Source: Escherichia phage vB_EcoM-pEB20. From it: a stretch of DNA of 64,000 bases. A model generated the notes under the pieces. It did not search any database. It was not told where the DNA came from and saw nothing but the letters and a program-made list of their open reading frames with translations. Location: the sequence record OP114733; one strand, written 5' to 3'. Shown here in pieces: positions 1 to 64,000 of this stretch. The translations under genes were made by a program, and so were the position numbers. Numbering within the stretch: the stretch's first letter is position 1; each line of letters begins with the position of its first letter.

Positions 1-291
1 ACCGGACATAATACGGCACACTCCGATGGTCCTGAGTTTGTTACTTTGCACATTTTAAACAACAATAAGACAGAAGTAGTTTTGACGGCGAATTTCTATA
101 AACCATGGATTTCTGATTTGAGTGAAATTGAATTTAGTTACACTGAAGATTCTGACCCTGCCGTTACGTGCGTAGCAACTATTCACTACGCGTATATGAC
201 GATAGAAAAGGATGGCGAAGTCATTGTATCTCAACAACCGCGTCAAGCGGTCGAATCTAAATCCATTTCTAGACACCCTTCCTTGCGTTAA
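1..291 (+). CDS. partial CDS, 3' end of a gene truncated by window start (by T4 synteny possibly gene 3 tail completion protein)
   Basis: Frame 1 open from nt 1 to stop at 289-291; sits directly upstream of gene 1 as gene 3 does in T4. Confidence 0.4.
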   Translation, partial: TGHNTAHSDGPEFVTLHILNNNKTEVVLTANFYKPWISDLSEIEFSYTEDSDPAVTCVATIHYAYMTIEKDGEVIVSQQPRQAVESKSISRHPSLR

Positions 292-344
292 TCGCTTCTA
301 GCTCCGTATGTTATAATCGCTCATAAATTATATGAGGAAAACCT

Positions 345-1079
345 ATGGAGCTAATCTTTTTAAGTGGCATCAAACGTAGTGGTAAAGACACTACTGCTGA
401 TTACATCAATTCAAACTTTAAATCTGTAAAATATCAATTAGCATATCCAATTAAAGACGCTTTAGCAATTGCCTGGGGTCGTAGGCATGCTGAAAATCCT
501 GATGTATTCACAGAGTTGAAATACGAATACTTTGAAGGCATTGGATACGACCGTGAAACACCATTAAATCTCAATAAGTTGGATGTTATTGAATTATTGG
601 AAGAAGCGCTAATTTATTTGCAAAGTCAATATTTGCCGATTAATAATGTTAAAGTATTATCATCGTTAGAAGGTGGATATTCGTATCTAGATATTAAACC
701 ATATGAAGCCCTGCGTGAAGCTATAAATAATATCAACGACACATGGTCAATCCGCCGTCTTATGCAAGCCCTCGGTACGGATGTTGTCGTTAATTTATTT
801 GACCGTATGTATTGGGTTAAACTTTTTGCATTAAACTATATGGATTATATTGGAAGTGATTTCGATTACTATGTTGTAACCGATACACGCCAAGTCCATG
901 AAATGGAAACCGCTAGAGCGATGGGTGCTACAGTTATTCATGTGGTTCGCTCTGGTACGGAATCCACCGATAAACATATTACAGAAGCTGGGTTGCCTAT
1001 TGAAGAAGGCGATTTAGTTATTACAAACGACGGCTCTTTAGAAGAGCTTTATTCTAAAATTGAAACAATCTTAAGGTAA
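345..1079 (+). CDS. 1: deoxynucleoside monophosphate kinase (gp1)
   Basis: 244 aa; N-terminal P-loop LSGIKRSGKDTTAD; near-identical in motif content to T4 gp1 as recalled. Confidence 0.9.
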   Translation: MELIFLSGIKRSGKDTTADYINSNFKSVKYQLAYPIKDALAIAWGRRHAENPDVFTELKYEYFEGIGYDRETPLNLNKLDVIELLEEALIYLQSQYLPINNVKVLSSLEGGYSYLDIKPYEALREAINNINDTWSIRRLMQALGTDVVVNLFDRMYWVKLFALNYMDYIGSDFDYYVVTDTRQVHEMETARAMGATVIHVVRSGTESTDKHITEAGLPIEEGDLVITNDGSLEELYSKIETILR

Positions 1080-1083
1080 TAAA

Positions 1084-1769
<686 letters not shown>

Positions 1770-1783
1770 TTTTCACAAAAACA

Positions 1784-1819
1784 GTTTACATAAGGATGAT
1801 GGTGTGTTACTATCATCCT
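1784..1819 (+). promoter_or_regulatory. early sigma70-type promoter (GTTTACA ... TACTAT) with inverted repeat AGGATGAT/ATCATCCT around -10
   Basis: -35 GTTTACA at 1784, ~18 nt spacer, -10 TACTAT at 1808; IR arms flank -10. Confidence 0.55.
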
Positions 1820-1849
1820 ATCAAATAAACAAACCAAACGGAAAAACAA

Positions 1850-2161
1850 ATGAAAACTTATCAAGAGTTTATCGCTGAAGCTACTAAAGCCGATAAAAAT
1901 TTTATTATTAACACCACCGGTCCGTTAGATGATGAATACGCTAATGCTATTATTAAGTCAATTTCTAATCAAGGCGTTGAAGTAACAAATTTCGAATATA
2001 AGAAAAATGATACTTATATGGTAATTAGTATCAAAAAAGGTTCAAAGGCTAAAATTAAATCTGCATTTGGTGTTATGCGAGTTGACCAAATTGATAACCA
2101 TGATTTTTCACAAACAGGGGTCAAACGCCAGAATACTATTTCATCTAAAGGCATAAAATAA
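1850..2161 (+). CDS. internal-protein-like (capsid-targeted) protein, ipI-locus position
   Basis: 103 aa beginning MKTYQEFIAEA, the T4 internal-protein capsid targeting sequence; located after 57B like T4 ipI. Confidence 0.7.
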   Translation: MKTYQEFIAEATKADKNFIINTTGPLDDEYANAIIKSISNQGVEVTNFEYKKNDTYMVISIKKGSKAKIKSAFGVMRVDQIDNHDFSQTGVKRQNTISSKGIK

Positions 2162-2162
2162 T

Positions 2163-2197
2163 TTACAACACGATAGGACTATGTTATAGTAGTCCTA
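2163..2197 (+). promoter_or_regulatory. early promoter embedded in perfect inverted repeat ATAGGACTA..TAGTCCTAT (PeSL-like)
   Basis: TTTACA at 2163, -10 TATAGT at 2185, IR arms 2173-2181 and 2189-2197. Confidence 0.55.
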
Positions 2198-2222
2198 TCA
2201 AAACAACAAAATGGAACCTAAA

Positions 2223-2486
2223 ATGAAAACTTTCAACGAATTCATCTCAGAATCGTCTGGTATGAAAATTAACAAAGCGGTCAATCAGGTTATTGCTGAT
2301 ATTCTTAATTTGTATAACATTGACTTAACTCCGCATATCACGCTTGGTAACAAACGAAACTTTTTCGTATTTGACACATCCGAACTTGATGAAAATCAGT
2401 TCAATAACATTCAACGTTTTGCGAATGATAAAGGTCTTCGACACGAGCCTGGTGGCTATAAAAAATACGCAATATATTTGAAATAA
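2223..2486 (+). CDS. small protein with capsid-targeting-like N-terminus
   Basis: 87 aa from internal ATG; starts MKTFNEFISES (CTS variant); track ORF begins 12 nt earlier. Confidence 0.55.
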   Translation: MKTFNEFISESSGMKINKAVNQVIADILNLYNIDLTPHITLGNKRNFFVFDTSELDENQFNNIQRFANDKGLRHEPGGYKKYAIYLK

Positions 2487-2489
2487 AGG

Positions 2490-2525
2490 TATACAAGCCT
2501 ATAGGGATATGTTATAGTAGTCCTA
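2490..2525 (+). promoter_or_regulatory. early promoter with inverted repeat ATAGGGATA..TAGTCCTAT (PeSL-like)
   Basis: TATACA at 2490, -10 TATAGT at 2513; third copy of the TAGTCCTATCAAAACAA motif. Confidence 0.5.
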
Positions 2526-2534
2526 TCAAAACAA

Positions 2535-2741
2535 ATGAGTAAATGGAGAAATAAAATGAAACGCGCTGAACTGATTCGTAATGTTGCTGTAGTAATTGCT
2601 TCAATGGCTTTTAGCTTTTCAATGTTTGTAGGATTCATTTGTGGACTACTGACAACAACTGAAAACTCTATCTCATTGGTAGTAGCATTTCTAATCGGCT
2701 TAATCGCTATCGTTATGGATAAAATTGCAAAAGGTGAGTAA
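2535..2741 (+). CDS. small membrane protein
   Basis: 68 aa with two hydrophobic segments (VAVVIASMAFSFSMFVGFICGLL, LVVAFLIGLIAIV). Confidence 0.45.
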   Translation: MSKWRNKMKRAELIRNVAVVIASMAFSFSMFVGFICGLLTTTENSISLVVAFLIGLIAIVMDKIAKGE

Positions 2742-2742
2742 A

Positions 2743-3105
2743 ATGAAATATCACGTATATGCTGATTTTGAAGCAAATCCTTCTAAAGACCCTGATTGCC
2801 GTTTGATACGCAGACCATTTGATTCAGCGGCTCAAGCATGGGCTTGGATTAAAACTTGTACTCCTTCTTACACTTTCTTTGAAGTGGTAGACGATAACGG
2901 TGTTCTGCATCCGGAACCTACAGAAACTATTAATTTCCTTCTGTTTGCTGGTTACGATTGTTATCCTCTTGGCGGTATTGATGATCTTGTTGCTACAGGA
3001 AAAACTGTTGAGGCTCTTCGCGAAATTTATAAAAACGCAGAAGAAAATTTTGACTGGTATCATATTGTTGATGCTCATACCTTTGAAGTGGTGGAACATT
3101 CATGA
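2743..3105 (+). CDS. hypothetical protein
   Basis: 120 aa from ATG 2743 preceded by GGTGAG SD; track ORF starts at upstream TTG 2725. Confidence 0.55.
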   Translation: MKYHVYADFEANPSKDPDCRLIRRPFDSAAQAWAWIKTCTPSYTFFEVVDDNGVLHPEPTETINFLLFAGYDCYPLGGIDDLVATGKTVEALREIYKNAEENFDWYHIVDAHTFEVVEHS

Positions 3106-3392
3106 TTCTTTATGCTAAAGTGTCATCTATTGAGAACGGATACGAAAGCGATCAACGTGCAGCTAAAGCACTAGTCGATGACTACGGTATTCTGACTAAC
3201 TTTGAGGTTGAAAAGGTTTACATCGACCGTTCGTCTTCACAGGTCAAATTACTATGGGAAGACCGTAAATTTAATACAGTGAACTTTGATTTCTTTATTG
3301 AAACTGAATCAGGTCCAATGGAATATAATATTTTCAAGAATCCTTTGAAATTACGTTGCATTGAATATAATTACATTAATATGGTACGGTGA
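3102..3392 (+). CDS. hypothetical protein
   Basis: 96 aa ORF, ATGA overlap with upstream gene. Confidence 0.5.
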   Translation: MILYAKVSSIENGYESDQRAAKALVDDYGILTNFEVEKVYIDRSSSQVKLLWEDRKFNTVNFDFFIETESGPMEYNIFKNPLKLRCIEYNYINMVR

Positions 3393-3396
3393 GTAA

Positions 3397-3912
3397 ATGA
3401 ATATTTGTTTAGGCAGTACAATTCCTAAGGGTTACGTAATTGATGTCACCACTTCGGAAAATGATGGTGACAACTATAAAACTAAAACGTTGTTTGGTGT
3501 AGAAGAGCATGAGCTCCAACAGTTTAAATATCTCTTGAAGAAATTTAAGAGTCGTCATTCTAGCACTAAAGCTGAACATTACTGTGGTAATACACCATTC
3601 AGTGATTGCTCGCTTTTAATCTATGAATACTTGGTTGAAGGACTGTTCTCAGACCAGCTTTATCCAGAATTCATTAAAAAGGTCTTTGATATTGAAGTCG
3701 ACCTCGGTAATAAATCTGAAGAAGATGAATCACGTGTATTTGACCTGTTCCGTGAGAATGGATATTTGGTATCAGAAGGTCTCATTGATATTCTCGGCCA
3801 TGCTTCTGAATATTATGATTATGATTTCTTGCGTGTAGTTGAATGTGTTGAATTTGCTTATATTGAAGAAGAAATCGTTTTGCCGACTGTTAAAATGATT
3901 GATTTGCTTTAA
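3397..3912 (+). CDS. hypothetical acidic protein
   Basis: 171 aa ORF, no recognised motif. Confidence 0.55.
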   Translation: MNICLGSTIPKGYVIDVTTSENDGDNYKTKTLFGVEEHELQQFKYLLKKFKSRHSSTKAEHYCGNTPFSDCSLLIYEYLVEGLFSDQLYPEFIKKVFDIEVDLGNKSEEDESRVFDLFRENGYLVSEGLIDILGHASEYYDYDFLRVVECVEFAYIEEEIVLPTVKMIDLL

Positions 3913-3991
3913 GAATTATGTGTTATTATTAATTCATACCCTCTATTACCAAAGGTGCTCTAAAGTGCCTTTCATAATAGAAAGTTATTTA

Positions 3992-4065
3992 GGCCCTGTA
4001 GCTCAACGGTTAGCAGCAGTCCCCTCATAAGGGAAAGGTTACCAGTTCGAATCTGGTCTGGGTCA
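3992..4065 (+). tRNA. tRNA with CAU anticodon (Met or Ile2/lysidine type)
   Basis: Acceptor stem GGCCCTG/CTGGGTC, T-arm ACCAG-TTCGAAT-CTGGT, anticodon loop CTCATAA; no encoded CCA; D and anticodon stems each have one mismatch. Confidence 0.7.
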
Positions 4066-4071
4066 TATATT

Positions 4072-4148
<77 letters not shown>

Positions 4149-4166
4149 ACTTTAAGTGAGGAAAAT

Positions 4167-4511
4167 ATGAAAGGCAATATTTATCTGGTAGTTCATGATT
4201 TAACGTTTTATTTTAACGAACATGATACAGTTATTTCAGGCCGATTGATTAATTTGTTATACCAACACGCAGATTACATCTATGTTCAAAATGAATTCGG
4301 CCATTGGAAGTTCATTAAAAACCGTTCCAGGTTAACTAGTTTTGAATACTTTGACCGTAAAGACCTTTTAAACGAAATTCCATTGCAACATCGGTTCCAG
4401 AAACGCGAATCATTATATTATTGCCGTCATATACCAAACGCCGAATGTGTTAATGAAGCGATTAATCTATGGCGTCGGCGTCGAGAGCAAATTGATGATA
4501 TGCCAAAATAA
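4167..4511 (+). CDS. hypothetical protein
   Basis: 114 aa from ATG 4167 with GAGGA SD; track ORF start 4119 lies inside tRNA-Arg and is rejected. Confidence 0.55.
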   Translation: MKGNIYLVVHDLTFYFNEHDTVISGRLINLLYQHADYIYVQNEFGHWKFIKNRSRLTSFEYFDRKDLLNEIPLQHRFQKRESLYYCRHIPNAECVNEAINLWRRRREQIDDMPK

Positions 4512-4822
4512 GAAGCCGGGTCGCTACCGGCAAGTCGTCGGACTGATGTTCCCTGGGTAAGGACTAGCCTTAATAAATCTTTATGTTTTGTTAATGCTCC
4601 CTTACATCACAGCAGAAACGGCGCACAGAATTATCGATTCGAGGAAATATCTTTGCCGTAAGCCGAGTAGCGTTTTTGACGGAACGTTCGGATATGGTCG
4701 AGATATGGCCTTTTAAAAATATTAAGTAGCGTCAACTACTTAATAACCAGGTTCAAATCCCGGCGTTTCGTACAAACACTTGCCTTAGCAGGTGGAACCC
4801 CGACAAGGTTGCCGCAAGGCTT

Positions 4823-4853
4823 AGCCCCTTCCGAAAGGTTGGGGCTTTTTTTT
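4823..4853 (+). terminator. rho-independent terminator
   Basis: Hairpin AGCCCC..GGGGCT followed by T8 run. Confidence 0.7.
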
Positions 4854-4897
4854 GCATAATAATAAATAGATAAGTTAATTAACTTAGGAAAAGTAAC

Positions 4898-5362
4898 ATG
4901 AAATCATATGCAGAATTTTTGACTGAACAATCTAGTTCAGATGTAAAAGCCGCTGCGATTGCAGCAATTCAAGCAGGTAAATATTCTTACAAAGACGCCT
5001 CTGATGAAGAACGTTTCCGTTTTATTAGAGATTTTAAAGCCGAAGGTTTTACTAATGCTAATACTGTTAGCCGAGTTTTTAAAAGCCTAGCTGCGTCAGG
5101 TGAATTGTTCCAGAAAGCTACAGGTAAAGCACCTGCGCCAAAAACAGACCCTAAAGCAGCTCAAGAAAAAAATATCGCCAAAGGAATTATTTCTAAGTAT
5201 GAAGCAATTCTTAAAGAGCTTTTAGTAATCAAAACAGAAGGCCAGAAACTGGCACGAGCACATAGCTTCAAAGATAATCCTCACGCTCATAGCCTTGAGT
5301 ATGTTGAAGATATCCAAAAACTTATTAAAGACCGTATCTGGTCTGCTAAACAAATTAAATAA
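4898..5362 (+). CDS. internal-protein-like protein with CTS-like N-terminus
   Basis: 154 aa starting MKSYAEFLTEQ (CTS variant); Lys/Ala-rich. Confidence 0.6.
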   Translation: MKSYAEFLTEQSSSDVKAAAIAAIQAGKYSYKDASDEERFRFIRDFKAEGFTNANTVSRVFKSLAASGELFQKATGKAPAPKTDPKAAQEKNIAKGIISKYEAILKELLVIKTEGQKLARAHSFKDNPHAHSLEYVEDIQKLIKDRIWSAKQIK

Positions 5363-5368
5363 TAGAAT

Positions 5369-5396
5369 GCCCCTTCCTTATGGTTGGGGCCTTTTG
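5369..5396 (+). terminator. rho-independent terminator
   Basis: Hairpin GCCCC-ttccttatggtt-GGGGC then CTTTTGG; same hairpin recurs at 20605. Confidence 0.65.
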
Positions 5397-5428
5397 GTAT
5401 CTAGGGCATAAAAATATTTCATAAAGTT

Positions 5429-5457
5429 GTTTACTTCTTCCCTAGATGTGTTACTAT
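5429..5457 (+). promoter_or_regulatory. early promoter
   Basis: GTTTAC at 5429, 17 nt spacer, extended -10 TGtTACTAT. Confidence 0.55.
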
Positions 5458-5485
5458 AGACCTATCAAAACATGAGGAGAATATT

Positions 5486-5791
5486 ATGAGTCTTTACACT
5501 GAACTGAATAAAAAATCTGAAGAATCTGCTGAAACTATTTTTAAAAACGTGCAAAAGCGTATTTTAGAAAAGATGTATAACACCGCAGCTAAAGGTGAAA
5601 AATCTTGCCGGTTCCCGATGAGGTGTTCTTCCGATTTATGCGCAAATACTATTGAATGGCTGGAAAGTGAAGGTCTTACGGTAGAGAAAAACCCGGCGAC
5701 TTCTATTGACAGCGAATCATATATTAGTATTTCTTGGGATAAACCTCGTATGAATGAAGGACACTACAAGTTGTTAAGTTGGAAAAATTAA
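5486..5791 (+). CDS. hypothetical protein
   Basis: 101 aa, SD GAGGAGAA upstream. Confidence 0.5.
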   Translation: MSLYTELNKKSEESAETIFKNVQKRILEKMYNTAAKGEKSCRFPMRCSSDLCANTIEWLESEGLTVEKNPATSIDSESYISISWDKPRMNEGHYKLLSWKN

Positions 5792-5859
5792 AAATAATGA
5801 TGTACAAGCACCAAGGATGGTGATACTATAGACTTATCAACTACAGAGGAGTAAACAAA

Positions 5860-6024
5860 ATGACTACTTTAATTATTTGGTTTGATGAAAATGAAGAAAC
5901 ATACTGTGTGAATATTGGTGAAAGTCCAATGCCTGAATTTGAATCCTCGGATAAAAACTCTGTTGTATCTTGGGCTGAAGGTTATAAAGCAGCTAAAGGT
6001 GACGTTGAAATAATTTACATCTAA
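5860..6024 (+). CDS. small hypothetical protein (54 aa)
   Basis: Below track size cut-off; ATG 5860 preceded by AGAGGAG; translated by hand to stop at 6022-6024. Confidence 0.4.
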   Translation: MTTLIIWFDENEETYCVNIGESPMPEFESSDKNSVVSWAEGYKAAKGDVEIIYI

Positions 6025-6070
6025 GTAAGTTTATGTTATAGTAATCACAACAAATCAAGAGGAAAACAAA

Positions 6071-6298
6071 ATGGCTAAAGTTAGTATTGATGTCGTTGAT
6101 TATGAATACACTGAAGAAGTTATTCGCAACCGTCACCCTGAAGTTCGTATCGATTCAGTCCAAGATTCCAAGTTCTGGACAACCGAGCTTAATCTGAGTG
6201 GTCCTTATGAAGCTGTTAAGAAGTTCATGGTTGAAGAATACTGCGAAGGCATGCACCCCGAAGACGCCAAGTTTTATGTCAATTTGATTAAAAAATAA
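6071..6298 (+). CDS. hypothetical protein
   Basis: 75 aa ORF with SD AAGAGGAAAA. Confidence 0.5.
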   Translation: MAKVSIDVVDYEYTEEVIRNRHPEVRIDSVQDSKFWTTELNLSGPYEAVKKFMVEEYCEGMHPEDAKFYVNLIKK

Positions 6299-6334
6299 TT
6301 TACAAACTCTTGAGAGCAGAGTATAATGCTCTCA
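6299..6334 (+). promoter_or_regulatory. early promoter TTTACA..TATAAT flanked by IR TGAGAGCA/TGCTCTCA; near-identical copy at 36028
   Basis: -35 TTTACA 6299, -10 TATAAT 6322; about 45-bp repeat shared with 36028-36075. Confidence 0.55.
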
Positions 6335-6368
6335 TTGGATAATAAACCACCAATTGAAAGGTAATAAT

Positions 6369-6962
6369 ATGAACACACTGAAGAAACTTGTTGAATTCAT
6401 CCGCACTAAACTGGGTACTGCTATGGCTAAAAATCTGACTGTCGAAGAACAGTATAACGCAGCTGCAGATAAGTTGATTACCCAAATCAAAGAACTAAAA
6501 ACAGCTTCTGTTAAATCTATTAATGAAGAAAAACGTATTCGCGAACTTGTTAATGAAAAGAACAAGCAAGCCGCTTCTAAGGAACGTGAAATTCGTAAGC
6601 TCTTGGCTGAAGGACAAGATGTTACCATGCATGCTAAGCTTGGTCTTCTGTATCGTCGAACTGCCGAACAACTTAATACAAAAGCTGACGGATATGCCGC
6701 TATGCGAATTGAAATTGCTCGTAAGGTGGTTGAACTTGACGATGCTCGTCAGAACCTGGCAATCAAACTCGAATACATTCGTGAAACTCGAGCAGCCAAT
6801 GCCCTTGGTATCTCTACGGCCGATGATGTAATTGAAATCGCTGCACTGACTAAGGTTGATATCGAAGACACTCTGACTCGTGTTGAAACGTTCAATGGCA
6901 CTCCAGTCGGCGTCGAAACCACTTCTGCTGATGTACAAGAATATATTAACTCTTTGAAATAA
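6369..6962 (+). CDS. coiled-coil hypothetical protein
   Basis: 197 aa from ATG 6369; Lys/Glu-rich heptad-like sequence. Confidence 0.6.
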
Positions 6963-6970
6963 AATAATAC

Positions 6971-6992
6971 GGAGGACTCCGGTCCTCCTTTT
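6971..6992 (+). terminator. rho-independent terminator
   Basis: Hairpin GGAGGAC-tccg-GTCCTCC followed by TTTTGG. Confidence 0.7.
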
Positions 6993-7011
6993 GGATAATA
7001 AAGGAGTTAAC

Positions 7012-7614
7012 ATGCGAAACCAAAATAATGATATTGACTCAATGTTCGAAGAGTTCCGAGATAAGGTAAATCCACCTACGTCTTTAGTTGATTCATTACG
7101 ATATGTTGCAACCGGACGTAAATGGTACTGGTCGTCTTCTTATGAGACCGCCGAGAAAACGGCTAGCCATAGCAGAAAATCTTTATTAGCCCCAGGTATT
7201 ATGATTCATGATATCGGAGCTATTGCTAAACTAGTTGCAGACCATGATATTAGATTCACTGATTTCGTTGCTCCTACGTGGTCTGTTTGTTGTTTAAACA
7301 CTGAATGGGAATATATCAGCGAACGCTCTGAAGATTATTATGGTTTTAGAGATAAGCTTCTGAGGTCTAATATGTTTTATATCGATACAGAAGTTCTAGT
7401 CGATAATAAAAAATATTACTTTACGTTAATCATCGATTCTGAAACTATGTATGAAGGCAAGCCTTTGCTTAAAAGAGTTGATGCTTTAAGTGCTATTGAT
7501 GCGCTTTATGAAACTATGGTTGTTAGTCCTAATTTCACTAACAATTTAATCCTTGAGCAATTTATTATGGAATGTAGAGAATATGTCAAAGCCAACCCTA
7601 TACATGCCAAGTAA
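7012..7614 (+). CDS. hypothetical protein, C-terminus carries the QFIMECR motif
   Basis: 200 aa from ATG 7012 with AAGGAG SD; C-terminal motif shared with four membrane proteins. Confidence 0.6.
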   Translation: MRNQNNDIDSMFEEFRDKVNPPTSLVDSLRYVATGRKWYWSSSYETAEKTASHSRKSLLAPGIMIHDIGAIAKLVADHDIRFTDFVAPTWSVCCLNTEWEYISERSEDYYGFRDKLLRSNMFYIDTEVLVDNKKYYFTLIIDSETMYEGKPLLKRVDALSAIDALYETMVVSPNFTNNLILEQFIMECREYVKANPIHAK

Positions 7615-7978
7615 GCCCTGGGCATACGAATACAAACGTAAATTAATCCCAAATGAAGTACTATTTGGCCCTATTTTAGCTTTAGCATTTTTAATCTTTA
7701 TGATTATAGGAGCTATTTTAGATTCTAGTGAAGTTATATCGTCTGATGCAGTGTTTTTACTTATTATAGTCGGGTCGTTTATTGTGCCATTTTTATTAAT
7801 GCCTATTAATTGGGTAGGATATTGGCACCAAGGCCGTCATCACAGAGCCCGATTAAGAGAATGGAAAGTTCAGTGCGCAAAAGCCCAAGCTCAGTATGAT
7901 GAAGCTGTTAAAAAGTATGAATATGAAGAAGCTATGGAATTCGTTAAGGAAATAAGATGCAAAAGCCTCAACTCTTAA
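7583..7978 (+). CDS. membrane protein of the [NR]FI-x-EC-R C-terminal family
   Basis: Two predicted TM helices; C-terminal EFVKEIRCK; start uncertain (7583 or 7604). Confidence 0.5.
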   Translation: MSKPTLYMPSKPWAYEYKRKLIPNEVLFGPILALAFLIFMIIGAILDSSEVISSDAVFLLIIVGSFIVPFLLMPINWVGYWHQGRHHRARLREWKVQCAKAQAQYDEAVKKYEYEEAMEFVKEIRCKSLNS

Positions 7979-8316
7979 CCGTATGGCCTTCTCTTGGTGA
8001 GAACATTCTAATTTTTATTATGAGTATTGGCATGGGATTTGCCTTTGGATTAGTTGGATTTCTTATTGACGGCGTTGTGTTAGGATTTATAGGGAACACT
8101 GGTGGATTCACAGACCAATGGCAGGACTTACGATATACTCAAGCCTTTGCATCCATTGCATCATTTTGTACTATAGTCTATTTTTACTACGATTTTATAA
8201 ACCATAACAAGAAAAATAAAAAGGTTTACGCTTCTCAAATGATTAGTTATAATGAACTCCTAGCTAGACGTGAAAATGAAACAATCGAAAACTTTATTAA
8301 GGAATGTAGAAAATGA
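7957..8316 (+). CDS. membrane protein of the NFIKECR C-terminal family
   Basis: 119 aa, TM segments, C-terminal ENFIKECRK. Confidence 0.55.
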   Translation: MQKPQLLTVWPSLGENILIFIMSIGMGFAFGLVGFLIDGVVLGFIGNTGGFTDQWQDLRYTQAFASIASFCTIVYFYYDFINHNKKNKKVYASQMISYNELLARRENETIENFIKECRK

Positions 8317-8618
8317 GTAAGATTATTGAAATTAAAGTACCAGAGTTTAATGATGCCAAATCCGCTTCAGATGCAATTTATAAACTTCTGAATCAAGCTG
8401 AACGTATCGAAGAAGAAGCAACAAAGATCGCAGACCAATATGCCGTATCATTTTCTGTAGGTGATTATGGTAGCGGTCGTACTTATTATCCTAAGGGTGA
8501 AATCGTATCCCAGTGGATGAAAGATGAAATTGAAAATAATGGTGGCGATGTTAAGCGTGAAGGTAATGGTTACGTTATTACTGAAGGTGCTTGGGTTTCG
8601 TCTTCTGCGTTGTGCTAA
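8313..8618 (+). CDS. small protein, paralog 1 of GWVSSSxxC family
   Basis: 101 aa ending GAWVSSSALC. Confidence 0.55.
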   Translation: MSKIIEIKVPEFNDAKSASDAIYKLLNQAERIEEEATKIADQYAVSFSVGDYGSGRTYYPKGEIVSQWMKDEIENNGGDVKREGNGYVITEGAWVSSSALC

Positions 8619-8627
8619 GGAATCATT

Positions 8628-8900
8628 ATGTCTAAAGAACAAACCGAACTGGCTGAAGCTGTAGCAAAAATCTATGCAGCTATTGAGGCTGCCAAAGAAA
8701 TTGCTGATAAACAAAACACAACATTCGACTTGTACCCAGCTTATGGTATGGGTGGAACCTATCATTCACCCGGACATCTTAAAGCCGATCTTGAACGTTG
8801 TACAAAAAACGGCTATGCTGAATGGGCTGACGTTTACCAATACGACTACAACCTGAGCCTTGAAGATGGCGGTTGGGTTGCATCTTCTCACACTTGCTAA
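8628..8900 (+). CDS. small protein, paralog 2 of GWVSSSxxC family
   Basis: 90 aa ending GGWVASSHTC; junction TGCTAAGGAA gives SD for itself. Confidence 0.55.
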   Translation: MSKEQTELAEAVAKIYAAIEAAKEIADKQNTTFDLYPAYGMGGTYHSPGHLKADLERCTKNGYAEWADVYQYDYNLSLEDGGWVASSHTC

Positions 8901-8909
8901 GGAAACAAT

Positions 8910-9107
8910 ATGTCTCGTGAATTAGATTGTGCTGTACGTACGGCAGTAGCTGCTCTGGAAAACCTGTTCCAAATTGCAACAGAAGAACGCGAAGAAGTTA
9001 CATTATGGATTGAAGATAACGCAGGTCTGAATCTCCAGGACGCGATCTCATTATCCCACAATAGTATCACTGTTCAAGGCTGGGTATCATCTAGTTATTC
9101 TTGCTAA
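8910..9107 (+). CDS. small protein, paralog 3 of GWVSSSxxC family
   Basis: 65 aa ending QGWVSSSYSC. Confidence 0.5.
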   Translation: MSRELDCAVRTAVAALENLFQIATEEREEVTLWIEDNAGLNLQDAISLSHNSITVQGWVSSSYSC

Positions 9108-9111
9108 AACA

Positions 9112-9148
9112 GTTTACAACAAGATAGGGCTATGTTATAGTAGTCCTA
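9112..9148 (+). promoter_or_regulatory. early promoter in IR ATAGGGCTA..TAGTCCTAT (PeSL-like)
   Basis: GTTTACA 9112, -10 TATAGT 9136. Confidence 0.55.
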
Positions 9149-9169
9149 TCAAAACAAATGGAGTCCACA

Positions 9170-9409
9170 ATGATTTATTACGAAAGTATCGGAACCAAAG
9201 TGGTTGGTAAAACCATTACTCGTGAAAAGTTTGCAAAGATATTCGATATGCGTTATAAAAAATCTGAACACAAAGGCATCCGATTCGAAGATGCGCACTG
9301 TACAATTTGCCCTTATAATGAAGACATAAACGGTACAATCGTTCCATTGGTAGAGGCTTCACATGATGACCTCTGGGATGAATATGATATCGCATGTCGT
9401 GAAATTTAA
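9170..9409 (+). CDS. hypothetical protein
   Basis: 79 aa from ATG 9170 (GGAG SD 6 nt upstream). Confidence 0.5.
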   Translation: MIYYESIGTKVVGKTITREKFAKIFDMRYKKSEHKGIRFEDAHCTICPYNEDINGTIVPLVEASHDDLWDEYDIACREI

Positions 9410-9437
9410 GTTAATGAATTAATCCGAGGAAAATATT

Positions 9438-10394
9438 ATGATGTTGGTTATTGGTTCTCGTGCACTTCACTATCACGGTCTTATTGATTCTAGCGCTATT
9501 AAAAATAGTGATTGGGACTTTATTGCGGACCAATGTTCTTGGAATGCATTCAAAAATCAAATGATGGGTGTATATGTTCACCAAGATAACCCTGATGTCC
9601 AAGTTTTCAAATGCTTCCATAATGGACGCGAAACTCATTTTGAAGCATATATTGTTCCGGCAATCACTAATGTCCGTGAATTAGTCGGTGAACTCACTCC
9701 TGAAGATTTCACGTCTTCTTATGACCTTTTAAAATACGCCAAGAAAAATTTGACTAAAGACCGTTTGAACGGGTTTTACTGGGCAACTCCTGAGATATGT
9801 CTTGCAATTAAGATGTCTCATCGTTTCAAGAAAAATAATCCATTCTTTTTAAAGACTATGAACCATATTCAGTATCTTCGTGGTAAAGGTGTTACACTGG
9901 ACGATGAACTTACTGAAATTATGCTGAAACGCCAGAAAGAAACCTTGAATTATGCTCACCCAGTTCTTGACACTTCTAAAAGTGCGTTCTTTAAAGATGA
10001 CATCTATACATATGACCATGATACTATTCATGAAGCCATTGCACTAACAGACCGTCCAGCGTATACATTTTACATGAAAGATGGTTCTGAAGTCATGACC
10101 TCACGCGAGAAGTTCGAATCATTACCAGAAATGGTCAAATTGGCTGGTGTATACGAAGAATCATGTGTACTAGCGTTAGAACGTTCTCAGATTCCTAATA
10201 ACTTTGAAATCCATCCACGTGATAGTTTTATGATGGCTCTTGAAAAGGTCTGTACTTCAATCACATCAGGTTGGTTCCGTGAATACGCCTGGGAAAACCA
10301 CAGCAAAGTAGTAAGTATGTACCAAAGCTTAGGACATGACGATTACGTCAAACGTTTCAAACAAAATTTCCATATGGTAAAACCTTTCAAATAA
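9438..10394 (+). CDS. hypothetical protein with weak nucleotidyltransferase-like N-terminal motif
   Basis: 318 aa; VIGSRALHYHG...SDWDF resembles the G[SG]...D-x-D NTase signature; unverified. Confidence 0.55.
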   Translation: MMLVIGSRALHYHGLIDSSAIKNSDWDFIADQCSWNAFKNQMMGVYVHQDNPDVQVFKCFHNGRETHFEAYIVPAITNVRELVGELTPEDFTSSYDLLKYAKKNLTKDRLNGFYWATPEICLAIKMSHRFKKNNPFFLKTMNHIQYLRGKGVTLDDELTEIMLKRQKETLNYAHPVLDTSKSAFFKDDIYTYDHDTIHEAIALTDRPAYTFYMKDGSEVMTSREKFESLPEMVKLAGVYEESCVLALERSQIPNNFEIHPRDSFMMALEKVCTSITSGWFREYAWENHSKVVSMYQSLGHDDYVKRFKQNFHMVKPFK

Positions 10395-10406
10395 TTTCGC
10401 AAAACT

Positions 10407-10444
10407 GTTTACATCTTGATAGGACTATGTTATAGTAGTCCTAT
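10407..10444 (+). promoter_or_regulatory. early promoter in IR ATAGGACTA..TAGTCCTAT (PeSL-like)
   Basis: GTTTACA 10407, -10 TATAGT 10431. Confidence 0.55.
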
Positions 10445-10464
10445 TAAAACATGAGGAGAATATT

Positions 10465-10770
10465 ATGAAATTAGGCGAAACCAACCGAATTGGTCTTTTA
10501 ACAATATTTGTATCACTTTTTTACGCAGCTCTTTCTGTTGCAGTATTACAAAAGGCTTACAGTATGGATGGTGTTCCTGGTTTTGTATTCTTATCGCCGT
10601 TTTTGCTATTCGTTGGAGCATTGTTATTATATGCCACGACTAGTTTCGACCATAATGTCTGGGTCAATTATAAATGTAAATTGTCTGAAGAAGAACACGC
10701 AGAAGCTCGTAAAAAAGCTATTGAATCTACCAATCTAGAAAATTTCATTAAAGAATGTCGAGGAAAATAA
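10465..10770 (+). CDS. membrane protein of the NFIKECR C-terminal family
   Basis: 101 aa, two TM helices, C-terminal ENFIKECRGK; SD GAGGAG. Confidence 0.55.
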   Translation: MKLGETNRIGLLTIFVSLFYAALSVAVLQKAYSMDGVPGFVFLSPFLLFVGALLLYATTSFDHNVWVNYKCKLSEEEHAEARKKAIESTNLENFIKECRGK

Positions 10771-10771
10771 T

Positions 10772-11458
10772 ATGAATAGTTCTAAAGTGTTTAATAGTCA
10801 AGCTCGTGCAGTAGGTGGTTTTGCTCATGCGATTAAAAATGACCAGATTAAAAACGAGCCTATGTTCTTTAACTGCGATTTGAATTTTGCTTTTGATAAT
10901 GGCGGCCCAATTACTCGTAGCTTTATCCAAAATCTTCCTGACGATTGGAAAGACTCGGATGTAGTATTTGATTCACGAGTCCACATGTTGATGCCTGGTT
11001 GGTATCCTGCTATCCCAGGTTATCACCATGACGATGTACCACGCCCGGATATTCCGGTTGGTCAACATTTTATTACTGCAGGACAACCTGACTATGACAA
11101 CCCTCGTTACCATTCTGAACATATTCTTGGTCTTGTTAACGCTGATGTGTGTCCTACTCATTTTGCAACAGGAACTGCAGAGTTCAGTCAGATTCCTGAT
11201 GGCGAACTTATCTATCGCCAGTGGCACAAAGAAGTCCTCGAAAAAATTGAAAAAGGTGAACTAGAGAAATGGGAAGCTCCAGACCGTACTCTTCTTCAGT
11301 TTGATTGGCAAACATGGCACACTGGCTCTCATGCAATTAGTAATGGATGGCGTTGGTTCGGACGTGTATCTCGTAATACAGACCGAGTTAAAAAGATTAC
11401 CAATGAAATTCGTGTCAATGCTCAAGTTTATCTGGAATTCCCTATGGAAGGCTGGTAA
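10772..11458 (+). CDS. hypothetical protein, possible Fe(II)/2-oxoglutarate dioxygenase fold
   Basis: 228 aa; His-x-Asp (YHHDD), distal His (WHTGSH) and Arg-x-Ser (GRVSR) in the order typical of 2OG oxygenases; unverified. Confidence 0.55.
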   Translation: MNSSKVFNSQARAVGGFAHAIKNDQIKNEPMFFNCDLNFAFDNGGPITRSFIQNLPDDWKDSDVVFDSRVHMLMPGWYPAIPGYHHDDVPRPDIPVGQHFITAGQPDYDNPRYHSEHILGLVNADVCPTHFATGTAEFSQIPDGELIYRQWHKEVLEKIEKGELEKWEAPDRTLLQFDWQTWHTGSHAISNGWRWFGRVSRNTDRVKKITNEIRVNAQVYLEFPMEGW

Positions 11459-11949
11459 TGATTAACAAAACATATTGGTCTAATATTGACGACGGCAATG
11501 AAGGTATTTCGTACTATTCAGTGGATTGGACAGGATGTCCATCCTACTTAGTGAAACATATTTGCCAAGAATTTAAAATCGACCAGCCAGCAGGTATTAT
11601 TGTGAACAGATACATTAATGGATATCAACCTATCGATGAAGTAATACGAACAACTCAAGCTGAGCTTGAAAAGTTTTTCAATAAGTGCCAATGGATAACA
11701 GGATGGATTATATTTGTACCGTCGGTATGGTTTTTTAGTACTAAGGTGAGTTCTTTCGGTTTTGTTGATATTACTGCTATCTTATTAGCATCTAGTATCA
11801 TAAGTGTTGTTGGTGGCATCATTGGCGGCGGTGCCGCCGCTATCATTATTAATCTTATTAAAAGTAGTTTACAAGAACGTAAAGACAAGATAAAAGCCAA
11901 GAATAATGAAGTTGAACGTTTTATTACCGAATGCAGGAATTTGAGATGA
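11458..11949 (+). CDS. membrane protein of the NFIKECR-like C-terminal family
   Basis: 163 aa, TM helix and Gly-rich segment, C-terminal ERFITECRNLR. Confidence 0.55.
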   Translation: MINKTYWSNIDDGNEGISYYSVDWTGCPSYLVKHICQEFKIDQPAGIIVNRYINGYQPIDEVIRTTQAELEKFFNKCQWITGWIIFVPSVWFFSTKVSSFGFVDITAILLASSIISVVGGIIGGGAAAIIINLIKSSLQERKDKIKAKNNEVERFITECRNLR

Positions 11950-12182
11950 GTATAGCAATTTACATTAAATCAGAATCATGTGATAGTTATCTGTACACAT
12001 ACGATAAAGATGTGTCAGAAGAAAAAATCAAAGACGACCTTAATATGGACCTTGATATGTTCTGTCCTATTGCAGATTACAAACTTGCGGTCTCTAATAG
12101 TGAAAGTCCATCTAAAGAAACGCGCATTGAAGAATTTATGTCCGAATTAATGGCCAAATCATGGGACCGAGATGATGAGTAA
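11946..12182 (+). CDS. small acidic hypothetical protein
   Basis: 78 aa; ATGA overlap with upstream gene. Confidence 0.45.
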   Translation: MSIAIYIKSESCDSYLYTYDKDVSEEKIKDDLNMDLDMFCPIADYKLAVSNSESPSKETRIEEFMSELMAKSWDRDDE

Positions 12183-12630
12183 GAAAAATAAAGTGAAAGA
12201 ACTATCAGCCGGTATTATTTTCCTTACCGAAGATAAAGAATTATTCATGGGGCGTGTAACTGGTTCTCGTCCTAAAGGTTCTTTAGCTCATCGGTGGGAT
12301 ATTCCTAAAGGACGTGTCGAGCCCGGTGAATCTCCTATTGAAGCCGCTATTCGCGAATGCGAAGAAGAAACTGGGTTTACACAATATGACCCTGCCTTCC
12401 TGAAAGACCTAGGTGAACATCATTACTCAGACAATAAGAATATTCATCTGTTCCTATATACCATCCCTGTAGAGCACGAGCAATTCAGAAACAGTGTTTG
12501 TAATTCCTATCATACATTCCCAGACGGACGACAGATTCCTGAATTTGATGCATTCGCTTTAATTAAACCTTCTCAATGGGAATATGTAATGGGCAAATCA
12601 TTATATAGGGTGCTCACTACCCTCCTATAA
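12172..12630 (+). CDS. nudE: Nudix hydrolase NudE
   Basis: 152 aa with Nudix box GRVEPGESPIEAAIRECEEETG; immediately upstream of e as T4 nudE (e.1). Confidence 0.85.
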   Translation: MMSKKNKVKELSAGIIFLTEDKELFMGRVTGSRPKGSLAHRWDIPKGRVEPGESPIEAAIRECEEETGFTQYDPAFLKDLGEHHYSDNKNIHLFLYTIPVEHEQFRNSVCNSYHTFPDGRQIPEFDAFALIKPSQWEYVMGKSLYRVLTTLL

Positions 12631-12638
12631 GTAATAAA

Positions 12639-12662
12639 TACCTCCTATAAACATGGGAGGTA
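12639..12662 (+). promoter_or_regulatory. SD-sequestering hairpin with embedded late-promoter-like TATAAACA upstream of lysozyme gene
   Basis: TACCTCC-tataaacatg-GGAGGTA; 3' arm is the e gene SD; same arrangement described for T4 e. Confidence 0.6.
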
Positions 12663-12664
12663 TT

Positions 12665-13153
12665 ATGAATATATTTGAAATGCTTCGTAATGACGAAGGT
12701 CTTAGACTGACTTTATACAAAGACACTGAAGGCTTTTGGACGATTGGCATCGGCCATTTAGTAACAAAGAACCCGTCTTTAGCCGTAGCTAAAGCTGAAC
12801 TTGACAGAATGATCGGTCGTAAATGCAACGGTACAATTACCCTTGATGAGGCTGAAAAGCTATTTAATGAAGACGTTGATAAAGCCGTCCGCGGAATCTT
12901 GGGTAATGCTAAACTTAAACCGGTATATGATTCTTTAGATGCGGTTCGTCGATGCGCATTGGTTAATATGGTCTTCCAAATGGGTGTATCAGGCGTCGCC
13001 GGTTTTACTAATTCTCTTCGTATGCTTCAACAGAAACGTTGGGATGAAGCGGCAGTAAATCTAGCCCAATCTAAATGGTATCGTCAGACACCTAATCGTG
13101 CGAAACGCGTAATCTCAACATTTAAAACAGGAACTTGGAAAGCGTATATATGA
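12665..13153 (+). CDS. e: lysozyme (endolysin) e
   Basis: 162 aa [15 protein letters not shown]...; near-identical to T4 lysozyme including catalytic E11/D20/T26 region. Confidence 0.95.
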
Positions 13154-13431
13154 AAACATATAGTGAATTTTTATCAGAATCTATTCTTAACGAAGCTACT
13201 GACACATTTGCAACTAAGCTAGGTGCAGCTTTGGTTGAAGCTGAAAGTCTATTAGCACGTATTTCTGAACTTGCTAGTAAGATAGATACTCGCAAATTTG
13301 AACGTACCAGCGATATCGCTAAGCTTGAAGCCTTGTTACGTATGTGCGATAAACCGGAAGAAATCGCTAAGAACGGCTCGCTAATGAAACAACGTCTTGA
13401 AAAATATATTTCAGGCGCTTCGGAAAAATAG
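13150..13431 (+). CDS. internal-protein-like protein with CTS
   Basis: 93 aa starting [11 protein letters not shown]; ATGA overlap with e stop. Confidence 0.6.
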
Positions 13432-13432
13432 T

Positions 13433-13486
13433 GTTTACTTCCTCCAAGGACTTTGATACTATACATTCATCAACTACTTGGAGGAA
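13433..13486 (+). promoter_or_regulatory. early promoter with long IR TTCCTCCAAG/CTTGGAGGAA spanning promoter and SD of denV
   Basis: GTTTAC 13433, -10 TACTAT 13457; 3' IR arm contains SD GGAGGAA. Confidence 0.55.
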
Positions 13487-13489
13487 ATT

Positions 13490-13903
13490 ATGACCCGTAT
13501 CAATTTAACACTTGTTTCTGAACTGTCCGACCAACATCTTATGGCTGAGTATCGTGAATTACCACGCGTATTTGGTGCAGTCCGTAAACATGTTCAAAAC
13601 GGTAAACGTGTAAAGGATTTTAAAATCTCTCCAACATTTATCTTAGGCACAGGTCACGTAACATTCTTTTACGACAAACTCGAATTTTTACGTTTACGAC
13701 AAATCGAGCTAATCGCTGAATGCTTGAAACGTGGTTTCAAAATCAAGGACACGACTGTCCAGGATATTTCCGACATCCCTGCCGAATTTCGTAATAATTA
13801 TGTCCCGTCCGAAGCGTCCATTGCGATAAGTCAAGCACGCTTAGATGAAAAAATTGCTCAACGTCCGACTTGGTACAAATACTATGGTAAATCAATTTAC
13901 TAA
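13490..13903 (+). CDS. denV: endonuclease V (pyrimidine dimer DNA glycosylase) DenV
   Basis: 137 aa [29 protein letters not shown]...; near-identical to T4 endo V. Confidence 0.95.
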
Positions 13904-13910
13904 GGAAAAA

Positions 13911-14171
13911 ATGAAAATGTATCAAGAATTTATCACTGAAGCAGATGCCAAAGGTCCTAAATTTAAAGTTAAAGCTTTCATTGGTGATGCGGAAGACTTT
14001 GGCTCATTAAAACGTAATGGGTATTCTTTCTTAGGTGGCAATGGTAAAGAAATCAACACCTATGCAAAACGTAGTGAAATTGCTTATGTTGTAGCAAGCC
14101 CTAAAGTAGATGTTGACGATATTGGATACGATTTTAACAACTTCGGAATTATTTCTGGCGGTAAAGATTAA
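13911..14171 (+). CDS. internal-protein-like protein with CTS
   Basis: 86 aa starting MKMYQEFITEA; SD AAGGAAA. Confidence 0.6.
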   Translation: MKMYQEFITEADAKGPKFKVKAFIGDAEDFGSLKRNGYSFLGGNGKEINTYAKRSEIAYVVASPKVDVDDIGYDFNNFGIISGGKD

Positions 14172-14174
14172 ATT

Positions 14175-14204
14175 GTTTACGCTTAAGTATTAATATGGTA
14201 TAAT
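14175..14204 (+). promoter_or_regulatory. early promoter
   Basis: GTTTAC 14175, 18 nt spacer, TATAAT 14199. Confidence 0.5.
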
Positions 14205-14235
14205 TACTCTATCAAAACAAACAAGGAAACAAAAA

Positions 14236-14550
14236 ATGAAAACGTATAAAGAATTTATTGCAGAATCCGCCAACCAACGCGTTGAAGGTGGTTATATTTG
14301 GATTGAACAAGTTGAGCCACCGAGCCGCACTTCTACAGGTAAATGGAAAATTACTGTTGACGGTCCTGGCGGTAAACGTAGGACTCTTAAAGAAATTAAC
14401 GGGTACTATGAAGAAGCTCTTTCGGATGCAGGAACTTACATGATGCAAATCATGATTAAAAACCCTGAAAACCGTTTTGCAGCTAAAGTCTTCCGCCGTA
14501 TTGGTAATAAACTTTATGATGCATACTCTAAAAACTTCCCTAAAGAATAA
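14236..14550 (+). CDS. internal-protein-like protein with CTS
   Basis: 104 aa starting MKTYKEFIAES. Confidence 0.65.
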   Translation: MKTYKEFIAESANQRVEGGYIWIEQVEPPSRTSTGKWKITVDGPGGKRRTLKEINGYYEEALSDAGTYMMQIMIKNPENRFAAKVFRRIGNKLYDAYSKNFPKE

Positions 14551-14575
14551 CATAAATTAAAACAATAGGAACAAA

Positions 14576-14905
14576 ATGAAAACATATCAGGAGTTTATCA
14601 CTGAAGTTACATTATCTGCGGAACAGAAAGCTGCTATCGAAGAAGGTAAAAATCCCAAAGTAACATATAAAGTAAATAGTAAAGGCGTTTTTGATGGCTT
14701 GGTTCAAGACCCTGAATTGAAAAAAGCTCTTTCTAAAACTAATGCGTACTTTGCTCCTAAATTTAACACAGCCGGTGTACTTATTGGATTGGATGTATTC
14801 AACTCTAAAGGTGTTCTATCTAATGCCTTTGGTTATGCCGCTAACAAAATTACCAAAGCCGCATGGGAATCCAATACCAAACAAGCTCAAAAGCCTAGAG
14901 TATAA
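14576..14905 (+). CDS. internal-protein-like protein with CTS
   Basis: 109 aa starting MKTYQEFITEV. Confidence 0.65.
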   Translation: MKTYQEFITEVTLSAEQKAAIEEGKNPKVTYKVNSKGVFDGLVQDPELKKALSKTNAYFAPKFNTAGVLIGLDVFNSKGVLSNAFGYAANKITKAAWESNTKQAQKPRV

Positions 14906-15077
14906 TTCTTGCCTAATAAATGGAAACGCAACCTCTCCTCATGAACGTCGAGTCCTCTGAGTGATGTACCTTTTCCAACCTGTAATAAGGTCGAGCGCAA
15001 TGCGGTAATGGGTTTACATAGCGAGTCGAAGGACCTAACATGTGCCACGGAATGGCCCAAACCTTAAGAGAAATAAT

Positions 15078-15617
15078 ATGAGAACATTTTTAACTGGACC
15101 TTATCTATCCCTGATGAATGCTTTTACACACCATTCTGATGCTAGAGTAGAAGAAATTTGTAAGAACGGTTATGTCCCGCCATTTGAAGACGTACTCAAG
15201 CAGTACTGCACACTTCGTTTAGACGGCGGCCGACAATCAGGTAAATCAATTGCTGTGACTAACTTTGCTGCTAATTGGCTGTATGATGGTGGAACAGTTA
15301 TTGTTCTTTCTAATACTTCAGCTTATGCTAAAATTTCTGCTGGCAACATTAAAAAAGAATTTTCTCGTTATTCTAGCGATGATATTCGATTCCGTTTATT
15401 TACTGATTCTGTTCGTAGTTTTATTGGCAATGAAGGTTCTAAATTCCGTGGATTAACGCTTTCTCGTATTCTGTATATAATTGACGAGCCTATTAAAGCT
15501 CCTGATATGGATAAGATTTACAATGTACATATTAAAACAGTCCAACACTGTTGCAAAAGCAAATATTGCATCGGCGGTAATGCTCGTCCTCAATTTTTTG
15601 TGATTGGAATGCAATGA
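15078..15617 (+). CDS. P-loop NTPase-like hypothetical protein
   Basis: 179 aa from ATG 15078; Walker A GGRQSGKS and Walker B-like ILYIIDEP. Confidence 0.55.
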   Translation: MRTFLTGPYLSLMNAFTHHSDARVEEICKNGYVPPFEDVLKQYCTLRLDGGRQSGKSIAVTNFAANWLYDGGTVIVLSNTSAYAKISAGNIKKEFSRYSSDDIRFRLFTDSVRSFIGNEGSKFRGLTLSRILYIIDEPIKAPDMDKIYNVHIKTVQHCCKSKYCIGGNARPQFFVIGMQ

Positions 15618-15922
15618 TGACAACTATTGAAGTTTTTGAGTATTGTTATAACAGCCCAGTATGCAATAAAAGGGCTCTTGTAGAAAATTACGAGATTTAC
15701 CATTTTAAACCTAAACGATACCGTTTGACTAAAGGTCCGTTCGCAGGGCAGCAGGTTCTTTGTACTGCTCCTAATGCACGGTTGATGACTAGTATTCCGC
15801 ATTTCAAAATGGAATTTATTGACGGGCCATTTAAGGGATTAATCACTCAAAGTTTAATGGCGTTTAATTCCGACCCATTTTTGATTAAAGAAAAAACTTG
15901 GATAAATTTATTTTCTAATTGA
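15614..15922 (+). CDS. hypothetical protein
   Basis: 102 aa ORF overlapping upstream stop. Confidence 0.5.
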   Translation: MMTTIEVFEYCYNSPVCNKRALVENYEIYHFKPKRYRLTKGPFAGQQVLCTAPNARLMTSIPHFKMEFIDGPFKGLITQSLMAFNSDPFLIKEKTWINLFSN

Positions 15923-15928
15923 GGTTAT

Positions 15929-16291
15929 ATGAAAGCATATCAAATTCTTGAAGGTACACATAAAGGCACTATTTATTTTGAAGATGGTACTCAAGCCCGG
16001 ATTATTGTCTCTAAAACTTTTAAAGAAGACGCTATTGTAGACCCAGAAATTTTCTACGGTTTGCATGCCCGTGAAATTGAAATTGAACATCAACCTAAAG
16101 TTAAAATTGAAGGTGGTCAACATCTGAATGTTAACGTTCTGCGTCGTGAAACTCTAGAAGATGCAGTTAAGCATCCGGAAAAATATCCGCAGCTGACCAT
16201 CCGTGTATCCGGTTATGCAGTTCGCTTTAACTCTCTGACTCCGGAACAGCAGCGCGACGTTATCGCTCGCACCTTTACTGAGAGTCTATAA
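15929..16291 (+). CDS. grcA: autonomous glycyl radical cofactor (GrcA/YfiD-like)
   Basis: 120 aa; glycyl radical motif RVSGYAV; C-terminal ~70 aa matches E. coli GrcA as recalled; a T4 homolog (Y06I) is described. Confidence 0.85.
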
Positions 16292-16515
16292 TGGCTAAAT
16301 TGATTATAGAAGGGTCTGAAGATGTTTTAAAATGTTTTGCCGCCTGGTTTAGTTGCTCAGGCGAGCAATCATTCACTGAAGCATTTAGAACGGGTGATAT
16401 TACTGGAAAATATCCGACAACCGATATCACTGTACGTGGATATGGTATTAATGAGCCTATCCAATTGGTCGAATATGACCTTGCCACCGATGAGGAAATT
16501 CCTTATGTCGATTGA
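16291..16515 (+). CDS. hypothetical protein
   Basis: 74 aa ORF. Confidence 0.45.
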   Translation: MAKLIIEGSEDVLKCFAAWFSCSGEQSFTEAFRTGDITGKYPTTDITVRGYGINEPIQLVEYDLATDEEIPYVD

Positions 16516-16771
16516 AGACATCAAAGGCTACAAGCCGCATACCGATGATAAAATCGGTAAAGTGAACGCTATTAAAGATGCAGAAGTCCGTCTTGGATTG
16601 TTGTTTGATGCTCTGATTGAAGAAGCATATATCTTGAAAGAAAATGAAACAGAGCAACAAACCAAAGAAGATATGGATGCAGTGCAGGCTCTTAAGTATG
16701 CTAAGCAACATCTAAAAGAAGCCAGCATGTGGGCGTGTCGTGCAGTATTTCGACCTGAGGAAAAATACTAA
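16505..16771 (+). CDS. small helical hypothetical protein
   Basis: 88 aa from ATG 16505 with GAGGAAA SD; track ORF start 16337 is out of frame with neighbour and rejected. Confidence 0.45.
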   Translation: MSIEDIKGYKPHTDDKIGKVNAIKDAEVRLGLLFDALIEEAYILKENETEQQTKEDMDAVQALKYAKQHLKEASMWACRAVFRPEEKY

Positions 16772-16986
16772 TGGCTTCTACTATTACTGGGTTATTGGAC
16801 TTTCAAGAAAAGGTCAACAAAATTTGTAGTGAATACTTAAAGTATCTTGAAGAAGACCTTGAAGATTGTAAGGAAGAAGGCGAAGAAGACTATGCTGACC
16901 AGCGTCGACGCCAAATCGAAGAGATGAGGCATTTCGCCAATATAGTATCTAAAGAATCTTGGGCTTTAACTCCATTTTATCAATAA
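16771..16986 (+). CDS. small acidic hypothetical protein
   Basis: 71 aa ORF. Confidence 0.45.
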   Translation: MASTITGLLDFQEKVNKICSEYLKYLEEDLEDCKEEGEEDYADQRRRQIEEMRHFANIVSKESWALTPFYQ

Positions 16987-16990
16987 AGTA

Positions 16991-17040
16991 GTTTACTTCT
17001 CCTCTAGTTGTGTTACTATAGACCTGTCAACTAGAGGAGA
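16991..17040 (+). promoter_or_regulatory. early promoter with 13-bp IR TCTCCTCTAGTTG/CAACTAGAGGAGA spanning -10 and SD
   Basis: GTTTAC 16991, -10 TACTAT 17015; 3' arm includes GAGGAGA SD of regB. Confidence 0.55.
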
Positions 17041-17047
17041 AATCAAA

Positions 17048-17506
17048 ATGACTATCAATTCAGACGTTTTTATCCGCCGTAATAAACTCCGTCGAATCTT
17101 TGAAACGGAGTTCCGCAAAATAAATGCCGGTATAAAAGATGCTGCAAAGTCTCTTGGACTACCAGGCTTTCATATCAAGTATTCTCAACATCTCTTAGAT
17201 CGTGCCATCCAGAGAGAAATAGATGAGAATTACGTTTTTGAATTATTTCATAAAGTAAAAAATCACGTTAAAGAAGTTGCAGAATTTTTGTCAATGCCGG
17301 CACGTCCAGATGTTGATGAAGATTTTGTCGAAGGTGTCGAGTATCGTCCAGGCCGTTTAGAAATAACTGACGGAAATCTTTGGTTAGGACTTACAGTTTG
17401 TCGCGAAAATCCGGCATTCAAAATGAAGACTCTTCAATGCAGAATGGCTATTATTAACAGTAAACGACTACCAGGAAAAGCTTCTAAAGCAGTGATTAAA
17501 ATCTAG
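17048..17506 (+). CDS. regB: endoribonuclease RegB
   Basis: 152 aa MTINSDVFIRRNKLRR...; near-identical to T4 RegB as recalled. Confidence 0.9.
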   Translation: MTINSDVFIRRNKLRRIFETEFRKINAGIKDAAKSLGLPGFHIKYSQHLLDRAIQREIDENYVFELFHKVKNHVKEVAEFLSMPARPDVDEDFVEGVEYRPGRLEITDGNLWLGLTVCRENPAFKMKTLQCRMAIINSKRLPGKASKAVIKI

Positions 17507-17514
17507 AGGTAAAC

Positions 17515-18057
17515 ATGAGAAAAGCACTACTCGCTGGTCTATTTGCTCTTTCATTATCAGCACATAGCTCCGAGCATACTTTTAGTAATGTCCAACTCGA
17601 TAACTTGAATTATGCTTATCAGTTTGGGGAACAGTTTTCTAAGGACGGAAAATTTAAAACGCATGAAAATATGCATAAGAAAGGACTTGGATACATAATG
17701 GCCGCAATACTATGGCAGGAATCATCCGCCGGTATTAATCTTAAAGATAAGAAAGGTCACCATGCGTATGGAATGTTCCAAAATTATCTACCAACAATGA
17801 GGGCAAGAATTAACCAGCTTGGTTATAATATGACTGATGCCCAAATTAAGAAAATGCTATCTAAGCGGTCTAATTCAGCCAGATGGGCTTATATCGAATT
17901 TTCTTATTGGTTAAATATACATAACGGGGATATAAGAAAAGCTATATCCTCATATAATGCGGGATGGAAGACAAGTGCTGGAAGTAAATATGCTTCTGAA
18001 GTCCTAGAAAAGGCTAATTACCTTAAATCAAATAAACTACTGGAAATAAAAGAATGA
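17515..18057 (+). CDS. secreted lytic transglycosylase-like (SLT domain) protein
   Basis: Signal peptide; E-S catalytic motif (LWQESSAG), GMFQ and YNAG motifs of SLT family. Confidence 0.65.
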   Translation: MRKALLAGLFALSLSAHSSEHTFSNVQLDNLNYAYQFGEQFSKDGKFKTHENMHKKGLGYIMAAILWQESSAGINLKDKKGHHAYGMFQNYLPTMRARINQLGYNMTDAQIKKMLSKRSNSARWAYIEFSYWLNIHNGDIRKAISSYNAGWKTSAGSKYASEVLEKANYLKSNKLLEIKE

Positions 18058-18401
18058 CCAAAATGTTGGCTTTAATAGTTGGCTTGGTTTCATTTAACGC
18101 TCTTGCTAATACTACATATACTGATGTAACGGAGTATACAAACAGAACGGCGTCTGATTATTGCGGTAAAAGTCAAGAGTGTAAAGTAGATTTTTCACAA
18201 AAATTGTTATATGCGTATAAAGACGGAGAAAAAGATGGGGCGTCTAGTAGGTTCAAGGCGTCTACCTTAATTAAAAGATACTATAAAAAATGGCAAATAT
18301 TAGAATGCTCGGTGGCGGAACCTAAAGATAAGGCAGCATGCAATTCTATGGTGGACCGTCTAGTTGACTCTTATAATAGAGGACTTGCAGCAAGTGATTA
18401 A
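18054..18401 (+). CDS. secreted Cys-containing hypothetical protein
   Basis: 115 aa with signal peptide MTKMLALIVGLVSFNALA and 4 Cys. Confidence 0.55.
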   Translation: MTKMLALIVGLVSFNALANTTYTDVTEYTNRTASDYCGKSQECKVDFSQKLLYAYKDGEKDGASSRFKASTLIKRYYKKWQILECSVAEPKDKAACNSMVDRLVDSYNRGLAASD

Positions 18402-18861
18402 AAACTATATCAAGGGCGATATTGTCGCCCTGTTTTCTAAAGGTAATAATATTGCTCACGGGTGTAATTGTTTTCATACAATGGGCGCCGGTGTAGCAGG
18501 CCAATTAGCAAAGGCTTATCCAAAAATTTTAGAAGCCGATAAACTTCAAACCGAATTCGGAGACGAGTCTAAACTCGGGACTTATTCGGTTTATGAAAAA
18601 TATTTTAAGACCCATAAAGCTTATTGCTTTAATCTTTATACACAGTTTGAGCCGGGACCTAATTTTGAGTACTCTGCTTTAATGAATTGTATAATAGAAT
18701 TAAATGAATTCGGAAAGAATAAGATAACAAAGCCTGTAATTTATATGCCAAGAATTGGTGCAGGTATTGGTGGTGGAAACTGGGATGTCATCGAAGAGAT
18801 TTTAGATACGTATTCCACTAAACTAGAAATTGTGATTGTTGATTGGGAACCGTTATTATGA
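18394..18861 (+). CDS. macro-domain-like protein (putative ADP-ribose binding/hydrolase)
   Basis: About 155 aa; GDIVAL...HGCNC...MGAGVAGQ and PRIGAGIGGG resemble macro domain motifs; start uncertain (GTG 18394 or TTG 18364). Confidence 0.55.
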   Translation: MIKNYIKGDIVALFSKGNNIAHGCNCFHTMGAGVAGQLAKAYPKILEADKLQTEFGDESKLGTYSVYEKYFKTHKAYCFNLYTQFEPGPNFEYSALMNCIIELNEFGKNKITKPVIYMPRIGAGIGGGNWDVIEEILDTYSTKLEIVIVDWEPLL

Positions 18862-19070
18862 ATATACATTATCCACATCCATATGATCCAAAGAATAAGG
18901 CAGTAATTATTCGTCAATGGGAACGCATTTGTCGTACTAAATGTCCAATTAATAGTCCACATGATGTAGATAAAGACTACATCGGAACATTCGTTGAATA
19001 TACCTTTATTGATAAGAAAGGCCGTAAACAACATGTAGAAGAATATTGCTTAAAGGTGACATGGCTATGA
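18858..19070 (+). CDS. hypothetical protein
   Basis: 70 aa; ATGA overlap. Confidence 0.45.
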   Translation: MNIHYPHPYDPKNKAVIIRQWERICRTKCPINSPHDVDKDYIGTFVEYTFIDKKGRKQHVEEYCLKVTWL

Positions 19071-19273
19071 GTCAAACAAAAATTCTTACAGGTGCTAAAT
19101 GCGAAAAATGCGAATGGCCTGTAGTTTTTGCTTTATGCAATGACGAAATGGCTTGTGATTTTGATTATTGGTGTTACTGTTCGAACAAAGGTTGTAGCAA
19201 TCATAAAGGTGAAGGGTTTTACTCAGGATTTTACCCTTACCCAGATTTCGTTAAAGAAGGTGAACCTAAATGA
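19067..19273 (+). CDS. Cys-rich small protein (possible zinc binding)
   Basis: 68 aa with 8 Cys (CEKCEW...CNDEMAC...CYCSNKGC). Confidence 0.45.
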   Translation: MSQTKILTGAKCEKCEWPVVFALCNDEMACDFDYWCYCSNKGCSNHKGEGFYSGFYPYPDFVKEGEPK

Positions 19274-19452
19274 AATTGACTAAAGAAGAGAAAGCTAAAC
19301 TGTTCGAACTTATCCATGACCTATTGGATGAGCAAGCAGCCACCAATGCGTACGATGAATATGCTCCTTTAACAGATGAAGAATATAATGCATTGATGGA
19401 ATCATTTGACAGGAAAGAACAAGAACTCATTGACTACGTGAATTCACTATAA
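19270..19452 (+). CDS. small acidic hypothetical protein
   Basis: 60 aa; ATGA overlap. Confidence 0.45.
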   Translation: MKLTKEEKAKLFELIHDLLDEQAATNAYDEYAPLTDEEYNALMESFDRKEQELIDYVNSL

Positions 19453-19461
19453 AGGACTCTT

Positions 19462-20043
19462 ATGGCTAGTTTAATTTTTACCTATGCCGCTATGAACGCT
19501 GGTAAGTCTGCTTCATTACTTACTGCCGCACATAACTATAAAGAACGTGGCATGGGTGTATTAGTTCTTAAACCGGCTATTGATACTCGCGATTCAAAAG
19601 GTGAAATAGTCTCTCGTATTGGTATTCGTCAGGATGCCAATATAATTACAAAAGACATGGATATCTTTGAATTCTATAAATGGGCTGCAGCACAAAAGGA
19701 TATTCACTGTGTATTTGTTGACGAAGCTCAGTTCTTAACTACTGAAAAGGTGTATCAACTTAGTCGTATTGTTGACGTATACAATGTGCCGGTAATGGCA
19801 TATGGACTACGAACAGATTTTAAAGGTAATCTATTTGAAGGTTCTCAAGCATTAATGGCTATTGCCGATAAGCTTGTTGAACTTAAAGGTGTCTGTCATT
19901 GTGGTAAAAAGGCCACAATGGTAGCTAGAGTCACGGAAGACGGACTTCCAATTACAGATGGCAGTCAAATTGAAATTGGTGATACAGATAGATACGTGTC
20001 ATTATGCCGGAAGCATTGGAACGATTTGACAGGGTTGTTATAA
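19462..20043 (+). CDS. tk: thymidine kinase
   Basis: 193 aa; P-loop AMNAGKS, VDEAQF, C-terminal zinc ribbon CHCGKK...CRKH. Confidence 0.95.
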   Translation: MASLIFTYAAMNAGKSASLLTAAHNYKERGMGVLVLKPAIDTRDSKGEIVSRIGIRQDANIITKDMDIFEFYKWAAAQKDIHCVFVDEAQFLTTEKVYQLSRIVDVYNVPVMAYGLRTDFKGNLFEGSQALMAIADKLVELKGVCHCGKKATMVARVTEDGLPITDGSQIEIGDTDRYVSLCRKHWNDLTGLL

Positions 20044-20070
20044 ATACTAATATCTAACCAAGAGGTATAT

Positions 20071-20283
20071 ATGCAGCAATTAAACGAAAGACAACTTCGT
20101 AATCTTACTGTAACCCAATTGGATGAAATCCGAAGAGAATTAGGACATTCTATTTCTCATTTAAACGAGGATATCCGTCAAACTGGTTCTAAAGCTGATT
20201 ATACACGCAAGCGCAAGCTGGAAAAATACCTCACAGATGTTAAGGCCGTCCAAAGGCGAAAAATAAATACTGGCCAAAATTAA
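20071..20283 (+). CDS. hypothetical basic protein
   Basis: 70 aa ORF; TATAAATA late-promoter-like element at 20039-20046. Confidence 0.5.
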
Positions 20284-20295
20284 CAGGAGGCCTAT

Positions 20296-20598
20296 ATGGC
20301 CTTAAGAGCGATAGCTGTCATGGCGATGCTGGGGTTTTTTGCAGCAACAACTCCTATCGTTGGTACTGCATATATCGACCCATATTTTGATAACTTTATG
20401 GAATCAGGGATTAAAAACGTATATACTTTGTTTGAAATTCAAAATGTCGAGAATTCTGAAAAATTCTATAAGTATATGGCAAAGCATTACAAAAATAGCC
20501 CCTGTGATGATGCATTTGAATGTCATGAACAAGGCATAAAAACTGCCAGACAATTTGCTGAGTTCATGAAAATAAAATTAGAGCCTACATCTATCTAA
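20296..20598 (+). CDS. rI: lysis inhibition regulator rI
   Basis: 100 aa with N-terminal signal-anchor; matches T4 RI in size, topology and position as recalled. Confidence 0.8.
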   Translation: MALRAIAVMAMLGFFAATTPIVGTAYIDPYFDNFMESGIKNVYTLFEIQNVENSEKFYKYMAKHYKNSPCDDAFECHEQGIKTARQFAEFMKIKLEPTSI

Positions 20599-20604
20599 TT
20601 TACT

Positions 20605-20632
20605 AGCCCCTTCCTTATGGTTGGGGCTTTTT
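20605..20632 (+). terminator. rho-independent terminator
   Basis: AGCCCC-ttccttatggtt-GGGGCT + TTTTT; same hairpin as 5369. Confidence 0.7.
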
Positions 20633-20643
20633 GGCATCTATCA

Positions 20644-20695
20644 GTTTACTTCTCCTCAGGTTGTGTTATAGTAGTCCTTACTTACTAGAGGAGAA
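20644..20695 (+). promoter_or_regulatory. early promoter with IR TTCTCCTC/GAGGAGAA
   Basis: GTTTAC 20644, -10 TATAGT 20667, 3' arm is SD. Confidence 0.55.
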
Positions 20696-20699
20696 CGTT

Positions 20700-20879
20700 A
20701 TGACACGTAAAGAAAAGATTTCTAAGTTAATGTTTTTGATTGAAGAGTACGCTAATGCGGTATCTGATTGGGAAAATGCCCATGGTTGCGAAGATGGAGA
20801 CATCGACATTAACAGAGCTATGAAAAAGATGGCCGAAGCCCACACCGAATTGCAAATGTATGTTAACGAGATTATGTGA
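20700..20879 (+). CDS. small hypothetical protein
   Basis: 59 aa from ATG 20700 with GAGGAGAA SD; track ORF start 20631 spans terminator and is rejected. Confidence 0.45.
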   Translation: MTRKEKISKLMFLIEEYANAVSDWENAHGCEDGDIDINRAMKKMAEAHTELQMYVNEIM

Positions 20880-20886
20880 GGATATT

Positions 20887-21093
20887 ATGCTTTACGATTA
20901 TACTGGAAAATCTGAAGACGGTGTACTTGAACTTTTACCTGAAAGCGCTGAAGATGATGATATGGTGGTGATGTTTTGTAAAAATGGTCCTGGGGATAAG
21001 GGATGGATTTATCTTCGCCAAGAAAATGACCTAATTGTTTTGGACCCTAAACAAGTTGAAGAACTTTATCAACATTTAAAACATAATCGGTAG
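20887..21093 (+). CDS. small acidic hypothetical protein
   Basis: 68 aa from ATG 20887 (GAGGA SD). Confidence 0.45.
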   Translation: MLYDYTGKSEDGVLELLPESAEDDDMVVMFCKNGPGDKGWIYLRQENDLIVLDPKQVEELYQHLKHNR

Positions 21094-21130
21094 TTTACAT
21101 GCTAATAGGACTATGATATAGTAGTCCTAT
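21093..21130 (+). promoter_or_regulatory. early promoter in IR ATAGGACTA..TAGTCCTAT (PeSL-like)
   Basis: GTTTACA 21093, -10 TATAGT. Confidence 0.55.
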
Positions 21131-21150
21131 CAAATCAATTGGAGAACAAA

Positions 21151-21261
21151 ATGAAACTTTTGCTTATCGCTTATGTTGTAGTACAATACAATTATCCGAT
21201 GTTTACTTATAACATGGTAAACGGCATAGTGAATCTTATTGAAACGAGTATGGTAAAATGA
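21151..21261 (+). CDS. very small hydrophobic peptide ORF (36 aa)
   Basis: ATG 21151 after GGAGAA; MKLLLIAYVVVQYNY...; below track cut-off; speculative. Confidence 0.3.
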   Translation: MKLLLIAYVVVQYNYPMFTYNMVNGIVNLIETSMVK

Positions 21262-21373
21262 CCCGTGAACAAGCTAATAAATTGATGGACCTTATTTAAT
21301 TTTTATAGAAATCAGGTTGATGCTCGTCAGAATGATTTGGTGAATTTTGTTGAAACTTTAATTGGTGAATAAT

Positions 21374-21904
21374 ATGAAAACTGTAATTGAAACGACTGAG
21401 TTGTTTGGTGATTTATGTATCGAAAAACGTGGTTATGCGTACGTTCTGACGCAAGAAGATGATGTTGTTACTATTCTTCCTATGGAACTAGACAAGATTT
21501 TGAAACTCAATCCACCCGGCCATGCATCTGTAATTAACATTGATGAAGACCTTCAAGTTCGTTTTTATCACAGTCTTTATAGTGGGGTTAATATCGAAAC
21601 AGAAGATGAATGCCTTTCTATCAATAATTGGAAAACATTCGTCACTAAGGTGAAAGAATTCATAGAATCTGAAACAGCCAAAAAGGCCAAACTTCAATGG
21701 GCTAAATGCCGTAATGCTTTTATTACAAATCAGGACCGCCCTGACTATACAACAGTCCTAGGCGTTAATCCTTCTTATGAAGACGGTGATGTCGTAGTTA
21801 TTCGCCAAATTGATGACCTTCGTCAGCATATCATTACATTAGACAAAGATGAAGCAGTTGCTCTTAAAGCTTATCTCGATTCTATTATCCCGACTTTGAA
21901 ATAA
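21374..21904 (+). CDS. hypothetical protein
   Basis: 176 aa from ATG 21374. Confidence 0.55.
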   Translation: MKTVIETTELFGDLCIEKRGYAYVLTQEDDVVTILPMELDKILKLNPPGHASVINIDEDLQVRFYHSLYSGVNIETEDECLSINNWKTFVTKVKEFIESETAKKAKLQWAKCRNAFITNQDRPDYTTVLGVNPSYEDGDVVVIRQIDDLRQHIITLDKDEAVALKAYLDSIIPTLK

Positions 21905-21913
21905 GGAATTATT

Positions 21914-22387
21914 ATGATTATCAATGAAAACTCTTGGCATTTTAAAATTTATGCCGCGTTCAATAGTACATGGAATCGCCCGAAAACGTTGTGTGCTTAT
22001 TTTTGGAAAACGTTAATCCCAGTATTGGCTGTTTCAATTATTGGATTTGCGATTTTAGCAGCAGTCACAATCATTGGCCATGAAATTTTAACTAAATTCT
22101 TTGTTTTTAGCAGTCTATGGACATTAGTTCCAGCCTCAATTGGTGTAGGCATTTTATTGGTAGCAGTCATGGCTTTTATTTCTACCGGGTTGGTAATTGG
22201 TCCGTCTTGGTTGTTAGACAAATATAACGACAGAAAATATTATAAAGAAATTGAGCTCATTGCACAAAACCAAGAACGAATTAAAAATGGACTTGAGCCT
22301 ATTGAACGTAAGAAATCATTAATAGGCGAATACCTTAAAGCTCGTAAAGAAAAAGTCTGTCCTACTCTTGAATATAAGGCTAAATGA
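21914..22387 (+). CDS. membrane protein
   Basis: 157 aa with about 3 TM helices. Confidence 0.55.
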   Translation: MIINENSWHFKIYAAFNSTWNRPKTLCAYFWKTLIPVLAVSIIGFAILAAVTIIGHEILTKFFVFSSLWTLVPASIGVGILLVAVMAFISTGLVIGPSWLLDKYNDRKYYKEIELIAQNQERIKNGLEPIERKKSLIGEYLKARKEKVCPTLEYKAK

Positions 22388-23373
22388 TGAAAACAATTAT
22401 GAAAGGCTACTTTGGTAGCCACCTTTATGGAACGTCTACCCCAGAATCTGACGTTGATTTTAAAGAAATTTATGTCCCTCATGCTCGTGATATCTTGACC
22501 GGTAACGTTAAAGAACATATGAGCAAGAACACGAATAACACATCTTCTAAGAACACAAAAGACGACGTGGACCATGAGTTATATAGTCTCAAATATTTCT
22601 TTAAACTAGCTGCGGATGGTGAAACTGTCGCATTAGATATGCTTCACACTCCACCAAGTCTAGTAGTTAAATCTGATTTGCCTGATGTATGGAAGTATAT
22701 TCAAGATAACAGGTCTCGTTTCTATACCACTAACATGAAATCTTATTTAGGGTATGTCCGTAAGCAAGCTTCTAAATATGGTGTCAAGGGTTCTCGACTG
22801 GCTGTTCTTCGTCAAGCCCTTAAACGTTCTAATGAATGGGGACAATACTTTGATAACGGTGCAGTAATTCGTTTATCACATATGAAGAATGTTCTGCCTG
22901 TAGGTGAATTTGCTTCATGGGTTGAAATCGAAAACGAGAAAACAGGTAAGCAAACATTCTATAATCTGTTAGACCGTAAATTCCAAGACACGTTAACCAA
23001 TAAAGAGTTCAATGCCATCCTGGTTAAACTGGAAGAGAACTATGGTGAACGTGCTCGTAAGGCAGAAGCTAACGAAGGTATTGACTGGAAAGCATTGAGT
23101 CATGCATGTCGTGGTGGACTTCAATTATTGGAAATTTACAAAACCGGCGACCTGGTTTACCCACTTCAGGATGCTCCATTTATTCTCGATGTTAAGCTTG
23201 GTAAACATACGTTTAAAACTGTACAAGAATTCCTAGAAGATATCGTTGACCAAGTTGAACATGCGTCAGAACAAGCTGCCAAGAATGGTATGCAACAAAA
23301 AGTAGATATGAGTTTCTGGGATGATTTCCTTGAGCAGGTCTATCTCGAAAATCATAATTCTTACTATAAATAA
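22384..23373 (+). CDS. hypothetical protein with nucleotidyltransferase-like N-terminal motif
   Basis: 329 aa; GSHLYGTSTPESDVDF matches G-S...D-x-D NTase signature; unverified. Confidence 0.55.
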   Translation: MMKTIMKGYFGSHLYGTSTPESDVDFKEIYVPHARDILTGNVKEHMSKNTNNTSSKNTKDDVDHELYSLKYFFKLAADGETVALDMLHTPPSLVVKSDLPDVWKYIQDNRSRFYTTNMKSYLGYVRKQASKYGVKGSRLAVLRQALKRSNEWGQYFDNGAVIRLSHMKNVLPVGEFASWVEIENEKTGKQTFYNLLDRKFQDTLTNKEFNAILVKLEENYGERARKAEANEGIDWKALSHACRGGLQLLEIYKTGDLVYPLQDAPFILDVKLGKHTFKTVQEFLEDIVDQVEHASEQAAKNGMQQKVDMSFWDDFLEQVYLENHNSYYK

Positions 23374-23404
23374 ATAGATAAATAACCATTAACTTGAGGT
23401 AAAT

Positions 23405-23686
23405 ATGAAAAAATTAGTAATTGGTTTATTCGCAGTAATGATGGCATTCTCTGTTGGTGCTACCACGGGTTCAGCCAGCGGTAGTGCAGGAACTGGTGGT
23501 AACCAGTCTTCTGGGCCTTCCAACGGTTCGGTAAATGCATCACATTCTCAGGGTATTGAGAATATCAAATCAAGCTATATTAATAGCACGGCCGGACAAG
23601 CAACTGAAGCATGGTCAAAGGGTCGAGTAGTTACACGCTCCGTATTCTGTGATATGCCTAATTATGTTGCTAAGTGCGATAAGTAA
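23405..23686 (+). CDS. secreted Gly/Ser-rich small protein
   Basis: 93 aa with signal peptide MKKLVIGLFAVMMAFSVGA. Confidence 0.55.
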   Translation: MKKLVIGLFAVMMAFSVGATTGSASGSAGTGGNQSSGPSNGSVNASHSQGIENIKSSYINSTAGQATEAWSKGRVVTRSVFCDMPNYVAKCDK

Positions 23687-23691
23687 ATGTG

Positions 23692-23710
23692 GGGACCTTC
23701 GGGTCCCTTT
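23692..23710 (+). terminator. hairpin terminator with UUCG tetraloop
   Basis: GGGACC-TTCG-GGTCCC followed by TTT. Confidence 0.55.
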
Positions 23711-23804
23711 AGGGGGTTAAAATATTTTTAAAAAGTGGTGTACATGCTTTTAGGATATGTTATTATAGACCTATCGAAACGAAATGAGTAAATTGGAGAA
23801 TAAA

Positions 23805-24785
23805 ATGTTCAACGTTCAAATCAAAAAAGGTATCTATCGTAATAACGAAATCTCTGGTTCTTATGTTGCCACAAAGACCTGGTTCCCGGCAAAGCTTAAT
23901 CCTGAATGTTCCCACTTAGGTGATGGTAAAATTTTCGTTATGATTGATGGTTCTGAACGTGGAGTATGGGTCTTCAAATCAGACATCGTAATGGAAGGAG
24001 TTGAGACGTCACCGGTTGCAGTTGTTGAAAGCACTGAAGATATGAAAACTCGTATCAACAAACGCTTTAAAGTAATGAACATGATGACGAATGGTATTAT
24101 CGATGGCAAAATTCGTTCACTCATTATTTCAGGTGCAGCCGGTATCGGTAAGACGTATTCTCTGGATAAAGCACTTAATAGTGCTAATGATAACGGTTTC
24201 ATCAAATACAAAAGCATTAATGGTAAAATCTCTGGTATTGGCCTTTACGAACAACTTTGGCTCAACCGTGATGCAGACAGCGTTCTCTTAATCGACGACG
24301 TTGATGTATTCTCAGATATGGATATCTTGAACCTTCTTAAAGCAGCATTAGATACCGGTGATAAACGCAAAGTTTGTTGGAGCACTGCGTCATCTTATCT
24401 TGATGATAAGGGTATTGATAAAGAATTTGAGTTTGAAGGTACTATCGTTTTCATTACAAACGTTGATATTGATAAAGAGTTAGAACGCGGTTCGAAACTT
24501 GCTCCGCACCTTCAAGCTTTAGTATCTCGTTCAGTGTATCTCGACCTTGGAGTACACTCTAATGAAGAGATTATGGTTCGAGTTGAAGATGTAATATTAT
24601 CTACTGACATGATGCAGAAACGTGGCTTGACTGATGCTGAAACGTACAAAGCATTGTCCTGGATGAAGGCTAACGTATCTCGTCTTCGCAATGTATCATT
24701 ACGTACGGCTCTTTATGTAGCAGATTTTATTTCAACTGATAAAGATGGTTGGGAGGAAATCTCTGAAGTAACTTTACTGAAATAA
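23805..24785 (+). CDS. AAA+ family ATPase
   Basis: 326 aa from ATG 23805 (GGAGAA SD); Walker A GAAGIGKT, Walker B VLLIDDVD. Confidence 0.7.
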   Translation: MFNVQIKKGIYRNNEISGSYVATKTWFPAKLNPECSHLGDGKIFVMIDGSERGVWVFKSDIVMEGVETSPVAVVESTEDMKTRINKRFKVMNMMTNGIIDGKIRSLIISGAAGIGKTYSLDKALNSANDNGFIKYKSINGKISGIGLYEQLWLNRDADSVLLIDDVDVFSDMDILNLLKAALDTGDKRKVCWSTASSYLDDKGIDKEFEFEGTIVFITNVDIDKELERGSKLAPHLQALVSRSVYLDLGVHSNEEIMVRVEDVILSTDMMQKRGLTDAETYKALSWMKANVSRLRNVSLRTALYVADFISTDKDGWEEISEVTLLK

Positions 24786-24923
24786 GCTTATAGGAAGTTC
24801 TGAGGTAACAAAAGCCATAAAGATGAATAATCATATGGCTTACCTCAAAGAAGGACACCAGGAACCTACTGAGGGCATAGAAATATTTAAAAATAATGAT
24901 GTACAAATCAAAGAGGATATGTT

Positions 24924-25211
24924 ATGGATTTTATGCAAAAAATTAAAGCCGCAGTCGAACTGTATGCTCATCGTATGGTTAGTTCTACAATGCAATATAG
25001 CGAGGAGGTTCGCCAGGACTCTTCCTTGAAAGGAAAAACTAAAGCCTTAATTACCTTAGATCGTTTGCAAAAGAATGCCATAGAGATGCTCCAGTACGAC
25101 AAGGGTGTATATAAGAAAGAACAGGAAGAGAAACTTAAATCTGAAAAATTACAAAAAATCCCGAAGTCTGTTTGGTTCAGTGGAAAAAATACCGAAAAAA
25201 GTTTCTTTTAG
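24924..25211 (+). CDS. hypothetical protein
   Basis: 95 aa with AGAGGA SD. Confidence 0.45.
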   Translation: MDFMQKIKAAVELYAHRMVSSTMQYSEEVRQDSSLKGKTKALITLDRLQKNAIEMLQYDKGVYKKEQEEKLKSEKLQKIPKSVWFSGKNTEKSFF

Positions 25212-25213
25212 TT

Positions 25214-25250
25214 GTTTACAAGGTCTATGGTTATGTTATTATAGACCTAT
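25214..25250 (+). promoter_or_regulatory. early promoter with IR AGGTCTAT/ATAGACCT
   Basis: GTTTACA 25214, -10 TATTAT 25237. Confidence 0.5.
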
Positions 25251-25269
25251 CAACTACTGGAGGTAAAAC

Positions 25270-25797
25270 ATGAACGCTAAAGATATTTTCAACCTGGTAA
25301 ATTATAACGACGGTAAATTTAAATCTGAAGCACAAAGCAAGTTCTTTAATGACGTTGCTTATGGTAACGAGATTACCGTGGACGGAGGTCAGATTTTCAA
25401 ATCTCGCTGGAATTGGATTGTTATCATCGATTCAGTTGGAATTGTGGAAGTCTACAAAAACACTAACAAAAAACGTACATTATTCTGGTCTCGTGAAACT
25501 AACGAGCAGTACAAAAAGGATAAAGCATCTCGTTTATCCAAAGTAACCCAGGAAGATATCGAGTTTATCAAGAAAGATATCGAGATGTACGAAAATTTAA
25601 TCGCTGAAGACCAGGCAGTACTCGATAAGTTTGATGAAATTAAAGCTTCTCGTGAAATCCCTGACTTCATGAAAGAATCAGTAAACGAACGATACGCTCT
25701 CACTTCAGAACGTATTGCAAACTATACAAAACAGAAAGCAGAACGTATTAGTACTCTTCGGAAATTTGAAGAACGTTTAAAGACGGTTCACGCATAA
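25270..25797 (+). CDS. hypothetical protein
   Basis: 175 aa ORF. Confidence 0.55.
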   Translation: MNAKDIFNLVNYNDGKFKSEAQSKFFNDVAYGNEITVDGGQIFKSRWNWIVIIDSVGIVEVYKNTNKKRTLFWSRETNEQYKKDKASRLSKVTQEDIEFIKKDIEMYENLIAEDQAVLDKFDEIKASREIPDFMKESVNERYALTSERIANYTKQKAERISTLRKFEERLKTVHA

Positions 25798-25799
25798 AC

Positions 25800-25824
25800 G
25801 CTTTACCCAAGGACGGGTTATAAT
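25800..25824 (+). promoter_or_regulatory. middle (MotA-type) promoter candidate
   Basis: MotA-box-like GCTTTAC at 25800, 12 nt, TATAAT at 25819. Confidence 0.45.
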
Positions 25825-25859
25825 GGTTCTGAGTTCCAATTCAATCTGAGGAAATAGTT

Positions 25860-26855
25860 ATGAGCATTACATCTGATGCGGTAAAACATGAAATTAACGG
25901 TTTATGTGCTTCACAGATTAAAGTGTGGTTTAAAGACCATAATGATCGCAGAGCACTTAATTATGAACAAATTGCTATCCAAGTTCATCAATTACTGGTT
26001 AGTAAATTTGATTTTCATATGCCGTCTGAAATCTATACTAATCTGCCGCGAGCACTTATTAAAGCGTGTAAAGGTTATGGAAAATCAATGGCTGATGGAA
26101 TCTTCAGCGCGCTGAATAAACTTAACGTTCTGTCGATGATTAACTCTAACAACATCCTTCGTAATCTAGGACGTACTGATTTGTTCGGTCGTGAACAGGG
26201 TAAAATGCCTTTGAAATGGATTGTTGCTCATCTTAACGAGAACCAAACACGTTTTATGGCCGTAACAGCACGCTTACAAATGGGCCTAGATCGTCAGATG
26301 AACTTTAAAACTCATCCACGTTATTCAGGTTCAACTGACTTTTATAAATGTGAGCTTCAAAAGGTTGCAGGTAAAACTGTCTTAGTAGTTCGTGTAACGT
26401 TTGAAGGACGACGTCAAGGATATTTTGACATAATCGGCTCCGGGCTTAAACATTGTGGATTTATCGACGAAGTTGATATCAAGCGAGACGGCATTGGATA
26501 CCGTATTGGATATGTTTGTACTCTTAAAGAAGAGATTTCAGGACCAGCACCAGGACTAAAAGACGTTAGATATAAAGACGAGCTCATTGAAGAAATAAAA
26601 GAAGTTGAATATGATATCAACCAAGAAGATGCTCTTAAAGACCTTATTGACGAACTAAACCAAGACTTTATTCCGGTTCAGAAATTTGAATCAAAACATG
26701 CTGAGCAAATCAAATACTTTGAAGCTTTGATTAACGAACTTAATGTAACTATTCAACAGACCGACGATGAAATCTCACGATTAGCAGGCTTAAATGGTAA
26801 AAATAAAACAGAACGAGCTAATCTTATTCAAGTAGTAAAACTTCTTAAGGAATGA
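25860..26855 (+). CDS. hypothetical protein with C-terminal coiled coil
   Basis: 331 aa ORF. Confidence 0.6.
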   Translation: MSITSDAVKHEINGLCASQIKVWFKDHNDRRALNYEQIAIQVHQLLVSKFDFHMPSEIYTNLPRALIKACKGYGKSMADGIFSALNKLNVLSMINSNNILRNLGRTDLFGREQGKMPLKWIVAHLNENQTRFMAVTARLQMGLDRQMNFKTHPRYSGSTDFYKCELQKVAGKTVLVVRVTFEGRRQGYFDIIGSGLKHCGFIDEVDIKRDGIGYRIGYVCTLKEEISGPAPGLKDVRYKDELIEEIKEVEYDINQEDALKDLIDELNQDFIPVQKFESKHAEQIKYFEALINELNVTIQQTDDEISRLAGLNGKNKTERANLIQVVKLLKE

Positions 26856-26884
26856 TGTACAACCAAGGAAGGTTGGAGTATAAT
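26856..26884 (+). promoter_or_regulatory. early promoter, near-identical to copy at 27851
   Basis: TGTACA..CAACCAAGGAAGGTTGGAG..TATAAT. Confidence 0.5.
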
Positions 26885-26910
26885 AAATTTTTCAACATGA
26901 GGAATATAAA

Positions 26911-27846
26911 ATGGCTTCTATTACACGTAGAGAACTTATCAAAGAATTTACCTCGAACGCATATACCCCAGGACCTAATCCTATCCGTATGCCTGTAAAG
27001 ACTCCTGAAGAGATTGAGGAAATCTGTTCATATTATGGGATTAATTCTCGTAAGTTTACTCAATTTGAATGCGTTACTAACACACCCGTTAAAGAGTTCA
27101 TTAAAAATGGTGAGTTCAGCCGTTTATTAGCCAAACAGAAACTTCGTAATTTTTGTATCGGCGGTTACGGACAATATTTCGCTAAGCAGTTCCGGAATAA
27201 CCTTAACAATCTGATGGCCATTGCTTCTCGTATTCGTCCTCAAGCAATTAACATGAAACATTTGAAATATACTTACGATAAGTTGGAAATCATGGTTATC
27301 AGTGAGAATGAGTTCACTCTCACGTATAAACCTAAGAATGATAACGTTGCTCGTGTATTCCACCAAGCGTTGGAAGTGTTAGGTGATAATATTCACCAGA
27401 TTAAAGCAATTTATTCTCGTGAGCTTAATATTATCAACCCTATCAAGAATAAGGGCCATATCGCTATCCAGGCTCGTGTATCTATTGGTAAAAAGGTTCC
27501 TGCGCCATGGTGGCACAAAGACTCTGAATACTATCAAAATCTTAAAAAGGAAAATGCAACGTTCGAAGCGTCAATTACTGCAACACCAATTGGCCATGCT
27601 GAAGTTCTAGGTGCATATTCTACTGCTCCATCTATACACATTTCACCGTCGACTAAACTGGAAATCTCTAACGGTCTTCTTCCTGCCGAAGATTACCATT
27701 ATAATCAAATCAAGGCCACTGTAGACCAACTATCCGTTGAACTTGACAAAGCACAAGCTAAGCTTCGTGATGCTCAACAAGTAGTTACCAAGCTCCAGTT
27801 GCAGTACTCTAAACTTTTTAACGCAATGAATGCGTTAAAATCATAA
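26911..27846 (+). CDS. hypothetical protein with C-terminal coiled coil
   Basis: 311 aa ORF. Confidence 0.6.
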   Translation: MASITRRELIKEFTSNAYTPGPNPIRMPVKTPEEIEEICSYYGINSRKFTQFECVTNTPVKEFIKNGEFSRLLAKQKLRNFCIGGYGQYFAKQFRNNLNNLMAIASRIRPQAINMKHLKYTYDKLEIMVISENEFTLTYKPKNDNVARVFHQALEVLGDNIHQIKAIYSRELNIINPIKNKGHIAIQARVSIGKKVPAPWWHKDSEYYQNLKKENATFEASITATPIGHAEVLGAYSTAPSIHISPSTKLEISNGLLPAEDYHYNQIKATVDQLSVELDKAQAKLRDAQQVVTKLQLQYSKLFNAMNALKS

Positions 27847-27850
27847 ATCA

Positions 27851-27880
27851 GTTTACAACCAAGGATGGTTGGAGTATAAT
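27851..27880 (+). promoter_or_regulatory. early promoter, near-identical to copy at 26856
   Basis: GTTTACA 27851, CAACCAAGGATGGTTGGAG, TATAAT 27875. Confidence 0.55.
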
Positions 27881-27908
27881 GAATTTATCTTAACGAGAGG
27901 AAAATATT

Positions 27909-28859
27909 ATGACACGTTCACATTACATTGAATACTTTGCAGGTCTTATCGCTAACGTTCATGCCCAACGTGCTTCTGGTGCACTAGGATTTGATGTTCC
28001 ACACCGAGATGTAGTAAGTGGTATTCTTCGCGATTTTGGTACATACACAGGCCAAGAAAATCATATCTGTAAAGATACTCAGAATGCGTATTCTCATTCA
28101 TTAGGGACGCTGCTTCAATGGTTCAAACGTTCTCGTTTATTATCTTCTACTGTAGCTCGCGATAACATTAAAAACTTTATGAAACCGAGCTTTATTAAAT
28201 CTGTGACATCTAAAACTGATTTGGTTGAATTCACTATTGTTAATGATGTTAAAAAGACTCATTTGGCTGATTGGTTATCTACCATTCCTGAAACTAAATT
28301 TGCTGATAAATTTGCTTGTGAATTCAATAAACAAGTGAATATGCTTTTTAAACATTCTCGTAAATTATTCACTGGCGGTGATGGCCGTACAAATAAAGTT
28401 CATGTTAAAGATTGGGTTACTGCAGTATTCAAACCAACTGGTAATGGTAACGCATCATTATCAATTGATATCCAGGTTCCTTATTACTACTCACGTAATC
28501 TCGGTACCATGAAAGCCGAAGAAATTAATAAGCACAACAAAACTATTCGTTCGTTGTCTTATAAACTTATTACATTGTTAGAGACTATGGATGTTGTTGA
28601 AACGTTCGACGAATCCGAAGATAACGGTTCAATGTTATATAGTTCTCGTACCCGAATTAAGTTGAAGAACCCTAACGAGTATAAACTTAAGACTATTAAA
28701 GAACCTAAAGTAGAAAAGGTTGATATCATGGCTGAAGAACGTGAATATCTCAAATCTCGTCTGAAAGAAGTCGAAGCCCAGATTGCAGAACAAACTAAAT
28801 CGTTAAAAGCTCTGAATGCGAAAGCGGATGGTTTACGAAATGCCATTGAGGTGTTATAA
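27909..28859 (+). CDS. hypothetical protein with C-terminal coiled coil
   Basis: 316 aa ORF. Confidence 0.6.
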   Translation: MTRSHYIEYFAGLIANVHAQRASGALGFDVPHRDVVSGILRDFGTYTGQENHICKDTQNAYSHSLGTLLQWFKRSRLLSSTVARDNIKNFMKPSFIKSVTSKTDLVEFTIVNDVKKTHLADWLSTIPETKFADKFACEFNKQVNMLFKHSRKLFTGGDGRTNKVHVKDWVTAVFKPTGNGNASLSIDIQVPYYYSRNLGTMKAEEINKHNKTIRSLSYKLITLLETMDVVETFDESEDNGSMLYSSRTRIKLKNPNEYKLKTIKEPKVEKVDIMAEEREYLKSRLKEVEAQIAEQTKSLKALNAKADGLRNAIEVL

Positions 28860-29164
28860 TGAGCCTACGTCTTTTAGAGGATATTGATATGAGCACTAAT
28901 CATGACTTGGTTAAGTTTATTGACGATAGTTCAAAGATTGAATTTGTTCAGCGAGATAAAATCCACGGTGAAGAAGAGTTCGTTCCTCCGGCATGGAACG
29001 AAATAATGAAAATGGTTGAACGACGTGAAAATGCTGCCAAATCGGCAGCAAAACATCCATGCCCGGAATGTGGAACTATCCAAGTCCAACTGGTTAACTG
29101 GACCACTGATAACTTGAAATTGAAATGCCGTAAATGCTTCCACAAATTTGAGAGAACATTATAA
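28859..29164 (+). CDS. zinc-ribbon hypothetical protein
   Basis: 101 aa; CPECG...CRKC. Confidence 0.5.
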   Translation: MSLRLLEDIDMSTNHDLVKFIDDSSKIEFVQRDKIHGEEEFVPPAWNEIMKMVERRENAAKSAAKHPCPECGTIQVQLVNWTTDNLKLKCRKCFHKFERTL

Positions 29165-29577
29165 TGAGATATAGCCTTCGTTGTTTTATCGCAGCTTTAG
29201 TTTTTGCTATTATTCCATTCATTTGGAACAGCCAGAATACTTACATGGAAACTAAAGTAATTCCTGTGGAGGTAGTGGAATTAATCTCAGGCCAATCTAC
29301 AGGAAAATATTCTAAATTAGAATTTATTGCAGTCTATAAAGATGAGCAAGGACGAGTTTTTGACAGGCGTGTATCACCGTCGTTTTATACGCTTCTGAAT
29401 AAAGGTGATACGATAGCTATAGAAATTCGTGAGATGGATATCAAACAAACTACTAAAGATAACTTGATTTGGTTCTTTGGTACGGTGTTGTTGGTTTCTA
29501 TCTGTATCACAGGTTTTATTACATGTATTGTATTTGGCATTGCATATTTAATCGATGAAAGGAAAAATAATGTTTAA
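29164..29577 (+). CDS. membrane protein
   Basis: 137 aa; N- and C-terminal TM helices. Confidence 0.5.
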   Translation: MRYSLRCFIAALVFAIIPFIWNSQNTYMETKVIPVEVVELISGQSTGKYSKLEFIAVYKDEQGRVFDRRVSPSFYTLLNKGDTIAIEIREMDIKQTTKDNLIWFFGTVLLVSICITGFITCIVFGIAYLIDERKNNV

Positions 29578-29833
29578 AGTGTACGGGTATGACTCTACTA
29601 TTCATAAATGCATTTATTGTGATAATGCGAAACGATTGCTGACTGTTAAGAAACAGCCGTTCGAATTCATTAACGTGATGCCAGAAAAAGGTGTTTTTGA
29701 TGATGAGAAAATTGCTGAGCTTCTGGTTAAGCTTGGACGTGAATCACAAGTCGGATTGACTATGCCTCAAGTGTTTGCTCCTGACGGAAGTCACATTGGT
29801 GGATTTGATCAACTGCGAGAATATTTTAAATGA
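29570..29833 (+). CDS. nrdC: glutaredoxin/thioredoxin NrdC
   Basis: 87 aa MFKVYGYDSTIHKCIYCDNAKRLL; CxxC redox motif; near-identical to T4 NrdC as recalled. Confidence 0.9.
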   Translation: MFKVYGYDSTIHKCIYCDNAKRLLTVKKQPFEFINVMPEKGVFDDEKIAELLVKLGRESQVGLTMPQVFAPDGSHIGGFDQLREYFK

Positions 29834-30045
29834 TGCTTGAAGGAACTGATTATATCCATGACTACCGCGGAAGCGCGGTATATGTAGGTGATGAAGTTGC
29901 AGTTTATTATGGGTATGGAACTTTGATGACAGCCAAGGTTATTCAAATTAAAAATAATCGTGCTAAACTCGAAGTTTATTATTCTAATGGCGAAAAGTCT
30001 ATTTCTAAATGGAAATACGGCGATTGCATGGTCAAACTGGGGTAA
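29830..30045 (+). CDS. hypothetical protein
   Basis: 71 aa ORF. Confidence 0.5.
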   Translation: MMLEGTDYIHDYRGSAVYVGDEVAVYYGYGTLMTAKVIQIKNNRAKLEVYYSNGEKSISKWKYGDCMVKLG

Positions 30046-30047
30046 AT

Positions 30048-30218
30048 ATGATTTACGATATTAGTGCAGCAAGAGCTCCATCAATGGTTACTATTCCTGT
30101 TGAAGAATTAGATCGTCTTCAGAAAATTGAAGAGCTTCTTTGGGAAATTGAATCTGATTTGCCATCTGGGCTAGAATCCTGGATTGATTATGAAGAACTT
30201 AATAAGCTCCGCGGTTAA
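30048..30218 (+). CDS. small hypothetical protein
   Basis: 56 aa from ATG 30048. Confidence 0.4.
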   Translation: MIYDISAARAPSMVTIPVEELDRLQKIEELLWEIESDLPSGLESWIDYEELNKLRG

Positions 30219-30267
30219 ACCATGGTATTCGGCTCGATGGGAGACGGTCGAGCCAGACGTCGAAACA

Positions 30268-30297
30268 GTTTACAACGACGAAGAAACGTGTTATGAT
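30268..30297 (+). promoter_or_regulatory. early promoter
   Basis: GTTTACA 30268, 17 nt, TATGAT 30292; preceded by 7-bp hairpin 30231-30254. Confidence 0.5.
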
Positions 30298-30346
30298 GAA
30301 CCTTCAATAAATGAATTAATTGATATGGAAATGGGAAGAGATTATT

Positions 30347-30517
30347 ATGCAAGTTAAATTATTGTACCGTTTATTAAAAAATGGCAAGCATGATTGGTAT
30401 TTGCTTATTAAAACCGATCCGAATTTTTTCTCTGGACAACCATTTACAGTTCGTCCTACTAAACGTCAGCTTCGCAAAGCTAAACGTTCTCATCGTAACT
30501 TTTATAGAGAATATTGA
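30347..30517 (+). CDS. small basic hypothetical protein
   Basis: 56 aa from ATG 30347 with GGAAGAG SD. Confidence 0.4.
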   Translation: MQVKLLYRLLKNGKHDWYLLIKTDPNFFSGQPFTVRPTKRQLRKAKRSHRNFYREY

Positions 30518-30518
30518 T

Positions 30519-30944
30519 ATGAATATTTCTGAAACTCGCGGTAAATGGTTCAAGATTGTTAAAGAAGATGAAGAACTACAAGTCAAGTTTCCTGAATTAA
30601 AGAAAGGAACAATCATCAAGGTAATTGGTACTACGACCGAAGATGGTTATGGCGACCATGGCATTATTGAAGTGATGTTGAACACTGGTGAGAAACTTTG
30701 CATCTATGACCGTGATACTTCTCTTTGGTGCTTCTGGGAATCACATTCAATAGATGAACTCGAAGAAATTGATTCGGCTGATATTGCGGATGTGCTAGGT
30801 AGTAAACTTGGCGAATTCGAAGGTGAACGTATTTCTTATGCATTAGCTAAATTAGCCGGACAAGAAAATAACGACGGCTATGAAGGTAACCTGATGCAAG
30901 CAGCCGCAGAATACATTGAATATTTAGAAAGACGTTTAAGTTAA
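30519..30944 (+). CDS. hypothetical acidic protein (position of T4 pin, identity unverified)
   Basis: 141 aa from ATG 30519. Confidence 0.5.
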   Translation: MNISETRGKWFKIVKEDEELQVKFPELKKGTIIKVIGTTTEDGYGDHGIIEVMLNTGEKLCIYDRDTSLWCFWESHSIDELEEIDSADIADVLGSKLGEFEGERISYALAKLAGQENNDGYEGNLMQAAAEYIEYLERRLS

Positions 30945-30979
30945 TAAATACCCTTATCTATTTAAGGTAAGGGTTTATC

Positions 30980-31453
30980 ATGTTATTATCAGGCGCAAAA
31001 TATAAAGAAGAAAAACAAAAATTTTATGATGCACAGAACGGTAAGTGTCCTATTTGCCACCGTGAATTAGACCCTGATGTTCAAGGTAACCATCTTGACC
31101 ACGACCACGAATTAAACGGGCCAAAAGCAGGTAGAGTTCGTGGGTTACTCTGTTCTCTGTGCAACGCAGCAGAAGGTCAAATGAAGCATAAGTTCAACCG
31201 TTCCGGTCTTAAAGGTCGTGATGTCAACTACCTAGAATGGCTTGAAGCTCTTCTTGCTTATTTGAAACAAGATTATTCTGATAATAATATCCATCCTAAT
31301 TTTGTTCCAGACAAAACTAAAGAGTTCTCAAGACTAGGTAAAGAGGAAATGATGGCCGAGATGCTTCAAAGAGGATTTGAATATAATGAATCTGATACTA
31401 AAACACAATTAATAGCTTCATTCAAAAAGCAGCTTAGAAAGAGTTTAAAATGA
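30980..31453 (+). CDS. 49: recombination endonuclease VII (Holliday junction resolvase)
   Basis: 157 aa MLLSGAKYKEEKQKFYDAQNGKCPIC...HLDHDHE; near-identical to T4 gp49. Confidence 0.95.
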   Translation: MLLSGAKYKEEKQKFYDAQNGKCPICHRELDPDVQGNHLDHDHELNGPKAGRVRGLLCSLCNAAEGQMKHKFNRSGLKGRDVNYLEWLEALLAYLKQDYSDNNIHPNFVPDKTKEFSRLGKEEMMAEMLQRGFEYNESDTKTQLIASFKKQLRKSLK

Positions 31454-33267
31454 AAATTGAAAAAGAAATTGAAGGATTAATTCATAAAACTAATAAAGAT
31501 CTTTTGAACGAGAACGCTAATAAAGATTCTCGTGTTTTTCCAACTCAACGGGACCTTATGGCTGGTATTGTGTCTAAGCACATTGCCAAAAATATGGTCC
31601 CGTCTTTTATTATGAATGCGCATGAAAGCGGAATCATTCACATGCATGATATTGATTATTCTCCTGCTCTTCCGTTTACCAATTGCTGTTTAGTCGATTT
31701 AAAGGGGATGCTTGAGAATGGATTTAAATTAGGCAATGCTCAAATTGAAACGCCTAAATCTATTGGTGTTGCTACTGCAATTATGGCACAAATTACTGCA
31801 CAAGTTGCTTCACACCAGTATGGCGGAACTACATTTGCGAATGTCGATAAAGTTCTTTCTCCTTATGTTAAACGCACATACGCTAAACATGTTGAAGATG
31901 CAGAAAAATGGCAAATCGCTGATGCGTTGAATTATGCTCAATCCAAAACAGAAAAAGATGTCTATGACGCGTTCCAAGCTTATGAATATGAAGTAAATAC
32001 TCTCTTTAGTTCAAACGGACAAACGCCTTTTGTAACAATTACATTTGGTATGGGAACTGACTGGACTGAACGAATGATTCAGAAGGCAATTCTTAAAAAC
32101 CGCATTAAAGGTCTTGGTCGTGATGGAATAACTCCTATTTTTCCTAAACTTGTTATGTTTGTTGAAGAAGGTGTTAATCTTTATAAAGATGATCCAAACT
32201 ATGATATTAAACAACTTGCGTTAGAATGTGCAAGCAAAAGAATGTATCCTGACATTATTTCGGTTAAGAATAATAAAGCTATTACCGGTTCTTCAGTTCC
32301 AGTTTCTCCAATGGGTTGCCGTAGTTTCTTGAGCGTATGGAAAGATTCGACTGGTAATGAAATTCTTGATGGACGTAATAATCTTGGTGTTGTAACACTG
32401 AATCTTCCTCGTATCGCATTAGATTCTTATATTGGAACACAGTTCAATGAACAGAAATTTATCGAATTGTTTAATGAACGAATGGATCTGTGTTTTGAAG
32501 CTTTGATGTGTAGAATTAGTTCCTTAAAAGGAGTTAAAGCGACTGTTGCTCCTATTCTTTACCAAGAAGGTGCATTCGGGGTTCGTCTTAAACCTGATGA
32601 CGATATAATTGAGTTATTTAAAAACGGTAGAAGTTCAGTGTCTTTGGGATACATTGGTATTCACGAATTGAATATTCTTGTCGGTCGTGATATTGGACAA
32701 GAAATTTTAACTAAAATGAATGCTCATCTTAAACAGTGGACTGAAAGAACTGGTTTTGCTTTTAGTTTATATTCTACTCCTGCTGAAAACCTTTGTTATC
32801 GCTTCTGTAAACTCGATACAGAAAAATATGGAAGTGTAAAGGATGTTACCGATAAAGGCTGGTACACTAATAGTTTCCATGTTTCAGTAGAAGAAAATAT
32901 TACTCCGTTTGAAAAGATTTCTCGTGAAGCGCCATATCATTTCATTGCGACAGGTGGTCACATTTCTTATGTTGAACTTCCAGATATGAAAAACAATTTA
33001 AAGGGACTTGAGGCTGTCTGGGATTATGCTGCACAACATTTAGATTATTTTGGTGTTAATATGCCAGTGGATAAATGTTTTACATGCGGAAGTACTCATG
33101 AAATGACTCCCACTGAAAACGGATTTGTTTGTTCAGTTTGTGGAGAAACTGATCCTAAAAAGATGAACACAATAAGAAGAACATGTGGTTATTTGGGAAA
33201 TCCGAACGAACGCGGATTTAATCTCGGTAAAAATAAAGAAATCATGCATAGGGTTAAACACCAATGA
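31450..33267 (+). CDS. nrdD: anaerobic ribonucleoside-triphosphate reductase NrdD
   Basis: 605 aa; C-terminal glycyl radical motif RRTCGYLG and Zn ribbon CFTCGS...CSVCG; uninterrupted (no intron). Confidence 0.95.
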   Translation: MKIEKEIEGLIHKTNKDLLNENANKDSRVFPTQRDLMAGIVSKHIAKNMVPSFIMNAHESGIIHMHDIDYSPALPFTNCCLVDLKGMLENGFKLGNAQIETPKSIGVATAIMAQITAQVASHQYGGTTFANVDKVLSPYVKRTYAKHVEDAEKWQIADALNYAQSKTEKDVYDAFQAYEYEVNTLFSSNGQTPFVTITFGMGTDWTERMIQKAILKNRIKGLGRDGITPIFPKLVMFVEEGVNLYKDDPNYDIKQLALECASKRMYPDIISVKNNKAITGSSVPVSPMGCRSFLSVWKDSTGNEILDGRNNLGVVTLNLPRIALDSYIGTQFNEQKFIELFNERMDLCFEALMCRISSLKGVKATVAPILYQEGAFGVRLKPDDDIIELFKNGRSSVSLGYIGIHELNILVGRDIGQEILTKMNAHLKQWTERTGFAFSLYSTPAENLCYRFCKLDTEKYGSVKDVTDKGWYTNSFHVSVEENITPFEKISREAPYHFIATGGHISYVELPDMKNNLKGLEAVWDYAAQHLDYFGVNMPVDKCFTCGSTHEMTPTENGFVCSVCGETDPKKMNTIRRTCGYLGNPNERGFNLGKNKEIMHRVKHQ

Positions 33268-33734
33268 ATTATGATAGATTTTATCCTTGCGATTTTGTGA
33301 ATGGCCCTGGCTGCAGGGTCGTTCTTTTCGTTACAGGTTGTTTGCATAAATGCGAAGGGTGTTATAATAAATCAACATGGAATGCTAGAAATGGTATTCC
33401 ATTCACTGGAGAGACACTAGAACAATTGATTGAATGTTTGAATAATGATTATATAGAAGGATTAACTATAACCGGAGGAGACCCTCTCTATCCTGATAAT
33501 CGAGATGTTATTCATTGCATTGTTCAAACAGTAAAACATCTTTATCCCAATAAAAGCATTTGGTTGTGGACAGGATATAAGTTTGAAGATATTAAACAAC
33601 TAGAAATGCTTAAATATGTTGATGTTATTATTGATGGGAAGTATGAGAAAAATCTTCCGACTAAAAAGCTGTGGCGAGGATCAGATAATCAGCGACTTTG
33701 GTCAAATACCGATGGGGTGTGGAAACATGATTAA
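33264..33734 (+). CDS. nrdG: anaerobic RNR activating enzyme NrdG (radical SAM)
   Basis: 156 aa; CLHKCEGC radical SAM cluster motif. Confidence 0.9.
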   Translation: MNYDRFYPCDFVNGPGCRVVLFVTGCLHKCEGCYNKSTWNARNGIPFTGETLEQLIECLNNDYIEGLTITGGDPLYPDNRDVIHCIVQTVKHLYPNKSIWLWTGYKFEDIKQLEMLKYVDVIIDGKYEKNLPTKKLWRGSDNQRLWSNTDGVWKHD

Positions 33735-33844
33735 ATTGAATTACATTATGGATACTATAAATGATATGATTTTTCGTTTTGGTCCAGAATTTTATTCGCA
33801 ATATAGTTTAGTGCTTATCAATGCTTAGTTAATTAAGGGCAAAT

Positions 33845-34060
33845 ATGTATAAATTTCGTAAAGGTTTAGCTGATTTTCTTACAACTGTAACGTTCTTTTT
33901 GTTTATGGCAGTTGGAGCTATTTTTCTTATTCCTTTTACTGTTGTATTTTTCGTGATTAGTTTAATTTCTCCGGAAAAGGGTTTATCCTCCAGCGAATTC
34001 AATGAACGTTTGGACAAAATTACTAATAAACTGAATTCTGTTCTTGATAAAAAGGCTTAA
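33845..34060 (+). CDS. small membrane protein
   Basis: 71 aa, one long hydrophobic stretch. Confidence 0.5.
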   Translation: MYKFRKGLADFLTTVTFFLFMAVGAIFLIPFTVVFFVISLISPEKGLSSSEFNERLDKITNKLNSVLDKKA

Positions 34061-34062
34061 TT

Positions 34063-34380
34063 ATGATTAGTTTTGAGCGGTATGTAGTAGAGAGTTGGAA
34101 TGGTTTTGATATGTTCGGTAATGACTATTATTTCTATGAATGTAGTCTGAACCCAAGCTTCTGGGCTGGACGTGAACAAGACCTCGAAGAAATCAACGCT
34201 CGTGCCGATTTGTTAGGTGAACTGCCTACGGTTTATTTTACCTTTGATGAATCCGGCTTCGTTATCCAGGTTTATTTTCCTGAAGAAAACTCTGGTGAGG
34301 ATTCTGTTAATCCTCCTTATTGGGCTTACCAAGGAATTATTTCTCGTGGAACAAAACTCGAACTTAAAGAACAAGATTGA
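34063..34380 (+). CDS. hypothetical protein
   Basis: 105 aa ORF. Confidence 0.5.
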   Translation: MISFERYVVESWNGFDMFGNDYYFYECSLNPSFWAGREQDLEEINARADLLGELPTVYFTFDESGFVIQVYFPEENSGEDSVNPPYWAYQGIISRGTKLELKEQD

Positions 34381-34669
34381 AATTTATGGCATCCCTGAAG
34401 AAGTTGGACGTTGTCCAGGATGTTATACTGTTACAAAACTTTTAAAGGAGCTCAATGCTCCTTATACATTTTATAAAGTCCTCACTAATAATGGTAAGAT
34501 TGAATATGACCGTCCTTTAATCGTATCTCTTGCTAAACGTGCAGGATTCACTTCACTTAATATTCGTTATCCTGTCATATTTTTAAATGATAAGAAACAA
34601 AAGAATATTGCAGAGTTTAAAAAGTCCTTGATTTCATTAGGATATGACTCTGATATCATAGAAGATTGA
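34346..34669 (+). CDS. nrdH: NrdH/glutaredoxin-like redoxin
   Basis: About 107 aa; CPGC motif in KIEIYGIPEEVGRCPGCYTV; start uncertain (GTG 34346); track ORF 34217 includes out-of-context N-terminus. Confidence 0.5.
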   Translation: MEQNSNLKNKIEIYGIPEEVGRCPGCYTVTKLLKELNAPYTFYKVLTNNGKIEYDRPLIVSLAKRAGFTSLNIRYPVIFLNDKKQKNIAEFKKSLISLGYDSDIIED

Positions 34670-34693
34670 CCAGGTGCCGCCTGGTCTTCTTTA
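34669..34693 (+). terminator. hairpin terminator-like element
   Basis: ACCAGG-tgccg-CCTGGT followed by CTTCTTT. Confidence 0.45.
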
Positions 34694-34777
34694 TCTCATT
34701 TCTAATATAATCCATTGGAATCTTCACTTCACTATCTCCTTGTGCCCCTCTCAAATCAAAAATATTTCATAAAACCA

Positions 34778-34807
34778 GTTTACATCCTCGATAGATATGT
34801 TAAGATT
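34778..34807 (+). promoter_or_regulatory. early promoter
   Basis: GTTTACA 34778, 17 nt, TAAGAT. Confidence 0.45.
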
Positions 34808-34835
34808 AACACCATCTACTATAGAGGAAAATAAA

Positions 34836-35084
34836 ATGATTAGTTTAGATTCAAAGAAAGTTGTTCTAACCCTTAAAGTTAATGACGAGCGTCTGGTATT
34901 CGTTACCATTTCCGATTTGCATGTTGAAATTGCTAATGGCGTTCGTACTTATCAAGCAAATAAAACTCATTGGGATTATATCCCAATGTTGACGCTTACT
35001 CAGCGTTTAGAATCAATCGGTCTTAAAGACCTTTCAGTAAGTGAAGTGAATTTTATCAAACGCGTTGTATCAATCAACCTCTGA
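34836..35084 (+). CDS. hypothetical protein
   Basis: 82 aa from ATG 34836 with AGAGGAAA SD. Confidence 0.5.
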   Translation: MISLDSKKVVLTLKVNDERLVFVTISDLHVEIANGVRTYQANKTHWDYIPMLTLTQRLESIGLKDLSVSEVNFIKRVVSINL

Positions 35085-35091
35085 GGTACTT

Positions 35092-35385
35092 ATGGGTAAA
35101 ACATATCGTCGTAAAGATTTGAAAGTTCGCGATTACGACTATTTTGGTAAGCGTAAAGCTCCTGACGGTGTTAGCCACAAAGACATGGTTGAAAACATTT
35201 TCCGCTCAGATAAATGGAAACGTATGAAAGGCGTTGATTCTGAAGTCAAGAACGAAATGAATCGACAACTCCGCAAAGAAGTTCGTAAGTTGAAAAAAGA
35301 TGTTTACAGTAAAGAAGATTATGATTATAATACTTCTCATACTGAAGCCAAACGTAAAGCTAACGAATGTTATCGTTACAGTTGA
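35092..35385 (+). CDS. hypothetical basic protein
   Basis: 97 aa from ATG 35092 (TGAGGT SD). Confidence 0.5.
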   Translation: MGKTYRRKDLKVRDYDYFGKRKAPDGVSHKDMVENIFRSDKWKRMKGVDSEVKNEMNRQLRKEVRKLKKDVYSKEDYDYNTSHTEAKRKANECYRYS

Positions 35386-35392
35386 GGAAATT

Positions 35393-35527
35393 ATGAATAT
35401 CAAACGAATGCTTTTTAAGCAGGGATTATATACTTTAAATGTTAATCCAAAGGGTGATACAACTAAATGGTCTGTAAATGACTGGATTAAGTTCATCGAT
35501 GAAAATGGGGCCTGGAACACAAAATGA
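35393..35527 (+). CDS. small hypothetical protein
   Basis: 44 aa from ATG 35393 with GAGGAAA SD. Confidence 0.35.
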   Translation: MNIKRMLFKQGLYTLNVNPKGDTTKWSVNDWIKFIDENGAWNTK

Positions 35528-35724
35528 ATCCTGAATCTATGTTATCGCAAAAGCTTCGTGAAGAACGTGCCGAATTCTTTGCCAATATGAAACTCAACGG
35601 CGTTGAGGATGAAGACTTCTTACGCTGGTTCTGGATTTACAAATACAAAGAATGCCAACATGCCGTGCTATTGACTTGCGCAGTTATGTACGAAGGCTGG
35701 AAAGGCGCTAAAAAGTTCGGTTAA
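35524..35724 (+). CDS. small hypothetical protein
   Basis: 66 aa; ATGA overlap. Confidence 0.45.
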   Translation: MNPESMLSQKLREERAEFFANMKLNGVEDEDFLRWFWIYKYKECQHAVLLTCAVMYEGWKGAKKFG

Positions 35725-35727
35725 TAA

Positions 35728-35767
35728 TGTACAACGATAGGAAGATAATAACATGACTTCCTATCGT
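35728..35767 (+). promoter_or_regulatory. promoter region within perfect 11-bp IR ACGATAGGAAG/CTTCCTATCGT
   Basis: TGTACA then IR arms 35733-35743 and 35757-35767. Confidence 0.45.
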
Positions 35768-35787
35768 CTTAAAATGAGGAAAATATC

Positions 35788-36027
35788 ATGGCCCAAGAAT
35801 TAGATTTTATCAAATTCAAAAAACACCTCGACGTTAAAATTGGGGATTCAATTGTTAGGATTGAGTATGACATTTTAACAGATGCTATTACTGTTAGTTG
35901 TGATGGAAATAGTTTCAGCTTCGATACAACCGAAAACAAATACCCAATCTATAAAGGCATCTTTGATATGGGTGTTGATATTACTCCACGTGATACAAAT
36001 TACTTACTTTTCATGCTTAAAAAATAA
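35788..36027 (+). CDS. hypothetical protein
   Basis: 79 aa ORF. Confidence 0.5.
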   Translation: MAQELDFIKFKKHLDVKIGDSIVRIEYDILTDAITVSCDGNSFSFDTTENKYPIYKGIFDMGVDITPRDTNYLLFMLKK

Positions 36028-36062
36028 TATACAAACTCTTGAGAGATGAGTATAATGCTCTC
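36028..36062 (+). promoter_or_regulatory. early promoter, near-identical repeat of 6299-6334
   Basis: ATACAAACTCTTGAGAGatGAGTATAATGCTCTCgTTGGATAATAAA. Confidence 0.55.
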
Positions 36063-36093
36063 GTTGGATAATAAAATAACCGAGGAAAATAAT

Positions 36094-36426
36094 ATGTCTA
36101 CTAAAATCAAAAACGTAGTTAATTCTTTCGCTTTCGATAAAGTTGTTGCTCTTCTGGAATCCGGCAATATTGTTACTCCTCAAGTTCTTGACGCGTGGGA
36201 ATTCCGTCTTTATGAAATCATGCAAAAACACGACCAGAAAATTGGACGTAATTCTATTCGTGAAATTCTAGTACAATATATTCTTTCTGAATTTGGCGTT
36301 GCTGCATTTGGTGTTGAATCTAAAGCTTATCAGAAACATGAAATCTCTGAAAAGACTATCCGTCGTATGAAAAATCAACGTAAGAAAAAATTCGTTGACC
36401 TGAAAATTGTTAAGGCGGCAAAATGA
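36094..36426 (+). CDS. hypothetical protein
   Basis: 110 aa from ATG 36094 with GAGGAAAA SD. Confidence 0.5.
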   Translation: MSTKIKNVVNSFAFDKVVALLESGNIVTPQVLDAWEFRLYEIMQKHDQKIGRNSIREILVQYILSEFGVAAFGVESKAYQKHEISEKTIRRMKNQRKKKFVDLKIVKAAK

Positions 36427-36650
36427 GCGTATTAACAGAAACTTTGATTAATGACCTGCGTCTAGCTGGTTACGAAGTTGGTACAAATAGCCTAGGTCTT
36501 CCTCAGATTGAAGGTCCTGGATTTATTCTAGAATATGAATTCAAACAATGGTGGTTATATGCTACGGTTGATGATGCGATGAATATTGATTTCGTCGACC
36601 AATTTGATTCGCTGGATGCTGCTCTTGAAGCAGCAAAGGAACTAGAATGA
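36423..36650 (+). CDS. small acidic hypothetical protein
   Basis: 75 aa; ATGA overlap. Confidence 0.45.
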   Translation: MSVLTETLINDLRLAGYEVGTNSLGLPQIEGPGFILEYEFKQWWLYATVDDAMNIDFVDQFDSLDAALEAAKELE

Positions 36651-36916
36651 AATTAACTCGAATCAGTATAACTGAAGAAAAGCTGGGCGAATTTTATGTT
36701 GACGAATACATGAAAGTTACGTATTTTCCATTCGTTAAAGGTGTTGGTTTTTGGGAAACTCATGTATCTCAATTAAACGAAGGCGACTATAACGAAACAC
36801 ATGAGAACTTTTTAGATTTTCTTTATAATGCCGGTCTTACTGAGCTTTATATCGATATCCATGAGTTCAAACGTTTAATGGAAAAAGTGTTTCAGGCTTA
36901 TTGTTTGCTCCGATAG
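36647..36916 (+). CDS. hypothetical protein
   Basis: 89 aa; ATGA overlap. Confidence 0.5.
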   Translation: MKLTRISITEEKLGEFYVDEYMKVTYFPFVKGVGFWETHVSQLNEGDYNETHENFLDFLYNAGLTELYIDIHEFKRLMEKVFQAYCLLR

Positions 36917-36988
36917 TATCTCGTGCTTTAAGATAGGTCTCTAAATATTATGATATAATAGACCTATGAATTGAGCCAAGAGGTACTT

Positions 36989-37546
36989 ATGACTGAACAA
37001 AAACCTAAAAATAACTATGTGAATAATAAAGAGCTTCTCGCCGCTATAATCGAGTGGAAAAAGGAGCTCTTAAATAATAAAGACCCAAACAAAATTATTC
37101 GTCAGAATGATACCATCGGTTTAGCAATTATGCTTATCGCCGAAGGCCTGTCCAAACGTTTCAACTTTTCAGGATATACCCAGTCTTGGAAGCAGGAGAT
37201 GATTGCAGATGGGATTGAAGCCTCTATTAAGGGACTTCATAATTTCGACGAAACTAAGTACAATAACCCACATGCATACATAACTCGAGCTTGTTTTAAT
37301 GCTTTTGTCCAACGTATCAAAAAAGAACGTAAGGAAGTTGCAAAGAAATACAGTTACTTCGTTCATAATGTCTACGACAGTCATGACGATGATATGGTAG
37401 CGTTGGTAGATGAAACGTTTATTCAAGACATCTACGATAAAATGACGCATTATGAAGAATCCGCTTATAAAGCTCCTGGGGCTGAAAAGAAGGAAGTTGT
37501 TAGCGATTCGCCTAGTTTGGATTTTTTATATGAGGATGACAATTGA
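36989..37546 (+). CDS. 55: late-transcription sigma factor gp55
   Basis: 185 aa [27 protein letters not shown]...; near-identical to T4 gp55 as recalled. Confidence 0.95.
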
Positions 37547-37745
37547 CATCTCTAACTACTTAGAAGAACCTTTTGACGAAGCAATCCCTTATTTGGTAAA
37601 ACTGTTGGGTCGGGAATTTAAAATTAATTTTGACATCGACCCTTTGAACCCACATGACGTGTCATTTTCGATAAATGGGACTCCGGTTGAGTATGAGTTC
37701 TGTATTGAAGAGGATGGACGTTTTTATTTTAATTTAATGAGATAA
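37536..37745 (+). CDS. small hypothetical protein
   Basis: About 69 aa; start ambiguous (37530 or 37536), weak RBS. Confidence 0.35.
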
Positions 37746-37746
37746 T

Positions 37747-38070
37747 ATGACTACCGAGATTATTGAAAATAAAGAAGCAGAAGATGCAGTAGCTAAAATG
37801 CTACAAGAAATCCAAAAGAAAAATGAAGCTGAAGCACGTAAAAAATCCGAAAAGATTCTTAAAAAGAATCGTTTTGAACTAAACCGTCTTTATGCTCATG
37901 CTCAAGAAGCAGCAATTCAAAACAACTTCGAAGCTTACGAATATGCTATTAAGAAATCTCGGGATATTCTACGACAACCATATAATGACAAGTTAATTAA
38001 AATCCAGTGGGTTACTACTCGTCAGGCTATTGAGGACATCATTAATGGCGCTAGTTCAAACAAAGTTTAA
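37747..38070 (+). CDS. hypothetical helical protein
   Basis: 107 aa ORF. Confidence 0.5.
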   Translation: MTTEIIENKEAEDAVAKMLQEIQKKNEAEARKKSEKILKKNRFELNRLYAHAQEAAIQNNFEAYEYAIKKSRDILRQPYNDKLIKIQWVTTRQAIEDIINGASSNKV

Positions 38071-38251
38071 ACGTCTGAAGCTGAACGCAGGGTTCACCCT
38101 TAAATTGGGAGGTCCTCTTTGTGTTAAAATTTCTGAAAAGGAATATCACGATGGTTCTATTACAGAAATTTGTCCGCCTATTGTAAAGGCAGACCCAAAA
38201 CAACTTGTGTGGGTTGATTCATTTCAAGTTAAGAAATGGTGGAAACGATGA
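38045..38251 (+). CDS. small hypothetical protein
   Basis: 68 aa from ATG 38045 (GAGGA SD). Confidence 0.4.
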   Translation: MALVQTKFKRLKLNAGFTLKLGGPLCVKISEKEYHDGSITEICPPIVKADPKQLVWVDSFQVKKWWKR

Positions 38252-38290
38252 GAGAAATTGATTTAGGCATTTTCTGAGAGGTGCTTATGC

Positions 38291-38464
38291 ATGACGAACA
38301 TCCCGACTTCTGAAAATTTCGATAAAATCCGTAAAGGCAAAGCAGAAAGAATGAGACGTTTTAAAGAGTCTTATGATAAAGCTAAAGCCGAAGGAACTAT
38401 TACGTACAAGCCCATTCGATTTAAAAGTTCAAATGAGCCTCTGTACGGTGTACTATGTGGATAG
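38291..38464 (+). CDS. small basic hypothetical protein (57 aa)
   Basis: ATG 38291 after GAGAGGTG; below track cut-off; followed by terminator. Confidence 0.35.
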   Translation: MTNIPTSENFDKIRKGKAERMRRFKESYDKAKAEGTITYKPIRFKSSNEPLYGVLCG

Positions 38465-38487
38465 GAACTCTTCGGAGTTCCTTTTTT
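38464..38487 (+). terminator. rho-independent terminator with UUCG tetraloop
   Basis: GGAACTC-TTCG-GAGTTCC + T6. Confidence 0.75.
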
Positions 38488-38510
38488 GCTTTATAAACGG
38501 ATGATAGAAT
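38487..38510 (+). promoter_or_regulatory. middle (MotA-type) promoter candidate for gene 47
   Basis: MotA box TGCTTTA at 38487, 11 nt, -10 TAGAAT at 38505. Confidence 0.5.
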
Positions 38511-38533
38511 GAATTAACTAATGAGGAAATAAT

Positions 38534-39553
38534 ATGAAAATTTTGCACTTAGGCGACTTCCATATCGGAGTCAAACAAGACGACCCATGGGTTCAAGATA
38601 TTCAACGTGATGGTATTCGTCAAGCAATTGAATACTCTAAGAAACACGGGATTAAAACTTGGATTCAGTACGGTGATTGGTTTGACGTCCGTAAAGCAAT
38701 AACACATCGTACAATGGAATTCAATCGTGAAATCGTTGATATGATTTCTAAAGCAGACATTCACGTTCATGTCACGATAGGAAACCATGACATGGCGTTT
38801 AAGAATACAATAACACCTAACACTGTTTCTGAATTGTTAACTCAATTTGAAAACTTTACTATTTACGAGCATCCGACTACTGTAGATTTTGATGGATGTC
38901 TGATTGATATCGTTCCATGGATGTGTGAAGAAAATACAGGTGAAATCTTAGAGCACATCAAGACTTCTTCTGCCGCATATTGTGTTGGTCACTGGGAATT
39001 AAATGGCTTCTATTTCTATAAAGGAATGAAGTCTCATGGGCTTGAACCTGATTTCTTAAAGACCTATAAACAAGTCTGGTCCGGCCACTTCCACACAATC
39101 TCTGAAGCTGCTAACGTCAAATATATTGGGACACCATGGACCCTTACTGCAGGCGATGAGAACGACCCACGCGGATTCTGGGTATTTGACACTGATGTTG
39201 AACATATGGAATTTATTCCTAATGAAACAACATGGCATCGACGAATCACTTATCCGTTTAAAGGCAAAATTAATTATTCTGATTATACTAATCTAGCCGT
39301 ACGTGTTATAGTATCAGAAATTGATTCAGAGTTGACTAAGTTTGAATCTGAACTTGAAAAAGTAGTTCACTCTCTTCGTATGGTTTCTAAAGTTGATAAC
39401 AGTGTTGAATCTGATGATGACCAGGAAATCGAGATTAAATCACTTCAAGATATCATTAAAGAATATATTGACGCGATTCCAGATATCTCAGACGAAGACA
39501 GAGAAGCGCTGGTCAAATATTCCAACGAACTTTATATTGAGGCAACACAATGA
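38534..39553 (+). CDS. 47: recombination nuclease subunit gp47 (Mre11-like)
   Basis: 339 aa; phosphoesterase motifs LGDFH, GDWFD, GNHD. Confidence 0.95.
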   Translation: MKILHLGDFHIGVKQDDPWVQDIQRDGIRQAIEYSKKHGIKTWIQYGDWFDVRKAITHRTMEFNREIVDMISKADIHVHVTIGNHDMAFKNTITPNTVSELLTQFENFTIYEHPTTVDFDGCLIDIVPWMCEENTGEILEHIKTSSAAYCVGHWELNGFYFYKGMKSHGLEPDFLKTYKQVWSGHFHTISEAANVKYIGTPWTLTAGDENDPRGFWVFDTDVEHMEFIPNETTWHRRITYPFKGKINYSDYTNLAVRVIVSEIDSELTKFESELEKVVHSLRMVSKVDNSVESDDDQEIEIKSLQDIIKEYIDAIPDISDEDREALVKYSNELYIEATQ

Positions 39554-39807
39554 CTTTAGATGAATTTAACAATGCTGGGCTCGGGCTTGAAGTTGAAATG
39601 GACGTTAAAGATGATGATGGATTCGAGAACACTATCAAGTATTGGATTGAACCATTACGTGTTGAAGGCAATGAAGTTAAAGCAGTTCATGTTTGTACCG
39701 ACTGGGCTATTGAATTTAGCTTTAATATAATGGACAATGATACTCCTGGCTCTATTCTTAAAATGGCTGAAGCGTGTATCGAGGATGCGTATAATGACGA
39801 AGACTGA
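39550..39807 (+). CDS. small acidic hypothetical protein
   Basis: 85 aa; ATGA overlap. Confidence 0.5.
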   Translation: MTLDEFNNAGLGLEVEMDVKDDDGFENTIKYWIEPLRVEGNEVKAVHVCTDWAIEFSFNIMDNDTPGSILKMAEACIEDAYNDED

Positions 39808-40033
39808 TTATGAAATCCATCGTCATGAATTTAGTATTGGTGACGGTTATATTGGTATTGTTGAATGGACTGAGAATTACGAGGAATCAACTCCTCGTTT
39901 CTTTGGAACAATGTATGTTACCTGTGAGTATGCACCAGGTGTTGTTATGTATGCAGAACTAGATGAGTATTTTGCTGATAGAGATGACATGTTAAAATAT
40001 GTAGAGGACTTCATTCGAAGAGAATACATATGA
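39794..40033 (+). CDS. hypothetical protein
   Basis: 79 aa from ATG 39794 (GAGGA SD). Confidence 0.5.
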   Translation: MTKTDYEIHRHEFSIGDGYIGIVEWTENYEESTPRFFGTMYVTCEYAPGVVMYAELDEYFADRDDMLKYVEDFIRREYI

Positions 40034-41718
40034 AATCATTTAAATTAAATCGTGTTCGTTATCAAAACATCATGTCGGTAGGTGGGAATCCTATTGATAT
40101 CCAATTAGATAAAGTCCAAAAGACATTAATCACTGGTAAAAATGGCGGTGGTAAATCTACGATGTTAGAAGCCATTACTTTCGGACTTTTCGGTAAACCA
40201 TTTCGTGATGTTAAGAAAGGACAAATCATTAATAGCACGAACAAGAAAGAGCTCTTAGTTGAGCTTTGGATGGAATTCGATGATAAAAAATACTTCATTA
40301 AACGTGGCCAAAAGCCCAATATTTTCGAAATCTCCGTTGACGGTGTTCGTCTTGATGAATCTGCCAGCAGTCGTGACTTCCAAGAAGAATTTGAACGTAG
40401 CATCGGAATGTCATACGCGTCTTTTAAACAAATCGTTGTGCTTGGGACGGCAGGGTATACCCCTTTCATGGCTCTTAGCACCCCTGCTCGTAGAAAACTT
40501 GTCGAAGACCTTTTAGAAGTAGGCACACTCGCTGAAATGGATAAAATCAATAAGTCTCAAGTTCGAGAACTTAATTCCCAGGGACAAGTTCTCGATGCCA
40601 AGAAAGATGGTGTTATCCAACAAATTAAGATTTATAATGAGAATATCGAACGTCAAAAGAAATTATCTGGTGATAATGTAGCGCGTCTACAGAATATGTA
40701 TGACGACCTAGCCAAAGAAGCTCGTTCATTAAAAGCAGAAATCGAAGAAGCTAATGAGCGACTACTTAATATCGTTCTTGATGAAGACCCTACTGAGGCA
40801 TTCAACAAGATAGGACAAGAAGCATTCTTGATTAAATCTAAAATCGACTCATATAACAAAGTTATTAAGATGTATCATGATGGCGGTACATGTCCTACTT
40901 GTGCATCACAGTTGCACCAGGGTGATCCTATTGTCTCTAAGATTACCGATAAGCTTCATGAATGTAATCACTCATTCGAGCAACTTACCTGTCACAGAGA
41001 TAATCTGAGTGTCCTAGTGGACGAATATAGAGCTAATGTTAAGACTAAACAGGACCTTGCATCTGATATTCGTACCAAGAAACAAGCAATGATTGCCACT
41101 ATTGATAAAGCTAAGAAAGTTAAAGCTGCAATAGAACAAGCCTCAGCAGAATTTATCGACCATGCCGATGAGATAGCTTTGCTTCAAAAAGAACTTGATA
41201 AAATCATTAAAACAAAATCGGATATCGTTCTTGAAAAATACCATCGTGGTATTATCACAGATATGTTAAAAGATTCTGGTATTAAAGGTGCTATCATTAA
41301 AAAATATGTGCCTCTGTTTAATAAGCAGATTAACCATTATCTTAAAATCATGGAAGCTGATTACGTGTTTTCTATTGATGAAGAATTCAATGAATCTATA
41401 AAATCACGTGGTCGTGAAGAGTTCAGTTATGCTTCATTTAGTCAAGGTGAAAAAGCACGTATCGATATTGCACTGTTGTTTACATGGCGAGATATTGCTG
41501 AAAAGGTCTCTGGTGTTAGAATCAATACATTAATTATGGACGAAGTCATGGATTCCGCGACTGATTCTGAAGGTATTAAAGCTATTTCAACAATTCTTAA
41601 CTCTCTAACCGATGCAAACGTGTTTATAATTAGTCACAGAGACCATGACCCACAAGCTTATGGACAACATCTTCAAATGAGCAAAGTTGGACGATTTACT
41701 GTAATGACTGTTTCATAA
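40030..41718 (+). CDS. 46: recombination ATPase gp46 (Rad50/SbcC-like)
   Basis: 562 aa; Walker A GKNGGGKST, zinc hook CPTC, Walker B LIMDEV. Confidence 0.95.
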   Translation: MKSFKLNRVRYQNIMSVGGNPIDIQLDKVQKTLITGKNGGGKSTMLEAITFGLFGKPFRDVKKGQIINSTNKKELLVELWMEFDDKKYFIKRGQKPNIFEISVDGVRLDESASSRDFQEEFERSIGMSYASFKQIVVLGTAGYTPFMALSTPARRKLVEDLLEVGTLAEMDKINKSQVRELNSQGQVLDAKKDGVIQQIKIYNENIERQKKLSGDNVARLQNMYDDLAKEARSLKAEIEEANERLLNIVLDEDPTEAFNKIGQEAFLIKSKIDSYNKVIKMYHDGGTCPTCASQLHQGDPIVSKITDKLHECNHSFEQLTCHRDNLSVLVDEYRANVKTKQDLASDIRTKKQAMIATIDKAKKVKAAIEQASAEFIDHADEIALLQKELDKIIKTKSDIVLEKYHRGIITDMLKDSGIKGAIIKKYVPLFNKQINHYLKIMEADYVFSIDEEFNESIKSRGREEFSYASFSQGEKARIDIALLFTWRDIAEKVSGVRINTLIMDEVMDSATDSEGIKAISTILNSLTDANVFIISHRDHDPQAYGQHLQMSKVGRFTVMTVS

Positions 41719-41720
41719 AC

Positions 41721-41744
41721 GCTTTAACACGATGTGGTTATAAT
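41721..41744 (+). promoter_or_regulatory. middle promoter candidate within IR GATGTGGT/ACCACATC
   Basis: GCTTTAA at 41721, 11 nt, TATAAT at 41739. Confidence 0.45.
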
Positions 41745-41772
41745 GACCACATCAAATTAAATGGAGAACAAC

Positions 41773-41961
41773 ATGGAGTATTCAACCGGACAACATCTTC
41801 TTGTTGTCCCTGAAATTAAAAAATATGTTTTGACCAATACGTTTTCAGGTGAAGAACATATTGTTACTGAACAAATGCTCAAATCTGCTTTTAAAGATGA
41901 GTATAATAAAATAATGTCTAATCGCAATTCCGCATGGACAGTTACCGACTTCTACGAATAA
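41773..41961 (+). CDS. small hypothetical protein
   Basis: 62 aa from ATG 41773. Confidence 0.45.
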   Translation: MEYSTGQHLLVVPEIKKYVLTNTFSGEEHIVTEQMLKSAFKDEYNKIMSNRNSAWTVTDFYE

Positions 41962-41973
41962 GAGAGAAATAAT

Positions 41974-42390
41974 ATGTTTACTACTGCTAAAGGTTTCACT
42001 GCTGCTGATCTGAAAGTTACTTCTATCCGTACTGACGCTAACCCACATAACCATAATCGTGTTCGTAAAGCATGGGTCCTGCATTGTGATGACGCAAGTG
42101 CTAAAAAGCTTCAATCTCTTCCACAAGAAACTCGTTTCATGATTTATGGCTTTATTGATAACGATGTGTCTGATATGTGGATTCATTTGATGCGTAAGCA
42201 CTATAAAGATTCTATCGAAGCAGGTGCTAAAATCGTTCTTGATAAAGACGGTTCTGAACGCCTTGAAGATTTTTACTGTGTTGATGCCGACGAACAACTA
42301 ATTGCAGCTGGCGAAATTGTTGCTTCTAAAATTCCAGAATATATTGAATCACTGCCTGAAGCTATTAAAAAGCAGATGGTTGCTGCATAA
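41974..42390 (+). CDS. rpbA: RNA polymerase binding protein RpbA-like (by position)
   Basis: 138 aa between 46 and 45 as T4 rpbA; sequence identity not verified. Confidence 0.55.
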   Translation: MFTTAKGFTAADLKVTSIRTDANPHNHNRVRKAWVLHCDDASAKKLQSLPQETRFMIYGFIDNDVSDMWIHLMRKHYKDSIEAGAKIVLDKDGSERLEDFYCVDADEQLIAAGEIVASKIPEYIESLPEAIKKQMVAA

Positions 42391-42432
42391 TAAATTTGTT
42401 ATAAACTTTGAATTGTCTTGAAAGGAAATAAA

Positions 42433-43119
42433 ATGAAACTGTCTAAAGATACTATCGCTATTCTGAAAAACTTCGCTTCTATTAACTCTGGCATCCTGCT
42501 GAGTCAAGGTAAATTTATTATGACTCGTGCAGTTAATGGCACCACTTACGCAGAAGCAAATATCTCTGATGAAATTGATTTTGACGTAGCACTTTATGAT
42601 TTGAATAGCTTCTTAAGCATTTTGAGTCTAGTGTCTGATGATGCTGAAATTTCAATGCACACCGATGGCAATATTAAAATTGCAGATACACGTTCTACTG
42701 TTTATTGGCCTGCCGCAGACAAGAGCACTATCGTGTTCCCGAATAAGCCAATTCAGTTCCCAGTAGCTTCCGTTATTACTGAAATTAAAGCTGAAGACCT
42801 CCAACAATTGCTCCGAGTTTCACGTGGACTGCAGATTGATACAATTGCTATTACAAATAAAGATGGTAAAATTGTTATCAATGGCTATAATAAAGTTGAA
42901 GATTCTGGACTAACTCGTCCTAAGTATTCTTTGACTCTTACCGATTATGATGGTTCTAACAACTTTAACTTCGTAATCAATATGGCTAATATGAAAATCC
43001 AGCCAGGTAACTATAAAGTAATGTTGTGGGGAGCTGGTGATAAAGTTGCAGCCAAGTTTGAAAGCTCTCAAGTAAGTTATGTTATTGCGATGGAAGCCGA
43101 TTCTACTCACGACTTCTAA
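42433..43119 (+). CDS. 45: sliding clamp gp45
   Basis: 228 aa MKLSKDTIAILKNFASINSGILL...; near-identical to T4 gp45 as recalled. Confidence 0.95.
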   Translation: MKLSKDTIAILKNFASINSGILLSQGKFIMTRAVNGTTYAEANISDEIDFDVALYDLNSFLSILSLVSDDAEISMHTDGNIKIADTRSTVYWPAADKSTIVFPNKPIQFPVASVITEIKAEDLQQLLRVSRGLQIDTIAITNKDGKIVINGYNKVEDSGLTRPKYSLTLTDYDGSNNFNFVINMANMKIQPGNYKVMLWGAGDKVAAKFESSQVSYVIAMEADSTHDF

Positions 43120-43194
43120 GTCAAAGCTTTACGTTTATTGTGATACGATTATGGAGGAGAAATCCTCCAGTTTAATGATAATGAGGAAAATTAC

Positions 43195-44157
43195 ATGATT
43201 ACTATCAATTCCAAAGAACACATTCTAGAACAGAAATATCGTCCTTCTTCCATTGACGAATGTATTCTGCCTGCGTATGACCATGAAACATTCAAGTCTT
43301 TAGTATCTAAAGGAAAACTTCCTCATATTATTTTACACTCTCCATCTCCTGGTACCGGTAAAACAACCGTGGCAAAAGCATTATGTAACGATATCAACGC
43401 TGAAATGATGTTCGTCAACGGTTCTGATTGTAAAATTGATTTTGTACGTGGTCCGTTAACTGCATTCGCTCGTTCAGTCTCAATGGAAGGCAAGCCGAAA
43501 GTTATCGTTATCGATGAATTTGACCGTAGTGGCCTTGCTGAATCACAACGGCACCTTCGTACGTTTATGGAAGAATTCTCTAGTAACTGTTCTATTATTA
43601 TTACTGCCAACAACATCGATGGAATTATCGAACCGTTACGTAGTCGTTGTCGAGTTATCGAATTCGGACGTCCAACCGAAGAAGATAAAATCTCAATGAT
43701 GAAGAAAATGATTCATCGCATGGTTGAAATCTGTAAGAACGAAAATATCGAAATCGCTGATATGAAAGTTGTTGCAGCTCTGGTTAAAAAGAACTTCCCA
43801 GACTTTCGTCGTACAATTGGCCAATTAGACCAGTACTCGTCTAAAGGTGTTCTTGATGCGGGTATTTTGTCGATTGTAACCAATGATCGTGGCACGGTAG
43901 ATGATGTCATAGAAGCAATGAAAAATAAAGATATCAAACAGCTTCGTGCATTAGCTCCAAAATATGCCGCTGATTATTCATGGTTCATCGATAAATTAGT
44001 TTCTGAGTGTTATGACAAAGTTGCACCGGGTAAAAGTATTATTTCGCTTTACGAAATTGCAGGCGAAAATAATAAGTTTCATGGGCTAGCTAGTAATATT
44101 GAATTACATGTTATGTATATGCTTCTTCAATTGACTTGTGAATTGACTTGGAAATAA
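43195..44157 (+). CDS. 44: clamp loader large subunit gp44
   Basis: 320 aa AAA+; Walker [10 protein letters not shown], Walker B VIVIDEFD. Confidence 0.95.
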
Positions 44158-44158
44158 T

Positions 44159-44722
44159 ATGAACTTATTTGATGATGACGTCCAACTTAACGAGCACCAA
44201 ATCGCATGGAAGTCTAATGACGCTGATGCGATTCAAAAATGTGCTGATATGTTTAAAGAAAAACCTGAGAATGAATTCTTTAAAATCATTAATGCTATTA
44301 ATGAAAAGAAATCTATGTCAATTGCTCAGGTTGACTACTCAAAATTTATGGTTGAGAACTCATTATCCCAGTTCCCGGAATGTATGCCTGCAGTTTACAT
44401 GATGAACTTGGTCGGCTCTGAATTAAGCGATGAAGCACACTTCAACTACATGATGGCCGCCATTCCGCGTGGTCGTCGATTCTCTAAATGGGCTAAACTA
44501 GTTGAAGACACTTCAGAGTTACTAGTTATCAAACTGTTGATGAAACATTACATAATCAACATGAATGATGCCACCGAGTATAAGCGGCTCCTTGAAAAAA
44601 ATAACAAGTTGCCAATAGTCCTTAAAGAACTGAAGGCCATGGTCACTGATGAGTTTCTCAAAGAAGTTACAAAAAATGTGAAAGAACAAAAACAATTTAA
44701 AAAATTAGCATTGGAATGGTAA
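44159..44722 (+). CDS. 62: clamp loader small subunit gp62
   Basis: 187 aa; position between 44 and regA. Confidence 0.9.
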
Positions 44723-44724
44723 AA

Positions 44725-45093
44725 ATGATTGAAATTAAATTGAAGAACCCTGAAGATTTTCTGAAAGTCAAAGAGACTTTGACCCGTATGGGCATCGCTA
44801 ATAACAAGGATAAAGTCCTTTATCAGTCCTGTCATATCCTCCAAAAGCAAGGTAAATATTACATCGTCCACTTTAAAGAAATGCTGCGAATGGACGGACG
44901 TCAGGTTGATATTGATGGTGAAGACTATCAGCGACGTGATTCGATTGCTCAGTTGCTTGAAGACTGGGGATTGATTGTTATTGAAGACTCTGCTCGTGAA
45001 GATCTGTTTGGCCTGACTAATAACTTCCGTGTTATCTCTTTTAAACAGAAAGATGACTGGACTTTGAAAGCAAAATATACAATTGGTAATTAA
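44725..45093 (+). CDS. regA: translational repressor RegA
   Basis: 122 aa MIEIKLKNPEDFLKVKETLTRMGIANNKDKVLYQSCHILQK; near-identical to T4 RegA. Confidence 0.9.
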   Translation: MIEIKLKNPEDFLKVKETLTRMGIANNKDKVLYQSCHILQKQGKYYIVHFKEMLRMDGRQVDIDGEDYQRRDSIAQLLEDWGLIVIEDSAREDLFGLTNNFRVISFKQKDDWTLKAKYTIGN

Positions 45094-45097
45094 AGCA

Positions 45098-45118
45098 ATG
45101 GGACTTCGGTCCCATTTG
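45098..45118 (+). terminator. hairpin with UUCG tetraloop (terminator/RNA stability element)
   Basis: ATGGGAC-TTCG-GTCCCAT then TTGG. Confidence 0.5.
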
Positions 45119-45174
45119 GAGTATAATAAGTTCATCAACAAACAAAAGACAATAACTCGTCTAAAGGAAATTAA

Positions 45175-47886
45175 ATGAAAGAATTTTACTTAACGGTTGA
45201 ACAGATTGGTGATTCAATTTTTGAACGTTACATCGATTCTAATGGCCGTGAACGTACTCGTGAAGTAGAATATAAACCATCACTGTTTGCTCATTGTCCA
45301 GAAAGTCAGGCTACAAAATATTTCGATATCTACGGTAAGCCGTGTACTCGTAAGTTGTTCGCTAATATGCGTGATGCCTCCCAATGGATTAAACGCATGG
45401 AAGATATCGGACTTGAAGCACTTGGCATGGACGATTTCAAATTGGCGTATTTGTCTGACACTTATAACTATGAAATCAAATACGACCATACAAAAATTCG
45501 TGTGGCTAACTTCGACATCGAAGTAACATCTCCGGACGGGTTCCCTGAGCCGTCACAAGCAAAACATCCGATTGATGCTATCACCCATTATGACTCAATT
45601 GACGACAGGTTCTACGTATTTGATCTATTGAATTCTCCATATGGTAATGTAGAAGAATGGTCTATTGAAATCGCTGCTAAGCTTCAAGAACAAGGTGGTG
45701 ATGAAGTTCCATCTGAAATTATCGATAAAATCATTTATATGCCGTTCGATAGCGAAAAAGAATTGTTGATGGAATATCTCAACTTCTGGCAACAGAAAAC
45801 TCCTGTCATTTTGACTGGATGGAACGTTGAGTCATTTGATATTCCATATGTGTATAACCGAATCAAGAATATTTTTGGCGAATCTACTGCGAAACGTTTA
45901 TCACCACATCGTAAAACTCGTGTTAAAGTTATCGAAAACATGTATGGTTCTCGTGAAATCATTACATTGTTCGGTATCTCTGTTCTTGATTACATTGACC
46001 TTTACAAAAAATTCTCTTTTACCAATCAACCGTCGTATTCTCTGGATTACATTTCAGAATTTGAATTGAACGTTGGTAAACTGAAATATGACGGCCCTAT
46101 TTCTAAGCTTCGTGAAAGCAATCACCAACGATATATTTCTTATAACATTATCGACGTGTATCGTGTATTGCAAATTGATGCTAAGCGTCAGTTCATCAAC
46201 TTGAGCTTGGACATGGGTTATTATGCTAAGATACAGATTCAATCTGTGTTCAGCCCAATTAAAACATGGGATGCCATTATTTTTAATAGCCTTAAAGAGC
46301 AGAACAAGGTGATTCCACAAGGTCGTTCTCACCCGGTTCAACCTTATCCTGGCGCTTTTGTTAAGGAACCTATTCCAAATCGATACAAATATGTAATGAG
46401 TTTCGACCTTACATCTCTGTATCCAAGTATTATTCGCCAAGTGAATATTAGCCCGGAAACAATAGCAGGAACGTTTAAAGTAGCTCCACTGCATGATTAT
46501 ATTAACGCTGTTGCTGAACGTCCTTCAGATGTGTACAGTTGTTCTCCTAACGGCATGATGTATTATAAAGACCGTGATGGTGTAGTTCCAACTGAAATCA
46601 CTAAGGTCTTTAATCAACGTAAAGAACATAAAGGTTACATGCTTGCAGCTCAACGTAATGGTGAAATAATTAAAGAGGCATTGCATAATCCTAATCTTTC
46701 TGTTGACGAACCATTAGATGTTGATTATCGTTTCGACTTCAGCGATGAGATTAAAGAAAAGATTAAAAAGTTGTCTGCTAAATCTCTTAATGAAATGTTG
46801 TTTAGAGCTCAACGTACTGAAGTTGCAGGTATGACTGCACAAATTAACCGTAAATTGCTCATCAACTCACTTTATGGTGCACTTGGAAACGTTTGGTTCC
46901 GTTATTATGATTTGCGTAATGCTACTGCAATCACAACATTCGGGCAAATGGCTTTACAGTGGATTGAACGTAAAGTTAATGAATATCTGAATGAGGTTTG
47001 TGGTACAGAAGGCGAAGCTTTCGTTCTATATGGTGATACAGACTCCATTTACGTATCTGCAGATAAAATTATTGATAAGGTTGGTGAATCTAAATTCCGT
47101 GATACCAACCATTGGGTAGACTTCTTAGATAAGTTCGCTCGTGAACGTATGGAACCAGCTATTGATAGAGGTTTCCGTGAAATGTGTGAATACATGAACA
47201 ATAAACAACACTTAATGTTCATGGACCGAGAAGCTATCGCTGGGCCTCCGCTCGGTTCTAAAGGTATTGGTGGATTCTGGACTGGTAAGAAACGTTATGC
47301 ATTAAACGTGTGGGATATGGAAGGTACTCGTTACGCTGAGCCTAAACTCAAAATCATGGGTCTCGAAACACAGAAATCTTCGACTCCTAAAGCAGTACAG
47401 AAAGCTCTTAAGGAATGTATTCGTCGTATGCTTCAAGAAGGTGAAGAATCATTACAAGAATATTTTAAAGAGTTTGAAAAAGAATTCCGTCAATTGAATT
47501 ATATTAGCATCGCGTCGGTATCTTCTGCGAATAACATTGCTAAATATGACGTCGGTGGATTCCCTGGCCCCAAATGTCCGTTCCATATTCGTGGAATTCT
47601 GACATATAACCGGGCTATCAAAGGTAATATTGATGCTCCACAAGTTGTAGAAGGTGAAAAAGTATATGTTCTGCCTTTACGTGAAGGAAACCCATTCGGT
47701 GATAAATGTATCGCATGGCCTTCTGGTACTGAAATCACAGATTTAATTAAAGACGACGTACTTCATTGGATGGACTACACTGTTCTCCTTGAGAAGACAT
47801 TTATTAAACCACTTGAAGGATTCACATCAGCAGCGAAACTCGATTACGAGAAGAAAGCATCTCTGTTCGATATGTTCGATTTTTGA
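45175..47886 (+). CDS. 43: DNA polymerase gp43 (B family)
   Basis: 903 aa; exo motifs FDIEV, YNIIDV; pol motifs DLTSLYPSII, KILINSLYGALG, YGDTDS; matches RB69 polymerase as recalled; no intein/intron. Confidence 0.97.
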   Translation: MKEFYLTVEQIGDSIFERYIDSNGRERTREVEYKPSLFAHCPESQATKYFDIYGKPCTRKLFANMRDASQWIKRMEDIGLEALGMDDFKLAYLSDTYNYEIKYDHTKIRVANFDIEVTSPDGFPEPSQAKHPIDAITHYDSIDDRFYVFDLLNSPYGNVEEWSIEIAAKLQEQGGDEVPSEIIDKIIYMPFDSEKELLMEYLNFWQQKTPVILTGWNVESFDIPYVYNRIKNIFGESTAKRLSPHRKTRVKVIENMYGSREIITLFGISVLDYIDLYKKFSFTNQPSYSLDYISEFELNVGKLKYDGPISKLRESNHQRYISYNIIDVYRVLQIDAKRQFINLSLDMGYYAKIQIQSVFSPIKTWDAIIFNSLKEQNKVIPQGRSHPVQPYPGAFVKEPIPNRYKYVMSFDLTSLYPSIIRQVNISPETIAGTFKVAPLHDYINAVAERPSDVYSCSPNGMMYYKDRDGVVPTEITKVFNQRKEHKGYMLAAQRNGEIIKEALHNPNLSVDEPLDVDYRFDFSDEIKEKIKKLSAKSLNEMLFRAQRTEVAGMTAQINRKLLINSLYGALGNVWFRYYDLRNATAITTFGQMALQWIERKVNEYLNEVCGTEGEAFVLYGDTDSIYVSADKIIDKVGESKFRDTNHWVDFLDKFARERMEPAIDRGFREMCEYMNNKQHLMFMDREAIAGPPLGSKGIGGFWTGKKRYALNVWDMEGTRYAEPKLKIMGLETQKSSTPKAVQKALKECIRRMLQEGEESLQEYFKEFEKEFRQLNYISIASVSSANNIAKYDVGGFPGPKCPFHIRGILTYNRAIKGNIDAPQVVEGEKVYVLPLREGNPFGDKCIAWPSGTEITDLIKDDVLHWMDYTVLLEKTFIKPLEGFTSAAKLDYEKKASLFDMFDF

Positions 47887-47926
47887 TATAATGTCATGGA
47901 CGGTAAACTAATTAAATGAGAGAAAT

Positions 47927-48562
47927 ATGAAAACTACTCCTATTACTATCGCTATTGACGCAATTATAAAACAAGCTTCTTCTTTGGCCGCTATGGCCAA
48001 AGTAATTAGTCAAAACCCTGCTCGTTATAATGCTATTCTAGAAACTCTTCGACGCCCTGGACTTAGTAATTATGAAAGCCGGGTAATTATTACAGGTGTT
48101 GGTAAGAATGCTAATATCGCAACTAAAGCTTCCGAGACTTTTGCTTCACTCGGTATCCCGAGTATGTACTTGAACACTGGGCATTATTCTCACGGTGATG
48201 CAGGATTCATTGCGCCTAATGATGTGTTGATTCATATTAGTCGTTCTGGTAAAACTGAAGAAATGATAGGCGTGGCTAAGCATCTTAAAATGATTCGTCC
48301 GAATGTCAAACAGATTCTGTTGCATTGTAACCCAGACATTCCACAAGAAAATGAAGCCCTTTTTGATTACTCTTTCTGTACAGGCATCGCGGTAGAGGTT
48401 GATGAGAATTCTCTGGCTCCGACTATGTCCACTACATTGTTGTTAGCGCTTATCGATACGTTTGCTATCAACCTTTCGTCTGAGCGTGGATTTACCTCTA
48501 ATGACTTCCTTAAGTTCCATCCAGGCGGTGCACTAGGTGCCATGTTACGAGGCGAACAATGA
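47927..48562 (+). CDS. SIS-domain sugar-phosphate isomerase (arabinose-5-phosphate isomerase-like, KdsD/GutQ family)
   Basis: 211 aa; GVGKNANIATKASETFASLG, HGD, LAPTMSTT and HPGGALG motifs align with the KdsD SIS domain; no CBS domains. Confidence 0.8.
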   Translation: MKTTPITIAIDAIIKQASSLAAMAKVISQNPARYNAILETLRRPGLSNYESRVIITGVGKNANIATKASETFASLGIPSMYLNTGHYSHGDAGFIAPNDVLIHISRSGKTEEMIGVAKHLKMIRPNVKQILLHCNPDIPQENEALFDYSFCTGIAVEVDENSLAPTMSTTLLLALIDTFAINLSSERGFTSNDFLKFHPGGALGAMLRGEQ

Positions 48563-48743
48563 AAGCAATAACAATAGGACTTTTACTATTGATGCTTGTC
48601 ATGACTATCTACTGGAGCTTAACGGCTCCAGTAATGATTCCAACACTTGTAATTGGATGGATTATGATTGGACTACAAGCAAAGTATGAATGCTTTAACT
48701 AGAATAGTGTACAATACTCCTACTTACCAATGAGGACTTCAAC

Positions 48744-50429
48744 ATGAAAAAAGCTGTTATTCTTGGTGCTGGACTGGCAACTCGTTTGTATCCAATAACG
48801 CACCATATTCCTAAGGTGCTTGTTAACTATAAACAAGACACTATTCTAAGCAATTTGTATACAATTTATTCTGACCTTGGCGCAGATGAAATTATTGTAG
48901 TAGTTCATTCAAAATTTGCTGAAACTGTTCGAGCTTATTGTGAGCAAGAAGGGTTCAATGTGACTATTCGTACAGTTGATGAAGCGTATGGTTCTGCTTA
49001 TGCTCTTGCTAAATTACACAAAGATTTAGACGGCCATAATGTAATTGTTAACTGGTGTGATATTATTCCTGATTTTGGTTCATGGTCTTGGAATGTTAAC
49101 GCAATCTATGTTAAGGGTGACGAATGTCGATATAATTTCGACGGTGAAAATATCACTAACGTAGGTTCAACAGGTGGTAATGTTGTAGGAATTTATCAGT
49201 TCAAAGACTGGGAATTCTATATGGGTTCTACTGATGAGGAAATTCATGAATACTGCAAAGGACGTGATTTCGTAGAATTCCTTTACGGCAGCGCATTCAA
49301 TAAATCAGAGCTTATGAATCTAATTGATTTAGGTGATATGCCTAAACTTGAAAAAGCTCATGAAGTTCGTGAACTTAATCGTAGTTTTAATGCAGTTGAA
49401 ATTGGTGAAGAAACTGTAACTAAATTCGCATTAACCGAACAGGGTCGAGCTCTTCAGAAAGATGAGATTTCATGGTATCTTAAAGTGAAATCAGATTCAG
49501 TTCCTCAGTTAGTTTCGGTAAATGAAAATAATTTTGAAATGGAACGTATTAAAGGTAAGCCGGCATTTGAATATATTAAATCCAAATCAAGTCTTGCTCG
49601 TCCACAAATTGTTGATGCAATTTTAGATGCACTGAAATTCAGCACAGACACTTATTTTGTAAGTCCTGAAACTGTTCGTCGTGATTTCACTAAAGAGTTC
49701 TATACGAAAGTTATTGATCGTTGTGAAAGCATTCAACCATTGATTGATTCATTTGGTAAAATCACACATGTGAACTACACTAAGATTGGACGTCTGAAGC
49801 CAATGCTGAAACAAGCTTTAGAACACCTTATTCGTTATCATAACCGTTCTCAGGGACAGTACTCTGTTATTCATGGTGACCCGAACTTCAGTAATACTAT
49901 GATTACTGATAACGGCGAAGTCAAGTTTATAGACCCTCGTGGATATTTTGGCGAAACCAAGATTTATGGGCCAAAATTGTATGATGAAGCTAAAGTGCTT
50001 TATGCTGTTTCAGGATATGATGAATTCAATGCTAATCCGACCTGGGGACAGTTTACTATTGATGAAACAACTTGTAATGTGACTATTAACATCAATCCAT
50101 TAGTTTACAAATATGGAAAGATGAGTTCGTTTAACGAGTATCATCATTTGGCTGTAGCAATTATCTGGATTGCATTAGGTGGTTATTTCAAGAATAATCC
50201 ACTTAAAGCGGTAGCCGCATATTATAAAGGTATGGAACTTCTGACTAAGCAATTACGTAACATGGGCCGTGTACTTCAGGACGGCTCTATTAGTTATGAC
50301 GTAGCAGAACCTGTAACGGCTACTCTGATTACAAAAAATCCTGGTAAATGGGTACTAACTGATAAAGAAACCGGTGTTTCCTATCGTCCAATCGGTGGCG
50401 ATATCACTCATCAATGGGAACGAATTTAA
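48744..50429 (+). CDS. bifunctional sugar-1-phosphate nucleotidyltransferase / kinase-like protein
   Basis: 561 aa; N-terminal GAGLATRLYP (RmlA/GlmU-type NTase); C-terminal HGDPNFSN...D.E resembles APH/choline-kinase fold. Confidence 0.7.
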   Translation: MKKAVILGAGLATRLYPITHHIPKVLVNYKQDTILSNLYTIYSDLGADEIIVVVHSKFAETVRAYCEQEGFNVTIRTVDEAYGSAYALAKLHKDLDGHNVIVNWCDIIPDFGSWSWNVNAIYVKGDECRYNFDGENITNVGSTGGNVVGIYQFKDWEFYMGSTDEEIHEYCKGRDFVEFLYGSAFNKSELMNLIDLGDMPKLEKAHEVRELNRSFNAVEIGEETVTKFALTEQGRALQKDEISWYLKVKSDSVPQLVSVNENNFEMERIKGKPAFEYIKSKSSLARPQIVDAILDALKFSTDTYFVSPETVRRDFTKEFYTKVIDRCESIQPLIDSFGKITHVNYTKIGRLKPMLKQALEHLIRYHNRSQGQYSVIHGDPNFSNTMITDNGEVKFIDPRGYFGETKIYGPKLYDEAKVLYAVSGYDEFNANPTWGQFTIDETTCNVTININPLVYKYGKMSSFNEYHHLAVAIIWIALGGYFKNNPLKAVAAYYKGMELLTKQLRNMGRVLQDGSISYDVAEPVTATLITKNPGKWVLTDKETGVSYRPIGGDITHQWERI

Positions 50430-50794
50430 TGCAACTATGCTTCGATGTCGATGATTGTATAACCGAATGGAATAACAATCGTGATTACGCTAATTTTAAA
50501 CCGGACCTAGAAATGGTGGCAGCCATTAATGCCTTGTATGACGCAGGGCATACCATCACGCTTTACACTGCTCGTGGTATGAAGTCTGTAGGTCCTGGAC
50601 GTATTGCTGTAGATATCCTACCAGGTCTGTTACAGAACTTAGCTAACATTGGTTTGAAGTATCATAATTTGCTAACACATAAACCAGTATATGATTGGAT
50701 TATCGACGACAAAGCTATGCGTCCTGACGAATTCAAAGCTCTTATGAATAAAGGCGAATTCGAAACATTTAAATCATATAAACCAAATCTATAA
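50429..50794 (+). CDS. HAD-superfamily phosphatase-like protein
   Basis: About 121 aa; motif I FDVDDCIT; start 50429 (TAATG overlap) or 50414. Confidence 0.6.
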   Translation: MQLCFDVDDCITEWNNNRDYANFKPDLEMVAAINALYDAGHTITLYTARGMKSVGPGRIAVDILPGLLQNLANIGLKYHNLLTHKPVYDWIIDDKAMRPDEFKALMNKGEFETFKSYKPNL

Positions 50795-50840
50795 TAATTT
50801 AAGTAAGACCTGCAAAAACCGTCGCATCAATTAACGCGAG

Positions 50841-52010
50841 ATGCAAAAAATGAATACTTTTAAAATTGGAACGAATTTCGATTTAGCTCTTCTTGATAAA
50901 ATCGTAGAGCTCAATAAAACTTATCCTAATAGCTTGATAAATGAAGTATACGGCTCTACAAGAGAAATGGCTTTTGTAGCAGCCAGACCTGATTTTAGGC
51001 TTCCTGACGTTGACAAAAAGATGTTAGAAGACTACGTTAAACGTTGTAACGAATTAGGTATTTGCTTTAACTATACACTCAACACGATAAATCCTGGTTC
51101 AAAAAGAGAACTAGTTGAGTGGAAGAAGAAAGCTATTCAGGATTATGTTCAGTATCTTTGGTCAATAGGCGTATGGCGTATTACTATCGCTAACCCTGTT
51201 GTTATGGAAATTGTTCGTGAAGTCAATAAAGACATTGAGATTGAAGTTTCAACAATTCTACATGTCGATGCTGTAACTCAAATCAAATACTTGCATGACC
51301 AGTATAATATCAAAAAGGTCTGCTGTGGAATTCATAAGAACCGTTCAGTTTCTTTCCTGAAGCGTGCAGCAGAGTTTTGCAATAAGAACAATATAATATT
51401 TGAAGTTCTTGTAAATGAGTTCTGTTCTAATGCTGGTAAAGGGTATACAACACATTGTAGCTATCGTGACTCTTGCTATATTTTCCATAGTACTGATGTT
51501 ACAGCTGATGATGCTAAATCCTTAAACGGATATCCTATGCAGCACTGTATTAAAGCTCGTGATACAGACCCATTTAACTGGTTGAGAACTCGTTTTGTTC
51601 GTCCTCAAGATTTGAAACTTTATAATGATATTGGTATCACTCAATTTAAAGTTTCAGGACGTACAGGTAGCACAGACTACATTTTGAAAGTTCTTGAAGC
51701 ATACGCTTCTGAAAAGTTTGAAGGTAATTTGTTAGAACTGTGGAAGCCTTTAGAGACTATTTTCACTCTTGAAAACGAAACTGAGTTTTCACATACGGTA
51801 AATATTGAAACCTCTTTGTTAGACGGCTTTTTAGAAAAAAGGTGGTTCAGACATCCAGATTTCGATTGTGCTAATGAAATCTGCGGGACGACGTGTACAT
51901 ATTGTGAAAGATATTATAAACGTCAGTTATCTAAAAATGGGTTATCAGAAAACTCTATATCTATTATTGATATAACTAACTCTGATGACGCTTTGAGGTA
52001 CCCGGAATGA
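50841..52010 (+). CDS. peptidase U32-family-like protein (putative Fe-S dependent enzyme)
   Basis: 389 aa; EVLVNEFCSNAGKG and QFKVSGRTGSTDYI resemble U32 signature regions; C-terminal Cys cluster C-x4-C-x3-C-x2-C; assignment tentative. Confidence 0.5.
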   Translation: MQKMNTFKIGTNFDLALLDKIVELNKTYPNSLINEVYGSTREMAFVAARPDFRLPDVDKKMLEDYVKRCNELGICFNYTLNTINPGSKRELVEWKKKAIQDYVQYLWSIGVWRITIANPVVMEIVREVNKDIEIEVSTILHVDAVTQIKYLHDQYNIKKVCCGIHKNRSVSFLKRAAEFCNKNNIIFEVLVNEFCSNAGKGYTTHCSYRDSCYIFHSTDVTADDAKSLNGYPMQHCIKARDTDPFNWLRTRFVRPQDLKLYNDIGITQFKVSGRTGSTDYILKVLEAYASEKFEGNLLELWKPLETIFTLENETEFSHTVNIETSLLDGFLEKRWFRHPDFDCANEICGTTCTYCERYYKRQLSKNGLSENSISIIDITNSDDALRYPE

Positions 52011-52246
52011 TTTCTAGAAAAACTTTTAACCACCAACTTAATGAAGAGATTTTGACTATAAAACTGAACACTAACGAACAAATTCTTAAAAAGGCCCTGA
52101 TGGGCCTGTTTGAAACTAAAGCGGCTAAAGTGATTAAAGAACCTGTTCAATTGGAATACTACGCTGATGCATTTCTTCATAGTGTTCTTGGAAGTATCGA
52201 TGCTGAAGCTTTACGTTATATCAACATTGTCAAGAAATTCAAATAA
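52007..52246 (+). CDS. hypothetical protein
   Basis: 79 aa ORF; ATGA overlap. Confidence 0.45.
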   Translation: MISRKTFNHQLNEEILTIKLNTNEQILKKALMGLFETKAAKVIKEPVQLEYYADAFLHSVLGSIDAEALRYINIVKKFK

Positions 52247-52288
52247 GCTTTACGAATTGAGTATATAATAAATTGTATTGAGGTAAAC

Positions 52289-53005
52289 ATGGGAAAACAT
52301 AACACAATGAAATATATCAAAGCCGCAGATTTTCAAACCGCATTTAAAGCAGTCAATCGTGAAATTTTAGAAAACCCGGAATTCGTAACTGATTCTCGTA
52401 TTGGACGTTGTAATGAAATTGGGTCTATGACAGTAGTTGTTGACACTCCATCATCATTCAAAATGACCGACCCACGTATTAACCGCATCTCTTATGAATA
52501 TGCCGAAGACTTCTGGAAGTTTATGATTTCTGGTGGTACCAACGCAGAAGAAGCGTTTAAGGCATATCCTAATGTCGCTAAATTTATTTCTAAACCAAAA
52601 TCAGATGTTTTGCCGGCGAACTTCAACACTTTCTATGGTCCTCGCATTGCGGCCCAATTACCAGCTCTTCTAAAAGAACTTAAAGAGAAGCCTAACTCTC
52701 GAAGAGTTGTGTTCCAAATTCTAGAAAGTTCTGATCAGGCTTTGCTTGATTCAGACGAAACGCTTGAATATCCATGTACTGACTCAGTGACTTATTATAT
52801 TCGTGATGGTAAGCTTTATACCCACTGTCATATGCGTTCTCAGAACTGTGCTGTTGTTATGCAGTTGGATTTTTATCTCCAAGGAAAATTACTTCATTAT
52901 ATCGCTAACGAATGCGGTGTAGAAGTTGGTGATTATACTCATACCATGGTAAGTGCCCATGTGTTTGAACGTGATTTTGATTATGTTAAAGGATTCCTTG
53001 ACTAA
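52289..53005 (+). CDS. 42: thymidylate-synthase-fold pyrimidine hydroxymethylase (gene 42-like dCMP hydroxymethylase)
   Basis: 238 aa; PNSRRVVFQI and catalytic-Cys region YPCTDSVTYYIRDGKLYTHCHMRSQN align to TS/dCMP-HMase motifs; more divergent from T4 gp42 than neighbours. Confidence 0.7.
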   Translation: MGKHNTMKYIKAADFQTAFKAVNREILENPEFVTDSRIGRCNEIGSMTVVVDTPSSFKMTDPRINRISYEYAEDFWKFMISGGTNAEEAFKAYPNVAKFISKPKSDVLPANFNTFYGPRIAAQLPALLKELKEKPNSRRVVFQILESSDQALLDSDETLEYPCTDSVTYYIRDGKLYTHCHMRSQNCAVVMQLDFYLQGKLLHYIANECGVEVGDYTHTMVSAHVFERDFDYVKGFLD

Positions 53006-53904
53006 TGGCTATTTTCCGCGTACCTATCTTGAGTATGCGGTCTTATGAAACTGGACAGTATGCTATCCTTAAGGATGGCAACTTCCAACTTCATTTGCAC
53101 CGTGCTAATCCGGGTGATGTGATTACATATCCACGTAATGCATCTGATATTAAAGAATGCGAACGTCTTTTCCCAGAATTTAAGTTTGTTCCGTTATGGT
53201 ATAAAGATAACGCATATAATACTCGTAAATATTTCTGGTCTGAAAATGAATTTGTAGTTGATTCGTTGATTGCTTATTATGATTGTGATTTTCTCATCAC
53301 GGATATCACTGGATATGATGGTGCTTTTGACGTAGAATTCAATTTCAATATCACTGCAGACCCTAATAAACCACGTTTTTATATTGACGAATTCTTAAAA
53401 ACTGATATGTTGTCGGTTAATCGTTCACTTCAAACTACTGTGTTGAATGAACGTCAAAAAGAAGTGCTGGTTAACGCAGGTGCAGATGGTAATAAGATTA
53501 TCGTAACGCAGAAAGTTATACGTCCTTCCATCATGCAGCGTCTTGTAGGTGATTTGGCTCCTATTCATCTAGATGGTATTTTTCATCCATTTCGAATTAG
53601 TGACCCGTGCTATCGTTTTGAACAAGTGGTTGAATGTGCAATTCAATTAGGCCAACCGCTTTATATAACCGATCCAAATAATAGCTTCGACAGAAATAAG
53701 TATCCTGAAGAAGCACTGATTCGAATTTTTAAACCAACTAAAACTGAGTACTATCAAATTCTTAAAGGACGTCCGAAGATTCAATATTTCGAAAATCCTG
53801 AAGAAGTATTCCATCCAGGTCTTGGTGAGTTCATCTACTTTAACGCTTTAATTTCTTCGCCGTATAATATACCTAAATATGAAGATGTCGTAATCGAGGA
53901 ATAA
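53005..53904 (+). CDS. hypothetical protein at the position of T4 beta-glucosyltransferase
   Basis: 299 aa; no recognised motif; synteny only. Confidence 0.55.
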   Translation: MAIFRVPILSMRSYETGQYAILKDGNFQLHLHRANPGDVITYPRNASDIKECERLFPEFKFVPLWYKDNAYNTRKYFWSENEFVVDSLIAYYDCDFLITDITGYDGAFDVEFNFNITADPNKPRFYIDEFLKTDMLSVNRSLQTTVLNERQKEVLVNAGADGNKIIVTQKVIRPSIMQRLVGDLAPIHLDGIFHPFRISDPCYRFEQVVECAIQLGQPLYITDPNNSFDRNKYPEEALIRIFKPTKTEYYQILKGRPKIQYFENPEEVFHPGLGEFIYFNALISSPYNIPKYEDVVIEE

Positions 53905-53905
53905 A

Positions 53906-54454
53906 ATGGCTAAAATTATTTTAGTAGATGGCCCGGATAATGCTGGTAAAACAACTTTCATTAATGACATAATGGAAATTAGTGAAAGATATGTAAAGAT
54001 TGATTTCCCTAAACGAACAGTTGATGGGCGTTTCGATGTTAAGTCTCGAAATGAAGTTGGCTGTTTCGAAACGATGTTGAATTATTTAGACCCTACTAAG
54101 ATTTATCTGTTAGACCGTGGATATATTAGTAACTGGGTTTATGGACGTATTCGACAAGATGCGGACTCGATTCTTGACGTTTATGAACAGGACTATGTTC
54201 GTCTTTGCCAAAACCATGATGTGTTCACAATTATTTTAACACGTAACGAAATGACTGAAAGTTTTGAAGACGACCTTATTACTTTGTCTTCACTCAGTTT
54301 CAATACAGTCATTTCACATTTTGAAGAGTTTGCAATTCATAACAAAATCCAAACGTATCAATTACTTAATCATGATGGTGCTAACAAAGTTATAGGATTT
54401 AATGCAAGCGAACGTAATTATTTGATTACAGAAATTATCAAATGGGCTCGTTAA
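53906..54454 (+). CDS. P-loop kinase-like protein
   Basis: 182 aa; Walker A VDGPDNAGKTT at N-terminus as in NMP/small-molecule kinases. Confidence 0.6.
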   Translation: MAKIILVDGPDNAGKTTFINDIMEISERYVKIDFPKRTVDGRFDVKSRNEVGCFETMLNYLDPTKIYLLDRGYISNWVYGRIRQDADSILDVYEQDYVRLCQNHDVFTIILTRNEMTESFEDDLITLSSLSFNTVISHFEEFAIHNKIQTYQLLNHDGANKVIGFNASERNYLITEIIKWAR

Positions 54455-54552
54455 GAGCCATTTAAAGTTTTAAATGCTGTATAACCCTTAGTATATAATC
54501 ATCTTATCTTTTAAACATGAGTAAAATATAATGATGCCTATGGAAAAATACA

Positions 54553-55725
54553 ATGTCTGATTTAAAATCTCGTCTGATTAAAGCTTCTACTTCTAAAATG
54601 ACTGCGGACTTGACTAAGTCTAAGCTGTTTAATAATCGCGATGAAGTCCCTACTCGTATTCCGATGTTGAATATTGCATTAGGCGGTGCACTGAATGCCG
54701 GGTTGCAATCAGGCTTAACTATTTTTGCTGCTCCTTCTAAACACTTTAAAACGTTGTTTGGACTGACCATGGTTGCAGCGTATATGAAGAAATATAAAGA
54801 TGCAATCTGTTTGTTTTATGACTCAGAATTCGGTGCTTCAGAATCTTATTTTCGTTCAATGGGTGTTGATTTAGACCGTGTAGTTCATACTCCTATTCAA
54901 TCTGTCGAACAACTTAAAGTTGATATGACTAATCAGCTAGATGCAATCGAACGTGGCGAGAAAGTTATTATCTTTATTGACTCAATCGGTAACACTGCAT
55001 CTAAGAAAGAAACCGAAGATGCTTTGAACGAGAAAGTTGTAGGCGATATGTCTCGTGCTAAGGCACTTAAATCTTTATTTCGTATCGTAACGCCTTATCT
55101 GACTATTAAAGATATTCCGTGCGTTGCAATTAACCACACTGCTATGGAAATTGGTGGATTATATCCTAAAGAGATTATGGGTGGTGGTACAGGTATTCTT
55201 TATTCAGCCAACACCGTATTCTTTATCTCTAAACGTCAGGTTAAAGAAGGTACAGAATTGACCGGTTATGACTTCACGTTGAAAGCAGAAAAATCTCGTA
55301 CAGTTAAAGAGAAATCTACTTTCCCAATCACGGTTAATTTTGATGGCGGTATTGACCCATTCAGTGGCTTGTTAGAAATGGCAACTGAAATTGGTTTTGT
55401 AGTTAAGCCTAAAGCCGGTTGGTATGCTCGTGAATTCCTTGACGAAGAAACAGGTGAAATGATTCGTGAAGAGAAATCGTGGCGTGCTAAAGCTACTGAT
55501 TGTGTAGAATTCTGGGGACCTTTGTTTAAACATAAGCCTTTCCGTGACGCAATTGAAATGAAATATAAGCTAGGCGCTATCTCGTCTATTAAAGAAGTTG
55601 ATGACGCTGTTAACGACCTTATTAATTGCAAAGCAACAACTAAAGTTCCGGTTAAAGCTTCTGATGCTCCATCTGCAGCAGATATTGAAAACGACCTGGA
55701 CGAAATGGAAAATTTTGATGAATAA
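54553..55725 (+). CDS. uvsX: RecA-like recombinase UvsX
   Basis: 390 aa MSDLKSRLIKASTSKMTADL...; Walker A GLTIFAAPSKHFKT; near-identical to T4 UvsX as recalled. Confidence 0.95.
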   Translation: MSDLKSRLIKASTSKMTADLTKSKLFNNRDEVPTRIPMLNIALGGALNAGLQSGLTIFAAPSKHFKTLFGLTMVAAYMKKYKDAICLFYDSEFGASESYFRSMGVDLDRVVHTPIQSVEQLKVDMTNQLDAIERGEKVIIFIDSIGNTASKKETEDALNEKVVGDMSRAKALKSLFRIVTPYLTIKDIPCVAINHTAMEIGGLYPKEIMGGGTGILYSANTVFFISKRQVKEGTELTGYDFTLKAEKSRTVKEKSTFPITVNFDGGIDPFSGLLEMATEIGFVVKPKAGWYAREFLDEETGEMIREEKSWRAKATDCVEFWGPLFKHKPFRDAIEMKYKLGAISSIKEVDDAVNDLINCKATTKVPVKASDAPSAADIENDLDEMENFDE

Positions 55726-56059
55726 TCTCGATGATTTAAATCTAGAAATCGTTGATGAATCCCCTTCTTCGGAAGGGGAAGACATTCGCAAAGAACGAGT
55801 GTTTAATGAATCTCTTAAAATTGTCCGTTCAGCAATGGAAAATGTCATTCAAGAGATTCTGATTACACTTGAAGACGGTTCCCATCATATAGTCTATATT
55901 ACAAAACTAGACTGGGTTGATGGTAAAATCGTAATGGACTTTGCAGTTCTTGACCAGGACAGAAAAGCAGAACTTGCACCACACGTTGAAAAATGTGTTA
56001 CAATGCAAGTACAACAAGCTTTTAATGAACGGACCAAGAAAAAATTTAAATTCTTTTAA
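55718..56059 (+). CDS. 40: gp40-like protein (by position between uvsX and 41)
   Basis: 113 aa; ATG overlaps uvsX stop; synteny-based. Confidence 0.5.
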   Translation: MNNLDDLNLEIVDESPSSEGEDIRKERVFNESLKIVRSAMENVIQEILITLEDGSHHIVYITKLDWVDGKIVMDFAVLDQDRKAELAPHVEKCVTMQVQQAFNERTKKKFKFF

Positions 56060-56068
56060 GGAGTTATC

Positions 56069-57511
56069 GTGGTAGAAATTATTTTGTCTCATCTAGTATA
56101 TGACCAGGCTTATTTTTCTAAGGTCTGGCCTTATATGGATTCTGAGTATTTTGAGCGTGGACCGGCAAAAAATGTCTTTAAAATTATAAAGAGCCACGTT
56201 AACGAATATAATGCAATGCCATCTATCAATGCGTTAAAGGTGGCTTTAGATAACAGTTCTTTAACTGAAGCCGAATATAAAGGAACTTCAGACCTAATTG
56301 AAAAATTGGCTGATACTCCTGAAGACCACGAATGGTTGGTTAAAGAAACCGAGAAATATGTCCAGCAAAAAGCGATGTATAATGCTACGTCCAAAATCAT
56401 TGAGATTCAGTCTAATGCTGAACTACCTCCAGAACAACGTAACAAGAAAATGCCTGACGTAGGAGCTATTCCTGATATTATGCGTCAAGCACTTTCAATT
56501 TCGTTCGATAGTTATGTTGGACATGACTGGATGGAAGACTACGAAGCACGCTGGCTTTCTTATCTAAATAAAGCACGTAAGGTCCCGTTCAAATTAAACA
56601 TTTTGAATAAAATCACTAAAGGTGGTGCTGAAACCGGTACACTGAATGTTTTAATGGCCGGTGTTAACGTTGGTAAATCTTTAGGCCTTTGTTCACTTGC
56701 TGCAGATTATCTTCAAACAGGTCATAACGTTCTTTATATTTCTATGGAAATGGCTGAAGAAGTTTGTGCTAAGCGTATCGATGCAAACATGCTTGACGTA
56801 TCACTTGATGATATTGATGATGGTAACGTATCTTATGCTGAATATAAAGCCAAGATGGAAAAATGGCGTTCAAAATCCACATTAGGACGTTTAGTAGTTA
56901 AACAGTATCCTACTGGTGGAGCTAATGCTAATACATTTCGTGCATTGCTTAATGAGTTAAAACTTAAGAAGAACTTTGTACCATCTGTAATCATGGTTGA
57001 TTACTTAGGTATTTGTGGGTCTTGTCGTATCAGAGTTTACACTGAAAATAGCTACACATTAGTTAAAGCTATCGCAGAAGAACTTCGTGCATTAGCAGTA
57101 GAATCTGAAACAGTTCTATGGACTGCAGCTCAAGTAGGACGTGCAGCATGGGATGCTTCAGACATGAACATGAGTGATATCGCAGAATCAGCAGGTTTAC
57201 CAGCAACGGCAGATTTCATGTTGGCCGTAATTGAAACCGAAGAACTTGCACAAGCTGAACAACAACTTATCAAACAAATCAAATCACGATATGGCGATAA
57301 GAATAAGTGGAATAAATTCCTGATGGGTGTACGTAAAGGCAACCAGAAATGGGTTGAGATTGAGCAAGAAGGCATGAACACACCTAACACAGTAAATGAA
57401 AACGCAGGTGCTCAGATGCGTCAGGCAGAGGTGAATCGTACGGAACGCGTAGGTAAAGCCAAAGCAACACGTGCTGACCTAGATAGCTTAGCCAATGAGT
57501 TAAAATTTTAA
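56069..57511 (+). CDS. 41: replicative DNA helicase gp41
   Basis: 480 aa, GTG start; Walker A GVNVGKS; near-identical to T4 gp41 as recalled. Confidence 0.95.
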   Translation: MVEIILSHLVYDQAYFSKVWPYMDSEYFERGPAKNVFKIIKSHVNEYNAMPSINALKVALDNSSLTEAEYKGTSDLIEKLADTPEDHEWLVKETEKYVQQKAMYNATSKIIEIQSNAELPPEQRNKKMPDVGAIPDIMRQALSISFDSYVGHDWMEDYEARWLSYLNKARKVPFKLNILNKITKGGAETGTLNVLMAGVNVGKSLGLCSLAADYLQTGHNVLYISMEMAEEVCAKRIDANMLDVSLDDIDDGNVSYAEYKAKMEKWRSKSTLGRLVVKQYPTGGANANTFRALLNELKLKKNFVPSVIMVDYLGICGSCRIRVYTENSYTLVKAIAEELRALAVESETVLWTAAQVGRAAWDASDMNMSDIAESAGLPATADFMLAVIETEELAQAEQQLIKQIKSRYGDKNKWNKFLMGVRKGNQKWVEIEQEGMNTPNTVNENAGAQMRQAEVNRTERVGKAKATRADLDSLANELKF

Positions 57512-57517
57512 TAAAAA

Positions 57518-57537
57518 GGAGACTTCGGTCTCCTTTC
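57518..57537 (+). terminator. hairpin terminator with UUCG tetraloop
   Basis: GGAGAC-TTCG-GTCTCC then TTTCGGGGTTT. Confidence 0.6.
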
Positions 57538-57540
57538 GGG

Positions 57541-57570
57541 GTTTACATCTTCCTCTAGGCATGATATGAT
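57541..57570 (+). promoter_or_regulatory. early promoter
   Basis: GTTTACA 57541, 17 nt, TATGAT 57565. Confidence 0.5.
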
Positions 57571-57599
57571 GAACTTACACCAACCAAGAGGAAAACATT

Positions 57600-57974
57600 A
57601 TGAATATGTCTCAAGCAATTTTTACTGCAATCACCGAAAACACAACTGTTGAAGTAGTTTCTCCGCTGGCAACCTACGTTATTCTTGCTCCTAAAACTAT
57701 TGTATCTCGTATGGAAAACATGGGCAAACGTATCGTACAAATTGTTGGAGCCGGAAATCAAAAACTTGATTATCTGCGAACCATCAAAGCTTATGAACAT
57801 TTCCAACTCGAAAAAGGTTCTCCTATCCAGGTAGAACTCGTAAATGGTGATATCGTTCGAGCAATGTTCCATCATTTCTATGCATTGAATGACCCATCTA
57901 AAGCAGTTCGTTTAATTGCATACGACGCAAACCAAAACGAAATCAACGCGGATATATCTAAATTACGTTTTTAA
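57600..57974 (+). CDS. hypothetical protein
   Basis: 124 aa ORF. Confidence 0.5.
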   Translation: MNMSQAIFTAITENTTVEVVSPLATYVILAPKTIVSRMENMGKRIVQIVGAGNQKLDYLRTIKAYEHFQLEKGSPIQVELVNGDIVRAMFHHFYALNDPSKAVRLIAYDANQNEINADISKLRF

Positions 57975-58025
57975 GTTTACTTCTCCAGTAGTTGTGTTAT
58001 TATAGACCTATCAACTACTGGAGAA
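57975..58025 (+). promoter_or_regulatory. early promoter with perfect 14-bp IR TTCTCCAGTAGTTG/CAACTACTGGAGAA spanning -10 and SD
   Basis: GTTTAC 57975, -10 TATTAT 57998; 3' arm contains SD. Confidence 0.55.
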
Positions 58026-58029
58026 CAAA

Positions 58030-58347
58030 ATGAAAACCATCGATTGTAAAGCAGAATTTAAGATTTTTTATCACGGTTCAAGTAGTTCAGCTAACATCGA
58101 AAACATGCTTTGTCCTCCTGAAGAAACAGGAGTTCTGTCTGAAACTGGACGTAAGAAAAACTTGGATCGTGTATTCTTTACTGAAGATATCGGTTTAGCA
58201 AAGATTTATGCAGGACGAGCAGCCCGCTCTTATGGAGGTGAACCACGTCTCTATCGAGTAATTTCTCCGGTAGATGTAGTTCAAATGAATGATACTAAAG
58301 GCGCTACAGTTTATCACGCTGAATGGGCCTTCTGTGAGGAAATATGA
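58030..58347 (+). CDS. hypothetical protein
   Basis: 105 aa ORF. Confidence 0.5.
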   Translation: MKTIDCKAEFKIFYHGSSSSANIENMLCPPEETGVLSETGRKKNLDRVFFTEDIGLAKIYAGRAARSYGGEPRLYRVISPVDVVQMNDTKGATVYHAEWAFCEEI

Positions 58348-58532
58348 GCAAATTAACTAAAGTTACTTTTATCGGTTGGTTTAAAAGCGGTGAGATGTTC
58401 ACTAAAGATATCATGTTATCAGGTGATCGCGAAGAAATCGAGTGGGTTGCGGTACAACTTGCTGAAGTGAACAAAGCATTAGTTAAAGCATTTGTTAATG
58501 ACGAGAAAGTTTTCGAAGCAGATTTTCGATAA
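58344..58532 (+). CDS. dmd: Dmd antitoxin (inhibitor of RnlA/LsoA mRNA endoribonuclease toxins)
   Basis: 62 aa MSKLTKVTFIGWFKSGEMFTKDIML...EVNKALVKAF; closely matches T4 Dmd as recalled. Confidence 0.8.
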   Translation: MSKLTKVTFIGWFKSGEMFTKDIMLSGDREEIEWVAVQLAEVNKALVKAFVNDEKVFEADFR

Positions 58533-58545
58533 TTTTAAAATAACT

Positions 58546-58575
58546 GTTTACAAGCCCCACATACTGTGTTACTAT
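58546..58575 (+). promoter_or_regulatory. early promoter
   Basis: GTTTACA 58546, -10 TACTAT 58570. Confidence 0.5.
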
Positions 58576-58603
58576 CTTTCTATCAACTACAGAGGAAATT
58601 GAA

Positions 58604-58972
58604 ATGAAAAAATTAATCGCTTTAGCAATGGTATTTGGATTAACCGGATGTGGTGCCCATGGCTTTATCCCTAATAACGTTGGCCAACTGATTTACAATC
58701 CGAATGTTAAACAGTACGACCACCCTAAAGTTGAAGTGGAAGACCCGGTTACTGTAGGTAATCGAATGATTCAAGCTGATGCCCATGCTCAACGTTATCG
58801 TGACTCTGATACTGTAGCATTGTCAAAAGAACAACGCGTTAAAGAACATTGCTTACAGGCTACTGAAATCGCATTCATTCGCTATGTTGAAACAACTGGT
58901 AAAGAGCCTACCCAGAAACAAATCGCGAATAACTACGTACAGTGTATTGAACGTTTAAACAAATTTAATTAA
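58604..58972 (+). CDS. putative lipoprotein
   Basis: 122 aa; signal peptide with lipobox LTGC. Confidence 0.6.
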   Translation: MKKLIALAMVFGLTGCGAHGFIPNNVGQLIYNPNVKQYDHPKVEVEDPVTVGNRMIQADAHAQRYRDSDTVALSKEQRVKEHCLQATEIAFIRYVETTGKEPTQKQIANNYVQCIERLNKFN

Positions 58973-59033
58973 TTGGTTTACACCAAAGTTAAAATAAGAT
59001 ACTATAAACATAACAAATCAAGAGGAAATTAAC

Positions 59034-59282
59034 ATGGAATTATTCGTAGCTAGTTCAGTAGCAGTTTTAATCGCAGGTATTGGTTCAATCATCATTTACA
59101 TGTTGCCTTGGGTAATCGCACTTATTCGTGGTACAAAAAGCACAACAGCAATCTTCTTTGTATCTTTACTCTTTAACTGGACGATGATTGGTTGGATTGG
59201 AACTTTAATTTGGTCTATCGTTGCCGAAAAGAAATCTGCTCAGCAGCCTCAACAAGTAATTATTATTCGCGAAAAAGAATAA
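59034..59282 (+). CDS. small membrane protein
   Basis: 82 aa, two TM helices, SD AGAGGAAA. Confidence 0.5.
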   Translation: MELFVASSVAVLIAGIGSIIIYMLPWVIALIRGTKSTTAIFFVSLLFNWTMIGWIGTLIWSIVAEKKSAQQPQQVIIIREKE

Positions 59283-59286
59283 ACTT

Positions 59287-59325
59287 GTTTACATTATAGA
59301 TGGACTATAGTATAGTAGTCCTATC
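59287..59325 (+). promoter_or_regulatory. early promoter with IR GGACTA/TAGTCC (PeSL-like)
   Basis: GTTTACA 59287, -10 TATAGT, TAGTCCTATCAAA motif. Confidence 0.55.
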
Positions 59326-59345
59326 AAATCAACTAAGGAGTTAAA

Positions 59346-59639
59346 ATGAAAAAGTTATCATTGGCAGCAATCTTACTTGCAGTATCATGTGCACCAGCTC
59401 CAGTTACGGCAGGTTATGATAAAGACCTCTGTGAGTGGTCAATGACTGCAAATCAAGAAGATGTTGAACAACAAATCTTCTCTGATATCATGAACATCAC
59501 TAAAAGAGACCGTCCTAATATGGTTAATAAAGTTGTTGAACAACTTAAGTCTGGCGGTATCATGCAGTACAACTATGTTTTGTATTGTGACCCTAATTTC
59601 GATAACAAAGATATCGTAACCGAAATCACAGGTGAATAA
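59346..59639 (+). CDS. sp: Spackle (periplasmic superinfection-exclusion protein, inhibitor of gp5 lysozyme)
   Basis: 97 aa with signal peptide; AGYDKDLCEWSMTA...GGIMQYNYVLYCD matches T4 Sp as recalled. Confidence 0.8.
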   Translation: MKKLSLAAILLAVSCAPAPVTAGYDKDLCEWSMTANQEDVEQQIFSDIMNITKRDRPNMVNKVVEQLKSGGIMQYNYVLYCDPNFDNKDIVTEITGE

Positions 59640-59640
59640 T

Positions 59641-60291
59641 ATGATTTATTATATGCACAAAAACGCGCCATTTAAATATGGTAAATTTCCTAATGCACAA
59701 TGTTATAATATAACGCCGAATGAAAATAATAATGGATACCATATTGGTGTAATTTTTGTAATTGTTAAAGATAATGAAATCGTTGCCTGGGCAGATTTTA
59801 AAGGTACAACATATGATGTTAATCCGGTGCCTTTCACATATTACAATATAATGGATTTGGCATATGATTATAATTGGTTTAATCATGACACGTTGGCTCA
59901 TATTGAAGGTGTAGGATTTGACATCTCTTATTCTAGCTATTCATTATGTCCTATGAGCCGAGCTCACGGTAAAGATGCATCATATCTTTCAATTCGGAAA
60001 CGTGTAAACTTCAAACGTAGTACAGAGTATGTTGGTGGACTCTTTGTTAAAGATAATAAAATAACCCGTATTAGTTATCCTTTAAGTGTAGGTCAAAAAG
60101 ATGTTGATGTTGATTTGGACTTAACTGAAAATAACATTAATCGCATTGCTTCTGTATATTTTGATATCGATGAAAAAATTGTAGTGTGTGGATACGAATT
60201 ACCACCTGAAGAAAAGGCTGAAGCAATTGAAGTCGAATTAGAAATTTCTGTTGATGACCAAATATTTAATGCATTTATGAATCGAGGTTAA
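59641..60291 (+). CDS. hypothetical protein at T4 61.2 position
   Basis: 216 aa from ATG 59641 (AGGTGA SD); synteny only. Confidence 0.55.
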   Translation: MIYYMHKNAPFKYGKFPNAQCYNITPNENNNGYHIGVIFVIVKDNEIVAWADFKGTTYDVNPVPFTYYNIMDLAYDYNWFNHDTLAHIEGVGFDISYSSYSLCPMSRAHGKDASYLSIRKRVNFKRSTEYVGGLFVKDNKITRISYPLSVGQKDVDVDLDLTENNINRIASVYFDIDEKIVVCGYELPPEEKAEAIEVELEISVDDQIFNAFMNRG

Positions 60292-60292
60292 A

Positions 60293-60490
60293 ATGACTAC
60301 TGCAATTTGCACTGGTTCTAAAATTAGTGTTTTTACAAGTTTTGAAGATTATGAAGTTGTTTCAAAACACCAATGCCATATTAGCGTAAAAGCTAATGAT
60401 GGTGTAATTTGGAATATTCCACAGTATGAAGGCACTACATATGAAGTCACAGATATAAATGGTGATAAAGCGATCTTTGTGATTGATTAA
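60293..60490 (+). CDS. small hypothetical protein
   Basis: 65 aa ORF. Confidence 0.45.
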   Translation: MTTAICTGSKISVFTSFEDYEVVSKHQCHISVKANDGVIWNIPQYEGTTYEVTDINGDKAIFVID

Positions 60491-60509
60491 ATATACTCAG
60501 GAGGTACCT

Positions 60510-60977
60510 ATGGGTATTATTAACACTGCAATAGATTCTGTTTATGCATATAAGTTTATTCGACTAATGCAAAAACCTTTTACTGAATGGAAAGCATACG
60601 AAGCCAAAATCATCGATGAACGTGGAAGTGTTCTTAAACGTCCTTCCACTCCTGAAGAGAAAGCGGCTTATACACCTTTTCATGCTTCAGTTCGTTCAAT
60701 GAAGCGAATGATGAGCACTGTTCCAGGTCTTAATGGAATGGCCTCAATGATGTCTGCTTGGAGTGCTGTAGCTTCACGCTATAACATTACGGAAGAACAA
60801 CAGAAAGAAATATTTAAAGAACTCCCTTTATTTGAGGATATGGTTGCTGGCGATTCAGGTGGCAGCCCTCAAGCTATTGCATCAGGAACAACTACAGGTG
60901 CAGTCGTAAATAAAGGTCCAGAACAAATTCCTTCCAAGAAAAGAAAGCGAATTAAAGTAAATATTAACAAGTTGTGA
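60510..60977 (+). CDS. hypothetical protein (T4 61.1 position)
   Basis: 155 aa from ATG 60510 with AGGAGGT SD. Confidence 0.55.
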   Translation: MGIINTAIDSVYAYKFIRLMQKPFTEWKAYEAKIIDERGSVLKRPSTPEEKAAYTPFHASVRSMKRMMSTVPGLNGMASMMSAWSAVASRYNITEEQQKEIFKELPLFEDMVAGDSGGSPQAIASGTTTGAVVNKGPEQIPSKKRKRIKVNINKL

Positions 60978-61016
60978 TATGATGGCCTTATTAATTTAAG
61001 GCCTCTGGAGAATACT

Positions 61017-62039
61017 ATGGCTGAATGGATAGATAATGAATTTGCTTATCGTGCGTTTTCTCACCTACCTCGTTTTAGACAAATCAATAATTCAAGCACA
61101 TTTAAATTAACGTTTCGTTGTCCAGTTTGTGGCGACTCTCAGACAGATGCAATGAAAGCCCGCGGATGGTATTATGGCGGTACTCCTGGTAATGTACATT
61201 GCTATAACTGCCAATACCACAATACAATTTCCGGATACTTAAAAGAGTATGATGAAGAGCTTTATCGCGAATATCTAATGGAAGTTCGTAAAGAAAAGGC
61301 TAGAATGGAACCAAAGATTGAAAAGGTTCCTGAACATAAACCAGAACCGGAGAAAAAGACTATAAATTCTTTGCCGTCTTGTTCTCGTCTAGACAAGTTG
61401 CCTGAAGAGCATCCTATTGTGAAATATGTTAAGTCTCGGTGTATTCCTAAAGAATCGTGGAACAGATTATGGTTCACATTGGAATGGCCTAAATTGGTCA
61501 ACAAGATTCAACCTGGCACATATAAGAAAGAGATTCCCGAACCACGTTTAGTTATTCCTATTTTTAATAAAGATGGGAAGGCCGAGTCATTCCAAGGACG
61601 TGCACTTCGTAAAGATGCTCCTCAGAAATATATCACTATTAAAGCGTTTGAGTCTGCAACAAAAATTTATGGTGTTGAACGTGTTAAGGAAGGAGACGTC
61701 TGGGTAATGGAAGGCCCTATTGATAGTTTATTCATACCAAACGCAATCGCTATTACAGGCGGCTCAATAGATTTAGATGTGGTACCATTTAAAGAACGTC
61801 GGGTATGGGTAATGGATAATGAACCTAGGCATCCAGATACTATAGCTCGCATGAAGCGATTAGTTGATGCAGGCGAACGTGTCATGTTCTGGGACCGAGC
61901 TCCGTGGAGTTCAAAGGATGTGAATGATATGGTAATGAAAGAAAATGCAACACCACAAGAAATTTTAGAATATATGAAACAGAATATTTCAAGTGGGTTG
62001 CATGCTAAAATGAGATTATCTCGTTATTCGAAGATTTAA
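61017..62039 (+). CDS. 61: DNA primase gp61
   Basis: 340 aa; N-terminal zinc ribbon CPVCGDS...CYNC; TOPRIM-like region; T4 synteny. Confidence 0.95.
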   Translation: MAEWIDNEFAYRAFSHLPRFRQINNSSTFKLTFRCPVCGDSQTDAMKARGWYYGGTPGNVHCYNCQYHNTISGYLKEYDEELYREYLMEVRKEKARMEPKIEKVPEHKPEPEKKTINSLPSCSRLDKLPEEHPIVKYVKSRCIPKESWNRLWFTLEWPKLVNKIQPGTYKKEIPEPRLVIPIFNKDGKAESFQGRALRKDAPQKYITIKAFESATKIYGVERVKEGDVWVMEGPIDSLFIPNAIAITGGSIDLDVVPFKERRVWVMDNEPRHPDTIARMKRLVDAGERVMFWDRAPWSSKDVNDMVMKENATPQEILEYMKQNISSGLHAKMRLSRYSKI

Positions 62040-62233
62040 ACCAGTCCTACAATAGCAAAGGCCAAATCAACTACAGTATCCAATGGAACAGAAGGAACTA
62101 TAATACCATGGGCAACTAACAATGGTGCAATCCCGAAGTTCCATGAAATAATGCCACCTACAACTATTGCAGCGATAGCAGTTTTCTTTTTATTGCCTTT
62201 AATAGCGTTGATTAACGATGGAAGTTTAAACAT
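62036..62233 (-). CDS. small membrane protein (only minus-strand gene candidate)
   Basis: 65 aa, two TM helices; ATG preceded by strong SD TAAGGAG with 6-nt spacing; convergent with gene 61. Confidence 0.5.
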   Translation of the reverse strand: MFKLPSLINAIKGNKKKTAIAAIVVGGIISWNFGIAPLLVAHGIIVPSVPLDTVVDLAFAIVGLV

Positions 62234-62264
62234 AATAATCTCCTTAGTTACCTATTATTTATTA

Positions 62265-62289
62265 CGCTTTATAAAATTAATGTTAGAAT
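62265..62289 (+). promoter_or_regulatory. middle (MotA-type) promoter candidate for gene 56
   Basis: GCTTTA at 62266, 12 nt, TAGAAT at 62284. Confidence 0.45.
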
Positions 62290-62323
62290 TAAACTCTCTT
62301 ATACTGAATTGAAAGGAAAAATA

Positions 62324-62845
62324 ATGGCGCACTTTAACGAATGTTCACAACTTATTTCTGGTGTTGATAAAGCAGAAGAAGCTTATTTTAATGCTCTGAT
62401 TCACGAAGATAAAGACCCACTGCAGGTAATGCTTGATATGCAGAAATCTTTACAGGTTCGTCTGGCAAATGACAAGCCTGAACATAACAAACATCCTGAT
62501 GAATTGGCTACTGCTGGTGATGTTGTTGATTGGCTGCGTAATCAGAAAGATTATATTGATGACGAATTCCGTGAACTACTGACTTCACTTGGTGGTATGT
62601 CCAATGGTGAAAAAGCCGCTAGCTCTGTGTGGAAGCCATGGAAAGCACAACATGCCGAATATCGTAATCGTCGTATCGATGAACTGTCTCCTGAAGACCA
62701 GCTTGAAATTAAATTTGAGATGATTGATATCCTCCACTTTGTTCTGAATATGTTCCAAGGTCTGGGTCTTTCTGCTGAAGAAATCTTTAAACTTTACTAC
62801 TTGAAAAACCAACACAACTTTGAACGCCAGAATAATGGTTACTGA
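62324..62845 (+). CDS. 56: dCTP pyrophosphatase gp56 (MazG-like)
   Basis: 173 aa MAHFNECSQLISGVDKAEE...; matches T4 gp56 as recalled. Confidence 0.9.
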   Translation: MAHFNECSQLISGVDKAEEAYFNALIHEDKDPLQVMLDMQKSLQVRLANDKPEHNKHPDELATAGDVVDWLRNQKDYIDDEFRELLTSLGGMSNGEKAASSVWKPWKAQHAEYRNRRIDELSPEDQLEIKFEMIDILHFVLNMFQGLGLSAEEIFKLYYLKNQHNFERQNNGY

Positions 62846-62851
62846 TTAAGT

Positions 62852-62859
62852 TATAAATA
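62852..62859 (+). promoter_or_regulatory. late promoter TATAAATA upstream of soc
   Basis: Exact T4 late promoter consensus about 30 nt upstream of soc ATG. Confidence 0.65.
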
Positions 62860-62890
62860 CACCTGTAATTAAACAACAAAGGAGTTAATT

Positions 62891-63127
62891 ATGGGTGGTT
62901 ATGTAAACATCAAAACCTTTACGCATCCTGCGGGTGAAGGTAAAGAAGTTAAAGGTATGGAAGTTTCTGTACCGTTTGAGATTTATTCAAACGAACATCG
63001 GATTGCAGATTCTCATTACCAAATCTTTCCATCAGAAAAGGCAGCTTATTCTACTGTAGTTTCTGATGCAGCTGACTGGAAAACTAAGAACGCTGCAATG
63101 TTTACCCCTACACCAGTAAGTGGTTAA
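62891..63127 (+). CDS. soc: small outer capsid protein Soc
   Basis: 78 aa GYVNIKTF...HYQIFPSEKAAYSTV matches T4 Soc. Confidence 0.85.
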   Translation: MGGYVNIKTFTHPAGEGKEVKGMEVSVPFEIYSNEHRIADSHYQIFPSEKAAYSTVVSDAADWKTKNAAMFTPTPVSG

Positions 63128-63136
63128 ATAATTTAA

Positions 63137-63164
63137 GGAATCCTTCGGGATTCCTTTTTTTTTT
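63137..63164 (+). terminator. rho-independent terminator with UUCG tetraloop
   Basis: GGAATCC-TTCG-GGATTCC + T10. Confidence 0.8.
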
Positions 63165-63173
63165 GTTTCTACA

Positions 63174-63203
63174 GTTTACAACCACTAAAAACTGTGTTAA
63201 GAT
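63174..63203 (+). promoter_or_regulatory. early promoter
   Basis: GTTTACA 63174, 17 nt, TAAGAT. Confidence 0.45.
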
Positions 63204-63231
63204 ATTCTTACTTACTCAAGAGGAGAACAAT

Positions 63232-63459
63232 ATGTTAAATCGTTGGATTAAACCTAATAACACATTAGGTGCTTTGATTGCTCAAGAAGTTTCGTTGAAA
63301 TACGGTCTTGGATATTACGATGATGTAGTCGTACACTCATTCATGATGGATGTTGAAGACGTCAAATTTAATGCCGAAATCCGCTGGGATGATGGTGGTG
63401 TTCGTTTTGTTCGAGGAACAATTAATGCTTACGATACTGAAGAAGTTGTTTGCTGTTAA
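63232..63459 (+). CDS. hypothetical protein
   Basis: 75 aa from ATG 63232 with AAGAGGAGAA SD. Confidence 0.5.
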   Translation: MLNRWIKPNNTLGALIAQEVSLKYGLGYYDDVVVHSFMMDVEDVKFNAEIRWDDGGVRFVRGTINAYDTEEVVCC

Positions 63460-63472
63460 ACCAGGCGAAGGT

Positions 63473-63673
63473 ATGATGCCTATTCCTGATACACACGAAA
63501 AAAGTTGGGAATATATCGGTGACGGAATGATGGAAGAAGTTGTTCGTCCAAAAACAAAACAGGTTAATGCTTCAAGCTCTTCAAGTTATAATCATTCATA
63601 CGTATCGTCTTGGCCTGGTGATTCCGGGTCAAGTTATTCTGATTGTGGTTCAAGCTCAGGGAGCTGCGAATGA
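63473..63673 (+). CDS. Ser-rich small protein
   Basis: 66 aa; C-terminal SSSSSYNHSYVSS...CGSSSGSCE. Confidence 0.4.
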   Translation: MMPIPDTHEKSWEYIGDGMMEEVVRPKTKQVNASSSSSYNHSYVSSWPGDSGSSYSDCGSSSGSCE

Positions 63674-63849
63674 ACAAGATAGTTAAATGGTTTAAAAGCT
63701 GGGACGATGGTGTCGGTCCAGAAGATTGGCTGGATGTTCTTGAAGAGAATATGGCTAAAGAATTCCAGAAACATGAAGAAAAGCTCGTCGAAGATGAAGG
63801 CGAACGTATTGTAAAACTTTATATGGGTGAACCATCGAGGAAATTATAA
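63670..63849 (+). CDS. small acidic hypothetical protein
   Basis: 59 aa; ATGA overlap. Confidence 0.45.
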   Translation: MNKIVKWFKSWDDGVGPEDWLDVLEENMAKEFQKHEEKLVEDEGERIVKLYMGEPSRKL

Positions 63850-64000
63850 TGGATGCTATGCTATTTAAAATGTATTTGCTTGAAGCCAAGTCATTTAAAC
63901 ATATACCAGTGGAAGATAAGACTCCACTAGAAATAGCTATTCTCATTAACAAAAGTCTAAATAATCCGCAATATATCGTAGAAGAATTCTGCAAATTGCA
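63849..64000 (+). CDS. partial CDS, 5' end (continues past window end)
   Basis: ATG 63849 overlapping upstream stop; open to nt 64000. Confidence 0.5.
   Translation, partial: MDAMLFKMYLLEAKSFKHIPVEDKTPLEIAILINKSLNNPQYIVEEFCKL

Follow-up and report, generated by a model that had tools for sequence, protein, structure and literature searches.

The 329-aa protein encoded at positions 22384..23373 (+ strand) of the window, that is, the 64,000-nucleotide stretch of the genome of Escherichia phage vB_EcoM-pEB20 (OP114733) analysed here, is almost certainly a nucleotidyltransferase (NTase) of the RlaP family and an ortholog of T4 nrdC.11. On whether this enzyme may act in the phage through the RNA-repair mechanism proposed below, our opinion is evenly balanced; for the NTase identity and the RNA-repair explanation taken jointly, a judgement in which the two are blended, our confidence is somewhat better than even. 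The gene is already known, with a RefSeq annotation, an NTase domain described as early as 2006 (PMC1524935) and a family that was biochemically characterised in 2025. The present analysis makes modest additions, namely, the anatomy of core and insert, an ortholog that lacks the insert, the rapid divergence of this insert, and bacterial cassettes in which a long RlaP is combined with a second RlaP.

The open reading frame and its place in the T4-type genome

The ORF at 22384..23373 (+) is the only long one at the locus, the opposite strand being packed with stop codons. Two in-frame ATGs, at 22384 and 22387, are candidate starts, the second of which yields a product of 328 aa; database copies of the protein are annotated with either length, many of them with 328 aa. 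A Shine-Dalgarno-like AAGG element, read directly from the sequence, is located at 22376..22379 (+), 4 or 7 nt ahead of the two ATGs. The upstream ORF, coding for a 157-aa membrane protein of PHROG 944 (21914..22387, +), ends with a TGA at 22385..22387 that overlaps the start of the nrdC.11 ortholog, which suggests translational coupling. In a scan for promoters and terminators, the counts were not above those in shuffled sequence.

The signature YFGSHLYGTSTPESDVDF (residues 9-26; 22408..22461, +) includes G11-S12 and D23-x-D25. The G-S...D-x-D motif alone is weak evidence for a nucleotidyltransferase, and the loose pattern G[GS]-x9-13-D-x-[DE] occurs six times in the approximately 21,000 aa that make up the window's stop-free stretches of 100 aa or longer. 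The NTase inference therefore stands on conservation and on family-level evidence. The original prediction of a 329-aa ORF with such a motif at this position is confirmed, given that no other long ORF is present and the motif residues are invariant among the homologs (see below). Another protein of the window, the one at 9438..10394 (+) to which the original prediction had compared the motif, contains a G-S...D-W-D sequence with a spacing of 15 residues, which is beyond the usual NTase window, and matches DUF7277 and DUF7275 (E=1e-27 and 4e-78, respectively). This protein was considered as a possible second RlaP, mirroring the tandem pairs of bacteria, and was rejected in view of the DUF7277 and DUF7275 matches.

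The 4 kb around the ORF are 97-98% identical at the DNA level to many Mosigvirus genomes (RB69-like, Straboviridae), for example, those of 348Ecol098PP and APCEc01. The gene order in the window, regB - vs - tk - rI - ... - nrdC.11 ortholog - ... - nrdC - pin - 49, is the same as that in the T4 region from tk to gene 49. The original prediction recognised no T4 counterpart of the protein, which proved wrong: T4 NrdC.11 (NP_049709.1, T4p095) is 78% identical to it over the full length (329/336 aa), shares all its motifs, and is encoded in the same genomic place, with the rI/mobD region on its upstream side and nrdC.10 as the next gene downstream. The next large ORF of the window (23784..24785, +) encodes a protein that is 78% identical to T4 NrdC.10. 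The two loci differ in that T4 carries the homing endonuclease gene mobD upstream of nrdC.11, where pEB20 encodes the 157-aa membrane protein, and in that pEB20 has, between nrdC.11 and nrdC.10, a 93-aa signal-peptide ORF (23405..23686, +; PHROG 2243) for which a counterpart was not seen annotated in T4.

Several other features of the locus are of note. The NrdC.10 ortholog contains a P-loop, GAAGIGKT, and belongs to PHROG 1250, with all its AAA-type Pfam matches below threshold; its true start may lie downstream of the first ATG, as Met8 (23805) is the residue aligned with the start of the T4 protein. The 93-aa ORF is followed by a stem-loop, GGGGACC-TTCG-GGTCCC (23690..23707), and then by an AT-rich stretch. 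Upstream of the membrane protein gene, a putative transcription factor of the T4_y05I type (PF24449/PF24448) is encoded at 21362..21904 (+). Only two tRNA genes, for tRNA-Met (CAT) and tRNA-Arg (TCT), were detected in the window by ARAGORN (3992..4148, +), at the site of the eight-tRNA cluster of T4.

Homologs of nrdC.11 are present in 1542 phage records, with at least 80% of the protein covered in 1448, and the hosts of these phages include Escherichia, Klebsiella, Aeromonas, Acinetobacter and Vibrio. The databases already contain proteins that are 100% identical to the 329-aa protein. Older phage records call the gene nrdC.11, and RefSeq annotates the T4 protein as a nucleotidyltransferase; many GenBank and UniRef entries name it 'thioredoxin', and some records list only a 'hypothetical protein'. 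The 'thioredoxin' label looks like an error that spread from the locus name nrdC.11.

Family membership, active site and predicted fold

In Pfam, the protein matches the RlaP family (PF10127, 'RNA repair pathway DNA polymerase beta family') with E=7.7e-13 and a score of 49.1 bits (cut-off, 23), over residues 7-136 only, which correspond to positions 23-143 of the 249 in the profile. PHROG 388, 'nucleotidyltransferase', is matched over the full length (E=3.8e-126). The founding paper of the RlaP family is that of Burroughs and Aravind (2016), as cited through PMC12776372 and PMC7824862. When the 1.84 billion representatives of clusters at 50% identity were searched exhaustively with HMMER, 3214 relatives passed E<1e-3 and 743 passed E<1e-30, most of them full-length. 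For the conservation analysis, the 329-aa protein was aligned with 88 relatives (34-52% identity), and RlaP was matched by 88 of the resulting 89 sequences. The Pfam match to NTP_transf_2 over the GS...DxD segment is sub-threshold (13.3 bits vs 21), and searches of the PDB with the protein, by sequence and by profile, returned nothing relevant.

Residues G11, S12, S22, D23, D25, Y132, K236, R243 and G273 are invariant in the 89 homologs, and D61, D63, D85, K131, D234, W235, H240 and K271 are conserved in at least 90% of them. D63 (codon 22570..22572, +), the probable third catalytic carboxylate, is an aspartate in 88 of the sequences and a glutamate in one, and was aligned by hhalign with the conserved D of the canonical RlaP motif 'lDinGWD'. 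From this pattern of conservation, the NTase active site, consisting of G11-S12, D23-x-D25 and D63, is predicted to be intact. A dead remnant of a gene, or an ORF called in error, has a negligible probability: catalytic residues are invariant or nearly so across divergent homologs, the 1542 phage records include 1448 with a near full-length protein, T4 and pEB20 share 90% identity in the core despite the overall divergence of the genomes, and the predicted structure is a confident one (pLDDT 93.9), even if T4 remains viable after deletion of nrdC.11 (PMC9825161) and the product is only a hypothetical protein or a 'thioredoxin' in some records.

The AlphaFold2 model obtained from the 89-sequence alignment (pLDDT 93.9, pTM 0.84) begins with a strand (3-10), a GS turn and a helix (12-15), so that G11-S12 lies between strand and helix; D23-x-D25 opens the next strand (24-31), and D63 is located on strand 62-68. 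In the model, this is the canonical placement of the motifs in a Pol-beta NTase. Beyond the NTase core, the model is helical to about residue 155 and continues with a three-stranded sheet (177-201) and a helical bundle (206-328). The architecture, as modelled, is that of a Pol-beta-type NTase domain with a helical domain, broken by an insert of about 100 residues.

Comparison of the model with solved structures using Foldseek identified kanamycin NTase, Hailong HalB and 3c18 with probabilities of 0.98-0.99, none of them at E<1e-3. The likeness is at the fold level only, with 8-16% sequence identity, a TM score of about 0.3 and no sequence-family match, and the substrates differ, being aminoglycosides for kanamycin NTase and protein-primed oligo-dA for HalB. 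Among predicted viral structures, many NTases of phages, giant viruses and baculoviruses (HE65) match the model. Profile and fold comparisons therefore bear out the NTase assignment, with RlaP above the Pfam threshold and NTases as the Foldseek matches.

Such fold-level similarity brings up the unlikely alternative that the acceptor is not RNA but a small molecule or a protein, as it is for the kanamycin and lincosamide nucleotidyltransferases and the MntA antitoxins. The low identity and TM values, and the lack of any Foldseek match at E<1e-3, argue against this reading, as does the score of 12.9 bits for the MntA (MNT-HEPN) antitoxin family NF047752, far under its cut-off of 60. The sequence family is RlaP, the characterised members of which left E. 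coli proteins and DNA unlabelled (PMC12776372), and the gene context in bacteria is RNA repair.

A further reading is counter-defence by mimicry, in which the enzyme would synthesise a nucleotide or an oligonucleotide that serves as a signal or a decoy. Hailong-type channels might, for instance, be held shut by an oligodeoxyadenylate like that of HalB, or the product might be a messenger resembling those of CD-NTases. We consider this highly improbable. The similarity is generic to the NTase clade; the PADLOC defence models gave zero matches for the protein, and no CD-NTase or SMODS family was found among the Pfam matches, in PADLOC or among the top PDB fold matches. Moreover, RlaPs add only 1-2 nucleotides onto an RNA primer (PMC12776372), and the neighbours of the bacterial genes are RNA ligases, not effectors. 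The original prediction had offered a nucleotide-signalling or a nucleic-acid-modifying enzyme; modification, specifically of RNA, agrees with membership in the RlaP family, and signalling is to be discounted in the absence of PADLOC and CD-NTase matches.

Core, insert and C-terminal domain

The protein can be divided into three parts. Residues 1-131 (22384..22776, +) comprise the N-terminal NTase domain with the first helices and are the part that matches Pfam RlaP; residues 132-233 (22777..23082, +) form an inserted subdomain; and residues 234-329 (23083..23370, +) form the C-terminal helical domain, which includes the invariant or nearly invariant D234, W235, K236, H240, R243, K271 and G273. 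In the model, the insert contains a helix (136-155), the three strands at 177-201 and the first part of a helix (206-228), and the C-terminal four-helix bundle resembles HEPN and KNTase C-terminal domains.

The boundaries of the insert are given by an ortholog from the Krischvirus (RB49-like) phage KFS-EC (YP_010097384.1; L090:2504-3202). This protein, of 232 aa, lacks the whole of 132-233, has the same catalytic motifs, and is collinear with the rest of the pEB20 protein, at 43% identity over residues 1-131 and 52% over 234-321. Because the KFS-EC ortholog skips 132-233, the 329-aa protein can be described as an RlaP-sized core plus an inserted subdomain of about 100 residues. The Krischvirus orthologs are natural 'core-only' forms, about as long as canonical RlaP.

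Within the insert, divergence is rapid. Identity between the pEB20 and T4 proteins is 43% over residues 146-215 (22819..23028) and 90% over 1-145 and 216-329. The Mosigvirus type of this block (94-99% identity) occurs in only 146 records, and 980 of the 983 remaining records are below 60%. We considered that the block might be a cassette exchanged between phage genera and rejected this possibility because the Mosigvirus type is confined to the 146 records, which therefore indicates lineage-specific divergence. As a speculation, the fast-evolving insert 132-233 may select the substrate.

For the comparison with canonical RlaPs, 14 sequences were taken from the bacterial loci described below. 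The hhalign alignment with this set (probability 94%, E=1.1e-7) is significant over the N-terminal half. Removal of the insert improves the E-value of the full alignment from 1.1e-7 to 6.1e-9 only, and the C-terminal part alone lands at the collinear position with E=0.11, which is not significant.

Bacterial neighbourhoods and a putative role in tRNA repair

The long form was sought in one genome for each prokaryotic species, which yielded 80 bacterial or archaeal loci at 33-52% identity, in 70 of which the gene was recovered by ORF calling and BLAST clustering; neighbours within about 8 kb were compared, with representatives identified using Pfam. A second RlaP-family ORF, of the canonical type, is present in 16 of the 70 loci (the representative matches PF10127 over the full length, E=4e-75), RtcB in seven, a Pnkp ligase domain also in seven, Ro60/TROVE in four and Hen1 in three. 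At least one of these neighbours was found in 24 of the 70 loci, and an RNA-repair neighbour was absent from the other 46; RtcA is encoded in two loci. The enrichment of RNA-repair neighbours is strong as judged from the rarity of these genes, rather than from a formal background figure.

The arrangement of the two RlaP genes is regular. In 15 of the 16 loci, the canonical RlaP gene directly follows that of the long RlaP on the same strand; the two are separated by -68 to +249 nt, and in 11 of the 15 cases by -20 to +44 nt. Such tandems of a long and a canonical RlaP (approximately 255-290 aa) include loci L010, L014, L017, L024, L030, L039, L053, L054, L060, L068, L073 and L078, among others, and the stop and start codons often overlap. 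The locus from Nitrosospira (L030) contains a full operon, in the order Ro60 - x - RtcB - RtcA - long RlaP - RlaP - Hen1 - x - Pnkp.

Two RlaPs, from Pseudomonas fluorescens and P. aeruginosa, were characterised in a 2025 preprint (PMC12776372). These enzymes add 1-2 NMPs or dNMPs to an RNA 3'-OH, are inactive on 3'-phosphate ends, DNA and protein, prefer Mn2+ as the divalent metal and, as the acceptor, the anticodon-side end exposed by the nick in a tRNA mimic, and partly rescue the aminoacylation of a tRNA that lacks one anticodon-loop nucleotide; their 3'-OH product is chemically compatible with ligases that require a 5'-phosphate (PMC12776372). The same study placed T4 NrdC.11 in the RlaP family, in cluster 5 of a sequence similarity network (SSN), the assayed Pseudomonas enzymes being in cluster 1a (PMC12776372). 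According to an earlier prediction, RlaP acts ahead of ligation and replaces the nucleotides that RloC-type nucleases have removed, and in jumbo phages, the distribution of RlaP mirrors that of RNA ligases (PMC7824862).

Together, the biochemistry of the family, the predicted repair of RloC damage and the bacterial gene context make the succession Pnkp, NrdC.11 and Rnl1 the most likely mechanism. A nucleotide-excising anticodon nuclease of the host, such as RloC, would cut a tRNA and remove a nucleotide, and the phage polynucleotide kinase-phosphatase (Pnkp) would turn the damaged end into a 3'-OH. NrdC.11, with NTP and a divalent metal, would then add one or two untemplated nucleotides to this 3'-OH, and RNA ligase 1 would join it to the 5'-phosphate, so that part of the tRNA becomes functional again. 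Only a minority of the tRNAs would be rescued by an untemplated addition that has little NTP specificity. The more specific proposal, that NrdC.11 is an unrecognised third enzyme of the classical tRNA repair by T4 Pnkp and Rnl1, refilling the wobble nucleotide excised by RloC, with the insert picking the tRNA or the nucleotide, is put forward tentatively, as a possibility that we would not yet favour.

The close relative APCEc01 encodes both Rnl1 and Pnkp, elsewhere in the genome; in T4-type phages, nrdC.11 does not adjoin rnlA or pseT, and the neighbourhoods of the homologs in the distant Vibrio phage D490 and Tunturiibacter phage Tunturi_5 are devoid of RNA-repair genes. Under laboratory conditions, T4 can do without nrdC.11 (PMC9825161), and the phenotype therefore gives no support to the repair reading; dispensability fits a conditional role in counter-defence and proves nothing.

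This lack of linkage to ligase and kinase genes in the phage is compatible with another reading, to which we assign a rather low probability, namely that the enzyme is an RNA 3'-end nucleotidyltransferase that serves other ends, such as a trimmed tRNA 3'-CCA or phage or host transcripts, instead of anticodon-loop repair. In favour of such an activity, the phage has its own genes for tRNA-Met and tRNA-Arg; Pfam, however, yielded no match to the PolyA_pol or CCA-adding families even at E<=1. Some T4 tRNAs depend on the CCA enzyme of the host, which argues against a CCA activity of the phage. The assays of the Pseudomonas enzymes bear on both sides of the question: PfRlaP and PaRlaP label rRNA-sized RNA, full-length tRNA and fragments, with little NTP specificity, but add only 1-2 nucleotides and favour the broken anticodon-side end of nicked tRNA (PMC12776372). 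In bacteria, the context consists of ligases and healing enzymes, which speaks against this reading.

The textbook example of tRNA repair in the service of counter-defence comes from T4-type phages, and it has been proposed that anticodon nucleases which excise a nucleotide overcome repair by healing and sealing alone. The question raised here is whether NrdC.11 helps T4-type phages to survive these nucleases. The anatomy of the protein offers experimental handles in D23, D25 and D63, in the removable insert 132-233, which a naturally occurring ortholog lacks, and in the bacterial tandem cassettes.

Compared with the canonical RlaP of Pseudomonas, NrdC.11 has in common the GS, DxD and third-Asp motifs and an NTase domain with a helical domain, predicted in NrdC.11, after it, and differs in the insert of about 100 residues (132-233) and in a C-terminal domain that has diverged beyond detection by profiles. 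In bacteria, genes for RtcB, RtcA and Pnkp are associated with the long form as they are with canonical RlaP, and the long form accompanies canonical RlaP rather than replacing it. If NrdC.11 is indeed the third enzyme of phage tRNA repair, the long and canonical paralogs of bacteria would either have separate functions or act jointly.

Follow-up and report, generated by a model that had tools for sequence, protein, structure and literature searches.

Three consecutive genes of similar size in a T4-like phage, each encoding a protein with a heptad-rich C terminus and two of them preceded by near-identical promoters, raise the question of whether they form a diversifying paralog family carried on cassettes, as an initial annotation proposed, and of what such genes do for the phage. 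The open reading frames lie as it described them: ORF1 (25860-26855, 331 aa), ORF2 (26911-27846, 311 aa) and ORF3 (27909-28859, 316 aa) follow one another on the plus strand of the 64 kb stretch of DNA analysed here (the window), with only short embedded ORFs on the opposite strand; all features located below are likewise on the plus strand. The window comes from a T4-like coliphage, a Mosigvirus; over this region its identity to Mosigvirus genomes is 96-97%, and the annotated gene order agrees with that of APCEc01 and T4. The genes are early and non-essential, and lie in the hyperplastic region bounded by nrdC.11/tk on one side and nrdC/gene 49 on the other. The locus is largely explained by its T4 counterparts rather than new, and belongs to a part of the genome already known to be prone to shuffling. 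Taken as a whole, it is probably the nrdC.6-nrdC.3 block of T4 in its Mosigvirus form, in which promoter-early stem-loop (PeSL) cassettes, remote paralogs and an early anti-defence role come together.

Upstream of the block are an nrdC.10-like gene for a P-loop ATPase (23784-24785), an nrdC.9-like ORF (24924-25211) and an nrdC.8-like ORF (25270-25797). The downstream block (28859-29833) comprises an nrdC.2-like gene (28859-29164), a gene for an nrdC.7-like membrane protein (29164-29577) and, after it, the gene for the NrdC glutaredoxin/thioredoxin. The stop codon of ORF3 overlaps the start of the nrdC.2-like gene (TAATG), and because of such overlaps between start and stop codons the downstream genes are probably co-transcribed with ORF3. 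The membrane gene has another position than in T4, where nrdC.7 lies between nrdC.8 and nrdC.6, whereas its homologue in the window is downstream of nrdC.2. T4 has NrdC.4 as a fourth gene, which is absent from the window phage, and HMM searches of the rest of the 64 kb window brought up no additional family members. Identity to T4 is 23-57% for ORF1-ORF3 as compared to 77-92% for the flanking nrdC.10, nrdC.8, nrdC and gene 49.

Each of the three genes has a T4 counterpart. ORF3 is the ortholog of T4 NrdC.3, with which it shares 57% identity over its full length (316 columns, E 2e-119); it matches phrog_1435 (E 5e-101), and the precomputed Pfam domain PF26897 is found on all of its homologues. 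T4 NrdC.4 is a detectable paralog (NrdC.4 HMM against ORF3, E 2e-11), and in Dhakavirus and Gaprivervirus NrdC.4 is present and NrdC.3 absent. ORF1 is the counterpart of T4 NrdC.6. It is a homologue of that family by its match to phrog_2257 (E 1.6e-126), its own homologues carry the precomputed Pfam domain PF26899, and the two proteins are alike over about 270 residues (29% identity, 269 columns, E 2e-19) and in their placement after an nrdC.8-type gene. NrdC.6 is, however, shorter: the RefSeq entry for T4 has 275 aa, and the protein of other Tequatrovirus genomes 295 aa.

ORF2 (phrog_2351) is a divergent, full-length member of DUF7235, taking as membership a full-length match to PF23882 above the gathering score of 30 bits: residues 15-310 match profile positions 1-307 with 384.5 bits (E 5.4e-115). 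Scores of 417-421 bits are reached by T4 NrdC.5 and by the alleles of VR20 and CLB_P2; full-length matches are seen for T4 NrdC.5 and for the alleles of Gaprivervirus and Dhakavirus. The same profile test gave no match for ORF1 and ORF3, and T4 NrdC.3 was hit at its coiled-coil end only (E 0.18). ORF2 and T4 NrdC.5 are of similar size, occupy the equivalent slot after an nrdC.6-type gene and end in similar coiled coils with the sequence ...NA(L/M)NAL(K/N), although their overall identity is 23% (E 1e-9) and the ORF2 allele is confined to Mosigvirus genomes (132 records). They also differ in that ORF2 has a PeSL promoter of its own and T4 nrdC.5 follows nrdC.6 without a recognisable promoter.

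The most obvious feature common to the three proteins is the C-terminal helix. A register-based heptad score in 28-residue windows, compared with shuffled sequences, placed the best windows at the C terminus in all three, each above the 99.9th percentile of the shuffles. The heptad helices span aa 259-311 of ORF2 (nt 27685-27843), aa 267-316 of ORF3 (nt 28707-28856) and aa 278-311 of ORF1, where G-L-N-G breaks the run before another short helix extends to aa 331 (nt 26691-26852 for both parts). The heptad-rich segment originally ascribed to each protein is thus present in all of them, although the run in ORF1 is about 34 residues and not 40-50. AlphaFold2 predicts a single long helix at residues 275-315 of ORF3, with mean pLDDT values of 68-83 in 10-residue blocks over 281-316 and the helix start (275-280) in a block with a mean of 50; for ORF2, a single long helix is predicted at 260-310 (pLDDT about 50-63). 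The models as a whole have mean pLDDT values of 55.8 (ORF3) and 39.4 (ORF2) and are of low confidence except for the N-terminal domain of ORF3 and the C-terminal helices, such that their tertiary structure is unreliable; secondary-structure elements nevertheless follow one another in the same order in the two low-confidence models.

Searches beyond the phages themselves gave little. Word-indexed searches recovered close relatives only (4, 19 and 33 proteins for the three ORFs), an exhaustive search of 1.84 billion representatives with a profile of the ORF3 family yielded 5 proteins, and an IMG/VR scan gave 7 loci; because the homology searches returned only few and close relatives, no deep alignment was possible. 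Foldseek against BFVD recovered the NrdC.3 ortholog and, over full length, weak matches to similarly sized proteins of Serratia PS2 and Acinetobacter Acj61 (E 1e-4 to 5e-4, TM 0.24-0.33), which may serve as leads only. With the same low-confidence models Foldseek found no significant match in the PDB, and resemblances to ARPC2, YbjN and type III secretion chaperone-like folds were dropped (E 0.05-1.4). Sequence searches of the PDB gave no match, ORF1 and ORF3 hit only sub-threshold coiled-coil families in Pfam, and the PHROG matches of all three ORFs are to families of unknown function.

Are the three proteins related to each other? Their N-terminal domains had been described as dissimilar, and by pairwise BLASTP this holds, as the three ORFs and their neighbours gave nothing significant (E >= 1.3). 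Hhalign of the three window proteins with shallow, Mosigvirus-only profiles was not significant either (E 0.08-0.22), with the best ORF2-ORF3 alignment falling on a motif helix that recurs below. The description does not extend to hhalign comparisons of diverse family profiles, made from small alignments (8-40 sequences) without predicted secondary structure. Here, NrdC.4 aligned with NrdC.3 at E 6e-13, NrdC.5 with NrdC.4 at 5e-6, and NrdC.6 with NrdC.3 and NrdC.4 together at 7e-6 over 240 columns; unrelated neighbouring families used as controls gave 0.09-0.8. When the coiled coil was excluded by removal of the last 65 residues, the three links stood at 3e-13, 2.9e-5 and 8e-4, respectively, with NrdC.5-NrdC.3 at 0.01, NrdC.6-NrdC.5 at 0.1 and the controls at 0.2-0.6. 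NrdC.4 and NrdC.3 are connected by BLASTP as well (residues 3-267), and a joint alignment shows the shared motifs in collinear order and outside the coiled coil.

It is quite unlikely that we are dealing with unrelated ORFans of chance-similar size, with convergent or generic coiled coils and with profile similarities that are artefacts of composition or of the coiled coil. Such an origin would agree with the lack of similarity in BLASTP and in the shallow profiles, with the assignment of three separate PHROG and Pfam families, and with the weakening of the NrdC.6 link upon trimming. However, the NrdC.4-NrdC.3 and NrdC.5-NrdC.4 links survive the trimming while the controls do not approach them, and the BLASTP connection, the collinear motifs and the coincidence of the top ORF2-ORF3 alignment with the same motif helix all argue for common descent. 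Profile comparison thus presents NrdC.3 (ORF3) and NrdC.4 as clear paralogs, suggests that NrdC.5 (ORF2) is probably related to NrdC.4, and ties NrdC.6 (ORF1) weakly to NrdC.3/NrdC.4; direct comparisons of ORF1-ORF3 are not significant, and their paralogy depends on T4-type NrdC.4 as a bridge and on alignments of few sequences. Inspection of one multiple alignment and two low-confidence models give hints of a common layout, in which an N-terminal helical domain is followed by a helix carrying F..FR..L...ASR(L/I), an alpha/beta part, a linker with P.P(V/I) and the coiled coil, which ends in L..A(L/I)..LK.

The second part of the question concerns the intergenic regions. Before ORF2, the PeSL-type element IG2 (26856-26910) has a TGTACA-N17-TATAAT promoter (-35 at 26856-26861, -10 at 26879-26884), the stem CAACC/GGTTG (26860-26864, 26871-26875) with the loop AAGGAA (26865-26870), and a GAGGA ribosome-binding site. 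Before ORF3, the corresponding element IG3 (27847-27908) has TTTACA-N17-TATAAT (-35 at 27852-27857, -10 at 27875-27880), the same stem (27856-27860, 27867-27871) with the loop AAGGAT (27861-27866), and a GAGAGGA ribosome-binding site. The two share the 27-nt core TACAACCAAGGANGGTTGGAGTATAAT, which has no third copy in the 64 kb window (chance expectation 0), and a 36-nt direct repeat of 92% identity (left copy 26858-26893, right copy 27854-27889, 996 nt apart) that flanks ORF2. The element before ORF1, IG1 (25798-25859), is a degenerate copy with the stem ACCC/GGGT (25805-25808, 25815-25818), the loop AAGGAC (25809-25814), TATAAT at 25819-25824 and a GAGGA ribosome-binding site. A consensus scan found no canonical sigma-70 promoter at IG1, where TTTACC and TATAAT are spaced by 11 nt. 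The proposal that each gene has its own promoter can therefore be kept for ORF2 and ORF3, with their near-identical consensus promoters, and not for ORF1. Thus, ORF2 and ORF3 are each preceded by a predicted early sigma-70-like promoter and stem-loop cassette, and ORF1 by a putative degenerate version of it.

These elements match the PeSL cassettes described in hyperplastic regions of T4-like phages (Arbiol et al. 2010, PMC2839356; Comeau et al. 2014, PMC4122927). With PeSLs, IG2 and IG3 have in common that they are short, recur between genes and combine an early promoter of the type TTTACW-N17-TAYWAT with a stem-loop and a Shine-Dalgarno sequence; like PeSLs, the elements of the window flank non-essential genes and contain the junctions of gene gain and loss. 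By sequence, IG2 and IG3 have the early-promoter arrangement of a PeSL, with a short intergenic spacer ending in a Shine-Dalgarno sequence and ATG, and IG1 does not. A difference is that the published stem-loops are upstream of the promoter, whereas the AAGGAY stem in the window is inside the -35/-10 spacer. A second, promoter-upstream hairpin is found in the window only before ORF3: in the 3´-terminal part of ORF2, shortly before the ORF3 promoter, a 10-bp hairpin (UUUUAACGCA / UGCGUUAAAA, 27816-27840) occupies the spot expected for the terminator-like stem-loop of a PeSL (PMC2839356). The stems in the window are short (4-7 bp, -5 to -7 kcal/mol) and have no U-tract, for which reasons terminator activity is doubtful. 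The 5-bp stem covaries, with 93.8% of cells paired and changes on both sides in 4 of the 5 pairs (16 cells), a score reached by none of 500 shuffles, and the AAGGAY loop is invariant across four genera.

Recombination between PeSLs has been shown in RB49/phi1 (PMC2839356, PMC4122927), and recombination between the repeated cores adds, removes or swaps whole genes. Mosigvirus ESCO47 lacks ORF2 and has in its place a single intergenic region that begins as the left part of IG2 and continues as a right part resembling IG3; the switch falls within the repeat core, as in gene insertions and deletions at PeSLs. Comparison across T4-like genomes, which had been suggested as a check, reveals that gene sets differ between genera by presence or absence and by allele replacement. 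Together with the repeated promoter and hairpin elements, the presence or absence of ORF2 bears out the cassette-like organisation. The idea of a diversifying paralog family fares less well: kinship is backed by the profile links of NrdC.3/NrdC.4, weakening for NrdC.5 and NrdC.6, but gene-wide dN/dS (0.09-0.24) indicates purifying selection on the genes and revealed no positive selection. The diversity is that of old divergence, allele replacement and gene gain and loss between genera. One could turn the argument around and regard the AAGGAY hairpin as the main functional element, acting in RNA processing or stability or as a protein-binding or recombination site, with the genes as passengers of little function. 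The covariation and invariant loop, the position of the recombination junction and the documented PeSL mini-circles (PMC2839356) would all accord with this, yet it is highly improbable in view of the purifying selection on the genes, their conservation in hundreds of genomes and the demonstrated phenotype of one relative.

That phenotype comes from T4 nrdC.5, which restores T4 infection of cells with the SIR2-domain defence protein Dsr1 of E. coli ECOR17, an experiment demonstrating rescue and not binding (Srikant et al. 2022, PMC9391042). Two further defence systems, Septu and OLD, are inhibited by NrdC.1 and Gp49.2 of T4/T6, respectively; in the T4 map, the genes of both inhibitors are just downstream of the nrdC.6-nrdC.3 block, of which nrdC.3 to nrdC.6 tolerate transposon insertions (HIDEN-SEQ supplement). 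Because of the effect of nrdC.5 on Dsr1 and of these neighbours, the likeliest role of ORF1-ORF3 would be in anti-defence. Expressed early in infection, the proteins would bind or inhibit host factors stoichiometrically, and the most likely targets are proteins of anti-phage defence; the coiled coil would mediate oligomerisation, and the variable body would confer target specificity. ORF2 is the candidate counterpart of the Dsr1-overcoming NrdC.5; at 23% identity it need not share this target.

We find it unlikely that the proteins are instead early host-takeover or housekeeping factors, concerned with the nucleoid, transcription, the envelope or nucleotide metabolism, and that the effect of NrdC.5 on Dsr1 is indirect. 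The phenotype is from one family member only and, as noted, is a rescue (PMC9391042), and early, non-essential and narrowly distributed genes are what many T4 takeover genes look like. On the other hand, the T4/T6 genes just downstream include Pin in addition to the inhibitors NrdC.1 and Gp49.2, presence or absence and allele replacement among close relatives is the pattern expected for host-range or anti-defence genes, and Pfam and PDB sequence searches detected no enzymatic or DNA-binding domain. There is also a joint reading, tentative and on balance doubtful, in which NrdC.3/.4/.5/.6 make up one superfamily of early proteins with coiled-coil tails, every family or allele neutralises its own immune protein of the host, with Dsr1 as the first target to be known, and the promoter AAGGAY hairpin is a dedicated recombination or processing site that shuffles the inhibitors between T-even phages as self-expressing cassettes.

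Hundreds of T-even genomes have these genes, which were already known as hypothetical genes, and the architecture of the cassettes had likewise been published. The present analysis adds that NrdC.3, NrdC.4, NrdC.5 and probably NrdC.6 may be ancient paralogs with hints of a common layout. As NrdC.5 is a proven counter-defence factor, ORF1, ORF3 and the divergent ORF2 allele are reasonable candidates for defence-inhibitor screens in E. coli. It further adds the promoter-embedded hairpin with its invariant loop and compensatory stem changes, which provides a precise handle on cassette exchange. Both additions are directly testable, and neither will much surprise a T4 specialist.

Two minor observations concern the plasticity of the region. 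Protein P0056 fuses NrdC.5 at residue ~270 to NrdC.3 at residue ~137; recombination at homologous positions of the paralogs was ruled out in favour of a microhomology deletion, and P0056 is evidence for plasticity only. In addition, another pair of repeated promoter elements precedes the ATPase and nrdC.8-like genes of the window (23719-23775 and 25195-25251).

The three consecutive genes of similar size reported in the initial annotation are all found on the plus strand: ORF1 (25860-26855, 331 aa), ORF2 (26911-27846, 311 aa), and ORF3 (27909-28859, 316 aa), with short embedded ORFs only on the opposite strand. The surrounding 8 kb is 96-97% identical to genomes of Mosigvirus (LH01, APCEc01, JS09), a group of T4-like coliphages, and the gene order agrees with that annotated for APCEc01 and with that of T4 from nrdC.11 to gene 49. 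The T4 counterparts are NrdC.6 for ORF1 (29% identity, E 2e-19), NrdC.5 for ORF2 (23%, E 1e-9), and NrdC.3 for ORF3 (57%, E 2e-119); a fourth gene of similar size, nrdC.4, is present in T4 but absent from this phage. The Pfam family DUF7235 is matched full length by ORF2 (E 5e-115) and likewise by T4 NrdC.5 and the Gaprivervirus and Dhakavirus alleles. Many GenBank records (e.g., MN850622, OM386662, MZ892903) label every nrdC.x gene from nrdC.2 to nrdC.11 as thioredoxin. A domain search detected no thioredoxin domain, and the label appears to be a name propagated from nrdC.x locus tags, with only NrdC itself being a thioredoxin/glutaredoxin. The locus is a divergent new case of an already known locus type.

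All three proteins have their best heptad window at the C terminus (ORF1 aa 278-311, ORF2 aa 259-311, ORF3 aa 267-316), with register-based heptad scores above the 99.9th percentile of shuffled sequences. The proposed length of 40-50 residues does not apply to ORF1, in which a Gly-rich break separates a run of ~34 residues from a second short helix. Low-confidence AlphaFold2 models place a single long helix at residues 275-315 of ORF3 and 260-310 of ORF2. The C-terminal end of the nrdC.8-like protein (25270-25797, 175 aa) is also heptad-rich (aa 146-173); no relationship to the NrdC.3-6 proteins was established by hhalign (E 0.1-0.8). The weak structural matches to the ORF3 model include a protein of Klebsiella phage KPV15 that is likewise 175 aa long.

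The suggested paralog family is partly supported. Pairwise BLASTP found no similarity among the three proteins, and hhalign with profiles of close Mosigvirus homologs alone was not significant (E 0.08-0.22), the top ORF2-ORF3 match, itself not significant, being a shared motif helix. Diverse family alignments from 15 loci in four genera were then compared both with the coiled coil and with the last 65 residues removed. NrdC.4 matched NrdC.3 (E 6e-13 with the coiled coil, 3e-13 without the last 65 residues), NrdC.5 matched NrdC.4 (5e-6 and 2.9e-5), and NrdC.6 matched NrdC.3 and NrdC.4 combined (7e-6 over 240 columns, and 8e-4), against 0.09-0.8 and 0.2-0.6 for unrelated neighboring families. 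The NrdC.4 HMM also matches ORF3 (E 2e-11). A joint alignment has collinear motifs across the families: N-terminal (M/K)TR.EYI..F, a K.(S/G).(L/I)(S/T)...A...L.NF segment, and a helix F..FR..L...ASR(L/I), then an alpha/beta part linked through P.P(V/I) to a coiled coil with L..A(L/I)..LK at its end. The order of secondary structures is identical in the models of ORF2 and ORF3, each of low confidence. We read NrdC.3, NrdC.4, and NrdC.5 as remote paralogs, and NrdC.6 is probably one too; support for a paralog family covers ORF2 and ORF3 by way of NrdC.4 and extends only tentatively to ORF1. Searches of the PDB by sequence and structure found no relative with a solved structure, and the family (5 matches in 1.84 billion representatives) has too few members for the deep alignment that fold-level proof of paralogy would need.

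The claim that each gene has its own promoter is valid for two of the three. A consensus scan found TGTACA/TTTACA-N17-TATAAT promoters before ORF2 and ORF3. They have in common a 36-nt repeat (92% identity, copies 996 nt apart) and a 27-nt core that occurs only twice in the 64 kb, with 0 occurrences expected by chance. The element 5´ of ORF1 keeps the hairpin and TATAAT, but its TTTACC-TATAAT gap is just 11 nt and the scan listed no promoter there. Promoter-early stem-loop (PeSL) elements have been described from the hyperplastic regions of T4-like genomes (Arbiol et al., 2010, PMC2839356; Comeau et al., 2014, PMC4122927), with the consensus TTTACW-N17-TAYWAT for the T4/PST pair, and recombination between PeSLs was shown to insert, delete, and circularize intervening genes (PMC2839356, PMC4122927). 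The elements in the window fit this description, and the proposed cassette-like organization is borne out by repeated promoter elements that agree with published PeSL biology. A second promoter-like repeat pair (23719-23775 and 25195-25251; 57 nt, 74% identical), with TGTACA/TTTACA-N16-TATTAT followed by AGACCTATC identical in both copies, precedes the genes for the nrdC.10-like ATPase and the nrdC.8-like protein; this further PeSL-type pair belongs to a different sequence class.

Between the -35 and -10 boxes, the early promoters of the block carry a stem of 4-7 bp whose loop, AAGGAY, is invariant (25805-25818, 26860-26875, and 27856-27871; also in T4, in ESCO47, and in the compared loci L012 and L013). 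Among 13 distinct variants, drawn from four genera (Mosigvirus, Tequatrovirus, Dhakavirus, and Gaprivervirus), 93.8% of stem cells are paired and four of five stem pairs have two-sided changes. None of 500 shuffles reached the observed covariation score, and slid-register controls were far lower. Compensatory versions across the four genera are AACC/GGTT, ACCC/GGGT, ATCC/GGAT, AGCC/GGCT, CCAC/GTGG, and TTCC/GGAG; in several copies GGAG lies directly 3´ of the stem. Stem stability is low (-5 to -7 kcal/mol), and there is no U-tract. The hairpin could be an RNA-processing signal, a protein-binding site, or a recombination site. A separate 10-bp hairpin (27816-27840) is found at the 3´ end of ORF2, immediately before the ORF3 promoter.

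Gene content differs between genera: NrdC.6, NrdC.5, NrdC.4, and NrdC.3 in Tequatrovirus; NrdC.6, a divergent NrdC.5, and NrdC.3 in Mosigvirus; and NrdC.6, another NrdC.5 allele, and NrdC.4 in Dhakavirus and Gaprivervirus. Deletions or fusions are seen in individual phages (ACG-C40, ELT1, Pinarejo, and the phage encoding protein P0056). In P0056, NrdC.5 (to ~residue 270) is fused to NrdC.3 (from ~residue 137) at the microhomology FN(K/D)(-/Q)VN. All that remains in ACG-C40 (L015 5805-6213) is a piece of NrdC.5 from the N terminus and a remnant of NrdC.3 from the C terminus. In ELT1 (L011 6944-7513) the nrdC.4 slot holds a truncated gene of 179-189 aa with 64% identity to NrdC.3, its closest match, and 30% to NrdC.4; a 90-aa ORF comes next. 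These are natural deletion derivatives. The Mosigvirus ESCO47 is without the ORF2 cassette. Comparison of its single spacer (L010 5949-6039) with window 26826-26913 and 27822-27911 shows the left half of the spacer between ORF1 and ORF2 joined to a right half of ORF3 type, the change from one to the other falling within the repeat core. The hairpin of ESCO47 combines CAACC as left arm with GGATG as right arm and is thus mispaired; such a hybrid is consistent with two different elements having crossed over in the loop, and the junction is the footprint expected from recombination between two PeSLs flanking ORF2.

Identity to T4 is 23-57% for ORF1-3 versus 77-92% for the flanking nrdC.10, nrdC.8, nrdC, and gene 49, and synonymous divergence of ESCO47 jumps at ORF1 (dS 1.2 versus ~0.15 in the flanks). 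Within Mosigvirus, dN/dS is 0.09-0.24 for ORF1-3 versus 0.02-0.09 for nrdC.10 and nrdC.11; ORF1-3 are thus functional and under purifying selection. Gene-wide positive selection was not detected in ORF1-3 by this measure, and 'diversifying' in the sense of positive selection is not supported; the genes diversify through allele replacement and gene turnover.

In the laboratory host, T4 does not need nrdC.3 to nrdC.6 (HIDEN-SEQ supplement). A T4 deletion mutant fails to plate on cells with Dsr1 of ECOR17, a SIR2-domain defense protein, and expression of nrdC.5 restored plating (Srikant et al., 2022, PMC9391042). Inhibitors of Septu (NrdC.1) and OLD (Gp49.2) are encoded nearby in the T4/T6 region. 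In view of these observations, ORF1-3 are most likely early-expressed binders or inhibitors of host defense or other host proteins, in which the coiled coil would mediate oligomerization and the divergent body would confer target specificity. The divergence between ORF2 and T4 NrdC.5 is too great to assume a shared target.

Upstream lie an nrdC.11-like nucleotidyltransferase (22384-23373) and an nrdC.10-like P-loop NTPase (23784-24785) with weak STAND/AAA matches; unlike ORF1-3, both are 77-99% conserved across genera, and phage VR20 is without the nrdC.10-like gene. Downstream, the ORF3 stop codon and the start codon of the nrdC.2-like gene share bases (TAATG, 28857-28861), and the next genes also overlap (29164; 29555-29577), so transcription from the ORF3 promoter probably runs through several genes as far as nrdC. 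An nrdC.7-like membrane protein (29164-29577, 41% identical to T4 NrdC.7) is encoded 3´ of the nrdC.2-like gene, whereas in T4, as in other Tequatrovirus genomes, nrdC.7 is flanked by nrdC.8 and nrdC.6; this gene has therefore been relocated within the block.

Follow-up and report, generated by a model that had tools for sequence, protein, structure and literature searches.

The interval between genes 55 and 47 of Escherichia phage vB_EcoM-pEB20 is very probably the normal, a-gt-less form of this region in a Mosigvirus, a lineage without glucosylated hmC. We analysed a 64 000-nucleotide stretch of the genome (record OP114733; the window). What we observed directly is how similar the sequences are and which homologues are missing; the chemistry is carried over from published work on RB69, to which the relevant proteins are 93–100% identical. 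The combination in RB69-type phages of an arabinose module with a lack of a-gt, b-gt and ba-gt was already published in 2018 (PMC6024577), the chemistry was revised in 2026 (PMC13326640), and this 55–47 layout can already be read from the annotation of the RB69 record (AY303349/NC_004928). The features of the interval and of the genes bounding it are as follows:

36989–37546, + strand: gene 55, late-transcription sigma factor, 185 aa (PHROG late sigma factor, E = 4e-68)
37530–37745, + strand: a-gt.5 orthologue, 71 aa (Pfam DUF5491, E = 5.5e-13; 46% identical to T4 a-gt.5, 100% to RB69 a-gt.5)
37747–38070, + strand: a-gt.4 orthologue, 107 aa (Pfam DUF2654, E = 1e-27; 58% to T4 a-gt.4, 100% to RB69)
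38045–38251, + strand: a-gt.3 orthologue, 68 aa (PHROG 1648, E = 1.6e-34; no Pfam match; 71% to T4 a-gt.3, 100% to RB69)
38291–38464, + strand: a-gt.2 orthologue, 57 aa (Pfam DUF5486, E = 4.5e-28; 76% to T4 a-gt.2, 95% to RB69)
38463–38488, + strand: intrinsic-terminator-like hairpin plus T6 (terminator scan; 8-bp stem, UUCG loop)
38487–38510, + strand: MotA-box (TGCTTTA) middle-promoter motif with a −10 TAGAAT, N11 between them, 24 nt 5' of the gene 47 ATG (motif-level)
38534–39553, + strand: gene 47, SbcD/Mre11-like nuclease subunit, 339 aa (PHROG 100, E = 2.7e-134; Pfam Metallophos; 99.4% to RB69 gp47)

The interval measures 989 bp and is filled by exactly four small genes (71, 107, 68 and 57 aa), all on the + strand, in the T4 order a-gt.5, a-gt.4, a-gt.3, a-gt.2, and all with PHROG family matches (E = 8e-24 to 7e-37). 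The initial annotation had described four ORFs of 57–107 aa and no a-gt-sized gene between 55 and 47, and both statements held, as did its placing of a roughly 400-aa a-gt between these genes in T4, where the order is a-gt.2, mobB, a-gt (400 aa), 47.1, 47. The mobB, a-gt and 47.1 genes of T4 are all absent from the interval in the window. The interval is too small to hold a 1203-bp a-gt gene and, since its only non-coding gaps are of 39 and 69 bp, there is no space even for an a-gt remnant. Gene 55 has the ATG start and 185-aa length of RB69 gp55, with 99.5% amino acid identity to that protein and 89% to T4 gp55. As in T4, a-gt.5 starts inside the end of gene 55, and the two share 17 nt; the annotated start gives the 71-aa product and a longest-ORF reading 97 aa, and the counterpart in mar005P1 carries the annotation a-gt.5-like. 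An Rfam scan of 36500–39000 returned no RNA family at E ≤ 1, and a repeat search of 36800–39000 gave only short matches at chance level.

The names a-gt.5, a-gt.4, a-gt.3 and a-gt.2 reflect position only. Because these genes are kept across phages with glucose, arabinose and other cytosine chemistries, we infer that they are small early/middle genes independent of a-gt and not tied to glucosylation. A literature search on a-gt.2 to a-gt.5 gave one incidental mention and no functional data.

By nucleotide identity and synteny, the phage belongs to Mosigvirus (the RB69-like T-even phages). The window is 97.6% identical to RB69 across 20 kb in one piece; across the 2.7-kb interval it is 99.1% identical to NBG1 and likewise to mar005P1, and 93.7–98.4% (mostly 95–98%) identical to NBG1 over its whole length. 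About 150 phage records have this 20-kb layout at ≥95% identity. In RB69 (NC_004928) the genes RB69p066–p071 (47, a-gt.2, a-gt.3, a-gt.4, a-gt.5, 55) follow the gene order of the window, and gp55, a-gt.5, a-gt.4, a-gt.3 and gp47 are 99–100% identical at the amino acid level (a-gt.2, 95%). The 69-bp spacer, with its hairpin and MotA box, differs from that of RB69 by one base: the −10 hexamer is TAGAAT in the window and TAAAAT in RB69. Two genes that sequencing errors break up in the record of RB69 (its 46/47 and 52/53) are each a single intact ORF in the window. Given the ~97.6% nucleotide identity over 20 kb, the phage is a separate isolate or species within the genus of RB69.

The 69-bp spacer after a-gt.2 is the site of the UUCG-loop hairpin, the T-run and the MotA-box motif. 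At the motif level, this agrees with the terminator and MotA-type promoter previously proposed for the interval (hairpin-T6 at 38463–38488, box at 38487–38510). The hairpin stem, AGGAACTC / GAGTTCCT, encloses a TTCG loop at 38463–38482 with TTTTTT directly 3'; a folding energy of −13.9 kcal/mol (z = −2.9) was computed for it. A GC-containing hairpin followed by a U-run is what characterises an intrinsic (Rho-independent) terminator, and the element can be classed as a putative one; the record of NBG1, a near-identical phage, annotates a terminator at the equivalent spot. The adjoining motif has the consensus of a MotA-dependent middle promoter (box TGCTT(T/C)A near −30, 11–13 bp, TAnnnT) and is a candidate for one. 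The window has 11 matches to TGCTTYA-N11-13-TANNNT where 1.7 are expected (a count of 11 was reached in none of 100 shuffles), and eight of the 11 lie on the gene-sense (+) strand. A strong hairpin immediately precedes just one of these eight, the match at 38487, and there the hairpin with its T-run and the MotA box share two bases. The motA locus lies outside the window; the complete genome of the relative NBG1 has an annotated motA gene. Judging from the motifs, the UUCG-loop hairpin and U-run would most likely stop or stabilise the upstream transcript, and the MotA-box promoter would most likely restart transcription into 47, 46.2, 46.1 and 46.

The hairpin/MotA-box unit is conserved in position in RB69, JS98, RB27/T4, Mineola and CC31; across five genera the hairpins at this slot differ in sequence while their stems stay complementary. 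Composite terminator–promoter cassettes (PeSL and PmSL) are known in T4-like phages (Arbiol et al. 2010, PMC2839356; Comeau et al. 2014, PMC4122927). Like these, the unit in the window consists of a stem-loop and then a Mot-box promoter motif ('PmSL'), and lies at a boundary of gene presence and absence (the a-gt indel). In its sequence features it thus corresponds to the composite-cassette definition of a PmSL/PeSL (stem-loop plus promoter at an indel boundary). Unlike this locus, those described in the PeSL/PmSL papers are mainly in hyperplastic regions of the RB49/phi1, PST/T4 and nt-1/KVP40 pairs; Comeau et al. 2014 (PMC4122927) make no mention of RB69.

We compared the slot between genera. 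In T4, genes 55, a-gt.5, a-gt.4, a-gt.3 and a-gt.2 and genes 47, 46.2, 46.1 and 46 have the same order and orientation as in the window, and a hairpin and MotA-box unit likewise follows a-gt.2. T4 has in addition mobB (a homing endonuclease), a-gt, a second hairpin/promoter unit and 47.1, and RB27 has a-gt, the second unit and 47.1; all of them are missing from the window. The Dhakavirus JS98 resembles the window in lacking a-gt at the slot and in that the gene which follows is preceded by the hairpin/MotA-box unit; it differs in retaining 47.1, and it also has RB69-like arabinose-module genes. The Karamvirus CC31 again lacks a-gt at the slot and has the unit but, unlike the window, carries an unrelated 82-aa ORF in place of a-gt.2 and has b-gt and a ba-gt-like gene adjoining gene 42. 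As CC31 combines an empty a-gt slot with a glucosyl-type gene set, an empty slot alone is not diagnostic of non-glucosylation.

How the slot came to be empty is a historical question, and its answers are compatible with the phage having the normal Mosigvirus layout. One possible history, though on balance a doubtful one, is that a-gt was present here in the ancestor shared by Tequatrovirus and Mosigvirus and that the Mosigvirus line deleted it on switching to arabinosylation, possibly by recombination between flanking hairpin/promoter cassettes, two copies of which surround a-gt in T4 and RB27. The gene occupies the equivalent slot in Tequatrovirus and also in Jiaodavirus (Mineola), which is more distant, and its T4–Mineola identity (64–66%) is close to that of the flanking core genes (67–76%), which suggests long residence at the site; Mosigvirus is moreover nearer to T4 (75–89%) than Mineola is. 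However, JS98 and CC31 also lack a-gt, so that loss would take three events, where two gains would suffice, as would a single gain combined with a lateral transfer. In the window and in JS98, the single unit aligns over its full length with the upstream unit of T4, and insertion of a-gt together with a downstream unit fits this equally well; the junction sequences are short and their alignment gives a mixed signal on gain versus loss. A bolder proposal, which we consider unlikely, is that the unit at 38463–38510 is a mobile 'PmSL' cassette at which recombination gained or lost a-gt and so switched the DNA-modification type of T-even phages. The pattern bearing on it is that two units bracket a-gt in T4 and RB27, and that Mosigvirus, Dhakavirus and Karamvirus have one unit at the empty slot.

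We searched the window for a glucosyltransferase gene and used NBG1, a complete relative with ~97% identity, as a stand-in for the ~105 kb of the genome beyond it. In the tblastn check called for by the initial annotation (a-gt and b-gt), here with RB27 ba-gt as a further query, the best E-values over the window and the NBG1 genome were 0.01–0.05, on ORFs that are not glycosyltransferases. By query, T4 a-gt gave a best E of 0.011–0.05, on such ORFs; T4 b-gt gave 1.9 at word size 2 and no match at E ≤ 1 at default settings; and RB27 ba-gt gave 0.85. Small HMMs of the three families, run against 984 six-frame ORFs from the window and NBG1, reached a best E of only ~0.8 (a-gt, 0.8; b-gt, 0.77; ba-gt, 2.7). 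As positive controls, Pfam assigned T4 a-gt to AGT (PF11440, E = 3e-260), b-gt to T4-Gluco-transf (PF09198) and ba-gt to TAGT (PF20691); the 299-aa glycosyltransferase of the window and the ORF003c homologue of NBG1 match nothing in Pfam.

The following candidates were rejected. The a-gt tblastn matches at 23931–24170 (E = 0.011, word size 2; a 333-aa ORF with weak P-loop/HTH Pfam matches) and 7099–7278 (E = 0.054, word size 2; a 207-aa hypothetical ORF) are due to chance, with HMM E-values of about 0.9–1 at both sites. The large ORFs of the nrdC region (21.9–28.9 kb), considered as hidden glycosyltransferases, match an RlaP-like nucleotidyltransferase, DUF7235 or nothing in Pfam.

In place of a glucosylation gene set, the window carries homologues of the RB69-type genes for arabinosyl-5-hydroxycytosine:

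47927–48562, + strand: arabinose-5-phosphate isomerase (RB69 gp55 homologue), first gene of the module (100% to RB69p055; Pfam SIS; PHROG, E = 4e-116)
48744–50429, + strand: bifunctional nucleotidyltransferase/kinase (RB69 gp52:53 homologue), an intact 561-aa ORF (99.5–99.7% to RB69p053/p052; Pfam NTP_transferase and weak kinase matches)
50414–50794, + strand: HAD-like sugar phosphatase (RB69 gp51 homologue; 93% to RB69p051; PHROG 1238)
50841–52010, + strand: U32-peptidase-like protein (RB69 gp50 homologue; 99.7% to RB69p050; Pfam Peptidase_U32, E = 7e-11)
52289–53005, + strand: thymidylate-synthase homologue (RB69 gp48 homologue) at the gene 42 position (99.2% to RB69p048; Pfam Thymidylat_synt)
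53005–53904, + strand: GT-B fold glycosyltransferase, 299 aa (RB69 gp46:47 homologue, proposed first arabinosyltransferase), in the b-gt slot of T4
53906–54454, + strand: thymidylate-kinase-like nucleotide kinase (RB69 gp45 homologue; 97% to RB69p045; PHROG thymidylate kinase, E = 8.5e-45)
62309–62845: dCTPase-like gene

The module proteins are 93–100% identical to RB69 gp55–gp45 and lie in unchanged order between gene 43 and uvsX. This strengthens the earlier alternative-sugar reading of 47927–54454, as the match is to the published arabinosyl-cytosine pathway. Arabinose was chemically demonstrated in RB69 DNA (Thomas et al. 2018, PMC6024577), and measurements, on RB69 alone, identified mono- and di-arabinosyl-5-hydroxycytosine in its DNA, the glycosylated base being 5-hydroxycytosine and not hmC (Lee et al. 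2026, PMC13326640). In the same work RB69 gp48 was demonstrated experimentally to be a 5-hydroxy-dCMP synthase, and the other pathway steps were assigned from structure models and analogy to phage HY126, with roles proposed on this basis for gp52:53 (from AfhE) and gp51 (from AfhF); the arabinosyltransferases were proposed to be gp46:47 and gp3, and single DLP3 glycosyltransferases showed no activity on 5hoC DNA (PMC13326640). By extension, the lineage would replace cytosine using the divergent thymidylate-synthase homologue at 52289–53005 (RB69 gp48 type, producing 5-hydroxy-dCMP), which has only 25% identity to T4 gp42. The genes at 47927–50794 are predicted to build an activated arabinose donor, and arabinose would be transferred by GT-B enzymes: the 53005–53904 product and an ORF003c-type enzyme encoded beyond the window. 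In NBG1 this second transferase type (RB69 ORF003c/gp3) adjoins rIIA (NBG1_003, 366 aa), outside the region covered by the window. The structure model of the 53005–53904 protein (pLDDT 94.4) has a predicted GT-B fold, that of a-gt and b-gt, and the kinship is at the level of fold only: the sole match of the family profile against the PDB was spurious (E = 0.32), and the relation is visible only by fold comparison.

The initial annotation had concluded from the empty slot that the phage does not glucosylate hmC. The conclusion gains from the absence of glucosyltransferase homologues and the presence of the arabinose module; what does not stand is the empty slot as evidence by itself, and the base reported for RB69 is 5-hydroxycytosine rather than hmC. 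A glucosyltransferase gene relocated outside the window, in a phage that still glucosylates hmC, is very improbable. There is room for it in the ~105 kb of genome beyond the window, and other genera do place such genes elsewhere (b-gt and ba-gt next to gene 42 in CC31). However, the b-gt/ba-gt site of T4 (gene 42–uvsX) is inside the window and is taken by the RB69 gp46:47 and gp45 homologues; the complete NBG1 genome is negative by tblastn and HMM; and BlastP found a-gt, b-gt and ba-gt absent from RB69 (Thomas et al. 2018, PMC6024577). Furthermore, hmC would be the wrong substrate, since the gene 42 homologue is of the 5hodCMP-synthase type (PMC13326640). An isolate-specific or laboratory deletion of a-gt from a T4-like glucosylating phage, conceivable because the two similar hairpin-plus-MotA-box units bracketing a-gt in T4 and RB27 could recombine, is effectively refuted by the same junction (one base different) in RB69, the homologous junction in another genus (Dhakavirus JS98), ~150 independent isolates with this layout, and flanking genes only 75–89% identical to those of T4, which indicate a separate lineage and not a T4 deletion mutant.

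Its reading as a Mosigvirus with the normal a-gt-less layout places this phage among the arabinosylating, non-glucosylating relatives of the T-even phages. To the picture known from RB69 our analysis adds that an empty a-gt slot is no proof of non-glucosylation, that the a-gt.x genes appear to be independent of a-gt, and that conserved putative terminator/middle-promoter cassettes bound the slot. The placement predicts how the DNA would respond to restriction enzymes, type IV systems, CRISPR nucleases and T4-specific tools, and these predicted responses bear on host range, phage therapy and cloning.

The T4 gene order is 55, a-gt.5, a-gt.4, a-gt.3, a-gt.2, mobB, a-gt (400 aa), 47.1, 47. Where T4 has mobB, a-gt and 47.1 between a-gt.2 and 47, the window has a 69-bp gap, and the only other non-coding gap in the interval is 39 bp:

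36989-37546, gene 55
37530-37745, + strand, a-gt.5 (71 aa; 46% identity to T4 orthologue)
37747-38070, + strand, a-gt.4 (107 aa; 58% identity to T4 orthologue)
38045-38251, + strand, a-gt.3 (68 aa; 71% identity to T4 orthologue)
38291-38464, + strand, a-gt.2 (57 aa; 76% identity to T4 orthologue)
38463-38510, hairpin/MotA-box unit
38534-39553, gene 47

The initial annotation had reported four short ORFs, a terminator and a MotA-type promoter here, with no gene the size of T4's ~400-aa a-gt, and each element was recovered. All four ORFs matched PHROG families (E 8e-24 to 7e-37) and three matched Pfam DUF5491, DUF2654 and DUF5486 (E 5.5e-13 to 4.5e-28). Given these family matches and the conserved T4 order, a-gt.5, a-gt.4, a-gt.3 and a-gt.2 are genuine genes and not ORFs that arose by chance. 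Scanning the interval for Rfam families and for repeats added nothing. These genes are retained across modification types, except that an unrelated small ORF takes the place of a-gt.2 in Mineola and CC31; since they persist whatever the modification, their names are positional and a functional dependence on a-gt is unlikely. The replacement in Mineola (L010 3174-3431) and CC31 (L011 14304-14552) is a protein of 82-85 aa, 52% identical between the two phages and 17-22% identical to a-gt.2 of T4, RB69 and JS98; despite that low identity, the Mineola protein is annotated 'a-gt.2 like'.

The 69-bp gap carries the hairpin AGGAACTC-TTCG-GAGTTCCT followed by TTTTTT (folding energy -13.9 kcal/mol, z -2.9), at a position annotated as a terminator in NBG1, a complete related Mosigvirus genome. 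Overlapping the hairpin tail is the promoter motif TGCTTTA-N11-TAGAAT (38487-38510), a MotA-box pattern with 11 occurrences in the window where 1.7 would be expected (0/100 shuffles reached 11). Five genera have the unit in the slot between a-gt.2 and 47, with TTCG or TTAG loops. The contents of the slot and the unit positions in the comparison loci were:

RB27 (Tequatrovirus): a-gt and 47.1, no mobB; units at L008 12931-13003 and 14200-14246
Mineola (Jiaodavirus): a-gt, no 47.1; unit at L010 4690-4772
JS98 (Dhakavirus): 47.1, no a-gt, with RB69-like module genes; unit at L012 16895-16975
CC31 (Karamvirus): no a-gt, with b-gt and a ba-gt-like gene adjoining gene 42; unit at L011 14194-14310

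The stems vary in sequence between genera yet remain fully complementary, and this speaks for a structural role that has been conserved. In T4 and RB27 two units bracket a-gt, the upstream one preceding mobB in T4 and a-gt in RB27, and the downstream one being more divergent; the window, RB69, JS98 and CC31 have a single unit. The arrangement resembles the composite 'promoter-middle stem-loop' cassettes that Comeau et al. 2014 (PMC4122927) associated with the gain and loss of genes among T4-like phages. The hairpin may end or stabilise transcripts arriving from gene 55 and the a-gt.x genes, and the MotA-box promoter would re-initiate middle transcription into 47, 46.2, 46.1 and 46. In T4 (L002 12585-12628) and RB27 (L008 14200-14246), the -10 hexamer TATAAT of the unit 3' of a-gt overlaps the 47.1 ATG, and therefore a transcript begun there could not serve to translate 47.1, a gene absent from the window.

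Empty a-gt slots are common and by themselves no evidence against glucosylation, since CC31 has b-gt and a ba-gt-like gene despite its empty slot. As to history, a-gt identity between T4 and Mineola (64-66%) is close to that of flanking core genes (67-76%), and T4 has a closer relative in Mosigvirus (75-89%) than in Mineola, which hints at an old gene later lost in Mosigvirus. Against this, two other genera also lack a-gt and, with junction sequences too short, the direction (gain or loss) is undecided.

Glucosyltransferases were also sought elsewhere, with NBG1 standing in for the rest of the isolate's genome. Using tblastn, T4 a-gt, T4 b-gt and RB27 ba-gt gave nothing better than E = 0.01-0.05 in the 64-kb window or NBG1. 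Two weak a-gt matches fell in a P-loop/HTH-like ORF and a hypothetical ORF. HMMs built on the small number of sequences at hand for each family gave a best E of about 0.8 against 984 six-frame ORFs from both sequences. Pfam recognised all three T4/T2 glucosyltransferases as positive controls and found no match in the window's transferase or the NBG1 ORF003c homologue. The absence refers to the window and the complete NBG1; the isolate's own genome runs on for roughly another 105 kb. RB69 likewise lacks these enzymes by BlastP (Thomas et al. 2018, PMC6024577). Across the phage collection, a-gt occurred in 657 records and b-gt in 126; 40 a-gt records sampled across the ranking came from T4-like coliphages and Klebsiella phages. 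The nrdC region encodes a 329-aa RlaP-like nucleotidyltransferase of the RNA-repair-pathway pol-beta family (22384-23373), adjoined by a 333-aa ORF (23784-24785) with weak P-loop NTPase and HTH matches.

NBG1 and mar005P1 (Mosigvirus) are 99% identical in nucleotide sequence to the 2.7 kb around the interval, and RB69 and MM02 match 36900-56900 (20 kb) as a single piece at 97.6%; in the latter search, 148 phage records reached a query coverage of at least 80% and 155 fell between 95 and 99% identity. Complete NBG1 aligns to the window in blocks of 93.7-98.4% identity, interrupted by a few indels that have no match. By these nucleotide identities, the window belongs to an RB69-like T-even phage, shown on the strand where early and middle genes are sense. 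Stretches with no blastn match to the ~97% identical NBG1 (~1873-2500, 4851-5368, 16777-16979 and 29834-30081) presumably reflect mosaicism on a small scale, by insertion or replacement, of the kind typical of hyperplastic regions in T4-like phages.

Between gene 43 and uvsX, 47927-54454 encodes homologues of RB69 gp55, gp54, gp52:53, gp51, gp50, gp49, gp48, gp46:47 and gp45 in the same order (93-100% amino acid identity). The domain matches agree with this assignment and comprise a SIS-domain arabinose-5-phosphate isomerase, a nucleotidyltransferase with a kinase-like C-terminal half, a HAD-like protein, a thymidylate-synthase homologue, a thymidylate-kinase-like protein and the gp50 homologue, a U32-peptidase-like protein (389 aa, 50841-52010) that the JS98 module appears to lack. 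The pairs p052/p053 and p046/p047, split in the RB69 record by sequencing errors according to published work, are intact here (48744-50429, 561 aa; 53005-53904, 299 aa). A dCTPase-like gene lies at 62309-62845. The 299-aa protein, modelled from a 41-homologue alignment drawn from arabinosylating phages of several genera, has a GT-B fold (pLDDT 94.4), so that on this model the protein in T4's b-gt slot is related to a-gt at the level of fold but is orthologous to neither a-gt nor b-gt. A second proposed transferase (RB69 ORF003c type) adjoins rIIA in NBG1, outside the window.

At the gene 42 position, the thymidylate-synthase homologue (52289-53005) is 99% identical to RB69 gp48 and 25% to T4 gp42 (dCMP hydroxymethylase); related phages' public records still label this gene 'dCMP hydroxymethylase'. 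Recent work established RB69 gp48 as a flavin-associated 5-hydroxy-dCMP synthase. Lee et al. 2026 (PMC13326640) report that it makes 5-hydroxy-dCMP and that RB69 DNA contains mono- and di-arabinosyl-5-hydroxycytosine, revising the 2018 arabinosyl-hmC assignment. The proposal of an alternative sugar in place of hmC glucosylation is supported, with refinements. What decides the matter is that all three transferase families are absent and the arabinose module is present; the empty slot by itself is undiagnostic, and the RB69 base is reported to be 5-hydroxycytosine. By analogy with the RB69 chemistry and gp48 activity, the isolate's DNA would be modified like that of RB69. The feature is of low interest, because it has been described before for RB69-type phages and is common to about 150 sequenced genomes.
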